From NCBI GenBank assembly GCA_046563655.1, contig CM102286.1, positions 8,928,001 to 8,992,000 on the forward strand: DNA of 64,000 nucleotides, in the 5' to 3' direction. The notes below the pieces were generated by a model. That model was not told the DNA's origin and made no database searches. It saw nothing but the letters and a program-made list of their open reading frames with translations. Source of the stretch: Yuukianura sp. NJ FZ-2021. Lineage: Eukaryota. A program made the translations under genes and the position numbers. The first letter of the stretch is position 1, and each line of letters begins with the position of its first letter. This document shows positions 1 to 64,000 of the stretch, in pieces.

Positions 1-1866
1 CATGGCCACAGTGTCCAATTTGGTTCCGCACATTGGACCAAACACTGCCCATCCAAACTTTGTCTCGGTTGCAGTGAGTCCACTGGCCAACCGCTGGATC
101 CTTCCAGTCAAAATTCTTCCCATAGCGTCCGCTCCAAGTAGTACTTCGACTTCCATTGGGTTTTTCGGATCCACGTCACTGAGTCTCACTCCCCTCCTCT
201 TAAACTGCTGAATCCATGGACCATCAGGAATCCTAGGAACTTCACCACAGATGTATTCCTGGTCCATCAGCGTAAACAAAGATGAAAACTTGTTGAGGGG
301 ACTGCCAATGTTCACTTCAAAAATTGAATGTCGGTTTCCCACGACTTCATTTCCACCAAACAGCAAGTGATTCATAGTCACAGTCTCCTTCACATCCAAA
401 TTCAGGGCCTCGGCAGTCTTCTTCAGGATGTAGGATTTTTGGGAACCACAATCCAAAATCATCCTCACATTTCTGGTTTGATGTGTCACTGGATTTTCCA
501 TCCGAACAATTAGTGTACGTAGGAGCACTTCACTGGTACAGTTCAAACTGCTGAGAACTGTCTGCTCTTCCGTAGCCACTTTCGGTTTCACTTCTGCACC
601 AGGACACAAAAGAATAGCATGTCTCTTCCCACAAAGTAAACACTTAACACGAATGTTGCACTTTGAGACGACATGACCAACTTTGAGACATGAGAAACAT
701 GCACGTTTCTTGGAAGCAATTTCCTTCTTCTCTTCCAACTTCATCTTCTGGGCTTTGTAACAATTGTTGGAGTCGTGGGGCTTCTCACAAAAAATGCATG
801 AGACTTTTCCCGCCTTCCCACCTCCACTTGTTCCACTAAAAAGTCCAGCTGAAGTTGGAAAGTCCTCATCTGAGTATTGCTGTCGATTCTGGACTTTCCG
901 TTTTTCTTGAATGAGGCCGAATCCAGACCGGGCTAACTTCCGCTGTTCCTCATTCTCGATCTCGATCTTCAGAAACGACATTAGAAAATCCAGTTCCGAT
1001 TTTGGAGGATTTTCTTTCGATCCGTCCTTCCCAAAATTCGGACTGCGCTGCCAGGCAAGAAGAACATCTTCCGGCAGACTGGATTCCACCATTGGAAATA
1101 AAAATTCCACCATTTGCTCCATGCTGACACCAAGTGATTCCAAGGAACGTAGTGAAGCCTCCAACTTGTCAAAAAGTGTAGCGAGTGGCGTCTTCTCCTT
1201 TGAGCGATTATCCAAAATCAATTTAATCAGCTCACGGACGTACACTTGCTTGAGCAATTTCTCCTTGCCGAATCGTTCCTTCAGTGCAGCAAGGGCTTTC
1301 GGGTAATTTTCAGAAGACTGGGGATAACGCTTCACAACTTCTTCTGCACGTGAGCCCAACACCATGGACTGCACCAAGTAACTGAATTTGTCTGAATCGT
1401 GGAGCTCCTCATCTTCATCAATTTTCTTGAATTGGGCCCACCAACCCAACCAGTCCGTCAAATCTCCGTTGAATTTCATCAAATCGATCTTCGGCAGTTT
1501 GACACGACGACTGTAGGCGTTGGATGACTCGCTTCTCGTTGGACTGACTGGGCGTTGACTTTTCCACAGATTCTGGAGTTTCGTTTCTGCCTTGACTTTG
1601 ACTAAAGTTGCCTTCTTCCGAAACTCCCGACTTTCCGTCCGTTCTGAGGAAAGGGCACACCCATCAACATCTTCCATATCCAAAATAAACTCCTTGATCT
1701 TCTCATCAAGTTCGGACAATGTTTGTAGAGAAGAATCCAGTAACTGCAGTGACGTCACGATCTCATCTGGGTTCACTGGTTCTTTCTGCAATTCATCTTC
1801 AAGTGACTTGACTATTTCCAGTACGTCACTCCTCTCAGCAGCTCTTTCACGTTTAGCTCTCTCCAT
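1..1866 (-). CDS. BEL/Pao LTR retrotransposon gag-pol polyprotein, N-terminal part (runs off the window start)
   Basis: Minus-strand frame from ATG at 1866 (MERAKRERAAERSDV...), absent from the ORF track because no stop is reached. It reads VKLPKIDLMKFNGDLTDWLGWWAQF (Pao gag), zinc knuckles CIFCEKPHDSNNC / CFSCLKVGHVVSKC / CLLCGKRHAILLC, protease motif ILDCGSQKSY and VLLGAD. Collinear with the 41344-46587 polyprotein. Confidence 0.93.
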   Translation of the reverse strand, partial: MERAKRERAAERSDVLEIVKSLEDELQKEPVNPDEIVTSLQLLDSSLQTLSELDEKIKEFILDMEDVDGCALSSERTESREFRKKATLVKVKAETKLQNLWKSQRPVSPTRSESSNAYSRRVKLPKIDLMKFNGDLTDWLGWWAQFKKIDEDEELHDSDKFSYLVQSMVLGSRAEEVVKRYPQSSENYPKALAALKERFGKEKLLKQVYVRELIKLILDNRSKEKTPLATLFDKLEASLRSLESLGVSMEQMVEFLFPMVESSLPEDVLLAWQRSPNFGKDGSKENPPKSELDFLMSFLKIEIENEEQRKLARSGFGLIQEKRKVQNRQQYSDEDFPTSAGLFSGTSGGGKAGKVSCIFCEKPHDSNNCYKAQKMKLEEKKEIASKKRACFSCLKVGHVVSKCNIRVKCLLCGKRHAILLCPGAEVKPKVATEEQTVLSSLNCTSEVLLRTLIVRMENPVTHQTRNVRMILDCGSQKSYILKKTAEALNLDVKETVTMNHLLFGGNEVVGNRHSIFEVNIGSPLNKFSSLFTLMDQEYICGEVPRIPDGPWIQQFKRRGVRLSDVDPKNPMEVEVLLGADAMGRILTGRIQRLASGLTATETKFGWAVFGPMCGTKLDTVAM

Positions 1867-2526
1867 TACTCAAAAGGTAAACAAAAGAAAACCAAGTATC
1901 AGAATTTTGGTTTAACCAATTGATCTGAACGATCGTCACCTCAGGAAGTCCCGTTCCGGTTGGGACAGACCACTACGTATTCGATTGTGGCAGTATCGGC
2001 TCCACACCCGGACGATACTCCAACTGGCTCCTGTAGTGTCCAAAAGTGTCTAACGAACGACGTCTGGAACTCTCCTTGTCAGGTAACTGCTCCACCACTC
2101 CAATCAACTTGAGGCCAAGGGTCACCAAAATGTTAGAAAGTCGACCAGAAAACTAACCGTTAACTGCTCTTTCTGAGTTCCTACAAATGACTGGCCGGAG
2201 CAACTGACTAACTGACCAATGACTGGACAGGACGACTCAAAACTACCAACTCGTAGTTAATTGACTAAACCTTTTTAATTGATCAAAACGATTAATCCAA
2301 ATCTTACAGATTCTCCTCTTATACTTGTATCTTAACTTGTTACGACTTGTTAACACTAAACTTAACACCTCGAGGTGAGAAACCTTGAGCGCAGGCGTAA
2401 AGCCTATTTTAAATTTAGAAAACCAGAAAGAGAAAACGCGCTCAAAATTCTCACTTCCTAAAAACTAAACATTTCTAAAAACTAATCTTGAAAACACAAA
2501 AAATGAAAACACTCACTTATCCAACA
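1..2526 (-). mobile_element. BEL/Pao LTR retrotransposon, 5' portion (5' LTR, PBS, leader, gag-protease)
   Basis: On the minus strand the LTR ends ...TTTCTAACA at 2131, followed after 3 nt by PBS TGGTGACCCTTGGCC (2113-2127). The outer LTR boundary is a guess (TGTT candidates at 2471, 2526, 2591) because the second LTR is outside the window. Confidence 0.85.
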
Positions 2527-2689
2527 ACTACTAAGTTCAGAACTGATGACTTCTAGATTCAGAGTTCACTGTTTAAGTAGCCCTCGAAACAATGCTTGAA
2601 TGAATTTTAAAAAATTTTCAAAAAACGTTTTTTTCTTGTGAAAAGTTGTTTTGAAAAGAACTTTTCGAATTTTCTATGAAAAATTCCAA

Positions 2690-3560
2690 TACTTGTGTTT
2701 TGACTTTTTCGTTGTCGACCTTTTTGATGTCGGCCTTTTTGTTGTTGACATTTTTGACATTTTAGATATTGAGATTTTGTCATTATGTATTTTTTGAGGG
2801 GTTTTCCCCTCCCCAATATTGCGCCCGAGTAGCCCCCGCGGCTGAGCTAAAAATAATTACGTGAAGTCACCCCCGAATACTCTACTGACCGGAAGTGGTT
2901 TGCGGTTTCTTTTGGCAGCCTAACCGGAAGTGGTTTGCGGTTTGTTTTGGCAGTGGCCGAGTGGCACCCCACTAATCCTCTGACCAGCCGAATGTACTGC
3001 CCATGCACCATCCTTGATCTTCTTGGTCCCGGGAACCCAGAAAAGGGCTCCCGGGACATTTCAATTTCAAAATGCTCGCTTGACCTTGAAAAACAAATTG
3101 GAATGACCTTGAACAAATTTATACGAAATTGCAAATGGGCGCGCATGACCTTGACACAAATGCATATGCCAATGCAACGGGCACGCGCGACCTTGAAAAA
3201 TTTGGCGTGACCTTGAAATTTGGGGTTGGGGTAATCTGGGGAAGTTTGCCTAAAGTTTTAAAAGCCACTTCAATTTCCAAGTTTCAAAACATTTTCCAAT
3301 TTCCAAATTTTAGGAAAAAATTCTTTTATTTTATTTTTTTTGTAAAAAAAAATGATTTTTTTAAAATTGTTTTTTTTTTTTCAAAAATTGATTTTTTTTT
3401 GTGGTTTGGGGGAGGGGGTCACGTGGGGGGGGGGAGGAGAGGGATATATAGCAGGGGGATATATAGTGGGGGGGGGTATGGGGGGTGCGGAAGGGGGGGG
3501 GCTGACGTCATGTGCAAAAACGTTTTTGCGCAGACGCGGCGGCCATTTTGAAAATCAGGA
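2690..3560. repeat. Degenerate repeat-rich segment, probably fragments of non-autonomous elements
   Basis: Reiterated GTCGAC/GAC-T-run motifs (2690-2780), a duplicated ACCGGAAGTGGTTTGCGGTTT, several GACCTTGA motifs (3080-3220) and a G-run block (3405-3502). No termini identified. Confidence 0.35.
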
Positions 3561-3799
3561 GTTTCCTTGCCACTGCCATTAGCTGACAGATCACTAAAAT
3601 TGCAAAAAAAATTAGCACTTGTGCTCACTGGAAAATTGGGGAAAAAATTTAACTGTCACCTTCATCGACTGACCGTGGTTCAAATCCACCGCAGGATAAT
3701 CTTTTTCGTTGGGAAAGGAAACTCATGTCAATTTTTTTTAATTATCAAAATTTTTTGGTTAATTTATTTTTAGAAACGGTTGAGAGCCATGCTGGTTGT

Positions 3800-5029
3800 C
3801 AGTGTTGCTGGATATCCACTTTTTCGACATTTCATCCACGGCTGGATATCCAGTGGAAGGACGAAATGGATGAATCCAAAGGGGTGGAGCTACGCCCGCG
3901 AGTTTAGGTTGGTTTGAAAATAAATAAAAGAAAGCAAGAACCAAAACTCAAACAAATCTCTTCTTTTCCAAGTTTAATGATTCAAAACGTGTTAGAAAGT
4001 ATTTAATTTTTTTAACTTAATTAAAATTAACGTTAGGCTTAATAATCACAACGTAACAATAATAAATAATCACAAGTCTTCCTTCGATTACTGTCTGCAC
4101 GGCCACATCAAAAGGTATACCGTCTTCCAGTGATCCACGCTGGAGCCTCCTGATGGAATTTAGAGGAGCCTTAAAACAACCAAACCACGCATCAAAAAAA
4201 TTACAAAGTACAAGCGCCCGTGCATTAAATAAAATTAATCGCCAGTGGGTTTTCTTTGTGTAGTCACCTGGTTGTTTGATTTCCGATGTAACCACCACCA
4301 CGATCAGAACCACAATATAAGAGGGTGCCCAAGCATCAGTCCACGAAGTTGTAAGAGAGTAACATGCAATATCGACGGTACTACATGTCACAGGCGTAGA
4401 CGGAGCTAGCACTGGAGCATGTAGTACCACCGACGTTTCAGTCGGACCAGTTCCCGATTTTTTTTCTGCATGGGTGCAGCTAGTAGTGGGTCTTCAAGTT
4501 AGGATAATAAATCCATTCGATCGTTGTGATTCATGGTGTTTACCAGTCCAGTGTCATCTGTAAAATATAATACAATAATTAACTCAACTCTAGTCTTTCC
4601 TACTAGTCAGCATCCACTAGTCAGTTCTAGTCATCAGCAACTCTAGTCAATAGTTTTAAGTTTTTATAGTTTTATTTCATTAATAAGATTGATTACTCAC
4701 CTGCTTGTCCATCTTGAGGTCAAGTTTATTTTGATTCTGGTCTAGAACTAAAAGTATAGAGGTCGAATTGGTAGTGCTGAGGAAGAAGATGATTCTAAAG
4801 TAACTTGTAAACCTACTAAGAACATGAACAGAATAGGGAAACACGCTTCAAACTGTTTGTTTACATTAGTATTTTGGAATTCTAAGTTTGAATTTAAAGA
4901 TTTTCGCGCACAATTTCTTATTTCTTCCATCCACCAAATGATTCATCCATTTGGGACTCATTTCTTCCACTGGATATCCAGTGGAAGTGGCAATTAAGCC
5001 ACTGGACGTTTAAGCATCCAGCAACACTG
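3800..5029. mobile_element. Non-autonomous hAT DNA transposon (1230 bp)
   Basis: Perfect 14-bp TIRs CAGTGTTGCTGGAT (3800-3813) / ATCCAGCAACACTG (5016-5029). Exact 8-bp TSD CTGGTTGT (3792-3799 and 5030-5037). Subterminal CTGGATATCCAGTGGAAG motifs at both ends. No transposase ORF. Confidence 0.92.
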
Positions 5030-5384
5030 CTGGTTGTATATGAACCTCGCGTTCACCTTTGACATCAAAAGTTTGTCGCAATCCTGCGTCTAATACTATG
5101 TCAAAATGATCGTCTGATCCGATATTGAATGTTCGTCCATTGAAGGTTAAATTTAAACTGAGTTTAAACTCGGATTTAAACTCCGGTTAAATTTTTTGGG
5201 TTCAGCCAACGCCGGTTAAAGTTTAACCGGCGTTTAAATTCCTTAAACGGAGTTTAAATTTAACTGGCCGAATTTCCTCGGTTAGTGAGTTAGCAAGAGA
5301 TTGAAAAAGTGAGTGAAACCTGACCAGCTTTAAAATACACAGAAATCGTAAGCAAAGTAAATAAACCGGTTGTAAACCGCCCAT

Positions 5385-6801
5385 ACTGATAATAGCGAAG
5401 CAATAGGGCCTCCCGAAGGGGGTTTGTTCCCCCCACTTTCCCGCCTCCCCCCCGGGGGAGTAGGGGTGTGTTCCCCCCACTTTCCCGCCCCCCCCCGGGG
5501 TAGTGGGGGTGTGTTCCCCCCACTTTCCCGCCCCCCAGGGGGTGTTGACAGGTGAGACGTGACAGCTGAGGCGTGACAGGTGACAGGTGAGACGTGACAG
5601 GTGGCACCCGGCAAGTGACACTTGAGGGTGAGTGACAGGTGACACGAGGCACGTGACAGGTGACACCCGGCAAGTGACAGGTGACACCCGGCAAGTGACA
5701 GGTGACACCCGGCAAGTGACAGGTGACACCCGGTATGTGAATGGTGACACCCGGCAATTAACAGGTGACAGGTGACACCCGGCAAGTGACAGGTGACACC
5801 CGGCAATTAACAGGTGACAGGTGACACCCGGCAAGTGACAGGTGACAGGTGACACCCGGCAAGTGACAGGTGACAGGTGACACCCGGCAAGTGACAGGTG
5901 ACACCCGGAGGACACAGTGCAGAGTGTGTAAAGTGTATATGTCAACTGCGTAATAGATTTTTTGTTAAGCAGAGAACCAAGTCCCATGCCAATTGCCTTT
6001 CCAAATTGCCAAACTAAAGCCCCCCCCCCCTCCAAGAGTGAGCGGGGGTGTGTTCCTCCAACTTTCCCGCCCCGCCGGGGGAGCGGGGGTGTGCTTTCCC
6101 GCTTTTTTGCTCCGCACCTCAGGAGACGTGGGGGTGTGTTACCCCCACTTTCCCGCTCCCCCCAGGGGGTGTTGACATGTGAGACGTGACAGCTGAGGCG
6201 TGACAGGTGACAGGTGAGACGTGACAGGTGACACCCGGCAAGTGACACGTGAGGGTGACAGGTGACACGTGAGTGTGACAGGTGACACGCGGCACGTGAC
6301 AGATGACACCCGGCAAGTGACAAGTGACACCCGGTATGTGACAGGTGACACCCGGTATGTAACAGGTGACACCCGGCAAGTGACAGGTGACACCCGGTGG
6401 ACACAGTGCACGTGTGTAAAGTGTAATGTCAACTGCGTAATAGATTTTTTGCTAAGCAGAGAACCAACTCCCATGCCAATTGCCTTTCCAGTCTCACAAG
6501 CAGAGTTTTTTGTACCCACACTTGCATTACAAATGGATTTTGAAATCGATTTTGACCCGGAAGGAGGTGACCTAGGGTCACACATTAAACACAAAAGTTG
6601 TTCCCCTCGATGAGATGAACAACTTTTGTAGAGGTCATTTCCCATGTTACTGGGGATAAAACCGGTTGACCTTGACCTTTCACCCGGAAGGAGTTGACAC
6701 ACGGGGGTCATATTCAGTAGTGACCAAGCCCGGGTCATGACATGGTCACCGGTGAAAACCGGAATGAAATCGGACCAGTAGTTTCTGAGATAATTAATCC
6801 G

Positions 6802-6840
<39 letters not shown>

Positions 6841-6885
6841 GGACAGACAAACCTCTTTTATAATAGCTTCGCTATTATAGTAACT
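5385..6885. mobile_element. Helentron/DINE-like non-autonomous element with internal minisatellite and (GACA)n microsatellite
   Basis: Subterminal inverted repeat ATAATAGCGAAGC (5389-5401) / GCTTCGCTATTAT (6866-6878). The 3' copy is part of hairpin TATAATAGC-TTC-GCTATTATA. (GACA)n at ~6802-6849, TGACC-rich body, no TSD. Confidence 0.65.
5420..6490. repeat. Composite minisatellite (GTGACAG / GTGACACCCGGCAA units plus CCCCCACTTTCCCGC units) in two tandem blocks
   Basis: The units are directly visible. Each block ends in the shared tail GTCAACTGCGTAATAGATTTTTTG-TAAGCAGAGAACCAA-TCCCATGCCAATTGCCTTTCCA (~5941-6004 and ~6428-6490). Confidence 0.92.
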
Positions 6886-6889
6886 AACA

Positions 6890-7246
6890 GTGGCACCAAA
6901 AACGCAGGCAGAAGAAAACTACAACAAAAGTCCAAGCACGCAACTGCATTGAAAGGGGAACGGAATACTTAAAAGACGATTTGCGATACTAAAATATGGC
7001 TTAAGAGTGAAAACGGAGAGCATTCCTAGCATTGTCGTAGCTACAGTTGTTTTACACAACATTGCTACAATGGTAGGCGAAGATGAGCCTCCAAGGGATC
7101 GTGAACTTTCTGATTTTTTGGACCAACAAAAACTTAAAGGATGTACTGTCGATTTTGAACAACCAGAAGACTACTTATCAGCTTAAAAAGGGGGTACTGC
7201 TAATACCACACGACGTTCAGCCTTAATACGAGATCACTTTAATTGA
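6890..7246 (+). pseudogene. Harbinger DDE transposase (HARBI1-like) C-terminal remnant
   Basis: Reads PKTQAEENYNK / ARNCIER / GILKRRFAILKYGLRVKTESIPSIVVATVVLHNIA...RRSALIRDHFN*, with frameshifts and an internal TAA near 7184. The N-terminal part is absent. Confidence 0.85.
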
Positions 7247-7287
7247 GCTTGTTAATATTACTTTTTAAAGTGATTACATAGGAATAC

Positions 7288-8240
7288 TTACAACTTTTTC
7301 AAATAAAATTCAGTTTTCGCTTCCAACATGCGAAGTTTTGCTTTATGCTCCACTTCAGCCATTTCAAGTAGGCGCTCATAATATTGTTTTTTGGTAAGAG
7401 CTAGTTCCCCTACGTTAGTTGTGGCATCAACCTTCTTTTCCGTCAGTGTTCCTATTTTAAGGATAGGGCGGTCTCTACCTTTCCAGCAGTTACTGCATAA
7501 CTTCGTAGCTGAGCTTAGGTTTGGCGTGTTGTTTTGGACCACTGAACTGGATGTAGAAGGACGAGCATCAGTACTGTAAAGTACACGTTGATTTGTGGTG
7601 AAGTTCGTCTTATCCTCTGCCACTGCAGTAATCGATGTCAGAGGGAAGCTGTCTGCTTGATGAGAGTCTTGTCCCAATACCTCCACGATTTCGATGTTAT
7701 CAACTACCGGAGTATCTGCAAATTGAAAGACAAAAATAATATTTAGATAGAACTAAACTTTTCAAACACATTGAATAAGTGATATAATTTAACATTATAA
7801 CGTTACAAATTCACTAGTTTACCTGTATCAAGAGCTTCACCGTTGTAAACAGCGTCCGAGTCGAAAGGATTGAGGGGGGTTACCTTTGGCCCAAGAATCG
7901 CCAAAAGTTTTTCATCAATGAAATCTAGTTCAGTTTCAGTTTCATCTGTTCCAGCTCCAGTTTTGTAACGCTTGACCTTGTCACTGGCAGCAGTTTTCTT
8001 GGTTTTCTTTTTCAAATTCTCGTACAAAGTCCTCAAGTTATCCGCTGTACGACTTACACTGGCCACAGAATTGAATTGAAGGGTGATCTCACTCCATGCT
8101 TCGGATTTTTGCTTTGTCGTAACGGAGTCTGTTTTTGTGCATTCGATAATTTCTTTGAACTTTGACAAAACTATATCAATCAATATCTCCCTGTCTTCAG
8201 ATGAAAAGTTAGGTCCTCTCTTTCGTTTCTGAAACTCCAT
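7288..8240 (-). CDS. Harbinger-associated Myb/SANT-like DNA-binding protein (2 exons, 281 aa)
   Basis: Exon 8240-7823 (RKRGPNFSSEDREILIDIV...KSEAWSEITLQFNS...LRTLYENLKKKTKK) joins in frame through a GT-AG intron (7822-7716) to exon 7715-7288, which ends in a coiled-coil-like tail (YYERLLEMAEVEHKAKLRMLE). Confidence 0.88.
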
Positions 8241-8437
8241 TAATTACTAATCAATCAGAAACTAGAATAGTTAGTTAGAACCTGCCTATGCAATTTGGTA
8301 AAGAGGAGAGAGGAGATCACAAGTTTCGCTCAGTTTAGAATCTAATTTTAGTTTGAAATTTGTAAACAAACTGTTCAACTTTCGCGGTGCTCTTGTTTCT
8401 GCCAATCAGACCACTTGCACAATAATTGTGCAGCTTA

Positions 8438-9160
8438 CCGTAAATCCTCTAATACAAGCGCGTACTCTAATATAAGCGCACTCTCTATTACAAGCGCGGT
8501 TCCGAAAAGTGAAATTGAGATATAAGCGCGGTATGTTATATTCCATTCTGTCACTACATGTTTGTTTTGAAATCCAACAATAACAACTAGCAAGTAAGAT
8601 GAAGCTGTGAAAACCAAAACATTTACAGTTTGACCTTAGTTTTAAGTTACAAGTGGTCGAATATGCTTCAAAGAATTGCTGGTCAGTATACCGCCGCTCA
8701 TTTGGCCAACATCATAAAGAAGTTTTCATTTTGTCCAAACAAAAAGATAGAACAGGTAATGAACATTTTGAATTTAATGAAACTTATGACTTTCTTTGTC
8801 GTTTCCTTACGTCAGTCGCGAGCACAAAGTCGAATGGAGGGGTTACTTTGAAAAAACTGAAAAGGTCGGACGACTGAAACAAAAACTAAGACGACTGGCA
8901 CTGGCAGGAAACAACTTTCTATTGATGCGGTAAATTAGTGCACGATTGGATTTTGGATCAGCGTAAAAGACAGCTCGTGTCTCTCAAGTATCTCTTATAG
9001 TGTCGTTTGTCGTTATAAATGTTAGATAAATGATGATCTCACGCTGGATTAGATTGAAAAATTTTCGTATTATTCCGGTATTAATTTGTCACTCTATTTG
9101 AAGCGCGTCTCAAATCGGAAAAATTTTTATAAGCGCGCGCTTATATTAGAGGATTTACGG
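8438..9160 (+). mobile_element. pogo/Tigger-like (Tc1/mariner) non-autonomous element, 723 bp
   Basis: TIRs CCGTAAATCCTCTAATA(C/T)AAGCGCG at both ends, flanked by TA (8436-8437, 9161-9162). Internal transposase-like remnants FDLSFKLQVVEYASKN (~8629-8676) and WILDQRKR (~8947-8970). Confidence 0.9.
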
Positions 9161-9701
9161 TAATCCAATTTCCTATTCTCACGTTAACCGGAGTTTTACT
9201 AAACGGAGTTTAACTTTTTGAAAAGTTGGTTGGCTGAAACAACAAAAGTTAACCGTCAGGTAAAAAAGTAAACTGAGTTTAACTAAACTCAGTTTAGCGC
9301 AATTTTAACCTGCAATGAACGAACTGGGCATGAAAACCTTTTGTAGAAGTTATTTTTATTTCATCTGCGGCTTAAACCAACTCTCTACTCTGTACTTGGA
9401 AAAAAAATAGTTGTTTTCCGATGTCCGTTAATTTTCGGTAAATCTAAAGTTTCACTGTGTTAGAGTAGTCTGAAAAACCTAGTTTTATATTAGGCTAATG
9501 GGATGACTTTGTTCGCTGCATGCTGTATTTTCTCAAGATAACTTGGATTTAATTCATTTCTACATTTATTTCTACAATTTACATAGATTTGATGCCGAGT
9601 TTGCGCTAAAGAGGGAGAGGGAACGTATTTTTCAAATTAGTAATTTATTACTTAAAAAAGTTAAAAAGTTTTACTGGGAAAAAAGAAATTCAGTCTTGTA
9701 A

Positions 9702-10852
9702 AGGCCGTTTCACACCGGAGCTCTGGATGGATTTTCCGTCCACTGGACGTCCAGTCCATGGATAAAATTTTGACTCTTTCACACCAGATTTTGGGGAAAG
9801 CGAGGGGTGGATTTTTTTTCCATGGATGGATTTTCCGTCCATTGGAAAAAAATTCCATGGATGCGGTGTGAACAGAGATTTTCCATTGAATTTCTGAAAA
9901 GCAAGTAAATGACCGGCGCGGAATTGTAATCCTTTTGCGAGTGACATGGCCCGTGACACATGAAAAAATTACCGTCAAAGTGGGTCAAAGGTCAAATTTC
10001 GAAATAATTGCTTGATTTTTCTAGAACTTGGCTCGTATGTGTCATATGACCTTTGACGCAATGCTGAAAAAGGTGTCATGATGTTTGACCTTTGACGTGA
10101 CCTTTGACCTTTGACATGATCAGTTCCTTCCATTTGAGTATAGTTTTATCAACCTGAGTAGTTTTGCCTAACGGAACCTAACCTATAGTCTCAGGGTGTG
10201 GTCGCAGGGTCGAGAGTCATGAGTCACTGGACAGAAGTTGATCCCATCATTGACCTAAGCAAGTTTGGTAGAGGTGAATCTTTCGGCTGGCGCGCAAGTC
10301 ACAAAGTTTTTCTAAATTGGACACTTCAGCTTTACTATAAACAACTAGATTAATAGCATGGCGCCATGCTTAACTTTACAACTCGTCCCCGTCGTGCAGT
10401 TTACCATCGTTATCCATTATAACTTTGATTAATTGTAAACAATAATTAACTTTCTACTAAAATCAAAGCGAAGTTGTAGTTGTGTATTGTTATTAGAAAA
10501 ACAAGTGCTGTTTGATTTGTTTTGTCGTTTTAAACTTTCGATCAGCGCGCCCGTGAGAAAATTGGGGCAAGGTAAGACAAATGTTAACTCAATCCAGACC
10601 AAAAGTTCACCTGAATGAACTTTTGGTCTGGATCGTTTCTCCCATCTCTCAGCATTACAAGAAAATCCAGTGGAAAAAATTTCCATGGATGGATTTTTTC
10701 GGTGTGAAAGAACGGAAATCCAGTCCATGGAAAAAAAATCCACCCCAACTTTCTCTGGATGATCCATCCAGACGGATTAAATCTGGTGTGAAAGACTGGA
10801 TTGCCGTCCAGTGGAAGGAAAATCCATCCAGTGGTCCGGTGTGAAACGGCCT
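9702..10852. mobile_element. PIF/Harbinger-type MITE
   Basis: Perfect TIRs AGGCCGTTTCACACCGGA / TCCGGTGTGAAACGGCCT with 3-bp TAA TSD (9699-9701, 10853-10855). Reiterated subterminal CCATGGATGGATTTT and TTTCACACC motifs. Confidence 0.92.
9899..10372. mobile_element. Possible Helentron-like insert nested in the Harbinger MITE
   Basis: TGACCTTTGAC repeats (10046-10115), a terminal palindrome AGCATGGCGCCATGCT (~10354-10369), and composition distinct from the MITE arms. Boundaries approximate. Confidence 0.45.
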
Positions 10853-12314
10853 TAACGGGTTCTTATTTTCGCCTCACAATATCCTTACCGAAATCTGGAT
10901 AACGGTCCACCAGATGACAGGAGATTTCCACGCCCAGGCCCAGGACAGGCCTACGACGATACGAGGTAGGCACATCCAAATTAAAAATTCCTGAATCAAG
11001 ATTCTTCAACTAACTTGCAAACTGCAGTATTTTAGAGATATTATTGGCATCATGACATTAACTGACGATGAACGTTTTTACTCATCAAACATACTTTTTT
11101 GGAGAAAAAAAGTTAACTTGAACTTTCACCACAATTGTCGGTTTTGACTCTACACCTAGTTGACCTTGGATTTACTCTGTGAAATTTTTGAAAAGTTGTA
11201 TTTGTTGGTTGAATTTTGTTTAGTCGTACTTTCATTGTTGGTTCCCACACCCGGAAAGTGATAACATAAAAATATTTCATTGTTACTCCGAGGATACACG
11301 TTTCACCGGTTTGATTTCAGGGTGATTTTTTTATGAACCGATTTTGACCCGTGCGCAGAAGCCAACGGGGAACCGTTTCCCACGAAACTATCCAAAGTGT
11401 AGTCACTTCCACGGTTTTACTTCAGAGAGCATGGAACCCCCAACGAATGCATTTCTATTTTACCACTGTTCTATAAGTACCATGTTTTCCCCTTCCAAGC
11501 CGGCAGTTTACTTTCCATCGTCTCTCTGCAAACGTTCAGTCCTACTCCAACAATATCCGAAACTACTCAGGATCAAATCCAGACCCAAAGTTGCTAATAA
11601 GCTGCTGACTTTTCTCCTCGACCCCATCAGTCCATTTCCAATCAGTTGGGGATTCTGTTCTGAACGTTATTGTGCATTTTCTAAACGCACTGAAACGTAA
11701 TCCCTCGTAGTTCCCCTCCACTTCCGAAGGGAGATCACATCCCCCATCAGTGTTTCTGCACAAAAGACTCTAATCAAAACCACTTCCTAACAAAAATTTG
11801 AACACGGAAAAAACATTTGAACAGCGTTGATCCAGTATATCCGTCTGGTTTCCTTATTGTTCCAATCCAGAATATCCAATTATTGTGGGTTCTTCTAGCG
11901 CGTGTTCAATATTTTTAAGGGGATGAATTTAAGCATGCCCCAGTTTGAACAATTTGAAATCGCAACGTTGAAATGTCTGTAAACATTAAAGATGTTTATT
12001 AAAATGGAGGACAACGAGTTGGAAAGCAAGCGCCTTCGAAAGATGCATAAGTTTAATAGCTAAACTTAAGTTGAAATGGTGATGGTTATGTGAGCCACTG
12101 CAGGATTATTTAGTCGTTAAAGAGCTGGCGGTGCTGTCATCGAGACAAGGACTATGGAAATTGACAAGCACAACTGCACAAGGAGACATCGCAGAATTCC
12201 ATTACGGTCGACAGTGACATTTGGGTTTTAGCTGTCATCGCTTCCCGCCTACGAATACTACTGAAGGTGACTTCATCTTAAGATTGTCATCATTTTGAAT
12301 CACAACACAAAGCA

Positions 12315-15300
12315 ATGAGAACGAAAAGGAGAACAATGGTTTTCGCTGGACTTCATTGGATGATCCTCATACTTTGTAAGTTTCGAATTGATTTTCGAAT
12401 TAGTTGGTACATTACCAAATTAAAATTATTTATATTGGTAAACTCGTAGACTGGCGAAACAAAATTGTCAGTTTTATCTCATGGAATTTTTCGGCGTCAT
12501 TCAATGAATTCAAATTGAAAAGTTGGTGCTTGCAACGAAATCGACCAAATCAAATGGAACTGAACCGGTTTGAACAAACACGGTGTAACATGCATTTTTT
12601 GCATCTATATAAACCGATGAAATTTGAACTCAAGTTTTAAAAGTATCATGTATGAACCTTGTGCAGCAGTTTGAGAAAGCGTGACTAGGCGTGCGTTGCA
12701 GTATCTAGTTGGCAGCAAAAGTTATTGAAAATAGTCAACAGCATGATAGTGCAATTTAATATTTATGTTTTCATGTTGGTTAAAGTTTACTCCAATATTT
12801 TTTTACACTCATGCCACGGTTATTTTGCCCCTACGATACGAAACATAACTATCCATACTTGATTGCTTCCCACAAGACATGTTCAAAATTCCATGGTTTT
12901 TTAAAGTCGAAACGTGAAAATTGTCGTGTACCAAACGAAATGCAAGGTCGTACTGCATGAGGTAAATTTAACAGTTTTGGGCTTAATTATGGTTTCCTTT
13001 GACAAACGACGAGACTGAAGTTCCCAACTTTCCGGAAGCTTTGTCTGTGAAGTGTGATACTTTGACGATTCTATGGCAGCACCTTTGAGCGAAGGTTTAA
13101 GTTGGGAGAGAGCATCATCCGAGTTGAAGGAACTGAAGCACTTTCACTTCAAAATAGTTGATTAGATTTTCTACCCTGTGAAAATCAAACCTTATTCCAT
13201 AGTGCCTCTGCCTGCAATTCATTAAACATTTAGACACAAAGTCCTGAATTTGAACAGTATTTCTTAAGAGGTTTTGCGTCATGGTGTATAAAATTTTGAA
13301 CTTTCCCACGAAAACATGATGACTGAGACGAATTGGTTACTTTACTTTTCAAATTATTAACATGTGAACTTTGTTACCCATCCACAATTTCTCATTGAGA
13401 TCGTAAAAAGTTTCTCGTCTGCCCTGATTTCAAATGTGTTTTTTTTAGAAAATTCCTCAGCGTGATTGCTGGAAGAAAATCGTAAATAAGAAGCAAGGAC
13501 AAAAAAACATTCTAGATTGTTCAGAATCGGGTGGGCTGAAATTTTCAAAAGTATTACAATTTTTAAATTGAACAATGCCATTTATGTCGCCAAGTTGAAC
13601 TGACCTTTCGATGCAAGCATCAAAGCAAAATTTTAGTGAAAGACTAAATTTTTTTTTAAAGAATTCTAAGGTGGCGGGTTACAGTTTTCAGAAACTTTGT
13701 GCTTTTTCCTCATAGTGAACATAGAGAAAAGGCGGTGTTAAAGGTAACTTACGAGCGCTGGACGAAAACTTAGGTATTGAGCCATATTGTGTTGCCTATT
13801 GATCAAGAATTTAGTTTTAATTTTTTATGTTTGAAACCGAACAACGTTACGTTTGCTAAAACCGGACATCGGATATCTGGCTTTTTGGCTAATTCCGGTA
13901 TACTGATTATAAACTTTAACTTTAGTTCAAACCGTACTTTTCGCTTTTAAAAAACCATCATGACTGTCGATAACTGTCGAAATTCTCATAATAAAATAAT
14001 TGTCTTAAGGGTCATTTCAAAACCTGTCATCTTAATTCCAAATGAACAGTTACTACAAATTCTCATAAAATTTAAGTTTAATGGTACTATTTCGTTTTCG
14101 TCGTGTGGAATCCGTGAGTTTTGAAGCATTTGAAAAGGTTTCAAAGTATGTGCCAGTGATTTCAAGCGATAATTTGTAAAGATTTTGACACGTCAAAAGC
14201 CTATGAATGCATGGTTTTAGTTTTACCAAATAGCTTTCATTACTAAATCAAGATTAGGCCATTTTTGGAACAGACGACTGAAATTATGGATTTCCATTTC
14301 TGGAGAAACAAAAAAAAAAACGGCAAGCGATGTTACATAACAACGCACTCCACTCTACGACTTTCTGTTTTTATTCAAATGAAATGAGAGTGTCATAAAT
14401 TAAAAGTGAACGGAATTGCTGCAGGAAAGGGCCGCGAATTGGTAGAATGAATTAGTCTGTTACAGTTTATGACTTCAGATTTTTTAAATTTTTTGAATTT
14501 TTTATTGGAAGTTTGAGTGAATGAATGTTATTTCTGTGAAGTGGAAATTATACTATATATGCTGCTCTCGCTTCAAAACGTTCAATTGAAAATATGAAGG
14601 CTTATGTTAAATTTGAAAAGAAATGCGTAAGTAAAAATAACTCGTTGGAGTGATTTCTTTTCTGTGTAGACGTGTTGCGATTTTCCTAAGATATTAAAAT
14701 AAAAATGATCGACAACTGCCAAAAGTAATTGAAAAAAGATTGTTTGCTCTTACGCGTAAGTCTCATAGTCTCAAACTAGAACTTGAGGAACTTGCGTGCA
14801 AAAAACTTTTATGCCTTTTTAGGAAACACTCCATCAGATGAAACAAAAATAGAAAGAATGGTTTTGATAAGGCGTGAAAGTTAGGAAAGTGAAAGCGAGG
14901 GTGTGATCTGAGCGCATTCGTGGTGTCGCTAATACTGTAGTATTTGGTTATTTGCGGAAATTTTTTTTGAATATTTTGAAATCTCACAATTGCACAAATT
15001 CGCATCTTAGCAACGTTGTTTCAGAGAATTATTACATTTCGAAACACTTTTGAATTCAGCAAGATACTTCTTGTGTTTTCTTGCTGTTTTTTGTGCGGAA
15101 ATAATAAAACAGAAATAAGAAAGAATCGAAGTTTACTGAAATTAGTGTTTTAAGCCTTTACTTTTAAAGGTGGATTTTCTTGACACATTTTTGGTTAAAT
15201 ATTATTATCTGTGTGTTTCAACCCTTCGGTTAGAATGCAGTTAAAAATGCAGATAAATGTATCAAATCTTTATTACCATGTACGTAAAACAGCCTTAGAG

Positions 15301-18300
15301 TTTCTTTTTCTGTTTTTTTTTACCTGAAAACCACTTTTGGTTAAGTTTAGAGAATTGGCCAAAACAGAAGTTTTATTTCTGCATTGCAGTTGGTCTTCGT
15401 AGTTTGTAGGAGATGAACTTTGACATGGTCGGAGCCATGTGCTATTTTTCGACTTCTGGAAGTGACACGTTAATGGAGCTTCTTTTTTCATATATTAACT
15501 CAATTTGAGAATATTTTATGGTAAGTGGTTCCTGGTTTCGTCACTTTCCAGGGAGTCCTTTGCCAGCCATTTGCTTTATCATTTATTTCAATGAGAAGAG
15601 TCAGAAAGTTTGCAGAGATCCTCTATATTTAATTGCGCTCTGCCGCGGGAGCAAAGTACCACCAAATTATTCTTTGGCACAATATGCATAAATTTTGCCA
15701 ACTTTTGAAGTTTGGGACTCCACGGCGAATCTAATCTGTAGAAACAGCTTTTCCCGTATGAGTTCAATATTAAACTATAATAAGTTTAACATTTGGACAG
15801 TTCTGGCTAAAAGAAATCATAAAATTGTTTCCATTTTTTTTCAAAACTTTAAAACATTTCGTCAAAAACCAATTTTTGCTTACCGTTGTTCCTATGTTTT
15901 GTAGTTTTTGCATTCATATAAGTACCTTAACCCGCCAGCAATAATTGTTTAATTACACTATCATTACGCTTTGAATTTCAAACTAGAAAGTCGTGTGAAT
16001 ATCGAAGCTCCATGCCGGGGGTTGAAATTGGTGTGAGTCATATTGCTGCATTTCCTGACACTAAAATTTATAAGAAAGCTTCCCATCCAGGCGGATATTT
16101 CAGCTGTGCAAACTTTTGAGTTCCTTTTTTCAATAAAATTTTCAAACTCATTTTAAACTGTGGCCTCAGCTTTTTTTCTTCTAGGAAGAATAAAGTTTTC
16201 TTTTCCCGCTCACGCACATGTTAAGCTGGAAGAAGCTCCTGTGCCGCTTTATGCTGATTTTCAACTTTGATGTTTGAGAAAATCTTGGAAGAAATTGAAG
16301 CGGAAGCCCCTCCCACTTCGTTCCGTTTTTTCTATTAATCCACTTCAATTGCTCCGGCTTCCGCCTTTCGATTGAACATTTGAACTGAAGGAGAAAGTAA
16401 AATAGAAGAGAAAGTGGAAAGAGGTCTGCGTCTTTTCCGTTACAATTTAATTAAGTAAATGATCTCTCTCCATATGAAACTGTCTCCGGTTTCATTTGAA
16501 CCCCTTCCAAATTTATTATTTCCTCTCCATCCTCTCCGCATTGACTGTCTCCCTCTCACTCCTGTGGTTCTCCAGTCCTTATGAATCTTGATTTGATGCT
16601 GGAGAGAAAGTGCGTAATGGTGTTCCTCTGTTCCTTTTTCCATCCACTTCAAACGTAGTCTGGAATTGAATAATATGTATCCAGAAGAAGAAAGTGAATT
16701 GAACAGGGCAGCAGGAGAAAGTGATGATTTGGGTGGATTGAAGACAGGAGCAGGGTATATGGTTAGGTTATGGTTATTCTTATGGTGAGTGTCAGAGTGC
16801 GTGCCATCCGGACCAAGGAACAATGACTTTGTCCTAATGGACTAAGAAAATTCGTTTCCTTTTTCCTTCAGAGTAAGTGAGGATTTATGGTTTGTGTTCT
16901 GGAAGGAGAAAAGAGAAAAGAAATGAAGAAGAATCTTTCTGCTTTTCTTTCTATTTATTCAAAGGAACAGAACTTATATTTGTAGTTTGACTACGTTTGG
17001 GGAAAAGTAAATTCACAACTTATGTCTTTTTCCCGCACTTTTTATTTTCTCAGATGCGGTTGTCCACTAAAAGTTAAATCCAGTTCCAAGTTGAATGCTT
17101 ACGTACAGATAAGGTCAGTTTCCAAGTGCCAGAAAGTTTTGTCCACTCCTAAACCTGTTAAATCTTGCACAACTGTCGATCTTGTTTATCTTTTTGGATT
17201 TGTTCAAAAGTTTTGAAATTCGCTCTACGTGGGGTAAATGAACTAACATAAAAATAGCATATTATATTTTTTTCCCAATTTGTAGCGTCATATTTTGGGA
17301 TGCAACTTGGCGTAAATCTTGGATCCTCACAAATCCCTGATGGATTGTCTTATTTGTAGCAAAATCAGAGCCAAGAATTTTCGGAAAGAGAAAAATTGGT
17401 GTCTTAAACTTGATTCTTGAAAATCCTTGAAAATAGCTTCTTTTTTCAAAACACTAAATTTGTAAGAAAAAGACTAGACTTTCAGTGAAGTGTAAAACAG
17501 CATGACATGGCGTGTGTGTTAGTATTGGAACCTAAGGAGGGAGGCCTGCGTAATAACTGGCAGTAAGAATGCTGTGCTGTTCTTCTGTTGCACATTTCTC
17601 TATTGTCTTGTTTCCCCCTCCCTACGGAAGAGACACTTCAAAAATTATAAATGAGACTTTAGGGAATTTTGACTCAAAATTGGAGAAGTGGAAATAACAT
17701 ACAATGCACAAAGCACTGGCACATACAGCACTGCTTTACGAAAGGAGCCACTTCGTATTTTTTTAAAGCGAGGAGAGCTTTTTCCCGCGCTTTCTCTTTT
17801 TTGAAACTTTGTACCCCATCATCATCTCCCGCCGCTTTTTCCTTTTCACTCCATTATCTCCTCAAAGTCACTTTCCCTATTTCAACCCACTTGACTTTCA
17901 TTTTCCTCACAAAAAAACCAAGAGTCCGATTAGATTATTTCTACTCTGATGACTTTTCATCTTTTTTTGGCGGGAAAGCTCGAGGAGGGGAAAGTTCTTA
18001 CGAACGGGCTGCTGTGCTACCACTAGCTTTCACTTCTACAACCTAACCAAGACCTCCTGCGGCCTACCGAAGTTAGTTCTAAAGCCCCTTCGAGCCTCAA
18101 TGCCTAAAAATAATCACTTTTAATACTGATGAGAAACCGGAAAGTTATTACGAGAGAGATGAAGGGTTGGAAGGGAGTTATAATCAGGTGATGGAACAAA
18201 GTTTTATTCCGTCTTTTCCATGTCGGATCCAATTTTAAAAATTCGAATTTTCCCGCTGCCAGAAGGCGTGGTATACTGAAGGCAAAAGGAGTAAAGCCAA

Positions 18301-21300
18301 ATAGGCATTGGCGCAATTTAAACTTCATTTTATACTTTCACTTTAGTCTTTTCTGGTGTAGTGAAGCCTGAAGCATGGTTACCACCCTAGGAGACAACCT
18401 TCCTGGATACGTCCTCACGTTTTCTCCTGTGCTCTTATTAACAAATTACACTTTTAATTAATTCTGGAAGAAGTTTTTGTGACTATTGTTGTCCTTGGAC
18501 TTGTTGCCAGGAGTAGGAATGAGGAAAGCTTTAATTAAAATGTTCCTCGATCTTCATTAAACACTCCTCTGTTTGCAAAATCTACATGTCTTGTAACGCT
18601 TTATTATGAGTTGCGTTGAAAGTGAGGGAAATTTTTTAGGAGACATGCAACTTTTAAACTAAAATGATGTAAATGCGTGCGGAAATGGTCAGTGAAAGTT
18701 GGAAGTCATTTGAATGCGTTTCTGTAAGAAAGGTTAACCTAACCTAATGTTTTAAGGAAACAACCCGTGAAAGTTGTCGTGATGGTAATTGGTCCGTTTC
18801 CGTTTGTTTCCGTTCCAGGTCACATCGTGCTGTGCTCTCATTCCTTGCGCCACCACCGAAACCATCCGTCAACCCCCTTCTTGTCACCGCTGTCTTCAGG
18901 AAACAGTGAAAGTGACGAAGGCGAAGAGCCAAGTGACTCATCAATGGTAGATGGGAGCCCTTCAGCCTCAATGACCCCTTCAGGGTCACAACTCAGAGGA
19001 GGTCAGAGTGACAAGGTGACAGACAAGGAACTCCGAGACGAACCTACACTAGTTCCCCAAATGAAAGTTAAACCTGGACAAGAGCTGAAACTCAAATGCG
19101 ACCTGAACAATACGTATGGCCGAATCACTTGGTTGCTTAACAGTAAGCCGATAAGGACGGACAATGGGCGGTATGCTATTCAGGGGCCGACGTTGAATCG
19201 AGCCATTGAGGGTCGCCTCACAATAAACAACGTTTTGCCAGAAGACAATGGGATTTGGCAGTGTCATGAAGTTAAGTTTGACGGGAAGGAACACATCTCG
19301 AAACCCATTTGGGTGGTTGTCATGGGTGAGTGACAATACAAATATTGGACTTTCTCCGCTTTCTCTCGTTTCCGCGTCTTTTAAACCAACACTTTCACTT
19401 GCGCTTTCTTTATTGAAGCTTTGAACATTTGAATAGAGAAGTAGGAGGGGGTTTGCGTCAGTTGCAGGACTCCACTTCACGGCAACTTACGGACCGAAAC
19501 TTATATAAAACTAAAAATATCAGCACAGCCACCGTCCATGTGTATCAGGTTAAGTCTGGTGTTTCAGAATTCATAAGCTAAGAAACCCAAAGGAGAATGA
19601 CAGTTCAATTTAAGTAATGATTCAAAGAGTTTGTTAAACCGACAAATGTTAGTTGACCCTATCGCACCTACCGACTCTCCTATTTTCATCATAAATATTT
19701 CCTTAGCATTAAGAATGCAATACAGTATCGGTAACGCTGCAAGAATAGCGTGAAAAGAAAGCTTCAAAGTTGAAGCCTTCAACCTTTGAAGTGCTGCGTT
19801 TACTCAACCCTAAAATTTCTTCTTAAACCCCAAAAGTAAACAAGATGCACCCCACCGCACGAGCTGATTGTTGCAACCATGACTTTCAATCTGCCTTTCA
19901 AAAGGAGATGAGCATCATTTACATCTCTGAGTAGGAGAAAGTGGAGGGGGAAAAGCGACAAGGACGGAAACGATTTAAAGGATTTGGTTCTATTTTGAAT
20001 TTGAATTTCCCTCCCGCCTTTGATCTATAATTGCAACTTATTTTTTTCCTTCCAGCACCACCCCGAGCAGTCCATTTAGAATTTGATGGTCGTCGGTTGT
20101 CCCCGTCCTCAACCCCATCCACTCGAGTCACCTACAGAGAAAAAGATAACATCTCGATCCAATGTGTCGTGGAGGGTGGAAATCCACCGCCCAAGATAAC
20201 ATGGTTCCTCAGTTCAGAAAACGTTACGAATCGAAGTTCCCTATCTACGGAGTACTTGGAAGATGACAAAGTCTACCTAACTCGCAGCACCCTACTACTT
20301 CCCCAATGTCTCAAGAACAGACCACAATAAAAGTGTTGTTTGCATTGTGGATCACGAACTACTGGGAGTTGGCAGCGGCAGCCCAGAAACCAATCAAGAA
20401 CCTTCCGCCGTTTCCTCGGCCACTTATTTACGAGCTGCGGCTTACTTTAATATTGAATGTAAGTAAAACTCTCATTTTGTCTGTTCAGACACAAGAGCAT
20501 AGCTTCCCAAATTGTGCAATGGCAACTTTTCCTGTTTCAATTCCCGGTGTTTTCGGGACGGGCGTTTGTCAACCGACAAATTCTAAACCCTGGCTTAAAT
20601 ATAACAGCAAAGCCTAACCTAAATGTTCATTAGATAACGGCAATATGACTATCCCGGTGCAACATTTGCCGTTCAGAAGTGCCGTGTTACGCCCCAGAGC
20701 CGAATTTCAATCTTTCGATGTAATCATTCCAACTTTTCTTAGACCATGAATTTCCAAGTATCAAAAAATTTCAACAACTTCAACAAGAAAAAATACCGCA
20801 TCTGTTATAATTTGCTATGATCTTTACACTCACTTGAACTTTAGAAACTGTGATTTATGCACCAACTTTTTTCTTGTTTTCAAATTAGTTTTCTGTAAAA
20901 GTTGATTTGAAAATGAAAATCGTGACAAGGTTTATATTCAACTGTTTTTCTTCCTCCACTGTGCTGCATGGCTACATATTGAAATGAAAACCGGGAGACT
21001 TAAATCATTTTTTTAAGTGGAAGGAATACGGCAATGGGACTTTTCTTGATTAAAGTTGGAGAAACTCTTTTAATTTATTTTGCACTTTCATGGACTAACT
21101 TCTTTTCTTTAAAATTTTCCAGTGGAATTAATAGGAACACAAAAGAGAAATTTTGTGCAATATTTTATGTACCTAACTCATCCCCTTCATTTGCAGAATT
21201 GGCAAACTTATTTCGCAATTAGGGCCGCATGGGGCCAGTGGCATAAATTATTCATTTACTGTATGGCGTAAGAACCGAGTAAGTGTAGAATCATAAACAC

Positions 21301-24300
21301 CCAAAGTCAATGCTTTTCCCATTATCTCTGTACTTTCTTTCTGGAAGTGTCAGCTTGAGTAATGACAAACTCTGGGCACATTTTGGCATGAATCATGTAA
21401 AAAAAGACTAATCTGTTCCAAAGTCCCCGCGCACATTTTTAAATAATAAACCTCCGACTTATTACTGCGGAAAGGCAGCTTTAAACCCAGTGAAAAGTGG
21501 GCACAAATCACAGGGCAGCTGGTTTAGGGCAGTGCTGAATGGGAAGTGTCTTAAGTTGTGAAATCATGAATAGGAAATTAATGGTGTGGGATATGGGAGA
21601 AAATAAGGAATTCTGGAAATGAAGTTAGAAAATCCTGAACATGTCGCGCCTGTTGGGGCTCGACTGGGAGTCCTTAAATCCTAAAGCCTTAGAACTAGGA
21701 AGCTCTACAACATGAAGTATTGGTCGTAGTTAGCATGCCAAGTGAAGGAAAAGCCTGGATTTCCTCTCTGACTTGTACTATTTGTCACTACCAATGAGCA
21801 AATGTTTGTGAAAAATGTCACATTTAGGGGATGCCGCACGTTTGGGGGATGGGAAATGGCGGATAGCAAGTGAATGTATTCATTTTGATTTTTATCTTTG
21901 CTTTTTTTCCCAAACATATCCAAAAACAAATACTCGAAGTTGAAAAATTGTCAACAAACAAAAGCAACTACAGCGAAGTGGTAAACTGGCTACAGAAAAG
22001 CTTAATAAAGTTCACTGGCGTGATTAACAAAATGATCATTGTATTGATCACACCAGTGGACTTTGTTTTTGATTATTTTTTGATTCTTTGAACTTAAAAA
22101 TTCAAAAGTTACAAATACCGCTATTCTATATTCTATTGACTTTGGGAAAGTTGTAATTTTTTTCTTTCAAATATAATTTGTTTTGATTTTTCTTCATTTG
22201 TATATAATTTAATTCTGAGAAAGCATTTATTTAAAATACATGCTTATGCTTATTAATTAAATCTGTGATTTGTTCAAATCATTTGTTGCTGTATATTAGA
22301 AGTTCCAGAAGTGGTGGACTCAAATACATTGGTTTTAGATAAGTAACAGCCAAAGCTGCCCTTTACCAAATTATATTTCACTCATCAAATCAATTCTGTT
22401 ATATCAATTCTGTTGTATTTTTTATTTTCTTTGTTGCTGGGTTTGCTTTTGTTGAATTTTTGTTGATCGTATTGTAGTAGGCTTTTTTGCCGCGGTAACT
22501 GTGTAGATTCTGCTCCTTGAAGCGGGAAGAAGAGACAGGACAGAGCAGCGTTGTGAGGGCGAGGGATGAAATGGTGGTGACTGTGGCGGGAAGTCTGGGT
22601 TTAATGCCGAGAAAAACAGGATAGACTACGTCCCATGCATAATTCATGGTAGGTGAAAGTCCTCTTGGCCTCAAAGAAAGTCTCGCAGGAGACTTTCACT
22701 TCTGCCTTCTTTGAGGTGAAATCTTGGTGAAAACTTTTCATATCTCTCTCCTTCCTGCCTCCTTTGATAGATCGAAGAACTCCTACAAATAAATCCCGCT
22801 TACAATCGCTGAAAGGCTTTCTCGGACTAAGACGTTAGTAGCTCCTGGAGGCTGCCTGGAGTGGGCTAATAAAATGGAGCTGCGGTCTCTTTCGGATAGA
22901 TTCCCGTCCCTCTTCTTGTCCATTCATTTCAAAAAGTTGGCAAAAGGCTTAGGCAATTCCACTAGAAAAACTAATTTGGACTTTCCAAGTCTGTCCCTTT
23001 GGAGATCATACGGAGAAAGTTGAATTTTTTTTTCGTCAAAAATCCTAGAAAGACTTTTTGAATTGAAGTTTTCTTCTTTTTTTTTCAACGCGTATATGTT
23101 GACTAACCGAAAGGATAAAAGAGAATTTCAGTAACTAGATGGAAAACCTAAAAGGTTTTTTCTTAAGAAGCAAGATGAAATGCACGGACGTCTTCTGGAA
23201 AAAAGGCGTTAAATATTCAGTGGAGGTGCAATATCCAACGCTGAAAAAGGAAGGGATGATACGAGTTTTGTTGGAAGTGAGTACGTGAAGTCAATTTCAA
23301 AACATGAAACCCTGTTCTGTATTTTCTTTAAAAAAAAGTAACAACGACCGAGTGACTTTCTTTTTCTTTTTTGAGAAAAAGTCAAGTTGGTAAGGTTCTC
23401 ATCCTTTCCCCTTACGAGCACTTATTTTGTCTCCTGCTTTTAAATCCGAACGCCAGTTATAAAAAGTAAACCTCCTACTGGGATCTTCTTCGCTGAGATG
23501 AAAACTTGTGTCTCTTATGCCACAGATCTAAGAAGAATCCCGGCATTTGAGAATCGGATTGAGACGTGTTGTTGTTGTCCTATTGTGACTTCCATGCTCT
23601 AATCAAATTCACTTTCACTTCCACTTTCTCCATCTTAATACCCGCACCAGCCAAAACCGCCTCTCTTCCACAAGTTGAAATCCCATGAGCCAGTGACAAG
23701 TGCTTTTTCTACCCCGAATAGAATTCGGTTCAATTTCAAGATTTCCCGCTCTTCCGTATCCCCTCTTGCTCACAAAATACAAAATCCCTGTCATTTCCAA
23801 TTTCATTAATTCTTTTGAAAAGCGTAAAAGCATTGAAACTAATCTGCTACAAGTCCTCGTGGACTCGCTTTCTTAGAAAATGTTTTTCTCTTCGTCTCAC
23901 TCCAAAGGCATCTTTATTACAAGCAGAGACGCCGAACACGCTTGACTAATTATTAATACAAAAGATCAACTTTTGAAATTAAATGGTCTTATAACTGAAA
24001 GGTTCCAATTAGTTGTTCAACCAACATGAAGGAGCAACGAACCCGTTTTTGAAACTTTGCAATCGCAATTATTTTGAAAAAAAAAACTTGGTTTCCCAAT
24101 TATTGAATTTTTGGTTTCCTTCTCGATGTGGCATAACTTCAGAGGAAGTGAGTTTCAGAAGTTGTCATTTTCCATCGCTTTCTGTGTAAAGTGAAACCAT
24201 AAAACGAATTCTTGAAATTGAGTTTTTGCCGTATTTCGATGCCAAAATACTCTTGGTTACTTCACCAAAGTATTTTTGATATTCAAACTCCCTACCGCAG

Positions 24301-27300
24301 CTATGCAAACCTTTTAGATTATTAGTTGCTCTCGGAAATTTACTCTGAATCGTGCTGGAATCACGTTGTCGAAACTTTTTTTGGATTTATGAATGTAAAC
24401 ATTAATTGGTTCCAATTGGAGAAACTGCTTGAAGCATCATGCATCTGGTTAATGTTTAGGCAGAGGCGAGAAAGGAAAGATCTCTGAGCGCCGCTTTGCC
24501 TAAAAAATGTGACTTTTTGTTCTTTTTCCGCTCATTTCTGTTCGTTTGCGCCCCGCTAACTTCAGTGGTGCCCGGAAAACTGTTCTTCCGCCGCCTTTTC
24601 TCGGCGAGTAAACATTATGTAATGTAATAAAATAGGGAGGCAATCAGGAGAGCATCTGACAAGGAAATGAAAGTGGAGCAGGAACAGGAATTGTCTCTGG
24701 CAGGAGGCGGAAGAAGAGGCTAAGGGCACACAGTAGAAGGCGCTTTGTTCCATTTGTTGTCCTGGGTGTGCCAGCGTCCCTCTTGGATTTAGTACAGTAA
24801 ATATGTGCTCAATGATCCATAGCGAAATAAAAATGTCAGGGACTTCGGGAGACAACTGGGCCGACATTTTGCTTCGTCTTTTACTTTTACAACGAGAAAG
24901 AAACTAAAGGCGCTTTCATTCACCCCAGTCGCCAATATTTCTCGCAACTGCCTTCTTTTCCCGCCAACGTTTGAATGGTTACAAAGCTTTTGTGGGTTTT
25001 ATCTCCCATTTTGATCCTATATTGTTTGGTACTTGGAGATTCGCAGTCTTTGCAGATTAATTTTGCAAATAAATAGGTCAATTTTTTGGCCCTTCGTCGC
25101 TTCAGCCAACATTAATTCAGCAAAATGCTTGCTGGAATTTTGACAAATGGTGTTTAAGTCCCGTCCAAAAAAACTACCGCCCGCTGATTTTTGCGCGTCT
25201 AGCCAAGATTTGAACTTTTTCGTAGGAATTTGTTTTTCAGCGATCTTTTCCTCTTTACAGATCCACCGTCTTTTGTTATCAGCAGAATTCCAGGGTTTGG
25301 ATATCCAATCCGTGAAGGAATTGCGATGGCTCTAAAGTGTGACATTGATGCTAATCCTTGGAGTGCTCCCGCATGGGTCAAAGGTAAGAATTTTTTGCAG
25401 TTTCGAAAACTTTCTAAAAGTGTTCCACTGTCACCGGCCGAAAAGGCATTTTCAGCTGTCAAGGCCCTGTCCAAAAGTTTAAAGTTGGTTCTTCTACTCT
25501 AACAAATTGGTCAACTGGACCAGTCTCCACTGTTTCTATAATAAATGGCAAGAATTTCCAGAAAAGTAAACTGTTATAGAAGTGTTATCCTTTCCGTCCA
25601 GTTGGTCCAAGTGCCGCTAGCTGTCTCGTTCACATCAACGTGAGTAAGTTCTAGTATTCTAATCTCGTTCGTCCAAAGGAAGCGTTTTTTCTCCTTCCTT
25701 TTCCAATGAAAACATCCAGACAAAAGAGAAAGAAGAAGAAAACTCAATTCCGACTTGGCTTTTGAAGAAGGAAAATCTAATTTGGAATTTTCGTGTGAGA
25801 GCAAGAAGGGAAGGGGGCAAAACATAGAATATTTCATTGTGCTTTCTCCCTCCCTACTAGTATAGCCGCGGGTTCCATTCATTGGAAAGTTGGAGATGAT
25901 AGAAAGTGAAGGGTTTTAGAATGAATGCTTTCAAATTGGAAGAAATTCATCTCAAAAGGACATAAGAACCTAGCCTAACCTAAGAATGGTCTGTCGATAA
26001 GTTTCCATTATGGGTGGACTACTGGCGGCTAAAGCTTGTTTAGCTTACAAAAAGAACGACGACGTTGTTTGGGAATTCTCCAACAAATACAATTGTGATC
26101 TATTGGAAAAATGGGCTCAAGGAATCCAAAAGAGGAAAAGAGCAAACAGAGGGACAAAATACAATTTGGAGGAAAAAAAAGAGTAAAGTTGCAGAAAATG
26201 GTTAGAAGCTGGAGCAACTTATTAAGATTTGATTGGTTCGATTTTTAGGGTAGGAGAAAGTATGAAAAAGAAAAAAAAATTGAAATGGAAAACAAAAAGA
26301 AAAAAAAGTTAAGTTAACAAAAGGATGTGCGGAGACTATTATTACTTCCAGCATGTTCAATTCCATTCAGGGCATGATAATAGGCTTTCCTTTGTAAAAT
26401 CCTTCATGCGAATCACGACATTTTCATCAATGAGATTCAAAGTTGAGCTCAATGTAAGTAAATAACCCTCTTTTTTCCAAATAACAATGACCTTAGGGGC
26501 TAGCAATGTACTTTTCAGGTCAAAGCCAACACAAATTTAATCCCACTTTTCCAAAATTGCCAATTTTCTTTTTCCTTTTTTTCAAAATCAATTTCAAACT
26601 GTATTCATTTTGTCTTCTTTAAGCCTTTCACAGAAAAAAGAGCATCATTCTCTTCCAACTTTTGCAAAATTGGTACTTTGATCATCTGAATTTTTTGAGA
26701 CTTAAAATTCAATTCCGTACTACTAAAAATTTCATTTTCCTACCATGCTTCACTCATGCTCCACAAAAGTTCAAAACGTCCTCTTCTTTTTTAAACGGCC
26801 TATTTTTTGTAAAACAGGTTAGGATTTAGATAGGAGTGAGCATTGGGGTGCTAAAAGTAGAGTTCTTGGAAAACATCTTATTCTTTGAAATTTAGAATGT
26901 TGGAATAAGTCTTAAACTGTAGACTCCGTGCTTTGTAGGAGCTGGAATGGGCAACTAGGCGACATGAATGGCTTCTTCTTGAAATATATGGGTATTCTGT
27001 GGAGTAAAACACTTTAAATTGAATGAGAAACGGTTTACTTGGACGAAGCCGAGGAAGTGGTCCGCGCTGCTGAACAAGCACACACGACGACACAACAGTT
27101 CCACTGCTGCAGGGAAGCACGTGGAATAGGCTTTAATAACCTAACATAACCTAACTTTCACCACTTATAACTTCAAAGGATTTTAATAATGAACTAAAAT
27201 TTCTACCTGCCAACACCCTCCGTTGCTCAATGGCTAAACAACACTTTATTGGGTGAAAGCATAAGGCATAGTCCACTTCCACCTACTAACGTAAGTGTTT

Positions 27301-30300
27301 TGAAACCAAGGACTAAATTACATGATTTCGAGGTTTCAAAAATAATTGCACCAATTTCAAAATTTTCCACCCATCATCTAGATATTGGAATCCAATTAAG
27401 TTAGTTTAATCATTTTAGGTAAGTGCGACCCATTAATTTAGAGTTTGGTTTAAGTTTATACCAATGTTTTGCTGGAATTAATTGCGCTGTCAGTTAAGTT
27501 GGAGAGGAAAGGGGAAGAATTAGACATATCTATGCAAATAAGAACTTTCTCCCCTAAACTAACTTTCCCTAACCTAAGTTTTCCTAGCGTTAACTTTCTG
27601 CGGAGCCACTTCCAAACTTATCGTTTTCCAAGTTGTCCCCCACAACTGAAAAGTGGAAGTAACTTTAAGGTAGACTCAGAGTATAGAAAGTACAACGTGT
27701 TCCAAAAGTTACTCGAACATCAGCTGTTTCATCGAATTGTTTTGCATTTTAAATTTTGACGCTTGGAAGTTAGAAATGAATTGTTTCTTGGTTTTACTGA
27801 TTCACTGCATTGTCAGTTTCAAGTTCACCTTCCGTTTCCTGACGCGCTGATGAATCACTCTGTACTTTTTGTGAAACCAGGAGTGAAGGATGGATATGGA
27901 ATTTGGTGCCTTTGTAGTTGATTTGTTCTGGTCCAGTGGAATCCAAACGTCTTCTCCAATCGGAATAAATTCAAACTGCAGTACATTGCATCTCTGCTTT
28001 CCCCCTTCCGCACTTTCTACAAACTTTTTTCTTTTTCCGAAAATTCGGTGTGAGCGTCATTAGTATGCATCCAGTTCCTCCTCATTGTCTTGCCGTAATT
28101 CAATAATAGGGAAGCGAGAAAGGGAGGGAAGTGGATTCGGGAAAACCATAGAGGCCTAACCTAACTTAACAATAGTGCCTATGGCCCTATCCTTTGATTA
28201 TTGACATTGTAGTTAAGGCGGGAGAATAAGGGGAAATGAAAAGTCAGGGAATTGCTTCCAAGATTCCGAACTTTTGGATCCGGATTCCCTTACTTCCTGC
28301 TTTCTTCATTTTCTTCTGGATTTCTGCTTTCTGCCAAAAGAAATCTTCCAAAAGAAGAACATCCCCCTTCTGGAAACTGTTGGAAGCATCGTTTCACACT
28401 GCAGGGCCATATCATTTATTCCATTCCATAAACTTTCTCCTGCCAAACTTTCAGCTGCCACTCAATTTCGAAATTATACAACCCAATTCAAAGTTTTGAA
28501 ATTTTTATAGACGTTAGCTTCTAATTTTTTTTCTACGTCAACTCCTTTCCAAAACAAAAATAAAACAAAAATTAACAATAGCTTAGCTCAACATTTCAAT
28601 AATGGATTGGGTGGTGGAGGATTTGAAATTAGAGTTGGTTAGGTGAAAACCCAACATAGTTTCTGCAAGATTTGATCAAAAAAGGAACTGTTTCACATGT
28701 TGTTCATCCTGTCCTAGATATGTTGTGAGAGACTCACGATTCTTTCAGCATCTTGAATACTGGAAATGGAAGGCACTGCGTGTGATGATGGTGAATGATG
28801 GTCATGGTCACTGGTGGTACGTAGGAAGCGATGTGTGTTCGGTTGCTGGTGGAACATGGTGGGCTACCAATGTTTTCGTGCTGGAATGCTTGATCCACCA
28901 TTCCTGCTGTCGCTGAGTAAAGTTTATGATTGGAAGTGTTGGAATTATTGGTTGTTTGCAGATGGAGGGGATCCTCCGCCGGTGGCTGCGTCGGAAGATG
29001 GGTTTCTCAATTTTACGAACGTCGAGCGGAATCAGACCGGATGGTACAAATGGTAAGAGCTCAAGATGTTGAACAACCCTACTTACTCCGAAGTTTCATT
29101 ATTCTTGCTCAATGTGAATCAAAATGCTTGGTTTTCATTAAACCTTCATGCTATCTTGTTTCAAAATTCAGCATTCTATTCAAAATTTACACGTAGAGCA
29201 CGAGACAGACAAATTTATGTATTTCAAACGCGTCACTTTGCGAATATATTGTTGTCAGTACCTGGTTTCTAAATTCTAAAACAAAATAAACTGTATTTTG
29301 GTTAACATCGAGTCGAATGCGAAGGAGTGAAACGTAGGGCAGCTATCTAACAGTTTACTTTTTGTTTTAGTGTTTCGCACCATCCGCTGGGGAAGTACTC
29401 GTCTGTCGGCTACTACCTCAACGTTCGATGTAAGTTACAAACTTTCACTGCCAACACGCACCACTTTCTCCTGCAGGAAGTACAAAACAAACTTGTACTC
29501 GCAAACACATCGCACGATGCGCAATGTTAGTTCCTTTCTCAGCGAGTTGTTCAGACAGAAAACATCAAACGCAACACAATTCGTTCGATTGAATTTTGAC
29601 GGAATTTTTTTTTGGCTTTACACACTGTGTCTCCAAGTTTTATTGTGGCGAAATGTATGCAACTTTTGGTTTTAAACTTTTCTCTCTCCTTGCGCTTCCA
29701 ACTAAAGTTTTAAATTACTGTACTGTTGCGTTAGCCCGTTGACGTTTTTCAGCTCAAACTGCAATGTCCTCTAAGTTAGCACTCCACAAAATGAAAAATG
29801 AAGTCTGTCTTATTTGAGTGTCGTGATTTTCGGATTTGAACAAATGACGAGCTCTCTCGTTGCAACTTCACTCCCGCTGTTTGTCCAGGAAAAGATGACG
29901 CTTTTAGTTGCAAGACGCGCCTCCAAAGTAAACGGGAAGCATTTGAGGCGGAATGAAACACAACTTCCTAACTGTATGCAACCCCTGCTGCTTTCTCAGA
30001 TGTTGATTTAATGAATAAATGAGCATCCTTCCAACTTCTCCATGCTAATTCTGTTTACTTTCTTCATTTGATACGTCCTGGTGCTTCCCCATCCTCACTA
30101 AAGTTTTTCTAAGATTTGTTGAACATAAACACCACAGCGAATGGCAGCAGGCAGCTGGATAAGTCGAAAGCAAAGAAAGTGACGGAAGGCTTTCCAGTTA
30201 ATGCTTTGATTTGCTTGGTCTGGCGTTAAACTCGTCTTTTTTTCGAATTACAGACTCCACTCTTTCTTAAGGAAAATTGTAAATGCGCGGCGTAGGAGAC

Positions 30301-33300
30301 GTTAAACAAAGTAGTGTCCATCCTGTACATTGTATATGTTCCCTGCTGGTCACTTCCTGGAAAAATCTATTTAGAAAGCGGCGAACGCCTCTTGTGATTG
30401 ACGCTAACAATTTTTCATTCTTTCTTTTCCAGATGAACCAACAATCGTTCATCAACCTCCAGCCAGAGTCGAGGCGGGGGTGGGGGAGAAAGTGGGTCTC
30501 AAATGCGAGGCTGATGGTAAGTCGTAAGTTGTATGAAATAATAATCCTATGATCGTATTTTATGCATTGCACTTATTATTTAATGCCTAGAAAAAGGTTA
30601 GCCATACGGTAGGAAAAACAAATTGTTTTCGAGAATTTTTAACCATAATTCGAATTTCTGATCTTTGTAAGGTGTTCGGAGGAAAGCACATTTTTTACAT
30701 TATCTATGAACTAAGGCTGTCAACGTAAAAAATATAATGCTGACTGGATAATAATATAATTATTCAGTTTTTATTTTGAAAATGAGCTGTTTATTTTGAT
30801 TTCAATTTGCAGGTCGTCCGTCCCCGGGTCTTTGTTGGAGTCGGATCGGGTTTGGTGGTTCCCTGACCGCTGTTGGTTCAGGTCAAGAATTGATTCTGGA
30901 GAATATTTTATATCAAGAGGCTGGATCCTACCGTTGCGTTGCACAGAATCGATTGGGACTGGAGGAACGAAGAGCTCAGACCCGTGATGTCCAAGTAGTC
31001 GTGACAGGTGACATGCCCCTTTGTACCCACCTTCTTCTGATATCCACTTAAGTCCACGTCACATTCCACTTACGCAACTTCCATTTCAATCCACAACTTA
31101 TTTTGACAACTTGAATCTCAATCTCGTTAGACAACTGCCAGGTTTCTGAATTATGCATCTTCAACGTGATCAAAACCAGGAAATTCCAATATTCCACACA
31201 AAAAAATTAAGTTTGGGTTTAAACTTTTTTAAAAGTCGTTTATGCAAAGAGGTTTCAAAAAACTTCAAAAACCAGAAATTATCAGAAAGGCACAGTTTAT
31301 GGTCAAATGCCCAATTTTTGAATCATAAGCCCAACTTTTTTTTTGTCTTTTTCTCAGTTTACGCCAGTCTTTGTTCTCTCTCATACTGCTCCCTTTTTTT
31401 TCGTTTTTATAGACAAATGACAGAGTAAGTTTGAAATCATGGACATTCAGCTTTCATCAACTGAGCTGATCCATTTAAGTTGTAGTGGAACATGCCAAAT
31501 ATAGGAGTGCCCGCCCTCGGAGTTCCGTTCCGAAGAGGTTTTTGGCACTTTCCAGGGGGATGTCAATTAAATTTAATGGATTTCCTTTTAATCATGTCAA
31601 CTGGATTTTACGTTTCTCAGTTAAGGTCGTAGCCTCCCGAGGAGTCGAGAAGTGAAAGTCGCTTTTCACTTTTCTTTTCACACATTCACATCATTCCCTC
31701 GCGTGTCAAAGTTCAACTAAGGAACAGAAAGGGAAGTCGCTAGAACCTTTCAACTTGAAGCGTAATAAGACTTTTTAGCAAATAGGATTGAGATTGAGCT
31801 CTTCTTTATAACCTCCCAACGAAACGGGCCTGTAACGCTTTCTAAACGCACAAGATAAGGCGGGAACGAGGGAAGTTTGAAGTGAGTTGGAGCTCCTCTC
31901 TTGCTCCTTTGTCAAAAATCATTTTGAAGGCCTTCCACAGTGACTGAGGGAGAAAGTTAGTGTTAAGAGGCCATAAAGATAGAGGAACAGAAATGGGCTA
32001 CTGACACTATACGGCCTAAAGCTCCCATAGGTCTCGAAAGAGCGTAGAAAGTAAAAGTAATTTTACGAAGAAAGTTGATTATTACAAAGGAGCAAGATAG
32101 ACCTATGTAGTTGTAGTTAATTTTCATTAGAGCAGTACACGACGCCTCGAGGTGTCCCTACGCCTTTACTGCCAAACTTTGTTCTTGACCGAAACGTTGT
32201 TCGTTTCGAGGTCAAACTTACATGTCTAACGAACTGTCTTGCTACATCCGGACACTTTTCTTCAGAACCTAACCTAACATGTCGAAAACAGACTCCTATT
32301 CCAAGTCCAAATGCATGTCTCCTGGGAAAATAGAAAAGGAATTCATCCTTTTGAAATGACAGAAGGAGGTTGCTGGGGAGCTTATTTTTGACTTTGAAGA
32401 GGGAACGTCTATTTTAAGGGCATTAAAATTCTACTCAACAAAGTCATTAGCACTTGGGAAAATAAACGATGGGGGAAGCATTTGTCATAAACTTTCCAAC
32501 CGAGTTCATTTGTAGAGTTGTGAGCCTGATCCTATTATGCCTCTGACATAAAACTGTCGGCGTTAATTTATGATTTCCAGGTCGCCCTGTTGTCTACCCT
32601 ACGAATCGTACCATAATGGGCTACACTGGACAGCCCTTGTCACTTTCCGTAGAAATGTGTGCCAATCCACCACCGGACAAGTCCTACTGGGTCTTTGGGA
32701 ATACGGCACTCAAACCTGGAGGGAGGCATAGAAACAAATATGCCGCCAAGAAACTGACGCTAACGGTAAGTGAAAGTTCAGAAGCCAAAAGTCAAAAACT
32801 TAAAGGCTCAGATCAATCATCCTTTGAAGGTTCTGTCAATATACTTTAGAAAAAGTCTGTCAGATTTTTATCAAAGTTTGAAAAATTTGAGACAAAAAGC
32901 TGTTGTTGCGCTGTTACGCTTAAAAGCAAAACGTAATGAGCTATTTTGCTTATAATTTAATTTTGGTGGAAAGAATAATGTCAAGTACATTCCAATTTCA
33001 AATTCAAAATTCCTGCGTAAAAACCCCAAAATGTGATTTTTGTAGTTGAAATTGAAGGAATTCCATTTTGAATATTCAATTTTAAATTTCGAGTCAATGG
33101 AGTGTGAAACTGGAAATACTTTTTGGTGGTTTTTCAAATTGAATGAAGCACAAATCTGTTAGCTCTGATCCCCATTACACACATGAACAAATACTTATCA
33201 CACAGAAGTGGATAAGTGTATGTGAGAAATCCGAAGAGATGCACCTTGTCGCCTTCCCAGACAATCTTCCCAGAGGAGTGAATGGATATGAAGCCATTTT

Positions 33301-36300
33301 TCATGTTGCCTTACTTTTAAAAATGTATTAAGGGCATACCTTACCCTGGAACTGAAGGGATGTGGAAGAAAACTATTAAGGCAGAAGCAAATAATGCACG
33401 GAATATGATTTATGGCTACAAAGGAACCTTGGAAAGTGAAATAGGGCCTTTTCAGCTACTCTTCGCGTCTTAAACTTACACTTTCTCAAGGAAAAGAAGA
33501 TGAAAGCATCATTATGAGCAAATGCAGGGTTTCCTTTTTCCCAATTTCCAGGGACACTCAGTATATGCTTTGGGCTGGAATTTTGAAATGGGAAATTGAG
33601 CAATAAGTGTGGAAAAGAGCCGTTAGGGTAGCCTTATTAGGGAAATTTAATAAAAATTCAAATTGTTGTTTCTATTAAGGGGAAGCGTATTCTTCAAAGG
33701 GCTCTGGAGTACTTTGTACAGGGTGAAATAAAACTTTCAAACACTTGGTGTAGTTTGTGGTGGTGCAGTGGATGATGATATTCAATATCCATGTTCTCAT
33801 ATTAAGATGCTAAAATATGCTGCTGAAGCAGGGTTTTAACGTAGTGACAGTCCTGTGAAAACTGCCAGATGATATGCTGAGCAAGGGAAACAAAAAGGAT
33901 TTGCTTTCATGCAAAAAATACTTTTTTTTACCCAGGAGCTGAATATGTTTTAAGAATCGGCAGCCTTTTGAGTTTTTATTTTTTGGATTAGCAAACAAAG
34001 GCGATTTTTAAACTGATCCGGATTTTTATTTTTTTCAAACAGTACTACTAATTCTTTGAATTTTTTGCCAGGAGTTATTTGCTAAACTAGCGTAGATAGT
34101 AGTAACTCAAAAGGTACATAGCATTCCGCATTCAAATTGCAGAAACTTTTTATCAACGTGCTTGAAAGTCAATTTGTCACGGACAAATTTGTAAAAGAAA
34201 GTTTTTGGAGGTTTGAAAAGTACGAATTGGTTTATGAAATGATACTTATTACAAATGGGAGACACTTCTTCACCAAAGTCAAAGATAAAATCGAACCACG
34301 AATTTTCCTGCAACGGCTACTGAATTCTTAATGTCTCGCTCGATCCCCCGGGAAAATTTCAAAAGTCAAGAAGTGCTCTAGTTTGCAAAAAAAGTTTCAC
34401 TGGACTCGAAAGGCTTTGTTCAAAATTTCCTAATTTTAAAGTTCCATGGAGAACCGTAATTAGTCCAGTATTTCAATCCCCTCCAGGAAGACTTAGGCAT
34501 GCCATTGGTAGAGAAAGCCAAAGTTGTGAAAACTTTCCTGTTTAATTCATTCCTTGGAGTCATCAAACGCCAAGAATAGAAAGTCAGGTGAAAGAAGTCG
34601 TGGAAATGGAATGTGCTAAATTCAGAAGATAGAAAAGACAATAAGTTGGTTACTTTGGTGGAAAGATGCAAAGTAGGACACGGAATTAACCTGACGAAGA
34701 CTGCTGTGACTGTGGCTTTACTTGGATCAATTCTTCCTACCAAAAGACGATGTGGCCGGAAGCTTTTGGTTTAAAAACCTACTTTAGAGGAAAGCGTCAC
34801 ATTAGGCTTTCGTTGGAGCTTTTCATTTTGCTTCTAGCGATGGAAGAAGAAAGCTTCTTGAAGCTGCTCAGTAGTATTTAGGCCTTTCGATTACACGAAG
34901 ACAGACGCATAGTTACTTCCTCCTGGGGCAAAAATAGAAAGCAAAGGAAGAAAGATGAGTTTTGTCTAAAAGCTTATTTTGGAGTACAGTAGAACCCGGA
35001 GAAAGTACAACTGAAAGTCTAAATTTCTATTCCCACTCGACTATTTCCATTTATTCGTGTATTTCCCAGTGTATCGAGGATCTTTTGCAAAAGTTTAACT
35101 AAAATGCCTTTCCTTTCTATATCTTTTCCAAGAAAATACTAAAACCTAAAAGCGGATTCCTTTCCTCTCATTACACGAAGTTCTCATACAACCTAACACA
35201 ATATCTGAAAGTAGGACTTTCACTAACTGAAGCCCATTGAAAGATTAGACTCCAAAATGGAACAAATCTAATTAGAACAAAAAGTCTCTCTTAGCTGCAG
35301 CACTCCAAGCACTTTCTCAGCTTCTACGCTTTTTGAAAAAGGAGAGCAAGGACGGAAGCCACACCGACACATTTGACTTACTTCTACTTACACTAAGTCA
35401 GGTTCTTCGTACTTTGAAGTGAGAATTGTCATGGGAACGCATTCGGACGTGTCCAGGAGTAAAGTCAAGAGTCTGGACCCTCCTTTTTGCTGTATGCACA
35501 AAAGTGCCAAAAAGTAAATCCATTTTGTGCACATGTTAATGATACCCTACCATGCACCATATTCATTTGCGATTTTTCAGTTGACTTGGATTGGAGAAAG
35601 TTTTGATTTAAACGGTGCGTGAAAGCGGCAATTATAAAAATATATTTTCAGGGATTGGCTTATGGGTTCACTAGGGTTAAGTGCAGTTGAAGTGCGACTG
35701 GAACTGACTTGTGCTAAATTACGGGGTCCAACAGCATGATTAAATTTAAATCAATGTTCTAATCCGCCCACTGACGTTTCTAATGACTATAGGGCTCTGC
35801 ACAGCGCCAAAGAATTGAGTGGTACTTTTTAAACAAGCAGGGCTTCAACAAAATGCATACACAGAGCAGCGTCAATGCAAATTCTTCCTAATTATAACCT
35901 CCTGTGGCTCCCTGCAAGGACAAACACAAGAACCTAAATTGTAATGACTAAGCGCACACGTTACAACTTTCACTTGTGGGCTTTCACTTTCCACGAAAAC
36001 TTTTCAAAATTTCTATTCCCGCGGAAACCCTAAACAAGAATCCTGTTATAATGTTACAGCAGAATGCAGGAGATTATAAAGGGACTTTTATAGTAAATGA
36101 AAGTACCACATAATCTTGGGGTGGGGAATCACTCAGGAAATTAGTTATGGAATGAAGTGGAACTTTTGGTTGAGGTTCAAAACTACCACAATGGCACTTC
36201 CATGTAAATTCAAAATTAGGATTCACTTGTACTGGTACAGAGCTGGTAGGGTTTGTACGTATACTTGTGGGGTAGCAAAAGACACTCCAGAATAATCAAG

Positions 36301-39300
36301 TTCTCTTGACTTGTTAAAGTTAATCAATCTAATGACTAATGAATACGAAACCCTCTCGATGCCTCCTCTGAAAGGTTAGGTTTATGCTGGTATAAGTTAG
36401 GTAACGCTTTCTAGATAGGAAATGATGAGGGAGAGTTCGAAGTGTGGATTTGGGAAGAAGAGAAAGTGGAAATAGAAAGGTGCTTCACAATCCTGTCAAT
36501 CCATCATTGTCATCCGCCCGCATTTTGGCTTTCGGCAGGAAAGTTGAGCCCCGAAGCATTACTTTTTAAAATTTCCTGCTTCATTCTCCCCTCATTTTGA
36601 TTCTGCTCGACTTCATTGTCTCTAGTAATTAATCTGTCTGCATTCTCAAAATCCAATGAGAAGTCAAGGAGTTGAAGATTCCTAAGAGGAAGATTCTTTA
36701 TAGTGTACAGCATCGTCTAAAAATCCCATTTTAATGGTTCACTTTAAATTTTTAGTGGAAGTATTTTTTTCAGTCTCGCTAGGAATTTCTTGAAAAAGAA
36801 GATTAGAATTTGAAAATCAAAAGCACTGTAGTGTTAAATCAGATTAGCCCAGCCCAAAGTCATCTAGACCATGAGACTTTGCTGGATCTTTGAAGCTTTT
36901 GTCAAAGATTTTAAAAAGTCAGGCACAATTCCCGGAACAAGCGTGGATGGATCATCATGTACTTTTCCAAGAACCAAATGAGTTCCAGCGGGAGTTGAGT
37001 TCTAATTAATGTAATTAATGAGACTAAAGGTAACTGGAGAGTGTTGCAAAGGAGGAATCCTTGTAAAGTCAAAGTGTTTCCAAAGAAACTGTCTCTGTTC
37101 ATTAACCTCGACTGCTAGAAGAGACGAGAGTTTTGGGCAGGTTTGGATCTTTAGTACAAGGGAGATCGACGCACGTATTTTCGAGACGACTAACAATTTG
37201 GAAGTAACGCGATTTTGATCTTTCCCTCCTCATTTCCATTTCCTTCTCTAGCATTCACCCTAGGCTTCCCCTATGTTAGAGTTGGGCAAAACCGAAAAGG
37301 AACCTCTTGCTTTCCCTGTGGAGAAACTGAAAGCAATAATTCTTAATGCGTTGGTTACAATTAAGGAACCTTTTTGTCAGAAATAAATTACTTTTGTACA
37401 GATAACGTTTGGGCGGACTCCTACTACGAGCAAAAACTTTGTTCAGAAAATCACATACTATGCAGTACTATATACACCAAAAAGTCAAAGTCGTTTTCAT
37501 TCAGACTAATCTTAGAGACTTTTAATTTTCAAAGCCCTTTTCACTTTGAAGTTCATACTTAAAGGAAAATCTAGCATTGATTCCGTTTGAGATAAGGAAA
37601 ATCAATAGATGTGATCTCAGAAAAACAATGGACTATGGGGCCATACTATGTACAACGTAGACAAATTTTGACTTTGCTCGTTCTAGTTTTCAAATGCGAA
37701 AAAAAGTACTGGAGGGATGGGATTCAAACGAGTTCTAAAACTTGAATAGCAACTGTCAGTCATGATCGTTTTCAATTACACGAAGGCCTTTTGTTACAGT
37801 TTTTCGCTTCATTACGCAACGAAGAACAAAAGCATGGGTCACCATTGCAGCAATGTACACAGCGTCCCAATTTTTTTTCAAAGGAAAAGTAAAACAAACG
37901 ACATCACAAGAGTGGCTATGGTTCTGCCAAACTAGAACAATGCGAGTTTTAGGATACTTACAGTTGACAGGGATTAGAAAGAAGGAATGTCATAGGAGGA
38001 CACTTTCATCCCAGTCTGACAAACGACTTAAACTTAATTCCCCACGCATGCCTCTCTTCACTTTGATTCACTATGAGGCATTTTATTAAAATGGACAAAG
38101 GAATGCGGAAACTGCGCTTCGAGTGACACACGAGTACAATAGAAATGTGCTACATGATACCGGAAACCATGCTTGAAAAACATCGCCTTTTGTAGAGGTT
38201 TTGTTGCGGAGTGCACTACACTAAAGTTGAAGCTTGGCTGGAAACCCTATATGCAATCAAAGTTACATAAGTTGTTATGTAACTTTCTTTGGAAGAAGAA
38301 TTTTTCTGGTATTTTGTTCAATGTGCTGCCACGTGGAAAGTTAGTTACCTGATCAAAGAGAAGTGAAAGCACGCCAAAGAAGAAGAGATTTCATGCTCGA
38401 AAGTGTAGCAAAGAAAGGGAAGTAAAACTAACAAAGACTTTCTTTATTCTGCTCAACTTTTTTATTGTTTCAAAACGAGAGAGCGAACAATTTTTGTGGT
38501 CCTTGGAGAAACCTCTTGAAATTGAGTGTAATTTTTTCAACTGCCAGTTTCTGCCAAAAATGTTGGTTTTGTCATTTTCAATTCTGAGAAAGTGTTATCG
38601 GACTTTTCAGATTTTTAGTACCAATTTATTGTGTGCAATAAATTAGGTAAACGCCAATGAGTTAACATTTGCTATTCGATACAATGGCCATAGCGTTTTG
38701 GTTAAAAAATGAAAGCGAAGATGATTTTTTTTGGGTTTCTTTGCGTTTCCTCAAATAGAAAATCAAACCATGGTTTTCAGGTTTGATACCTTGCTATATT
38801 TGGTATTTATGTCATGCATGTTTCTGAATTCTTCAAAATAGTACATGTTTAATTAATATTAAATTGTAGTAGATTTTATAAATAATGGAATAATTCATAA
38901 ATATAACAATGTAATTTCTAAATTACGCCAATGCGTTTTTGTGATTGGCGGCAGGTTCGAGATTGTTTTTGAAAGTCTAGGATTCTTGTTGGCCAAATTG
39001 AGCCCTTTGTCACGGACTGTTCTGCGGAAAAGCTTTTGAACTTTTACTTTGATTCAAATTTGAAGAACTTCCTTTTCACAGTCCCCACATTGTAAAATAA
39101 AATAAAGTATACTGAAGGAGTTTTCTTGAAGTTGGCGAAAGAGTTCTTTGTGTGAGATATGAATTTGAAAGGTTGAAATATTCATCCATCTGAATTGTCA
39201 CTGTGAGAACTTTTGAACAAGTTATGATTACGGTTGAAGTTTTTTTTTCAATTTCAAATATAAAACAATTGGTTAATAAAAGCCGGAGGATGTAGACAAG

Positions 39301-42300
39301 CTTCAAACTTTTTTTTACGCCTAAAACTCCTAACCCAAACTTTATTACACAACTCGCTTCGTCTCTCACCCACGAAACTTTGTTTCATTATAAAACCATA
39401 CAATTTCAGACTAAAAATTCAAAAAATTTAATATAATTTTGTGCTTGACTCTAGGGGAAAAATTTCAAGTTTTTTCCAACTATTATCAAACAAAAATTTA
39501 TTTTTCCACTTTCTCCTTGGGGTCATAAACTGTGAAATTCTTGAATTCGTTTTTTTTTTTGCCAATCGTAATAGACAGATTTCTTTTTTTTAATTCTCAC
39601 ACTGACGAGCTACATATCCACTTTTAAAATTTTAAATTATGTATAACTTAGCTTGATATTTAAAAAAATTATTTTCACAATGTGATACTTTATACTTTCT
39701 CAATTACGACAGAAAATGCCGCCTTTTTTTGTGGATTCAGAAACAAAACCAGTATGATAAATTAGACATTGTTCGGTAGAGATAAATTTTTAGCGGCTTT
39801 TTACCGCAAAGTCAGTCTGCAAGCATAAAAAAATTTATATTCTCTAAAATACTAAACGGTTTTTTTCTAGCGCTACTCTAATACAACATGAAATTGTACA
39901 ATTTTAACAAAGAAATTTGTGTTGAACCTATAAAAAATTGGTTTCTGTATACAGAAATAACTGGTGCACTGAGCTAGTTTTGTATTGTTTGTTACTATCG
40001 ATTAAGTTTGTTTCCAAACCTTAAATTAATTATTGGGAGGTCCCAACCAATCCAAAACTATAACCCAAATTGCTTGGAAAGTTTTTATCAGCACAAAAAG
40101 GTAACCTTCAGCAAAGGAGGTGCCTCTTAAATTTGCAAAATAGCAAACGTTGCAAACAACAAACAACATCCAGACAAAATTGGAAAAAACAGAAAAAGCT
40201 GGGACAAAGGATTAATTGAATTGGGGTTTACTGAATAGCAAAACATTTGACATTTCTTTTGTTGTTGGGAAATTAATAACACTGCCAGCAGTAGTACTCC
40301 AGTTGACGAGAGATTAAAATATTTTTGTTTCTGTTGAATTTATTAAAAGCTGAAGACATTGTCCCTTGTTTCCCTTAAAGTCCATTAATCAATTCTTTTA
40401 ACGCTTCACTGTGACACTGACTTACGACTGAAAGAGGCAGGGTTAGAGCTCTAAGGCCCCTTCCCCTTGAGTAAACACTGGACACGAACTGTGCAACAAA
40501 GCTTACAAGAGACACTTTATCATGGCATCCTAAATAATAATGTTTACCGCTTCACGGCACTTCATAAAAATGAACCATCAAAACCCCCACCAAAAATATT
40601 AAGGACAGTCGAATGTAGGGTTCTGCTATGCGTGACCCGATTCTGAGAACTCTTCAACACAATTACACTTAACATTATTTTTGCACAATTAAACTCGAGC
40701 TTACCATAAGCTTAGGAACACTGTTGTAAACAAGTAGACAAAGACATGTTCGTCAAAGACAATGTGGAACGCTCTGCGTGGGCAAATTTTCATGATTGCA
40801 TGTGTGATAAGTGCTAATGTTAGAAATTAAGGTTAATTTTAATTATTGATTTTAAGTTAAAAACCAGCGCCAGATTTGTTTTGTTATTTTTGAGAAAGAG
40901 GCGCTCGATTTGAAATGGCGTTTTTTCCTGGCGTGTCTTTGAATTGGAATTTTGTGTGTTATGATTTTTAGTAGGATTGTGGATATTAAGAAAAGAAAAA
41001 GGAATTTGGTCAATTGGTTAAATTTTCAGAATAAGTAAAATGAATGTTTCAAAATCAATTCTCGTGACTGCTTCGGTCCAACGAACGAAAATCACTTCTT
41101 CTCGGGGAGAGATTAAGGATTTAACAAATTGGTGACCCTGGCCGGACCAGAAGCGGGTATTCACGGAATCGATCGAAACTGACGGACACTTGGAAATCAC
41201 AGGCTCATCGATTACATTGAAGACTCGACCAACTGTTTACGTCGAGGTCTGTCCTCACCGGACGAGGACTGAAATCGGTGAGAATCGTTCCATTTGTCGA
41301 TTGCTGACTGATTAGTAACAGGTGGTATTTATTTACCTTAAGGATGACCAAGGAAATGGACAAACTGAAGAAACTCAGAGGGGCCGAACGGGGTATTGTG
41401 ACGAGGATGATCGGGACTTTGGAGAATGACTTGAAGGTTAACCCACTTCCAAAACTGAAAATCGAATCAAACCTCCGTGTTTTGAACGTTCACGTTGAAA
41501 AACTGGAAGAACTGGACGAATCGTACAAGTCAGCACTCCTGGATTTGGATTCAACTACAGATGAGGTTTTTGAAACTGAAACAGAATCAATCCTGGAGTA
41601 CACTACGAAGGTAGCGATGATCAGAGTGCAGGTTGAAGCAGTACTGGAGGTACCAACTGTGCCCGTTGCTCCTGGCGTTACCCAAGGTTCGAGCCGAAGT
41701 GGAAGCAGTGGCAGTTTGGGTGAAATGAACAATGTGAAGTTACCGAAGGCTGAATTAAAGAAGTATTCAGGCGAACTTTCAGAGTGGCTTGACTGGTGGT
41801 CATCGTTTGAGAAAATTGACCGTGACACAAGGCTCAACGATGCAGACAAGTTCCACTACCTTGACCAGTGTATGACGAAAGGATCGAAAGCGGCTAAACT
41901 GATTTTGCGGTATCCACACACGGCAGAAAATTACAAGAAGGCGGTGGATGCACTGAAGAAACGGTTTGGTGATCCTGATCTACTGTCGCTGATGTATGTG
42001 CAGGACTTGATCTCCATGGTGACTAACAAGAATAAGGACAGATTTGATCTTGCTTCTCACTTTGATACGGTGGAGACAAAAATTCAACATCTGGAATCAC
42101 TGGGACTTACGGTACGGGAGATGACTGTGTTTCTTTACCCCATGGTAGTAGCCAGTCTCCCAGAAGAAACAGTGATCGCCTGGCAACGTAGTACCAACTA
42201 TGGAAAAGATTGTAGTGAAGAAGACCCACCACAGACAAGGCTCGACTTTTTGCGGATGTTTCTACAAGAGGAAGTGGAACATGCTGAAAGTCGGGTGGTA

Positions 42301-45300
42301 CTTTGTACCAAGAAAACAGACACTGGAAGACGACAGACCCGGGGAAGGGAGCAGAGTCAAGAAGATGACATCCCTACAGCAGCCGGTCTTTTTAGTGGTT
42401 CTAATTCTTGTGTCTTTTGTGATAAAGGTCACGCCAGTCAAGACTGTTTCAAGGCACAGAAGATGACTGACGTGGAACGGAAGGACAAGTTGAAAGAAAA
42501 GGGAGCGTGTTGGGCCTGTCTTCGTACCGGTCACTTGCGGGCAAAGTGTACGATCAGCGTCAGATGCTCTAAATGTGGGAAACGTCACTACAAACTGATG
42601 TGTAATGGAGACGAGAAGAAGAAGCCAGTACCAAAGACTGAGTCGACCTCCACTACACAAACCAATCTGAACTGCACGAACGAAGTTCTACTTAAGACTT
42701 TGATGGTGAAACTGGTGAATCCAGTAAATCAGAAAACGAAGAAGGTGAGAGTATTTATTGATGATGGTTCCCAACGTTCCTATATCCTGTCAGGTACTGC
42801 AAAGGAGTTGGAGTTTGAACCAGTCTCGTCTCTCACCATGAACCATCAAGTATTCGGAGGTGGAACTATTCGTGATGTGAAACACGATACGTTTACCGTA
42901 ACACTCAAGAACATGGACGGTTCATTCTCTACTCAGTTCAACGTCATCGACCAAGATCAAATTTGCGGAATTTTGCCTAGAGCAACACAGGGGTCTTGGA
43001 AGGCGGAGTTGAAGAAGAGAGGAATTTCTGTCAATGATGTGGATTCGTCACACCCTGCCAAAGTTGAAGTGCTCCTCGGAGCGGATGTGGTGGGAAGTCT
43101 ACTTACTGGGAACATAGTGAACGTGAAGAGTGGACTTACCGCAATTGAGACTCAGTTTGGTTGGTGTTTAATGGGGCAATCTCATAATGATTTTTCTTTT
43201 TGTAATCAGGCGACTGTGATGACTGTTTTGTCAATGGGAGTTTCCAGTGCATCAGTGACTGAACTTTGGAACTTGGATACATTGGGAATTCGTGATCCAA
43301 TTGAAATTCAGACGAAAGAAGAACGTGATAAGTTGACATACGACCACTTCATAGAAACTGTACAACGTGATGACAGCGGCCGTTACTCAATTTGTCTCCC
43401 GTGGATTGACAGGGAACTGAAGATTCCGACAAACAGGCTGGTGGCAGAGAAGAGACTAGAGACTACCACCAGGAAATTGAAGTCGCTTGGGAAGCTGGAC
43501 GATTATGGTGCGATCTTCAAAATGTGGGAGAAAGACGGAATCATCTCTCAAATTCGTGATGTTGAAGACGGGGGGAAGGGGAAGATTCATTACTTGCCTC
43601 ATCGTGCGGTGTTAAAATTGGAAAGTAGCACCACACCCATACGACCCGTCTTCGATGCTTCCTGTAAGGTTGGAAGGGCCCCGTCACTGAACGAGTGTTT
43701 GGAAAAAGGGCCCAACTTGTTAGAAGTCATTCCGGCGATCCTTCTGCGATTCCGGATGAAGAACGTTGGTGTTATCTCCGACATCCGTAAAGCCTTCCTT
43801 CAAATTCAAGTTCAGGAGCAAGATCGAGATTCTCTTCGTTTCCTATGGTGGGAAGATCCAGGACAGGAGAAATTGACTGTTTTTCGTCACAATCGTGTCG
43901 TATTTGGAGTGAACAGTTCTCCATTTTTGTTAAGTGCAGTGATTAATTTTCATTTGTCTCAACAGGAGTCACAGCATTTGGACATTGTGAGAGAATTACA
44001 GAAGTCACTCTATGTCGACAATTGTGTTGTGTCTTTGGACTCAGTGGAGTGTTACAAAAAGTTCAAAGCAGAAGCCACAAAGCTTTTGGCAACAGCAAAA
44101 ATGGACTTGACCCAATGGGAATCTACGGGTGATGATGGAGTGACAAGTGTTCTTGGCCTAAAGTGGGACAAGAGAGCAGACACTTTGTTTTGTGCTCCGT
44201 TGAAAGACGAATGTTTATTGCAAGTTACTAAAAGAATTGTTCTTTCTAGAATTCAACAGGTCTTTGATCCACTGGGATTCTTGGCACCTGTCATGATTTT
44301 GCCGAAGCTCCTACTACAAAGGTCATGGATTGAAAATCGAAAGTGGGAGGACGAGGTGAATGAAGAGGCAAAAACAGAATTTTGCGCATGGTGGGAAGAA
44401 TTGTTGCCAGTTCTCGAAACATTCAGACTCCCGAGGAAGTGCACTGGATCAGCCGACGACGAAGGAGAATTTCAACTCCATGTCTTTTCTGACGCAAGTC
44501 AACACGCTTACGCGGCTGTCGTGTATCTTCGGGTGGAAACGACCAACGGGGTGGAAGTTCGTCTAATTCAAGCGAAGTCGCGAGTTGTTCCATTGAAGAA
44601 GACGACTATTCCTCGTTTGGAACTACTCTCATGCGCCATTGCTGCTCGTCTTGCCAATTCTGTGAAGGGGGCGTTGGACATGGAGAAGATTCCCATCCGC
44701 TACTGGACAGACTCGACTACAGCGCTACAATGGATTAGGCGTAGTGACGAGTGGGGGACATTTGTGGGAAATCGCGTAAGAGAAATTGTAAGCCTAACTG
44801 AAGTTTCGACTTGGCATCACGTTCCAGGCCTACTGAACCCGGCAGATCTACCATCCAGAGGAGTCACTCCGAAGAAGTTCAAGGAGATGAAATTCTGGTG
44901 GGAAGGGCCGTCGTGGCTGAAATTGAAAGAAAGTGAATGGCCAAGTGCAGAACCACATGCTGATGAAGATGAAGTTGGACGGGAGAAGAGAAGATCGACC
45001 GTTACACTGGCAGTCAACTCTTCAGTACCAGTGTGGTATACTCCTAAAAATTCCTATTTCGGAAATTTACGTGTTTTCGCCTATGCTCTCAGGTTCGTCG
45101 ACAAGTTGTGGAAAAGAAGTTCTGAAAATAGTCGAGTACCGTCAGCCTGGGAGACTCAGAGGTCCGAGCAAGAAATATGGAAACTTGTTCAATCAGAATC
45201 GTTCTCAAGTGATGTCAGACTGATTGACGGAATCAAAGTTGAGCGGGATGAACTGGGGTTAGTACGAGTACGGACGAAGATTTTAAATCGACAAGACACA

Positions 45301-47590
45301 GAAGATTTTCGTTGCCCGATCCTCGTGCCGAGCTCTCATCCACTCACAGAACAATTGATTATGGACTGGCACAAGATCAACTGTCATGCTGGAGTGCAGT
45401 TCGTTTTGTGTTCTCTTCGCGAAAAGTTCTGGATTTTGAAAGGACGACAAACTGTGAAGAAAGTGCTAAAGAAGTGTGTTAAGTGTCAACGTTTCACTTC
45501 CAAGAACTTTGATGTACCGTCTGCACCTCTACCAGAAAATCGAGTCAAGGACACATGCGCATTTAGTGTTACAGGAGTGGATTTGGCCGGTCCGTTACTT
45601 CTGAAGGCCAAGAGTAAGGTCTGGATCGTCATCTTCACATGCGCTGTGTATCGTGCAGTTCACTTGGAACTGGTGGACAGTTTGTCGACAAATGATTTTG
45701 TTCTTGCCTTCATCCGTTTTTGCAAAAGGAAGACCCGGCCTAGTACAGTCTACAGTGACAACGGTACTAATTTTCATGGTGCCGTTAATCTCTTCAAGCA
45801 AATTGACTGGGCGGAGGTGGAGCAAAGGACAAAGGAACAGCAAATTCAGTGGATCTTCAATCCACCGGCAGCACCTTGGTGGGGTGGATGGTGGGAGCGA
45901 CTTATTCGGTCGCTCAAGGACCTACTCAAGAGGATGCTCGGGTTCCGGAAGTTGAACAAAGTTGAGCTCGAGACCTGCTTGTGTGAAGTAGAGGACACCA
46001 TCAACCACAGGCCGCTGACTTTCGTAACGGAAGATGTACAAGATTTGATCCCCCTAACACCAGCCATGTTTATTCACAATCTTCCGGTAAGTGAGGTTCC
46101 AGAATCTCAAATTGTAACCGGTTCTGATTTCAACAGGAAGAGCAAGAGGCTGGACAAAATGTTGGAGGAGTTACGACAACGTTTTCGTAAGGAGTACTTG
46201 GGACTTCTTGTGCAACGAGGAAAACAGAAAACCAGAGAATTTGTCGTTGGTGACTGCGTCCTGATTGGCAGAGAGGACGTTAAGCGGATCCTTTGGCCAA
46301 TGGGGATAATTGAAGAATTGATCAGTGGAAAAGATGGGGTTCATCGGGTGGCCAAATTGCGGACGAAGAATGGGATTTTGGTTCGCCCACTACAGAGACT
46401 TTTTCCGTTGGAATTTGACCGAGACTACCCGACTGGTGAACTTTCCCTTGACTTGGAACTGGAAATGGCTGCTCAAGACTCGGATGAAGAGGAAGACGTC
46501 GAAACAGAAGATCCGGAGCAACCAGTGATAACGACTACTCGAAGTGGACGCACTGTTCGTAAGCCCGTAAGGTACTGCGACTACTGATAGTTTTAAGCTT
46601 TTTTGAGTTCGTCCTAAATACTAGTTTTAAGTTTTCAGTTCGTCCTAAATACTAGTTTTAAGTTTTCAGTTCATCCTAAATACTAGTTTTAAGTTTTCAG
46701 TTCATCCTAAATACTAGTTTTAAGATTTTCTGATCGACCTAAATTTAATTTTAAGTTTAAAGTTAACGTTTGGGTTTGTTGTTTTCTTTGACTTCCCAGC
46801 CAAAGAAGGTGGGAATGTGTTAGAAATTAAGGTTAATTTTAATTATTGATTTTAAGTTAAAAACCAGCGCCAGATTTGTTTTGTTATTTTTGAGAAAGAG
46901 GCGCTCGATTTGAAATGGCGTTTTTTCCTGGCGTGTCTTTGAATTGGAATTTTGTGTGTTATGATTTTTAGTAGGATTGTGGATATTAAGAAAAGAAAAA
47001 GGAATTTGGTCAATTGGTTAAATTTTCAGAATAAGTAAAATGAATGTTTCAAAATCAATTCTCGTGACTGCTTCGGTCCAACGAACGAAAATCACTTCTT
47101 CTCGGGGAGAGATTAAGGATTTAACAGCTAATGAATAAGTTATTCAATCCCAATTTGGAGTACCGCGTTGCTCATATTATAGTTGACCTTTTGGCCTGCC
47201 GAGCCTTCTGAGAATATTACTGGTTAGTCCATTTCTAAAAGTATGTTTTTTACTTCCCAGAGTCCGGATTCGCCAAACTGCTACTTGGCAGTACTTAGCA
47301 TCCAGAATCTGTCTTCGGAAGACGGAGGAGAGTACATGTTTGTAGCCCGAAATAGCAAAGGGATTCATGAGGGTACGATACTGCTAAATATCACGCAAGC
47401 CAGTTACTCCGTGTCCAGTATTTCGACGGCCACTTCGACGTCGTCCAGAGCTTACAGTGGTCGCTTCTCCTCCTACTCCCGCATCATTACGGCCCATTGC
47501 CTCACGCTCATCCTCCTGTTCATCATCAGTCCACTGGCCATGGGATGTCCAGCACAGCAGCATCCCCAGGCATCAGCATCGCCGTTATGA
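12315..47590 (+). CDS. Five-Ig-domain cell-surface protein (Kirre/NEPH-like ectodomain, short hydrophobic C-terminus), 10 exons
   Basis: GT-AG exons: 12315-12375 (signal peptide MRTKRRTMVFAGLHWMILIL, continued by CHIVLCS), 18819-19325 (LKLKC..ITW..DNGIWQC), 20056-20458 (IQCVVEGGNPPPKITW..VVC), 25261-25383, 28962-29052, 29371-29429, 30433-30516, 30813-31007, 32581-32765, 47261-47590. All phases are consistent except exon 3, which has one extra base at CCCC 20301-20304. Confidence 0.88.
40818..41126 (+). repeat. 5' LTR
   Basis: Direct repeat of 46818-47126 at an offset of exactly 6000 bp. No mismatch seen. Confidence 0.97.
41130..41143 (+). promoter_or_regulatory. Primer-binding site, probably tRNA-Trp
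   Basis: TGGTGACCC lies 3 nt after the LTR and matches the start of the known tRNA-Trp PBS (TGGTGACCCCG...). The same motif occurs in the first BEL element. Confidence 0.75.
41344..46587 (+). CDS. BEL/Pao Gag-Pol polyprotein (gag, zinc knuckles, aspartic protease, RT, RNase H, integrase), 1747 aa
   Basis: Three CX2CX3-4HX4C knuckles, protease FIDDGSQRSY, RT motifs HYLPH / RPVFDAS / SDIRKAFLQI / YVDN, RNase H HVFSDAS...TIPRLELL, integrase GVDLAGP / YSDNGTNF / PWWGGWWERLIR. Confidence 0.98.
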   Translation: MTKEMDKLKKLRGAERGIVTRMIGTLENDLKVNPLPKLKIESNLRVLNVHVEKLEELDESYKSALLDLDSTTDEVFETETESILEYTTKVAMIRVQVEAVLEVPTVPVAPGVTQGSSRSGSSGSLGEMNNVKLPKAELKKYSGELSEWLDWWSSFEKIDRDTRLNDADKFHYLDQCMTKGSKAAKLILRYPHTAENYKKAVDALKKRFGDPDLLSLMYVQDLISMVTNKNKDRFDLASHFDTVETKIQHLESLGLTVREMTVFLYPMVVASLPEETVIAWQRSTNYGKDCSEEDPPQTRLDFLRMFLQEEVEHAESRVVLCTKKTDTGRRQTRGREQSQEDDIPTAAGLFSGSNSCVFCDKGHASQDCFKAQKMTDVERKDKLKEKGACWACLRTGHLRAKCTISVRCSKCGKRHYKLMCNGDEKKKPVPKTESTSTTQTNLNCTNEVLLKTLMVKLVNPVNQKTKKVRVFIDDGSQRSYILSGTAKELEFEPVSSLTMNHQVFGGGTIRDVKHDTFTVTLKNMDGSFSTQFNVIDQDQICGILPRATQGSWKAELKKRGISVNDVDSSHPAKVEVLLGADVVGSLLTGNIVNVKSGLTAIETQFGWCLMGQSHNDFSFCNQATVMTVLSMGVSSASVTELWNLDTLGIRDPIEIQTKEERDKLTYDHFIETVQRDDSGRYSICLPWIDRELKIPTNRLVAEKRLETTTRKLKSLGKLDDYGAIFKMWEKDGIISQIRDVEDGGKGKIHYLPHRAVLKLESSTTPIRPVFDASCKVGRAPSLNECLEKGPNLLEVIPAILLRFRMKNVGVISDIRKAFLQIQVQEQDRDSLRFLWWEDPGQEKLTVFRHNRVVFGVNSSPFLLSAVINFHLSQQESQHLDIVRELQKSLYVDNCVVSLDSVECYKKFKAEATKLLATAKMDLTQWESTGDDGVTSVLGLKWDKRADTLFCAPLKDECLLQVTKRIVLSRIQQVFDPLGFLAPVMILPKLLLQRSWIENRKWEDEVNEEAKTEFCAWWEELLPVLETFRLPRKCTGSADDEGEFQLHVFSDASQHAYAAVVYLRVETTNGVEVRLIQAKSRVVPLKKTTIPRLELLSCAIAARLANSVKGALDMEKIPIRYWTDSTTALQWIRRSDEWGTFVGNRVREIVSLTEVSTWHHVPGLLNPADLPSRGVTPKKFKEMKFWWEGPSWLKLKESEWPSAEPHADEDEVGREKRRSTVTLAVNSSVPVWYTPKNSYFGNLRVFAYALRFVDKLWKRSSENSRVPSAWETQRSEQEIWKLVQSESFSSDVRLIDGIKVERDELGLVRVRTKILNRQDTEDFRCPILVPSSHPLTEQLIMDWHKINCHAGVQFVLCSLREKFWILKGRQTVKKVLKKCVKCQRFTSKNFDVPSAPLPENRVKDTCAFSVTGVDLAGPLLLKAKSKVWIVIFTCAVYRAVHLELVDSLSTNDFVLAFIRFCKRKTRPSTVYSDNGTNFHGAVNLFKQIDWAEVEQRTKEQQIQWIFNPPAAPWWGGWWERLIRSLKDLLKRMLGFRKLNKVELETCLCEVEDTINHRPLTFVTEDVQDLIPLTPAMFIHNLPVSEVPESQIVTGSDFNRKSKRLDKMLEELRQRFRKEYLGLLVQRGKQKTREFVVGDCVLIGREDVKRILWPMGIIEELISGKDGVHRVAKLRTKNGILVRPLQRLFPLEFDRDYPTGELSLDLELEMAAQDSDEEEDVETEDPEQPVITTTRSGRTVRKPVRYCDY
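46590..46755 (+). repeat. 31-bp tandem repeat in the retrotransposon 3' UTR
   Basis: About 4-5 copies of TTTCAGTTC(G/A)TCCTAAATACTAGTTTTAAGT immediately after the stop codon. Confidence 0.9.
46818..47126 (+). repeat. 3' LTR
   Basis: Direct repeat of 40818-41126, preceded by the PPT and followed by the TSD. Confidence 0.97.
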
Positions 47591-50500
47591 CTTTCTCCCC
47601 AAACCCTAACCTAACATTTCCCTTCTGCATCACTGCCACCACTACTTCTTGTGCGAATCGACTCTCCCTTCCTCAAGGACAACTTCAACAGGCCCCACCA
47701 CAGGGAAGGAAAACAAACCAAATCGATTTTTGTTAACCTAATCAAAGAATAACACTAAAAGGGGAAAAACTCCAGTGGAATTTATATTCAATACGGAAAC
47801 AAGGCACTACAGGAGCTCATCAAATGAAAAGTGATTGTTTGTGGAGGAAAACTTAATCCTAGTGTTAAACATTGTGGTTACACATAATGTTACGAAGGTT
47901 TCACTTTCGGTCTTAACTTGAAACATTGTCGCGAAGGAAAAACGATTACGTATTCTTAAAATACGTTACAATTAAAAATTTATGAAGATGAACCTATCAG
48001 TTTCCAAATTCAAGCCAACAAATAAAATGAACTTGTTTTCCAAAATTATTCTACAAATGGTTTTACAGAAATTAGACAAGTATATGCATCCTTCGACAGT
48101 CGCCACATCGAGTACGACAAAGGTGGCAGTATTTCTGTTTTGTATACATAACACACGCAACCTGATAGGAAGAAATTGGGTAAAGGGCAGTGGAGCATCA
48201 TTGACATTAGAAGTAAGTCAAAGCCAAATTAAGTATGTTACACAATATACGCATTACACTGTACGCATTAAATCCGCAGCTACATCATCAAACCATTGGT
48301 AAGTATTTATTATTTTATGGTCAATGATTGACAATGAATTTTAAATTCTATCTAGGCTTGGATTCTAATCGTTTCCGCAAACAATGCGAGTTTTAACAAC
48401 TTCGAATCAAAAATTTGGTGGAAAGAAAGAAAAGACCGCGTGTTTGAACACCTTGACATTACAAATGTTGAAAATGACTCTTTTCAGATGTTGTTTAGTT
48501 TATTATAAAAATTTGAATCTCAATTCCAATTTCAACTTGCCTTCCAAAACGCTTATGAAAATGCTGAAAGCGCTGAAAACTGGAACACGAATTGCTATCC
48601 AGTAATTGCAACAATACCCTGAATTGGATATTCAACGAAACAAAACTTTGTGGACCTTTGATTCATTGGGATTCAAATGGAATCATCGGCCTTATACAAA
48701 AACGGGATGGAAGTATCGTGGCATTGTTTCAAACGAAAGATAAAAGAAACAAATTATTGAAAATATTTTTTGCGGAGAAATTTTTGTGACGTAAATAAAA
48801 TATTAAATCACTTTAGAATGAACCTTTATCTTTAAAATTTCAACAAATGCTTTGTTGGGCGTGAACCTTTCAGTTTAAAATTACAAAAGTTTAATTTAGA
48901 TTTAATCGGATAATGTCAGTTGTTCACCTTCTGTCAGTAGTATATGATTTTGATAATATCACACGAACCTTTCGAGGAAAAAAATTGGAAACATTAAGTT
49001 CCACTCTCTACTTTTTTCCCCCAGTTTATCGTACGTTCAACACCGTCTAAAAGTAAAATTAATCCATCCATTTGTCAATAGTTATGTCATCTATAATTAA
49101 ATTAAACTTTTTAAATTTGCCTTCCGGAAAATCTTCAAAGAGGGGTACTGAAAAAACCAGAAAAAACGCCTGTTACTCCCCGGAAGAATTTTTAAACTTT
49201 AAGCTTTTTGAACATCTCCGAGAAACGACATGATTGAATCGAAAGAAAATTTCGAAGGTCATTAGGGCTTATTTTGAAGTTACATGTCAAATTTTATCAA
49301 AATCCAAAATAACCATGTCGGGCCTATTTCTGGTTAGAAACCTCGCTCTCTCTCAATTACGCAATGGTTAAATTTTTCTAAGGAGCACAGCGAGATGTAC
49401 AGAGATGTATTATTGAAATATTAATGGACGATTTTTTCGGATAATGAGCAGTCGCTTAATTGGTTCTCCTTTTCACTCGATTTCATTTCCAACTGGGAAT
49501 ATTATTTCATATTTATTGAAAGTAAACTTTGCAATATATTGGACTTACACTCTTAGTGAGTAAAGAAGTGAATTGTTTAACCTTACGAAAATGTGCGTTA
49601 CAAGTGTTGTTGATTTACCCATGATCTTCAAAGTGGAATTGAGAGCAAGAGGCCAGGGCTTGATGACGAAGAAACCAAAATTCAGTAAATTCTGGAAAAG
49701 GCTCTGACGCACTGGAAGAATAACCTCTAATTTAGGTAATGTGCAAATTTTATTACAATTAAGTATTTTGCTAGATTGAACTAGACCTTCATTCATACCA
49801 ACAAGCACGTGTCTTCTTTTTGTAGTTTGTTATTTCCCTGTTACTCACAAAGCAAATGGAGGAAGTCAGCTATACATCAACGCCTATTCCCAATATGTAC
49901 TTCTTCCCGCTTAAATTTGTTTCTTCTTGTTCAACCCCAACAATGCTGGAGATTTGGGATGACGCGCAAGAGACGTCAGTAAAAACGAAGTAGCGATTTT
50001 AGTTGACTTAACTTAGGTATACTGGTATTTCCTACGATCTTTGAAAATATAAATAGAAATGTCCTAAAATATTGATACAGTTGATATTTTTGTAACTGAT
50101 TGTAAACATTGTTTTAACTTAGACACAGAATATTTCTGCTATGGAATCGCTTTTTGATTGCTTGAAAGCAATTCCCTCAAGTGTACAATTTTTGAAGCCA
50201 AGAGTCTTAATATCCGCAGCCGTAATTACGTTACTTGCCCAAAGTTCGAGAGAAGCTAAGGCTAATGGAATCACAAACCGTGAGCTTTCAACCGCATAAT
50301 CAAATTTTGGTGGAACCATGTCCCCTTTTCCACCAGCAGTACAAGTTGTCATCGGAAATAGTCCAAGGCAATACATCACAGTAGTACAGAGCGGGTTTTT
50401 CATAAATCTAAAAACTAAATTACTCGGAAGCGAAATTGGCTTCACCCGATCTTGTACACTCCAAAATACAAAAGCAGTTTTCTTGAACCGCTCTGCATTT

Positions 50501-50634
50501 TTTAAGAGAGACCTTTGTTTACCTTTAAAACTCAATTAAAATTTTACCGTTATGAAGTCATAAGGTTCTTATGATTTAATTTTGATTTCAAAATTCAAAG
50601 GTAATTGAAATCAAATTTCTTTGATCTTCTGTAG

Positions 50635-52554
50635 TAGCCTCTCATGTCATCTGTGGGAAGCAACTGACGCGGAGACCAAAGGTCATTGGTGGAGAAGACG
50701 CTTTTCGAGGAGAGTTCCCTTGGATGGTTTCGGTCAAAGAGAAATTCGGCGGAAAGTTTCAACATATCTGCGGCGGGTTCATTGTCAACGACCGCTTCGT
50801 CATCTCTGCCGCTCACTGCTTCGAGTCCTACATATCTCGAAATGGGTAACAATAACTTTAACCTACACCTTAACCTTAACTTTTCGTATTTTATCTCTAA
50901 ATCCGCCCAGAGAACTTTGGATTTTGTGATGTGTCGGAAATGATTTCATTCGGGTACATAAATCTTGTCGAAGAATCGCACTTACATTTTAAGTCTCTTT
51001 TTGTTCCTTTCGTTCTCCAAAAACTGTTTTACTTTCTCTTGCTTTCGATTTATATCAACTGGATTTACGAAGGTAAAAACACAAGTTTTCCGGATGCCTC
51101 CCTCTTCTTACTTTTCCATTTTCTAAGGTTGTAGCCATAGGTCGTTAGTAGAGCAAGGGAAATTGGGAAAAGCCTTTATTGAACTGGTCTATGCGTTCCA
51201 AGTAATAACGGCAGGAAAATGGAATTGGAATACTTATGTTGACTGCGGGAAAAAAAAGGTTCCAATGAGTTCCATTTTCCAAAAACGTATAGTTGGAAAC
51301 ACTATTTTTCTAATACGAATTGTCTTCCCATGCTCTGGCTAAACCTGAATCCTTATAGGTGTGAGATTTCAGTTTCTCCAAAACTGGAAAACTTTTCTTC
51401 TCGAAAAAGAGGCAAACAGGACAACAATAACAGTCACAAAAGTTTCATTTCGGAGAAACAAATACGGAAAAGAAAAGAGATAAAGGAAATGAAACCCGTT
51501 TTTCTTCAAAAAGAAAGTTCCGATTTTTATTTGCTTTTTCTTTTGAAATCTCTGTTTTCGAACGAGTTTAGAAGAGCTGTCCACTTGGATCGTCTTGTAG
51601 CTACTATAGGAGAACATGACTTGGCCAATGTAGAAGTTCCGATGGATGCTCTGGACGTTGGCATTGAGAAATTGACCATTCATCCCCAGTTTAACATTTA
51701 TGGCTACGTCAACGACATTGCCATTCTGAAACTGGACAGAGATTTGGAGTGGTCACCCTATGTTTGGCCAGCGTGCCTCAGCAGCTCAGGCTTTGAGGCG
51801 GAAGAGGGACAAAATGGAACTGTGGCAGGATGGGGCTCTTCAGTGGATATTATTGGAGGTTTGGATTTATTACATTCAATTTTACAAGTCATTTAATTCA
51901 AAGTTAATTTTTGATAGGTTAGGTTTTATGTCAAAAGTCATTAGAGTAATGGTGACCTGTGACATTTGAAAATTGACACACATTAATCAATTTTATTACA
52001 GATCAGACAGGAAAGTACCCGAATTTGCTACAGAAAGCGACTATACCGATTCTGAGCAATGCGGAGTGTCGCAAATGGTTTCATAGAAGAGCGGTTAATT
52101 GGGCACCGAAAAGTTCACACCTCTGTGCAGGATATTTGGAAGGTGGAAAAGACGCTTGTAGGGTAAATTGATTTTTACTTTCTATACTTCTTTAATTTCT
52201 TATCATTTTTTAAAAAAAGAAGACTAAGGTTTAGTTTTTCTTCTTTTTCTCCTGAAATGGCTATTTTGAATTTCGAACGTAGCTTGAGCAAGCTTCCGTG
52301 TCATAAATTTGTACGTCATTGTGAAGGAGGTGCCGGATCAAAGCGTGCTAAAAGTTGTGACTAACGGTAGTAACGTTTCCTTTTTTGAACAGGGTGATTC
52401 TGGTTCCCCATTTCTGGTCCAGAACGGAGCTGACTCTGTGGTTATTGGGATCGTGGCTGCTGGAAAAGGTTGTGGAAGGAGTTCACTTCCTGGAGTGTAC
52501 ACAAGATTAAATCGCTATTTGAATTGGATTGAAACGGAAATTAATTCTAGCTAA
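50635..52554 (+). CDS. Trypsin-like S1A serine protease (signal-peptide exon not located)
   Basis: Phase-consistent exons 50635-50845 (CGKQLTRRPK|VIGGEDAFRGEFPWMV...HICGG...ISAAHC), 51572-51858 (VNDIAILKL...WPACL...VAGWG), 52002-52162 (LCAGYLEGGKDACR) and 52393-52554 (GDSGSP...PGVYTR). Catalytic triad complete, S1 Asp present. Confidence 0.93.
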
Positions 52555-54825
52555 AACGTATGGATTTCTGTCCAAAATGAAATTGAGCGACTTCCTTTTC
52601 CACACACTGGAACCACACTCTAATGCAGGGCTGAACCTATTTCTTCGAAATCCAAAAGTATAATACTCAAGGAACGGAAAATAAAGAGCGAGTCGTTTCC
52701 CTCATTTTGAAATTGAATATTGAATAAGTGTGTACAAAGCGTCGCAGCAGTTTTCATTTTTTTTTTTTGTAAAAACTTTTTTTTAGTGGATTTCGTTTGT
52801 GTTGCATTTGGAGGATGAAGTGCCGAAGAAAGAGATTGAAACAAGTTATGTGTTTTCTTGGTCTTTTGTTTTATATCGAAAGTTGACTATTTTCATAGGG
52901 AAGGGAGGAGGTCCTATGGTGATGTGGATGAAGTCCTCCTTTGCGACAGATCAGACAGATCTGCAAGAATAGGGAAAAGAAAGTGAGTTTGAGGAGATGA
53001 GATTGGAGACTTAACTTTTTGTTTCCCGGGTTTTCCTTGCGTCAATTCAACTAAACTGTGGCAAAGTAGCGCCCGGAAAGTGTGCGTCGTTCCATTTGGG
53101 ATCTCCTAAAGAACACGGAAAAGCGAAGAATAGGATAAGCGTCGTTCCGTCGTAAAATTTTACTGTGGAATTGAATATGGAAGAAAAGTGGAGACTACAA
53201 AATCCTCCGAGGCATCGGGATTCGTTAGGCCCATCTCAGTACTCGTCGTAGCTTTCGTCGAAATCAAATCCAAAAGCTTTCTAGTAAACCAAGAGGATTC
53301 GACTTCGCAAAACCTTTCATGCAAAATTTCTTTTTCCAAATTGCAAAAAGAGAAGAAAGTGAAGCCAAGTTTTTGAACAAAATGTTAGGTTTATAAGGTT
53401 CTTCTGACCCGGCTGATCAAGACATAACAGTAAATTTCTCTTGGAAATTGGGGTTTCGACTCCATAGCTATTCAGGACTCAAACTTCAAATTTATTGAAG
53501 AAACTTTAAGATTAACAATAACTTTTTGTTGTGCTCATGCTAATATAACCAAAGGTTAGAAATTTTGAGTTAACAAACTTTTTTCAAAATTGCATTACTA
53601 GTATAGTTATATCTAAAAAGGCATCGGCGAACAACACAAAATTTTCAAATTCGACGCTGCCCTTTCATTGTTTGCACTAACTCATACACAAACATTTTTA
53701 ATTTTATCTCGTAAAATGTCATGCTGTGTTAAATTCAATTGAACAAGTGTGAAAATTTTTCGAACAAGGCTGTAGTCTTACGCATAACAAAAACTCGTTA
53801 ACGTATAATGAAATTTCAATATGCAGAATATAATATACCTAACATAATATGCATAAGATGTGTGTATGCATGTATTTTTAAATTGGAATATATATTTTAA
53901 ACTAGGCACAAAACAAACCCGTTTACTCTTTTGGTAAAACAACACCAAACTTTAAGGTTAAGCAGATCCTTGAGAGCTCCGGGCCGTATAAACCCTACAA
54001 ATAAAATCACTGAAAATCTAATGAATTATTTCAACAAAATAATAATTTGAACAATAAATTATAAAATACAGTATAAAAACTGGTTATGTCATTTGTAAAA
54101 TTAACGATTTCGACTATCTGTTTGATTCAAGATAAAAACTACCATGCAAAAGCTTATAAATATCAATACAATATAATTAATTAAAAGATAGCTAATTGAA
54201 CGTCCGTGAAAGTCCTTATTAACACTACGTCAAGACTTGTTGGAAATAAGATTGATTTCAAAGTTCAAACTAAACAATTTCTCAAGAAACAAGATTCAAA
54301 ATCCAATTCACTTCCTTTGACTTTTGCCTTATTCCGAGAACCAGAGGAGCTGGACAGAAGCTCATTAATTTTCATCAAGACAAATGAAAGGGCTCCCGTT
54401 TGAGACTTGGTTCAAATTCCGAATTTCTCGGGGCTAATCGAGATGCCACTCTGCTTCCAATCCATTTGTTCATTCCACTTCCAACCTAAGTTAAGTTAAG
54501 TTGCCCCTAAGGAGTTGACCCAATGTCAAGCTAGGGGTTTCTTAGCACATCCCCAGACACAAATTCAACGCTAGGGAATATTGAATGCAAAGGGAAGACT
54601 TCCCGTTGTGATCAATTTTCTTAAAACTTGACACTGACAACAAGCAAATTCCACAAAATTCATTATAGTCATAAGAACGAGTAGATGGAAAATTTAAAAA
54701 ATTGAAACAGATAAGACAAGAACATAAAAGTGTTCAACCTCAACCAAAAATTAAACACTAACTCATGTTAAGATACAATGGTAACAATTGTGTGGTAACA
54801 TTTTGGCACAATGTTTAAAAATACA

Positions 54826-55153
54826 AGTAGTTATCATCGCATGACTACTAGTAAAAACAAACTTGACCTGTAGGTCAAAATATGTAAACATGACCTACTT
54901 TTCGAAAGTCAACTTTTCAGGGTGCATGAGAAAATGATCTCATTCTTTCTCTCAGTGGAAAAGAGTATACGAGGAAGAGTTCACTTCCACCCACTCTTCA
55001 CTTGTGAGGAAACTTTTGAGGGGAGGGTAGGGTGTAATTTTTTAACACATAAGAGCAACAAAAAACGAAACTGAGTTCAGTTATTCATAAACCATGAACC
55101 ATTACACTTGTTGGGAGGAGAAAAATGTCTGGTTTCAGTTCTAGTAAATTTTA
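54826..55153 (+). repeat. Left terminal inverted repeat (~328 bp)
   Basis: Reverse complement of 63429-63763 apart from a few substitutions and small indels. Confidence 0.95.
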
Positions 55154-56007
55154 CTCTTGTGACACATGCCAATTGCAAAATTTAGGTGCACAACGATTCT
55201 TACCTCACGTCCAAACAACCCATCTGGACATTGAAATACCTGGTAAGCTTAAAACAATTGATACAGTAATACGCATTGTTTTTAAAATTCTTGTTACAAT
55301 AGGTGAATTGTTAGAAGACATTCAAACTGAGCATTATGATACCTCGGGAGCATTCGCTGGAAGACAGTGCGGATGCGAAACATGTAACTTGAGGGGGCTT
55401 TCTGAACGAGATTTTATAAGTCACATTCAACAACTGCATCCAAGTATTCAATTACCAGGTAATCTCAAATTAATAATTCGAAAGCAGAGCATGTTTTGAT
55501 TGTTGTTGGTTGTTTTTAGGTCTCATTGCTGGTACAAGTAGTTCACGGTCGGCATTTGTACCCCTTCAGTACCAGCCGACGGAAGGTTAGAATGTCATGA
55601 TGATGATTTTTTTTGTAAAAATAATCTTCTCTTCCAATTTAGAACGAGATGCTGTTGCGTTGGAATTACAAGGAATTGGAATTGAGGAATTACAAGAGAC
55701 GATTTTGTGCTCAGTGTGGAATAAATTTTGAGTATCCTGGGCAGTTGGATGAGCACCAGTACAATACTCACCCAGAACTGTATCCTTCTGTTCAAAACCA
55801 ACAGAGTGGAAGTGCTCCAGAGTATGAAGTACATTTCGATGAATTGACTGCTTTTGGCGGTACCACTCGCGAGTATACCGCAACGTTTGATGAAGATGTG
55901 TTTGTGGATGTGGCTGGTCGCTGGTGTCTTTGCTCACTGTTCAGCAACTTTGCGGGAATTGATGAGAAGGATTCATGGGGAAATCGCGTCGTACTTGGTC
56001 AGCAGTG
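55125..56007 (+). pseudogene. Spliced gene with three C2H2 zinc fingers, 3'-truncated by the tandem array
   Basis: Exons 55125-55242, 55303-55458, 55520-55585 and 55643 onward, separated by ~60-nt GT-AG introns. Three CX2CX12HX4H motifs (CDTC..H..H, CETC..H..H, CAQC..H..H). With the best donor, exon 4 is out of frame before finger 3. A 7-nt insertion is likely at 55913-55919. Confidence 0.7.
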
Positions 56008-59000
56008 TTTGTTTTGTGACGTCAAAATTGGTGGGTTTGGAGTCAAAGTAAATCAATATGTTCCAAAGAGAACTCCGATGTTTCTGTATGGTGGAACGCA
56101 AATTACGCCCAAGGAATGTAAACACTTAAATACAACAGGTAACATAAAACTTCTAAGTTTTGATGTATGAAATAAAACGAACAGAAATGTGGAATCACAA
56201 CGACTGGTCTAATTGCCTTTTCATTCAATCGAACTTTCACATTTGCGATTCTGCTACCGTCGTTGAAAAAAGTTTACTCCACAACTAATTTTGTATACAT
56301 TGAGTGGTTACTTCACCCAACGTGTTACGACTAATAGGCCGTATTTTTTAGTGAGGACACAATTTTGTGCTTAATAGAAGCATTAGTACCGTTGGCCCCT
56401 AACAAGTAAAGAAAATCTTAAAAATGCAATTTGGTGGGATTGCACTTTTGTCAAAACATATTTCTGTTTCGTGTTGTTATGATGTAATAAACTTTAGCAA
56501 GTAGGAATATGAGCGGGGAAATTTTACTTACATACACTTATAACCACTTATAACTTTGTTTCTCCGGAGTCACATTCTTGCTTACTAAGTTACATGATCA
56601 AAACACAAAACATCATTTTATTTTTGAGAAAAGTGATATTTGTATTACTTCAAAACGACCCCAGCAACTCAATTTAACAGTTCATGTTTTTTTTATTTAT
56701 TTCAGTATGACCCAAAAATAGGTTGTAACGTACTTCGAGGGCATAAGTATGATTCCGAAACAAAAGACCTCATTTCACAATTATCTGCTTCGGGATATCG
56801 CCCCATACCTGGAATAAAGCGAAGAAATGGAGTAATGGTAGAGATGGCGGACGACTTTTCCAGGCTGTGCTATTTGTTTTGTGACGTCAAAATTGGTGGG
56901 TTTGGAGTCAAAGTAAATCAATATGTTCCAAAGAGAACTCCGATGTTTCTGTATGGTGGAACGCAAATTACGCCCAAGGAATGTAAACACTTAAATACAA
57001 CAGGTAACATAAAACTTCTAAGTTTTGATGTATGAAATAAAACGAACAGAAATGTGGAATCACAACGACTGATCTAACTGCGTTTTCATTCTATCGAACT
57101 TTCTCATTAGCGATTCTGCTACCGTCGTTGAAAAAAGTTTACTCCACAACTAATTTTGTATACATTGAGTGGTTACTTCACCCAACGTGTTACGACTAAT
57201 AGGCCGTATTTTTTAGTGAGGACACAATTCTGTGCTTAATAGAAGCATTAGTGCCGTTGACCCCTAACAAGTAAAGAAAATCTTAAAAATGCAATTTGGT
57301 GGGATTGCACTTTTGTCAAAACATATTTCTGTTTCGTGTTGTTATGATGTAATAAACTTTAGCAAGTAGGAATATGAGCGGGGAAATTTTACTTACATAC
57401 ACTTATAACCACTTATAACTTTGTTTCTCCGGAGTCACATTCTTGCTTACTAAGTTACATGATCAAAACACAAAACATCATTTTATTTTTGAGAAAAGTG
57501 ATATTTGTATTACTTCAAAACGACCCCAGCAACTCAATTTAACAGTTCATGTTTTTTTTATTTATTTCAGTATGACCCAAAAATAGGTTGTAACGTACTT
57601 CGAGGGCATAAGTATGATTCCGAAACAAAAGGCCTCATTTCACAATTATCTGCTTCGGGATATCGCCCCATACCTGGAATAAAGCGAAGAAATGGAGTAA
57701 TGGTAGAGATGGCGGACGACTTTTCCAGGCTGTGCTATTTGTTTTGTGACGTCAAAATTGGTGGGTTTGGAGTCAAAGTAAATCAATATGTTCCAAAGAG
57801 AACTCCGATGTTTCTGTATGGTGGAACGCAAATTACGCCCAAGGAATGTAAACACTTAAATACAACAGGTAACATAAAACTTCTAAGTTTTGATGTATGA
57901 AATAAAACGAACAGAAATGTGGAATCACAACGACTGATCTAACTGCGTTTTCATTCTATCGAACTTTCTCATTAGCGATTCTGCTACCGTCGTTGAAAAA
58001 AGTTTACTCCACAACTAATTTTGTATACATTGAGTGGTTACTTCACCCAACGTGTTACGACTAATAGGCCGTATTTTTAGTGAGGACACAATTCTGTGCT
58101 TAATAGAAGCATTAGTGCCGTTGACCCCTAACAAGTAAAGAAAATCTTAAAAATGCAATTTGGTGGGATTGCACTTTTGTCAAAACATATTTCTGTTTCG
58201 TGTTGTTATGATGTAATAAACTTTAGCAAGTAGGAATATGAGCGGGGAAATTTTACTTACATACACTTATAACCACTTATAACTTTGTTTCTCCGGAGTC
58301 ACATTCTTGCTTACTAAGTTACATGATCAAAACACAAAACATCATTTTATTTTTGAGAAAAGTGATATTTGTATTACTTCAAAACGACCCCAGCAACTCA
58401 ATTTAACAGTTCATGTTTTTTTTATTTATTTCAGTATGACCCAAAAATAGGTTGTAACGTACTTCGAGGGCATAAGTATGATTCCGAAACAAAAGGCCTC
58501 ATTTCACAATTATCTGCTTCGGGATATCGCCCCATACCTGGAATAAAGCGAAGAAATGGAGTAATGGTAGAGATGGCGGACGACTTTTCCAGGCTGTGCT
58601 ATTTGTTTTGTGACGTCAAAATTGGTGGGTTTGGAGTCAAAGTAAATCAATATGTTCCAAAGAGAACTCCGATGTTTCTGTATGGTGGAACGCAAATTAC
58701 GCCCAAGGAATGTAAACACTTAAATACAACAGGTAACATAAAACTTCTAAGTTTTGATGTATGAAATAAAACGAACAGAAATGTGGAATCACAACGACTG
58801 ATCTAACTGCGTTTTCATTCTATCGAACTTTCTCATTAGCGATTCTGCTACCGTCGTTGAAAAAAGTTTACTCCACAACTAATTTTGTATACATTGAGTG
58901 GTTACTTCACCCAACGTGTTACGACTAATAGGCCGTATTTTTAGTGAGGACACAATTCTGTGCTTAATAGAAGCATTAGTGCCGTTGACCCCTAACAAGT

Positions 59001-62000
59001 AAAGAAAATCTTAAAAATGCAATTTGGTGGGATTGCACTTTTGTCAAAACATATTTCTGTTTCGTGTTGTTATGATGTAATAAACTTTAGCAAGTAGGAA
59101 TATGAGCGGGGAAATTTTACTTACATACACTTATAACCACTTATAACTTTGTTTCTCCGGAGTCACATTCTTGCTTACTAAGTTACATGATCAAAACACA
59201 AAACATCATTTTATTTTTGAGAAAAGTGATATTTGTATTACTTCAAAACGACCCCAGCAACTCAATTTAACAGTTCATGTTTTTTTTATTTATTTCAGTA
59301 TGACCCAAAAATAGGTTGTAACGTACTTCGAGGGCATAAGTATGATTCCGAAACAAAAGACCTCATTTCACAATTATCTGCTTCGGGATATCGCCCCATA
59401 CCTGGAATAAAGCGAAGAAATGGAGTAATGGTAGAGATGGCGGACGACTTTTCCAGGCTGTGCTATTTGTTTTGTGACGTCTAAATTGGTGGGTTTGGAG
59501 TCAAAGTAAATCAATATGTTCCAAAGAGAACTCCGATGTTTCTGTATGGTGGAACGCAAATTACGCCCAAGGAATGTAAACACTTAAATACAACAGGTAA
59601 CATAAAACTTCTAAGTTTTGATGTATGAAATAAAACGAACAGAAATGTGGAATCACAACGACTGATCTAACTGCGTTTTCATTCTATCGAACTTTCTCAT
59701 TAGCGATTCTGCTACCGTCGTTGAAAAAGTTTACTCCACAACTAATTTTGTATACATTGAGTGGTTACTTCACCCAACGTGTTACGACTAATAGGCCGTA
59801 TTTTTAGTGAGGACACAATTCTGTGCTTAATAGAAGCATTAGTGCCGTTGACCCCTAACAAGTAAAGAAAATCTTAAAAATGCAATTTGGTGGGATTGCA
59901 CTTTTGTCAAAACATATTTCTGTTTCGTGTTGTTATGATGTAATAAACTTTAGCAAGTAGGAATATGAGCGGGGAAATTTTACTTACATACACTTATAAC
60001 CACTTATAACTTTGTTTCTCCGGAGTCACATTCTTGCTTACTAAGTTACATGATCAAAACACAAAACATCATTTTATTTTTGAGAAAAGTGATATTTGTA
60101 TTACTTCAAAACGACCCCAGCAACTCAATTTAACAGTTCATGTTTTTTTTATTTATTTCAGTATGACCCAAAAATAGGTTGTAACGTACTTCGAGGGCAT
60201 AAGTATGATTCCGAAACAAAAGGCCTCATTTCACAATTATCTGCTTCGGGATATCGCCCCATACCTGGAATAAAGCGAAGAAATGGAGTAATGGTAGAGA
60301 TGGCGGACGACTTTTCCAGGCTGTGCTATTTGTTTTGTGACGTCAAAATTGGTGGGTTTGGAGTCAAAGTAAATCAATATGTTCCAAAGAGAACTCCGAT
60401 GTTTCTGTATGGTGGAACGCAAATTACGCCCAAGGAATGTAAACACTTAAATACAACAGGTAACATAAAACTTCTAAGTTTTGATGTATGAAATAAAACG
60501 AACAGAAATGTGGAATCACAACGACTGATCTAACTGCGTTTTCATTCTATCGAACTTTCTCATTAGCGATTCTGCTACCGTCGTTGAAAAAAGTTTACTC
60601 CACAACTAATTTTGTATACATTGAGTGGTTACTTCACCCAACGTGTTACGACTAATAGGCCGTATTTTTAGTGAGGACACAATTCTGTGCTTAATAGAAG
60701 CATTAGTGCCGTTGACCCCTAACAAGTAAAGAAAATCTTAAAAATGCAATTTGGTGGGATTGCACTTTTGTCAAAACATATTTCTGTTTCGTGTTGTTAT
60801 GATGTAATAAACTTTAGCAAGTAGGAATATGAGCGGGGAAATTTTACTTACATACACTTATAACCACTTATAACTTTGTTTCTCCGGAGTCACATTCTTG
60901 CTTACTAAGTTACATGATCAAAACACAAAACATCATTTTATTTTTGAGAAAAGTGATATTTGTATTACTTCAAAACGACCCCAGCAACTCAATTTAACAG
61001 TTCATGTTTTTTTTATTTATTTCAGTATGACCCAAAAATAGGTTGTAACGTACTTCGAGGGCATAAGTATGACTCCGAAACAAAAGACCTCATTTCACAA
61101 TTATCTGCTTCGGGATATCGCCCCATACCTGGAATAAAGCGAAGAAATGGAGTAATGGTAGAGATGGCGGACGACTTTTCCAGGCTGTGCTATTTGTTTT
61201 GTGACGTCAAAATTGGTGGGTTTGGAGTCAAAGTAAATCAATATGTTCCAAAGAGAACTCCGATGTTTCTGTATGGTGGAACGCAAATTACGCCCAAGGA
61301 ATGTAAACACTTAAATACAACAGGTAACATAAAACTTCTAAGTTTTGATGTATGAAATAAAACGAACAGAAATGTGGAATCACAACGACTGGTCTAATTG
61401 CCTTTTCATTCAATCGAACTTTCACATTTGCGATTCTGCTACCGTCGTTGAAAAAGTTTACTCCACAACTAATTTTGTATACATTGAGTGGTTACTTCAC
61501 CCAACGTGTTACGACTAATAGGCCGTATTTTTTAGTGAGGACACAATTTTGTGCTTAATAGAAGCATTAGTACCGTTGGCCCCTAACAAGTAAAGAAAAT
61601 CTTAAAAATGCAATTTGGTGGGATTGCACTTTTGTCAAAACATATTTCTGTTTCGTGTTGTTATGATGTAATAAACTTTAGCAAGTAGGAATATGAGCGG
61701 GGAAATTTTACTTACATACACTTATAACCACTTATAACTTTGTTTCTCCGGAGTCACATTCTTGCTTACTAAGTTACATGATCAAAACACAAAACATCAT
61801 TTTATTTTTGAGAAAAGTGATATTTGTATTACTTCAAAACGACCCCAGCAACTCAATTTAACAGTTCATGTTTTTTTTATTTATTTCAGTATGACCCAAA
61901 AATAGGTTGTAACGTACTTCGAGGGCATAAGTATGATTCCGAAACAAAAGACCTCATTTCACAATTATCTGCTTCGGGATATCGCCCCATACCTGGAATA

Positions 62001-62534
62001 AAGCGAAGAAATGGAGTAATGGTAGAGATGGCGGACGACTTTTCCAGGCTGTGCTATTTGTTTTGTGACGTCAAAATTGGTGGGTTTGGAGTCAAAGTAA
62101 ATCAATATGTTCCAAAGAGAACTCCGATGTTTCTGTATGGTGGAACGCAAATTACGCCCAAGGAAAGTAAACACTTAAATACAACAGGTAACATAAAACT
62201 TCTAAGTTTTGATGTATGAAATAAAACGAACAGAAATGTGGAATCACAACGACTGGTCTAACTGCGTTTTCATTCTATCGAACTTTCTCATTAGCGATTC
62301 TGCTACCGTCGTTGAAAAAAGTTTACTCCACAACTAATTTTGTATACATTGAGTGGTTACTTCACCCAACGTGTTACGACTAATAGGCCGTATTTTTTAG
62401 TGAGGACACAATTCTGTGCTTAATAGAAGCATTAGTGCCGTTGGCCCCTAACAAGTAAAGAAAATCTTAAAAATGCAATTTGGTGGGATTGCACTTTTGT
62501 CAAAACATATTTCTGTTTCGTGTTGTTATGATGT
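56008..62534 (+). repeat. Tandem array of ~864-bp units, ~7.5 copies
   Basis: Near-identical ORFs recur at 56640, 57505, 58369, 59233, 60096, 60960 and 61824 (spacing 863-865). The array starts mid-unit at 56008 and ends at 62534. Confidence 0.98.
56706..57035 (+). CDS. Putative terminal exon (109 aa, unknown function), repeated in every array unit
   Basis: Pyrimidine-rich acceptor TTTTTTTATTTATTTCAG, then YDPKIGCNVLRGHK...LLSFDV, TGA and an immediately adjacent AATAAA. Other copies at 57571-57900, 58435-58764, 59299 (premature stop at 59484), 60162-60491, 61026-61355, 61890-62219. Confidence 0.5.
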   Translation, partial: YDPKIGCNVLRGHKYDSETKDLISQLSASGYRPIPGIKRRNGVMVEMADDFSRLCYLFCDVKIGGFGVKVNQYVPKRTPMFLYGGTQITPKECKHLNTTGNIKLLSFDV

Positions 62535-62937
62535 TGGGGGTTAGGGATGTTTGGGGAGTTGGGAGATTTGGGGAAGGAGTAGAAGACGTGGAGTTTTATG
62601 ATTGGCTATGTTCTGTGCATGGTTCAACTTCCGACGACCTCAACGACATGTCGACCTAACTTTGAGGTCAGCTCTATTCCGTACGTTTTGCGTCGGCTGT
62701 CTACATTCTACTTGAGGACAACTGGAGGAGCTGCGGAACAGTTGGCTACACTCAAGACGACTCTGGAGACTTGCCGCAGCGACATTGAAACCTTCAACCA
62801 GGAGCTGGAACATGTCCCACATGACTAACTTTCCCTTTCTTTTCACTTGGTAAAATAAAATTTGTTAGCAATTGCTTTAAAACAAACGAGAGAATTTGGA
62901 TTTTGTGAGATCTTATTTGTTTTTTTTTTGTTTAAAT

Positions 62938-63280
62938 TTATTTGAATGGAGTACAACATTGATTAAGGTTAGATGAGGAAGGAAGAGAATTTTTGGAGAG
63001 TCTCCTAAGCTTTTTTCTTACAAATTGTCTAACTAGCCTATCATTTCTTTTGGAGTTGGAGTTGAAGTTGCAGTAGATGGACATGAGACAGCAAGTATGA
63101 TAAAGTTTGTAGAAAAAATAGATTGCATATTCTCCACACACTTGAGAGTTTGGACTTTGAAGAGTCCGGATGTTTTCCACAATTGAAGTCTGGTGCCGAG
63201 ATGCAAAGTTGGAAAAGGCCTTGTCGTAAAACTCTACTCCCAACCAACCCATACGAGTCGATGAATTTGAGAGGAGCCTT
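62938..63280 (-). pseudogene. Adenain-like (peptidase C5 type) cysteine protease remnant, typical of Polintons
   Basis: Removing a 4-nt duplication (CAAC x2, 63241-63248) restores KFIDSYGLGVEFY...ENIRTLQSPNSQVCGEYAIYFF, i.e. the FxDSYG, LQ and CG motifs. The upstream His motif is missing. The stop overlaps AATAAA. Confidence 0.8.
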
Positions 63281-63282
63281 GG

Positions 63283-63435
63283 AATTTTAGGTTAGGTTAG
63301 GTTAGCTAACCTAGGTTAGCTAACTTAAACTTAACCTAGCTAGCTTAACTAGCTTAACTAGCTTAGCTACCTAGCTAGCTAACTTAACCTAGGTTAGCTT
63401 AGGTCAGCTAACCTAACCTTACCTAACCTAAAATT
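63283..63435. repeat. Head-to-head (TTAGG)n...(CCTAA)n low-complexity palindrome
   Basis: Starts AATTTTAGGTTAGGTTAGGTTAGC and ends GCTAACCTAACCTTACCTAACCTAAAATT, with a TAGC/TAAC-rich middle. Confidence 0.85.
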
Positions 63436-63763
63436 TACTAGAACTTAAGCCAGACAATTTTCTCCTCCCAACAAGTGTAATGGTTCCAGGTTTATGAACA
63501 ACTGAACTCAGTTTCGTTTTTTGTTGCTCTTATGTGTTATAATAAAAATTACACCCTACCCTCCCCTCAAAAGTTTCCTCACAAGTGAAGAGTGGGTGGA
63601 AGTGAACTCTTCCTCGTATACTCTTCTCCACTGAGAGAAAGAATGAGATCATCATTTTCTCATGCACCCTGAAAAGTTGACTTTCGAAAAGTAGGTCATG
63701 TTTACATATCTTGACCTACAGGTCAAGTTTGTTTTTACTAGTAGTCATGCGATGATAACTACT
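63429..63763 (-). repeat. Right terminal inverted repeat (~335 bp)
   Basis: Reverse complement of 54826-55153. Confidence 0.95.
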
Positions 63764-64000
63764 TACAGTAAAACTTTTAGCTTCTGAAAATCGAAACTTC
63801 ACAAAATTTCAGAAGACACACGATACTTTGAAAACAAGATGAGTTAGAAGTGTTTGGTTGTAGAATCGGACTCTTCGAAAAAATCAGGTTGATTTCCTTT
63901 TTCTTTTTTTGTCGAATTAGTTGGAGGGATAAAAGTTGGATTTGGAATCTGGAACTTTGGAATTTTGAAAAGAAAGTCTGGAAGGAAAGAATAAGTTTAA

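Follow-up and report, generated by a model that had tools for sequence, protein, structure and literature searches.

Autonomous Polintons, or Mavericks (adintoviruses; PMC8097293, PMC8502044), are the closest described systems to the element reported here. In the portions of the vertebrate survey drawn on here, intact Mavericks span 12.7-24.6 kb, (AGT)2//(ACT)2 is the commonest end motif, arms average 402 bp, the target duplication is 6 bp and most copies are degraded (PMC8097293). Target duplications of 5-8 bp are given for the group generally (10.1101/2023.08.22.554363), and the relevant part of another account describes Polinton terminal inverted repeat remnants in C. elegans (PMC11414722). 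SET-domain genes are known from midsize eukaryotic linear dsDNA viruses, and in the sections consulted the SET label is applied to non-animal viruses (PMC8502044).

Our element occupies positions 54826-63763 of a 64,000-nucleotide stretch of the Yuukianura sp. genome (the window), and we consider it likely to be a non-autonomous, multiply deleted Polinton/Maverick copy in which a repeat has grown in place. It shares with autonomous Polintons, as the parts of those accounts used here describe them, the long arms, the (AGT)2//(ACT)2 ends and an inward-pointing adenain-type protease whose lineage neighbors capsid and rve integrase genes. In contrast to them, it lacks genes for the polymerase, integrase, ATPase and capsid, its protease is halved, its target duplication is 4 bp rather than 6 bp, spliceosomal introns interrupt its left gene, and 73% of its length is a tandem array.

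Non-autonomous Polintons were reportedly part of the original 2006 description of the group. Like the defective or polB-lacking Polintons, the element has kept its arms, lost core genes, presumably moved in trans and left arms at several sites. However, the examples in the portions of those accounts drawn on here retain most of their core genes or have complete transposons as cargo, and none is described there with an internal head-to-tail array of its own accessory gene. Tandem repeats and satellites can also be born inside transposable elements, where an internal unit of several hundred bases is amplified, edge subtypes appear and copy number varies. Here, unlike in those cases, the unit derives from a viral accessory gene and includes exon sequence, apparently at one locus only.

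Ends and gene remnants of the element

The ends are defined by the following features:
54822..54825, + strand: left 4-bp target duplication TACA (flank comparison; empty-site-like contig with one TACA)
54826..55153, + strand: left terminal inverted repeat, beginning (AGT)2 (arm alignment)
63429..63763, - strand: right terminal inverted repeat, ending (ACT)2 (arm alignment)
63764..63767, + strand: right 4-bp target duplication TACA (flank comparison)

The arms measure 328 and 335 bp, within the 100-1500 bp expected of Polinton terminal repeats. Their alignment spans 328 columns, 320 of them identical, and includes 8 substitutions and 2 indels. Because six of the eight substitutions cluster within the inner ~75 bp, arm divergence is a weak clock. 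The first 24 bases of the left arm are themselves a palindrome. Of the two end types expected of the group, (AGT)2//(ACT)2 and (AG)3//(CT)3, the element has the former (AGTAGT...ACTACT). Its longest perfect target duplication, even with shifted ends, is 4 bp at the one site read, as opposed to the usual 6 bp within a 5-8-bp range, and an empty-site-like contig (run X1, record 5; loose end at 63764) carries a single TACA, in agreement with 4 bp. As the target continues TACAGT, a 6-bp duplication that lost two left-side bases is conceivable. An insertion inside the neighboring trypsin-like gene was ruled out, as the last exon of that gene ends at 52551.

No pPolB, rve integrase, packaging ATPase or capsid gene was found between the arms, where no open reading frame exceeds 175 codons, and a tblastx comparison of the element with those core genes in 84 loci returned no match. 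Exact arm patterns had no matches in viral or metagenome contigs, none of the loose contig ends listed led into the 5' part of a protease, and Rfam gave 0 matches across 53500-64000. Outside the array, the interior contains four features:
55125..56007, + strand: start of a spliced zinc-finger gene (exon/intron reading from sequence; weak Pfam zf-C2H2 matches)
62535..62828, + strand: small gene convergent with the protease (tblastx to locus L003, E 5e-7)
62938..63286, - strand: 3' two-thirds of an adenain-type protease, residues ~62-175 of ~175 (sequence relatives)
63287..63426, no strand: TTAGG/CCTAA-rich palindromic hairpin of 140 bp (sequence reading)

The protease remnant has a frame break near 63244, and the region of the catalytic His is absent from the window. 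By itself the fragment matched nothing in Pfam, viral contigs or PDB sequences, and none of 3 candidates in a word-indexed protein search; its adenain (peptidase C5-like) character emerges through its relatives, 91 of which reach E<=0.001 (5e-18 for the best); the match begins at residue ~76 of ~175. Fourteen of 20 tested relatives match Pfam Peptidase_C5 at E<=0.05, with 3/20 above the cut-off, and a profile of the relatives finds adenovirus protease best (E 9e-7, against 0.003 for SENP8). Atlas features point instead to clan CE/C48, the Ulp1/SUMO proteases, and family C48 proteases are carried by MULE, CACTA, Ginger and Zisupton DNA transposons. We rejected this assignment, as only 3 of the 20 relatives match C48, each more weakly than C5.

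In 44 of 80 metagenome loci, only 65 of which have at least 400 bp of upstream sequence, the gene immediately upstream of the protease is of capsid type. The capsid-type gene in locus L010 has a predicted double jelly-roll fold (pLDDT 83; E 1e-15), and an rve integrase follows in L005 and L010 (both ORFs tested), linking the protease lineage to capsid and integrase genes. The viral-contig loci (L001, L002, L083-L085, L237-L239) are distant and uninformative. The small Polinton-type gene keeps the position after the protease that it has in L003 and is interrupted at 62652-62658, a point at which other copies have additional sequence. At the protease break stands the hairpin, which abuts the inner end of the right arm and occurs in a second version in two runs. 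It does not behave as a protease intron: the arm holds no matching coding exon, and no protease 5' part is present among the 1280 ORFs of the window. Since relatives have the capsid gene upstream of the protease, we infer that the capsid module was lost at the hairpin.

At the left, the zinc-finger gene begins with an ATG at 55125, inside the inner end of the arm, and is interrupted by three GT-AG introns (55243-55302, 55459-55519 and 55586-55642). It encodes three C2H2-like fingers (55098-55499; Pfam matches sub-threshold only, best E 0.001), followed after a frame break near 55700 by ~90 codons with no identified likeness. It may be the leader of a polymerase gene. Against a finger-led polymerase in L077, the stretch 55643-55960 gave a phmmer E of 0.53, with no close polymerase at hand for comparison. 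A profile of 5 distant polymerase N-termini did not recover this stretch, and L237-L239 hold nothing like it.

The original prediction of a Polinton/Maverick derivative, with inverted arms of ~330 bp ending in AGTAGT and ACTACT around a C2H2 fragment, a tandem array and a protease remnant, is borne out by this anatomy. The 4-bp flank match, the hairpin and the small gene beside the protease go beyond what that prediction mentioned. Together, the adenain-family protease, the double-jelly-roll capsid gene and rve integrase that flank it in relatives, and related arms elsewhere leave a Polinton/Maverick origin well supported.

The tandem array and its coding content

The middle of the element is taken up by the array and the coding stretches within its units:
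56008..62534, + strand: tandem array, 7.55 copies of an 864-bp unit (self-comparison; junction in contigs of two samples)
56024..56249, + strand: SET-domain-like coding remnant, in every unit (Atlas, SET profile, shuffle tests)
56706..56870, + strand: exon-like stretch in part b (reading frame; strong splice acceptor ahead)

Seven full units of 863-865 bp are followed by 478 bp. Each 864-bp unit consists of part a (478 bp) and part b (386 bp), and the units join at an 11-bp sequence common to the upstream entry point. Two subtypes are present. The outer units (1 and 7) differ from each other by 1 base and the inner units (2-6) by 1-4 bases (99.5-99.9% identity), whereas the two groups differ by 10-13 bases, and the units are not uniform. 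The inner units are younger than the divergence of the arms (Fisher p 0.0008). Divergence between outer and inner units does not differ from that of the arms (p 0.19), and the first duplication may therefore predate insertion.

The SET-like remnant comprises an N-terminal motif, a frame break near 56163 and an NH..NC motif; a C-terminal-like motif at 56518-56541 is weak. It scores 0.88 against PR/SET clusters in Atlas, which serves as a lead only, and ranks top of the 1280 window ORFs with a SET profile, at an E of only 0.2-0.9. Its frameshift-aware SET score was equaled by 7 of 1019 shuffles. For the motif blocks GxG..Y.G, NHS/C and ELxxxY, shuffles did as well in 0, 7 and 48 of 300 cases, making the first two significant and the third not. 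Pfam gave no match for the remnant, a SET family search of record G001 found 0/1, and the 175-codon ORF retrieved none of 19 near-length and none of 205 longer candidates in a word-indexed protein search; folded from its single sequence, this ORF reached a pLDDT of 30, too low to be informative. Judged from these motifs, SET-domain identity has at most moderate support. In common with viral SET genes and PR/SET zinc-finger proteins, the SET-like motifs of the unit stand in the expected order, and zinc fingers are encoded ahead of them in frame; yet the match here is weak, the frame is broken and close relatives are lacking. The exon-like stretch of part b, for which we found no relatives, continues without a change of frame into the SET-like motif of the unit that follows.

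This content bears on the proposal that the array had replaced the core, which is not supported: the capsid module is lacking beyond the protease, at a distance of 0.75 kb from the array, and the unit represents cargo that was kept. We conclude that the array is an amplified, retained middle piece with SET-domain-like motifs and not filler at the former place of the core.

Copy number and insertion sites in other samples

Read contigs from other samples allowed a rough comparison of unit number; contig depth does not equal copy number, as the tool itself warns, and run types were guessed. In run X2, depth was 52.6 for part b, 101.6 for part a, 54.8 for the adjacent unique contig and 68.8 for the flank. 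Run X5 yielded an 895-base contig containing the whole unit cycle at a depth of 19.4, ~5.7 times that of the flank (3.4). By this rough measure, we infer ~1.5 units in sample S1 (one b, two a) and ~6 in S2, compared to 7.55 here. S1 is the best match to the stretch, yet only 65-76% of sampled words occur in it and it has alleles that the window lacks (61707 and 62425 are examples); it therefore probably represents a different individual.

Junction contigs from S1 and S2 fit the insertion site of the window, reaching only 24-29 bases into the arm and thus falling short of the tool's 31-base rule; the length has therefore apparently changed without the element moving. Arms also occur at several insertion sites, with other flanks at 63763-63764 (at least ~1 in X2 and at least ~3 in X5), and right-arm interiors vary between copies in the read contigs. 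The array has the appearance of a repeat that expanded where it stands and varies in copy number. Amplification after insertion, as originally suggested, gains support from the youth of the inner units and from a unit number that seems to depend on the sample.

Alternative readings and proposed history

Could the element instead be a mobile satellite that relies on a helper Polinton for copying and packaging, with the array selected as stuffer toward a packageable length? Both ends are intact and common to other insertions, multi-unit arrays are present in at least two samples (the window and X5), and butterfly Polintons without polB stay mobile according to the part of that report consulted (10.1101/2025.02.07.637071). 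Yet arrays at several loci and a packaging-size length, which mark a packaged satellite, are not what we see. Part b is near single-copy depth in X2 despite several protease-region variants there, and this rough evidence places the array of S1 at a single locus, the finding that the original prediction had named as telling against a mobile stuffer. Moreover, 8.9 kb lies well under the range of intact vertebrate Mavericks, and the S1 and S2 junctions, short as they are, indicate a change of length in place. We regard the stuffer idea as poorly supported and this reading as unlikely; most likely, the array reflects unexceptional expansion of a repeat at the site and not a device for packaging. 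Equally unlikely is a broader version, a mobile family of gene-poor mini-Polintons that retained a spliced zinc-finger/SET-like chromatin-modifier module in place of capsid or polymerase, insert with 4-bp duplications, amplify the module as an array varied for dosage or packaging length, and give rise by read-through to arm-paired dsRNA edited by the host.

Slightly less probable again are two readings that we rank level. Assembly, or amplification ahead of sequencing, could have inflated the copy number of the window, the animal itself having a-b-a or a short array, as the near identity of the inner units and the depths in S1, the closest sample, would allow; against this, the two subtypes carry private variants, S1 is probably a different individual, and X5 independently has its whole-unit contig at several times flank depth. 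Alternatively, the ends may belong to another DNA-transposon family that makes 4-bp duplications, with the Polinton pieces as captured cargo. The perfect TACA duplication, the agreeing empty-site-like contig, the lack of a parent with these arms among viral and metagenome contigs, and a protease cut exactly at the hairpin beside the arm all fit that idea. The end motif and an arm length compatible with the Maverick mean argue for a Polinton, as do two adjacent Polinton-lineage genes in native order and the TACAGT target, at which a shortened 6-bp duplication would look the same.

In the history we favor, that of a deleted Polinton copy with a repeat grown in place, derivation from a Polinton is shown by the arms with their terminal motifs and by the half adenain. 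Gene order in relatives suggests that the capsid module would have gone at the hairpin between protease and right arm; the element likewise lacks polymerase, ATPase and integrase, and a second deletion would lie near 55920-56000 if the zinc-finger gene is a polymerase leader. The ~3-kb remnant would then have been inserted by the integrase of a relative recognizing the common ends. The middle piece, with its decayed SET-like accessory gene, was probably duplicated head-to-tail through the 11-bp microhomology to give a-b-a, and unequal crossing-over or conversion may have produced lineage-specific unit numbers. The array would be a by-product with no packaging role, and its reading frames are broken.

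Much of this is ordinary, as degraded and non-autonomous Polintons are common. The locus illustrates cleanly how a tandem repeat of variable copy number arises within the remnant of an endogenous virus, and it cautions that an internal array of this kind can mimic a replaced core or stuffer. Three further features would be of interest to Polinton specialists should they be confirmed: the presence of a SET-like accessory gene in a Polinton of an animal, the 4-bp duplication and arm-confined A-to-G editing.

RNA run X6 contained 0.11 of the words of 54826-56900 and 0 contigs on 61650-64000, and gives no evidence of expression. In run X1, where the ADAR neighbor preference at 12 X1-only sites was not significant (p 0.45 and 0.14), A-to-G changes are confined to the arms and possibly reflect RNA editing.

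Ends and overall anatomy of the element

The original prediction described a Polinton/Maverick derivative at 54826-63763 with long inverted arms, a zinc-finger gene, an array and a protease remnant. This anatomy is confirmed by the arm alignment, the AGTAGT/ACTACT arm termini read from the sequence, the array and the protease homology.

Features of the element (window coordinates)
54826-55153 and 63429-63763: left and right inverted arms; 320 of 328 alignment columns identical, 2 indels
55125 (ATG, inside the left arm): left gene; three C2H2-like fingers, three GT-AG introns (60, 61 and 57 bases)
56008-62534: tandem array; 7.55 copies of an 864-bp unit
63286-62944: protease homology, residues ~62-175; frame break near 63244

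The ends are of Polinton type. Together with half of an adenain and a native protease neighbor, they give good support for a Polinton origin, and the element behaves like a non-autonomous derivative, lacking the core genes of an autonomous Polinton. Only TACA (4 bp) is common to both flanks, short of the 5-8-bp target duplication that a passage of 10.1101/2023.08.22.554363 gives for Polintons. At the outer tip of each arm, 24 bases (54826-54849 and 63740-63763) form a palindrome, AGTAGT...ACTACT, that folds into a 9-pair hairpin and may be relevant to priming or to the unusual 4-bp duplication.

We regard the element as real and mostly ordinary. Degraded copies are the majority of vertebrate Mavericks in the account of PMC8097293, mobile Polintons lacking polB are described in 10.1101/2025.02.07.637071, and PMC11414722 mentions Polinton arm remnants in C. 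elegans; PMC3014272 reports no non-autonomous copies in the anole. Our literature search, largely of freely available papers, turned up no paper describing a tandem array in a mini-Polinton or a SET gene carried by an animal Polinton. Such a SET gene may already appear in PMC8502044, in its supplementary maps of animal elements.

The protease remnant and the probable loss of the capsid module

On its own, the protease fragment matched nothing in Pfam or the PDB, and Atlas assigned the fragment to clan CE with a score of 0.96. Using a full HMMER search, we identified 91 relatives (E<=0.001, lowest E 5e-18); most are 165-185 residues long, and the match begins at about residue 76. Of these relatives, 20 were scanned: 14 gave a Peptidase_C5 hit with E<=0.05, three of them scoring above the cut-off, and 3 matched C48, always more weakly than C5. 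A profile built from 19 relatives and the fragment ranked adenovirus protease at the top (E 9e-7; SENP8, E 0.003), bearing out the predicted adenain-like protease through its relatives. The part carrying the catalytic His was not found anywhere in the window.

We examined 80 of 118 confirmed metagenome loci with this protease. A capsid-type gene lies immediately upstream of it in 44 of the 80, only 65 of which have at least 400 bp of upstream sequence. At one locus, L010, this gene has a predicted double jelly-roll (pLDDT 83) whose best structural match is an iridovirus capsid (E 1e-15); an rve integrase comes next there and at a second locus, L005. Vertebrate Mavericks list the protease last in an inward-pointing integrase-capsid module, in the gene order given by PMC8097293. 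From these relatives and this order we infer that the capsid module disappeared from the stretch separating the protease from the right arm rather than from the position of the array, leaving unsupported the earlier proposal that the array replaced the core. Among 84 loci, L003 alone carries a relative of the small gene at 62535-62828 (E 5e-7), convergent with the protease as in the element. No match to 54826-56872 was found in any of the 84.

The protease break borders a 140-bp TTAGG/CCTAA hairpin, followed by the right arm; the capsid module would have been lost at this hairpin. Candidate sources of the hairpin are telomere-type healing, fold-back slippage and a small inserted element. None of the 10 closest metagenome loci checked has such a hairpin. 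The hairpin (63287-63426) is telomere-like, with a folding energy of -68 kcal/mol as RNA.

The tandem array and the left gene

The array both opens and closes with a complete part a (478 bp), and part b (386 bp) completes each unit. The layout is therefore L-(a-b)7-a-R, where L and R are the non-array parts. Eleven bases are common to the b-to-a join and the L-to-a entry. Units 1 and 7 are one base apart and units 2-6 differ among themselves by 1-4 bases; 10-13 differences separate the two groups. The inner units have diverged less than the arms (p 0.0008), whereas outer-versus-inner divergence is not below that of the arms (p 0.19). Thus the expansion is recent, as predicted for amplification after insertion; the first duplication may be older. 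The element may have been inserted by enzymes supplied in trans, a single microhomology-mediated event could have duplicated the unit, and unequal exchange would later have altered the array.

Atlas suggested PR/SET for the unit's 175-codon ORF (score 0.88), which we treat as a lead. A profile of 141 SET domains from 150 bacterial and viral-contig loci ranked the array ORFs first among 1280 window ORFs, yet with E values of only 0.2-0.9. A frameshift-aware alignment over 56024-56249 scored 21.6 bits, equalled by 7 of 1019 shuffles. By motif, shuffles did as well in 0/300 cases (N-terminal), 7/300 (NH), 131/300 (A.RDI block) and 48/300 (C-terminal, in the correct order and just inside part b). 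These sequence comparisons suggest that the unit likely carries a decayed SET-like gene, and part a probably preceded part b natively. Related non-animal viruses have annotated SET genes (PMC8502044, Fig. 5 legend).

The reading frame of the left gene is broken near 55700. Somewhat favored is an origin as a polymerase leader joined by deletion to a cargo gene: metagenome Polinton polymerases have zinc-finger-like leaders, in unspliced ORFs (L062:3153-4796, L077:3098-4792, L051:1-5157). Comparison with L077 gave only E 0.53, a five-sequence leader profile did not match the gene, and neither did three further loci (L237-L239). A single zinc-finger/SET cargo gene is a reasonable but less probable reading.

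Other samples and neighboring features

The stretch is present in six runs from three studies, four of which we compared as contigs over 61650-64000. The unit join recurs in runs X2 and X5, from different samples. In X5, a single 895-base contig spans the whole unit cycle at depth 19.4 (flank 3.4). X2 depths (part b 52.6, part a 101.6, adjacent unique contig 54.8, flank 68.8) fit a-b-a; contig depth does not measure copy number, so these readings are indicative only. The arms occur at several sites: among the loose ends listed, X2 shows about one other flank at the arm end and X5 about three, and related arms that diverge inward are also present. For the array to be mobile filler, as proposed, it would have to recur at several loci and approach a target length; we saw neither.

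Among variants of the right interior are copies with 483 extra bases at 62652-62658 (X1, X2) and another version of the hairpin (X2, X5). No contig among those listed runs from the protease into its 5' half. One X1 contig of low depth (3.7), with 12 differences over 145 bases, connects the two flanks directly across one TACA, representing either an allele that lacks the element or paralogous flanking sequence. An X5 contig loops back over 57 bases inside the arm (63588-63644) at depth 433, compared with a flank depth of ~3.3. This suggests that the sample has, at another place, a high-copy tandem repeat or miniature element that derives from this arm.

Over 61650-64000, X1 has 17 A>G changes against 1 T>C (binomial p 1.4e-4). 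All 12 of the listed A>G sites found only in X1 fall within the arm (63437-63763), with one run of four and no significant neighbor preference; they are absent from X2, from the same sample, and their contig has left-arm alleles. If X1, a run tentatively classed as DNA, is in fact RNA, the pattern resembles A-to-I editing of double-stranded RNA formed by pairing of the arms.

The genes near the element, trypsin-like and Ig-domain in a Pfam scan of the window, together with short introns, indicate that the host is an animal. Elsewhere, 40818-47117 holds an LTR retrotransposon, presumably of BEL/Pao type from its motifs, whose two matching LTRs lie 6000 bp from each other and whose 1759-codon ORF is intact. 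A small MITE-like element with inverted arms (52 and 40 bp pairs) lies at 9698-10856, and a GTGACAG minisatellite built on 7 bp occupies two blocks at 5419-6400, along with a 43-bp G-rich repeat.

Follow-up and report, generated by a model that had tools for sequence, protein, structure and literature searches.

A tandem array of an exon-like unit, probably a captured gene fragment, fused to a C2H2 zinc-finger gene within a putative transposon-like element

DNA transposons can carry pieces of genes, as in the Pack-MULE and other Pack-type elements of plants, which capture gene fragments. Alternative last exons can also stand in rows, as in the arrays of lola and mod(mdg4), whose exons terminate the transcript and differ from one another in the finger that they encode. 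In Drosophila virilis, the foldback DNA transposon Tetris has long terminal inverted repeats (TIRs) and internal tandem repeats that seed satellite arrays (PMC4079207). Similarly, the duplication of exons in tandem and the clusters of mutually exclusive exons are treated in a review (PMC9013439). Here, we describe a locus within a 64,000-nt stretch of DNA (the window) that recalls each of these systems in some respects. On balance it is probably a captured gene fragment, one exon with its intron, that was amplified in tandem into a young and apparently neutral array, the terminal-exon look of its units coming from read-through into the intron.

An array of near-identical 864-nt units

Positions 56008–62534 of the window (plus strand) form a head-to-tail array of seven full units of 863–865 nt and a part unit of 478 nt, as seen by repeat search, by alignment and in a joint present in DNA contigs. 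The eight register-matched copies found by the repeat search start at 56008, 56873, 57738, 58602, 59466, 60329, 61193 and 62057, at a spacing of 863–865 nt. Similarity between units is 98.5–99.9% across the array, with 1–13 differences per 865 alignment columns between full units, and a preliminary description of near-identical 864-bp tandem units thus stands. Two unit variants can be told apart, one comprising units 1 and 7 and the other units 2–6, while unit 8 is a mosaic. The part unit ends at 62534, within the intron portion, and is abutted by G-rich short repeats of TTGGGG/TTAGGG-like sequence (62535–62580, plus strand), the junction being visible as loose ends in contigs of runs X1 and X2. 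TRF, whose longest period is 500, missed the array for that reason.

The repeat is certainly more than chance. An assembly artefact was considered as its source and rejected: the tandem joint, at which 56872 is followed by 56008, is present in DNA contigs of all three DNA runs (X5, X1 and X2; X1 is counted as DNA on a guess at its kind, 'DNA?'), and since these come from two studies the repeat itself is not an artefact of assembly. The copy number of 7.5 is taken from the assembly alone, and contig depth over the unit, which is not to be equated with copy number, is not several-fold above that of the flanking gene. Across the whole window, neither the unit or its peptide nor the C2H2 gene nor a minus-strand ORF at 62938–63291 has a second copy outside the locus, and Rfam gave no matches at gathering scores between 54500 and 64000. 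A likeness of the minus-strand ORF to adenovirus-type cysteine proteases was also considered, which neither Pfam nor PDB supported.

Splice signals and reading frame of the unit

A T-rich acceptor string heads each of the seven complete exon-like segments, and the first exon base after each acceptor opens the following plus-strand intervals, all from the per-unit feature check: copy 1 at 56706–57003 (298 nt, with its acceptor in phase 0 and its donor in phase 1), copy 2 at 57571–57868 (a D21G variant), copy 3 at 58435–58732, copy 4 at 59299–59596, copy 5 at 60162–60459, copy 6 at 61026–61323 and copy 7 at 61890–62187 (a C-to-S variant, also seen in the alignment). Beyond the exon, TGA is followed directly by AATAAA in seven of seven units; in copy 1, for example, the read-through stop lies at 57033–57035 and AATAAA at 57036–57041. 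The frame of 109 codons is open in six of the seven units and is broken in copy 4 by a TAA at 59485–59487, as the ORF list and alignment agree. These features bear out the preliminary description, which had given every unit an acceptor, a 109-codon frame and TGA with AATAAA, had counted six of the seven full copies as open and had remarked that no in-frame ATG lies upstream and that the ORF-track start is TTG, points which the ORF list confirms.

That description had taken the unit for a terminal exon. However, a consensus donor, ACAG/GTAACA, stands intact 30 nt ahead of the stop in eight of eight copies, so that the stop and AATAAA are most simply explained as read-through into an intron. Acceptor and donor flank the open frame exactly, and the unit is better read as an internal 298-nt exon with its 567-nt intron. 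The earlier reading is supported in that an exon-like piece of an unrecognised gene is amplified in tandem beside a spliced C2H2 gene, and is not supported as to the terminal nature of that exon. The donor resembles those of the C2H2 gene (CTG/GTAAGC, CAG/GTAATC and AAG/GTTAGA), and splicing from exon to exon within the array reads GTA TGA, a valine followed by a stop. Variable sites number four in the 298 exon nucleotides (one silent, two replacement and one nonsense) versus 11 in the 567 intron nucleotides, counts that apparently reflect neutral drift.

The exon has a GC content of 0.41 versus 0.33 in the intron, with 0.47/0.39/0.35 at its three codon positions, and together with the long ORF these values are coding-like signs. 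As the features of the cassettes are one sequence copied, they count only once statistically. Among 3000 dinucleotide shuffles of the unit, 62 gave a stop-free run of at least 131 codons and 252 a run of at least 109 codons. Elsewhere in the window the density of AATAAA is about 0.84 per kb and that of acceptor-like tracts about 0.63 per kb.

The 109-residue peptide, whose family the preliminary description had likewise failed to recognise, had no credible homologue among 1.84 billion representatives searched with phmmer. Three phmmer matches (E = 8.5e-6 to 3e-4), to a bacterial Big_3 repeat protein and two further repeat proteins, were judged spurious, each scoring through 4–8 repeated short stretches in the target. 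Pfam gave nothing at E up to 10 for pieces of 99 and 49 residues or at E up to 1 for all 109, PDB sequences gave nothing at E up to 10, and a word-index search returned zero homologues. In a metagenome scan, none of 166 pattern matches was confirmed by tblastn, and the parent gene was not found in the protein, Pfam, PDB or metagenome searches. The single-sequence AlphaFold2 model (mean pLDDT 37, pTM 0.25) is unusable. A language-model search, the one method from which the likeness comes, placed the last 50 residues of the peptide near the starts of SET domains: the Atlas recognition value was 2424, the 30 nearest clusters included 10 SET and five PRDM2_PR, and for residues 50–99 SET accounted for 27 of 30 named neighbours, with a score of 0.93 and 154–163 shared features versus 170 typical of true members. 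There was no match to the SET profile (PF00856) at the Pfam cut-off. The exon stops about 45 residues into the supposed domain, so placed that the catalytic C-terminal motifs are absent, and no continuation lies within the window; we know of no activity for half a SET domain.

As no homologue was found, the frame could be a chance ORF of a kind that arises in about 2% of shuffles. The unit would then be a satellite-like repeat without coding function, and AT-rich DNA would have given it an open frame and splice-like signals by accident, in keeping with how common AATAAA and acceptor-like tracts are in the window and with phmmer, PDB, Pfam, word-index and metagenome searches that gave no credible homologue. 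Such a repeat would, however, hardly be expected to differ between exon and intron in GC and codon-position pattern, to reach such an Atlas value with consistently SET neighbours, or to have its open frame bracketed exactly by an acceptor and a donor, and we regard this reading as unlikely.

The C2H2 gene, its fusion to the array and the inverted repeats

The 5' part of a C2H2 zinc-finger gene lies immediately upstream of the array (55125–56007, plus strand) and is recognised from ORFs, splice-site prediction and weak C2H2 matches below the Pfam cut-offs. It begins with an ATG at 55125 and encodes three single fingers, with exon 4 starting at 55643 and short introns at 55243–55302, 55459–55519/55541 and 55586–55642. 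The first AG past the pyrimidine tract (55519) puts exon 4 out of frame; an open model requires the acceptor at 55538 or 55541, and only with this second or third AG is the exon-3 donor in phase 0.

The left end of the array lies inside the last C2H2 exon and in the same frame, giving an ORF at 55649–56170. ORFs, splice sites and contigs together show that 56008–56138 (plus strand) holds the 3' part of the unit exon in its first copy, continuing the frame of C2H2 exon 4, with its donor between 56138 and 56139, TGA at 56168–56170 and AATAAA at 56171–56176. An X2 contig from a C2H2 paralogue matches 55871–56008 and then continues into unrelated sequence, diverging after 56008/56009 at the very start of the array, and X5 (organism B) has no contig over 55920–55989, the region of the C2H2–array junction. 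Word-index searches with exon 4, including those with its 121-residue unique part, gave no homologue, and a metagenome scan yielded 119 pattern matches with none confirmed by tblastn. The preliminary description did not include the donor in every unit, the inverted repeat of 330 nt around the locus or the fact that the array starts inside a C2H2 exon.

The same description had proposed a bank of alternative last exons, in which C2H2 transcripts would splice to one of the seven acceptors, have the 109 codons translated and be polyadenylated at AATAAA. The signals of the units invite this reading, and under one of the possible models of the gene exon 3 ends in phase 0, which would bring the 109 codons into frame. 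However, the peptides are at most two residues apart, and copies so nearly identical offer no diversity of isoforms. Every stop is preceded by an intact donor, the phase-1 donor of exon 4 spliced into any acceptor of the array produces the same GTA TGA ending, one copy carries a nonsense change and three of the four exon changes alter the protein. A single contig from an RNA library is at hand, 266 nt long and identical to 55722–55987; in these minimal data, no spliced or polyadenylated RNA was seen, and no homologue conserving the frame came to light, so far the two outcomes that the preliminary description had named as telling against it. A bank of last exons is thus very unlikely.

The in-frame fusion and the six open frames would also fit a young functional chimera. 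Three C2H2 fingers would there be followed by the opening strands of a SET-like domain, with translation running through exon 4 to 56170 and the downstream copies as a by-product, and the frame kept across 56008, the RNA-library contig and the SET likeness are all consistent with such a gene. However, an in-frame junction is a one-in-three event, and the RNA contig, which has a depth of 2, lies inside one exon and spans no splice joint, may stem from DNA present in the library. It is uncertain in which frame exon 4 follows exons 1–3, its protein has no homologue in the word-index searches, and the truncation of the supposed SET domain also weighs against a functional product; we therefore hold a chimeric gene to be improbable.

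A dispersed repeat family supplies the 330-nt inverted repeats that flank the whole locus. The left arm (54826–55153, plus strand), seen by self-comparison and in contigs, covers a putative promoter and reaches 29 nt into the C2H2 reading frame, while the right arm (63429–63763, minus strand), found by self-comparison, has ATT in place of that ATG. In the self-comparison the arms run from 54825 to 55153 and from 63764 to 63429; they measure 329 and 336 nt, are 95.5% identical and lie 8.3 kb apart. The outer 90 nt or so of the left arm belong to a high-copy repeat, and the arms are multi-copy, contig depth being far higher over 54800–54939. At 54825/54826 the match to X2 and X5 contigs breaks off, at least three different outer flanks being seen beyond this point, and many variant contigs cover 54800–55700, some of these copies becoming a palindrome after 54915–54917. 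On the letters alone, TACA at 54822–54825 and at 63764–63767 (neither assigned a strand) is a candidate 4-bp target-site duplication; it flanks both sides only if the element is 54826–63763, the boundary is ambiguous by 1 nt, and the last and first letters of TACA may belong to the repeat as well. There is no transposase inside the block. From its position between the inverted repeats, the 8.9-kb block probably makes up the interior of a transposon-like, non-autonomous element.

In a transcript through the whole block, the arms, facing each other at this distance, could also pair into a hairpin, and the array could then supply a piRNA- or siRNA-type pathway that silences the parent gene or the repeat family. 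The contig of run X1 has 14 T>C differences, all within the left arm, which would resemble A-to-I hyper-editing of minus-strand RNA if X1, whose kind was guessed, were RNA. However, the cluster may come from another haplotype or a paralogue and is missing from X2, of the same sample, and the copies of the array are direct rather than inverted, so the array itself forms no hairpin. A source of double-stranded or small RNA is accordingly a doubtful reading, of low probability.

Under the preferred reading, that of a captured and amplified gene fragment, the unit would derive from a protein-coding gene, perhaps from the start of a SET-type domain, as an exon entered in phase 0 and left in phase 1 together with the intron following it. 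Unequal crossing-over or replication slippage would have copied this fragment head to tail to about 7.5 near-identical copies, and the ends of the array would be arbitrary breakpoints, the left in mid-exon and the right in mid-intron. The left breakpoint adjoins, with the frame preserved, the final exon of a C2H2 gene from a multi-copy family, and the right one adjoins the G-rich repeats, with the block between the arms as probable filler of the putative element. The array, the donor, the phases, the breakpoints, the inverted repeat and the multi-copy arms are directly observed, and the genic origin, the transposon frame and the lack of function are interpretation. If the C2H2 promoter reads into the array, one expected product is a chimeric protein that takes in 53 residues of the fragment before it stops, and another, spliced from 56138 to 56706, would end in the valine and stop, its long 3' UTR being made up of the repeats. 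A bolder version is highly improbable: a mobile long-TIR element would have taken up the N-terminal half of a methyltransferase domain of SET type, placed it in frame behind C2H2 fingers of its own and be amplifying the exon–intron unit, while a read-through hairpin on the arms would be hyper-edited or diced, making the locus both a newborn chimeric gene and a source of double-stranded RNA against its own family.

If the preferred reading is right, the locus is an early snapshot of two ordinary processes, the turning of an exon-and-intron gene fragment into a kb-scale tandem array and, within a repeat element, its chance joining in frame to a zinc-finger gene. It also carries a warning for annotation, as seven identical cassettes of acceptor, ORF, stop and AATAAA can arise by copying one internal exon with its intron, and it would add little to what is known of gene regulation unless the cassettes prove to be used in RNA.

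Comparison with known systems

Tetris (PMC4079207) resembles this locus in being non-autonomous, in having long inverted repeats at its ends whose outermost part is common to abundant short relatives, and in holding head-to-tail repeats that expand to kb size. Its repeats of about 220 bp lie within the TIRs, whereas the 864-nt units described here are central and have an exon-like frame and an intron; compared with Tetris, the present element is known from its sequence and its mobility is putative. Tandem exon duplication (PMC9013439) similarly copies an exon with flanking intron in tandem, and the 3n+1 length of the array exon means that including two copies would shift the frame, as with mutually exclusive exons. 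Unlike those clusters, the array starts in the middle of an exon of a different gene and its copies are identical rather than diversified, and no constitutive exon follows it in the window, where unrelated sequence continues after 62534.

The row of acceptor-led exons 3' of a zinc-finger-type gene recalls lola and mod(mdg4), but the exons here are all the same and each retains its donor. The captured piece differs from that of a Pack-MULE in being repeated 7.5-fold in tandem and in its animal host. In other respects the putative element is like Pack-MULEs, which too are bounded by TIRs, are without transposase and hold inside them a piece of a host gene, intron included, at times in an in-frame fusion.

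Structure and junctions of the array

A repeat search of the window identified a head-to-tail array at 56008-62534, with eight register-matched copies spaced 863-865 nt apart, which alignment resolved into seven full units and one part unit of 478 nt. The array is absent from the TRF output because the period limit was 500. Units 1 and 7 differ at one position and units 2-6 at 1-4 among themselves; the two groups are separated by 10-13 differences per 865 positions, and unit 8 combines the two as a mosaic. The near-identity of the central units and greater divergence of the edge units fit unequal exchange. The junction between successive units (56872 back to 56008) was found in DNA contigs of sequencing runs X1 and X2, which represent one sample, and of X5, from another study with another organism label (organism B). 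Its recurrence across two studies rules out an assembly artefact as the source of the repeat, the copy number being known from the assembly alone. The right end of the array (62534) falls in the intron part of a unit and adjoins G-rich short repeats, a junction also present in X1 and X2 as loose contig ends. A collapsed 895-nt X5 contig of the unit (56008-56872) shows 0-1 differences from unit 1, whereas X5 contigs over the exons of the upstream C2H2 zinc-finger gene are 5-12% different from the window; compared with the gene copies beside it, the unit is therefore much more strongly conserved or was shared more recently.

The array is joined to that gene in mid-exon, a register overlooked in the preliminary description. 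Positions 56008-56138 are the 3' part of the unit exon, fused in frame to C2H2 exon 4, and the last 53 residues of the ORF at 55649-56170 are those of the unit peptide. A paralogue of the C2H2 gene, represented by an X2 contig, matches 55871-56008 and is unrelated beyond, identifying 56008 as a breakpoint rather than a gradual loss of similarity.

The unit as a candidate internal exon

The preliminary description saw each unit as a terminal-exon cassette, and the features it listed are all present: the acceptor (TTATTTATTTCAG|, seven of seven), a 109-codon frame after it that is open in six of seven copies (the copy at 59299 is broken by a TAA at 59485), AATAAA immediately after TGA in all seven units (with an eighth TGA plus AATAAA at 56168-56176), and no in-frame ATG, the ORF track beginning at TTG. 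As copies of one sequence, these features constitute a single observation. Stop-free runs of at least 131 codons arose in 62 of 3000 dinucleotide shuffles of the unit and runs of at least 109 codons in 252 of 3000; the density in the rest of the window is 0.6-0.8 per kb for AATAAA as for acceptor-like tracts. We consider it unlikely that the frame is no more than a chance ORF of a simple satellite-like repeat.

A donor that was overlooked, ACAG|GTAACA, lies 30 nt upstream of each stop, is intact in 8/8 copies and resembles the C2H2 gene donors (CTG|GTAAGC, CAG|GTAATC and AAG|GTTAGA). This donor tells against a terminal exon, and the copies are not diversified; a bank of alternative last exons, as proposed from the cassette features, is very improbable, and the preliminary interpretation as a whole is supported only in part. 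With the donor used, the unit would be read as an internal 298-nt exon (phase 0 in, phase 1 out) followed by a 567-nt intron, of which the stop and AATAAA would form the first 38 nt. GC content is 0.41 in the exon versus 0.33 in the intron, and 0.47/0.39/0.35 by codon position in the exon. If the donor of exon 4 or of any unit is joined to the next acceptor, the sequence becomes GTA TGA (V, then stop), and in-frame entry into the 109 codons requires a donor of phase 0. For the exon-3 donor, that phase demands an intron 2 ending at 55538 or 55541, not 55519; the latter is the AG that first follows the pyrimidine tract, and its use puts even exon 4 out of frame. The C2H2 gene model is itself uncertain, since the frames depend on this choice.

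Among units, four of 298 exon sites vary (one silent, two replacements, one nonsense), as do 11 of 567 intron sites; these numbers, too few for a test, give no sign of constraint on the exon. The X6 metatranscriptome contributed one 266-nt contig (depth 2) exactly matching 55722-55987, within exon 4 and upstream of the array, so that RNA and DNA carry-over are indistinguishable. Neither the joint 56138->56706 nor 3' ends were seen in the contigs compared, and those of X1, guessed to be DNA, run unspliced across both splice sites.

A phmmer search of 1.84 billion representatives found no credible homologue of the unit peptide; three matches were rejected, each assembled from 4-8 short stretches of repeat proteins. 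Pfam and PDB sequences gave no match at E up to 10, word-index searches no match and two metagenome scans no confirmed match, and the AlphaFold single-sequence model (pLDDT 37) was unusable. In a language-model Atlas, the 30 nearest clusters to the whole peptide included 10 SET and five PRDM2_PR clusters, at 0.94. For residues 50-99, SET clusters made up 27 of the 30 named neighbours, at 0.93; shared features numbered 154-163, short of the 170 typical of true members. The stretch ...KIGGFGVKV...YGG..I...E seems to resemble the opening strands of a SET domain, in agreement with the Atlas. As the Atlas is the sole method and no profile supports it, the chances that the peptide is the start of a SET-type domain are about evenly balanced. 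The exon ends long before the catalytic part, and the window holds no continuation of the supposed domain. A young chimera of C2H2 and a SET fragment, which the in-frame fusion might suggest, is improbable.

Inverted repeats around the locus

An inverted repeat (329/336 nt, 95.5% identity) brackets the locus at 54825-55153 and 63764-63429. The left arm includes the presumed promoter and the opening 29 nt of the C2H2 reading frame, whose ATG (55125) is ATT in the right arm. Taking 54826-63763 (AGTAGTT...AACTACT) as the element would leave a TACA at each flank. The arms are members of a dispersed family: many variant X2 and X5 contigs cover 54800-55700, contig depth over 54800-54939 is far higher than elsewhere, and matches break off at 54825/54826, with no fewer than three distinct flanks outside that point. 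Some copies become palindromic past 54915-54917, as expected of short foldback relatives. No transposase was found inside the 54826-63763 block, and other frames between the array and right arm lack a family match. With moderate confidence, we take the block to be what a non-autonomous long-TIR element carries between its ends; possibly, though, the arms are copies of one repeat end that arrived independently in inverted orientation. The arms could also make the locus a source of double-stranded or small RNA, an improbable reading though compatible with the others.

Among the outer flanks of arm copies, three different ones have TCGAT at a distance of exactly 30 nt from the arm end; they include the window's right flank (63765-63794) but not its left, suggesting a further conserved block past a variable 25-nt stretch. 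An X1 contig of 1253 nt carries 14 T>C differences, all in the left arm (54863-55043) and none shared by X2 from the same sample. This cluster could represent another haplotype or paralogue or, if X1 is RNA, A-to-I-like hyper-editing of a minus-strand transcript. Directly inside the right arm, a 140-nt palindrome (63287-63426) pairs TTAGG-type with CCTAA-type repeats, its two sides being 77% complementary, and has the look of telomere-like repeats placed head to head. A 117-codon frame at 62938-63291 (-) contains QSPNSQVCGEY, which may resemble the sequence around the active-site cysteine in adenovirus-type (C5) proteases, enzymes found in Polinton/Maverick elements; neither Pfam nor PDB searches supported this likeness.

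The window is animal DNA, with introns of ~60 nt and with exon frames of immunoglobulin-like and trypsin-like type. A BEL/Pao-type gag-pol frame at 41308-46587 (+), 1759 codons uninterrupted, looks intact; another, related polyprotein copy is present by its start (1-1869, -) and runs off the left end.

Proposed origin and known systems

We favour, with somewhat better than even confidence, a gene fragment (exon plus intron), captured or stranded, that would have expanded through unequal exchange into a young array inside a repeat element; its in-frame fusion to a C2H2 gene copy would have arisen by chance, and the array would have no function.

Unlike tandem exon duplication (PMC9013439), the locus has no downstream exon and its copies are identical. 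It also differs from lola/mod(mdg4)-type arrays in that the copies are not diversified and the donor is kept. DNA transposons of the Pack-MULE type capture gene fragments, and such capture is among the closest parallels. The other close parallel is provided by foldback/long-TIR elements such as Tetris, in which internal tandem repeats seed satellites (PMC4079207).
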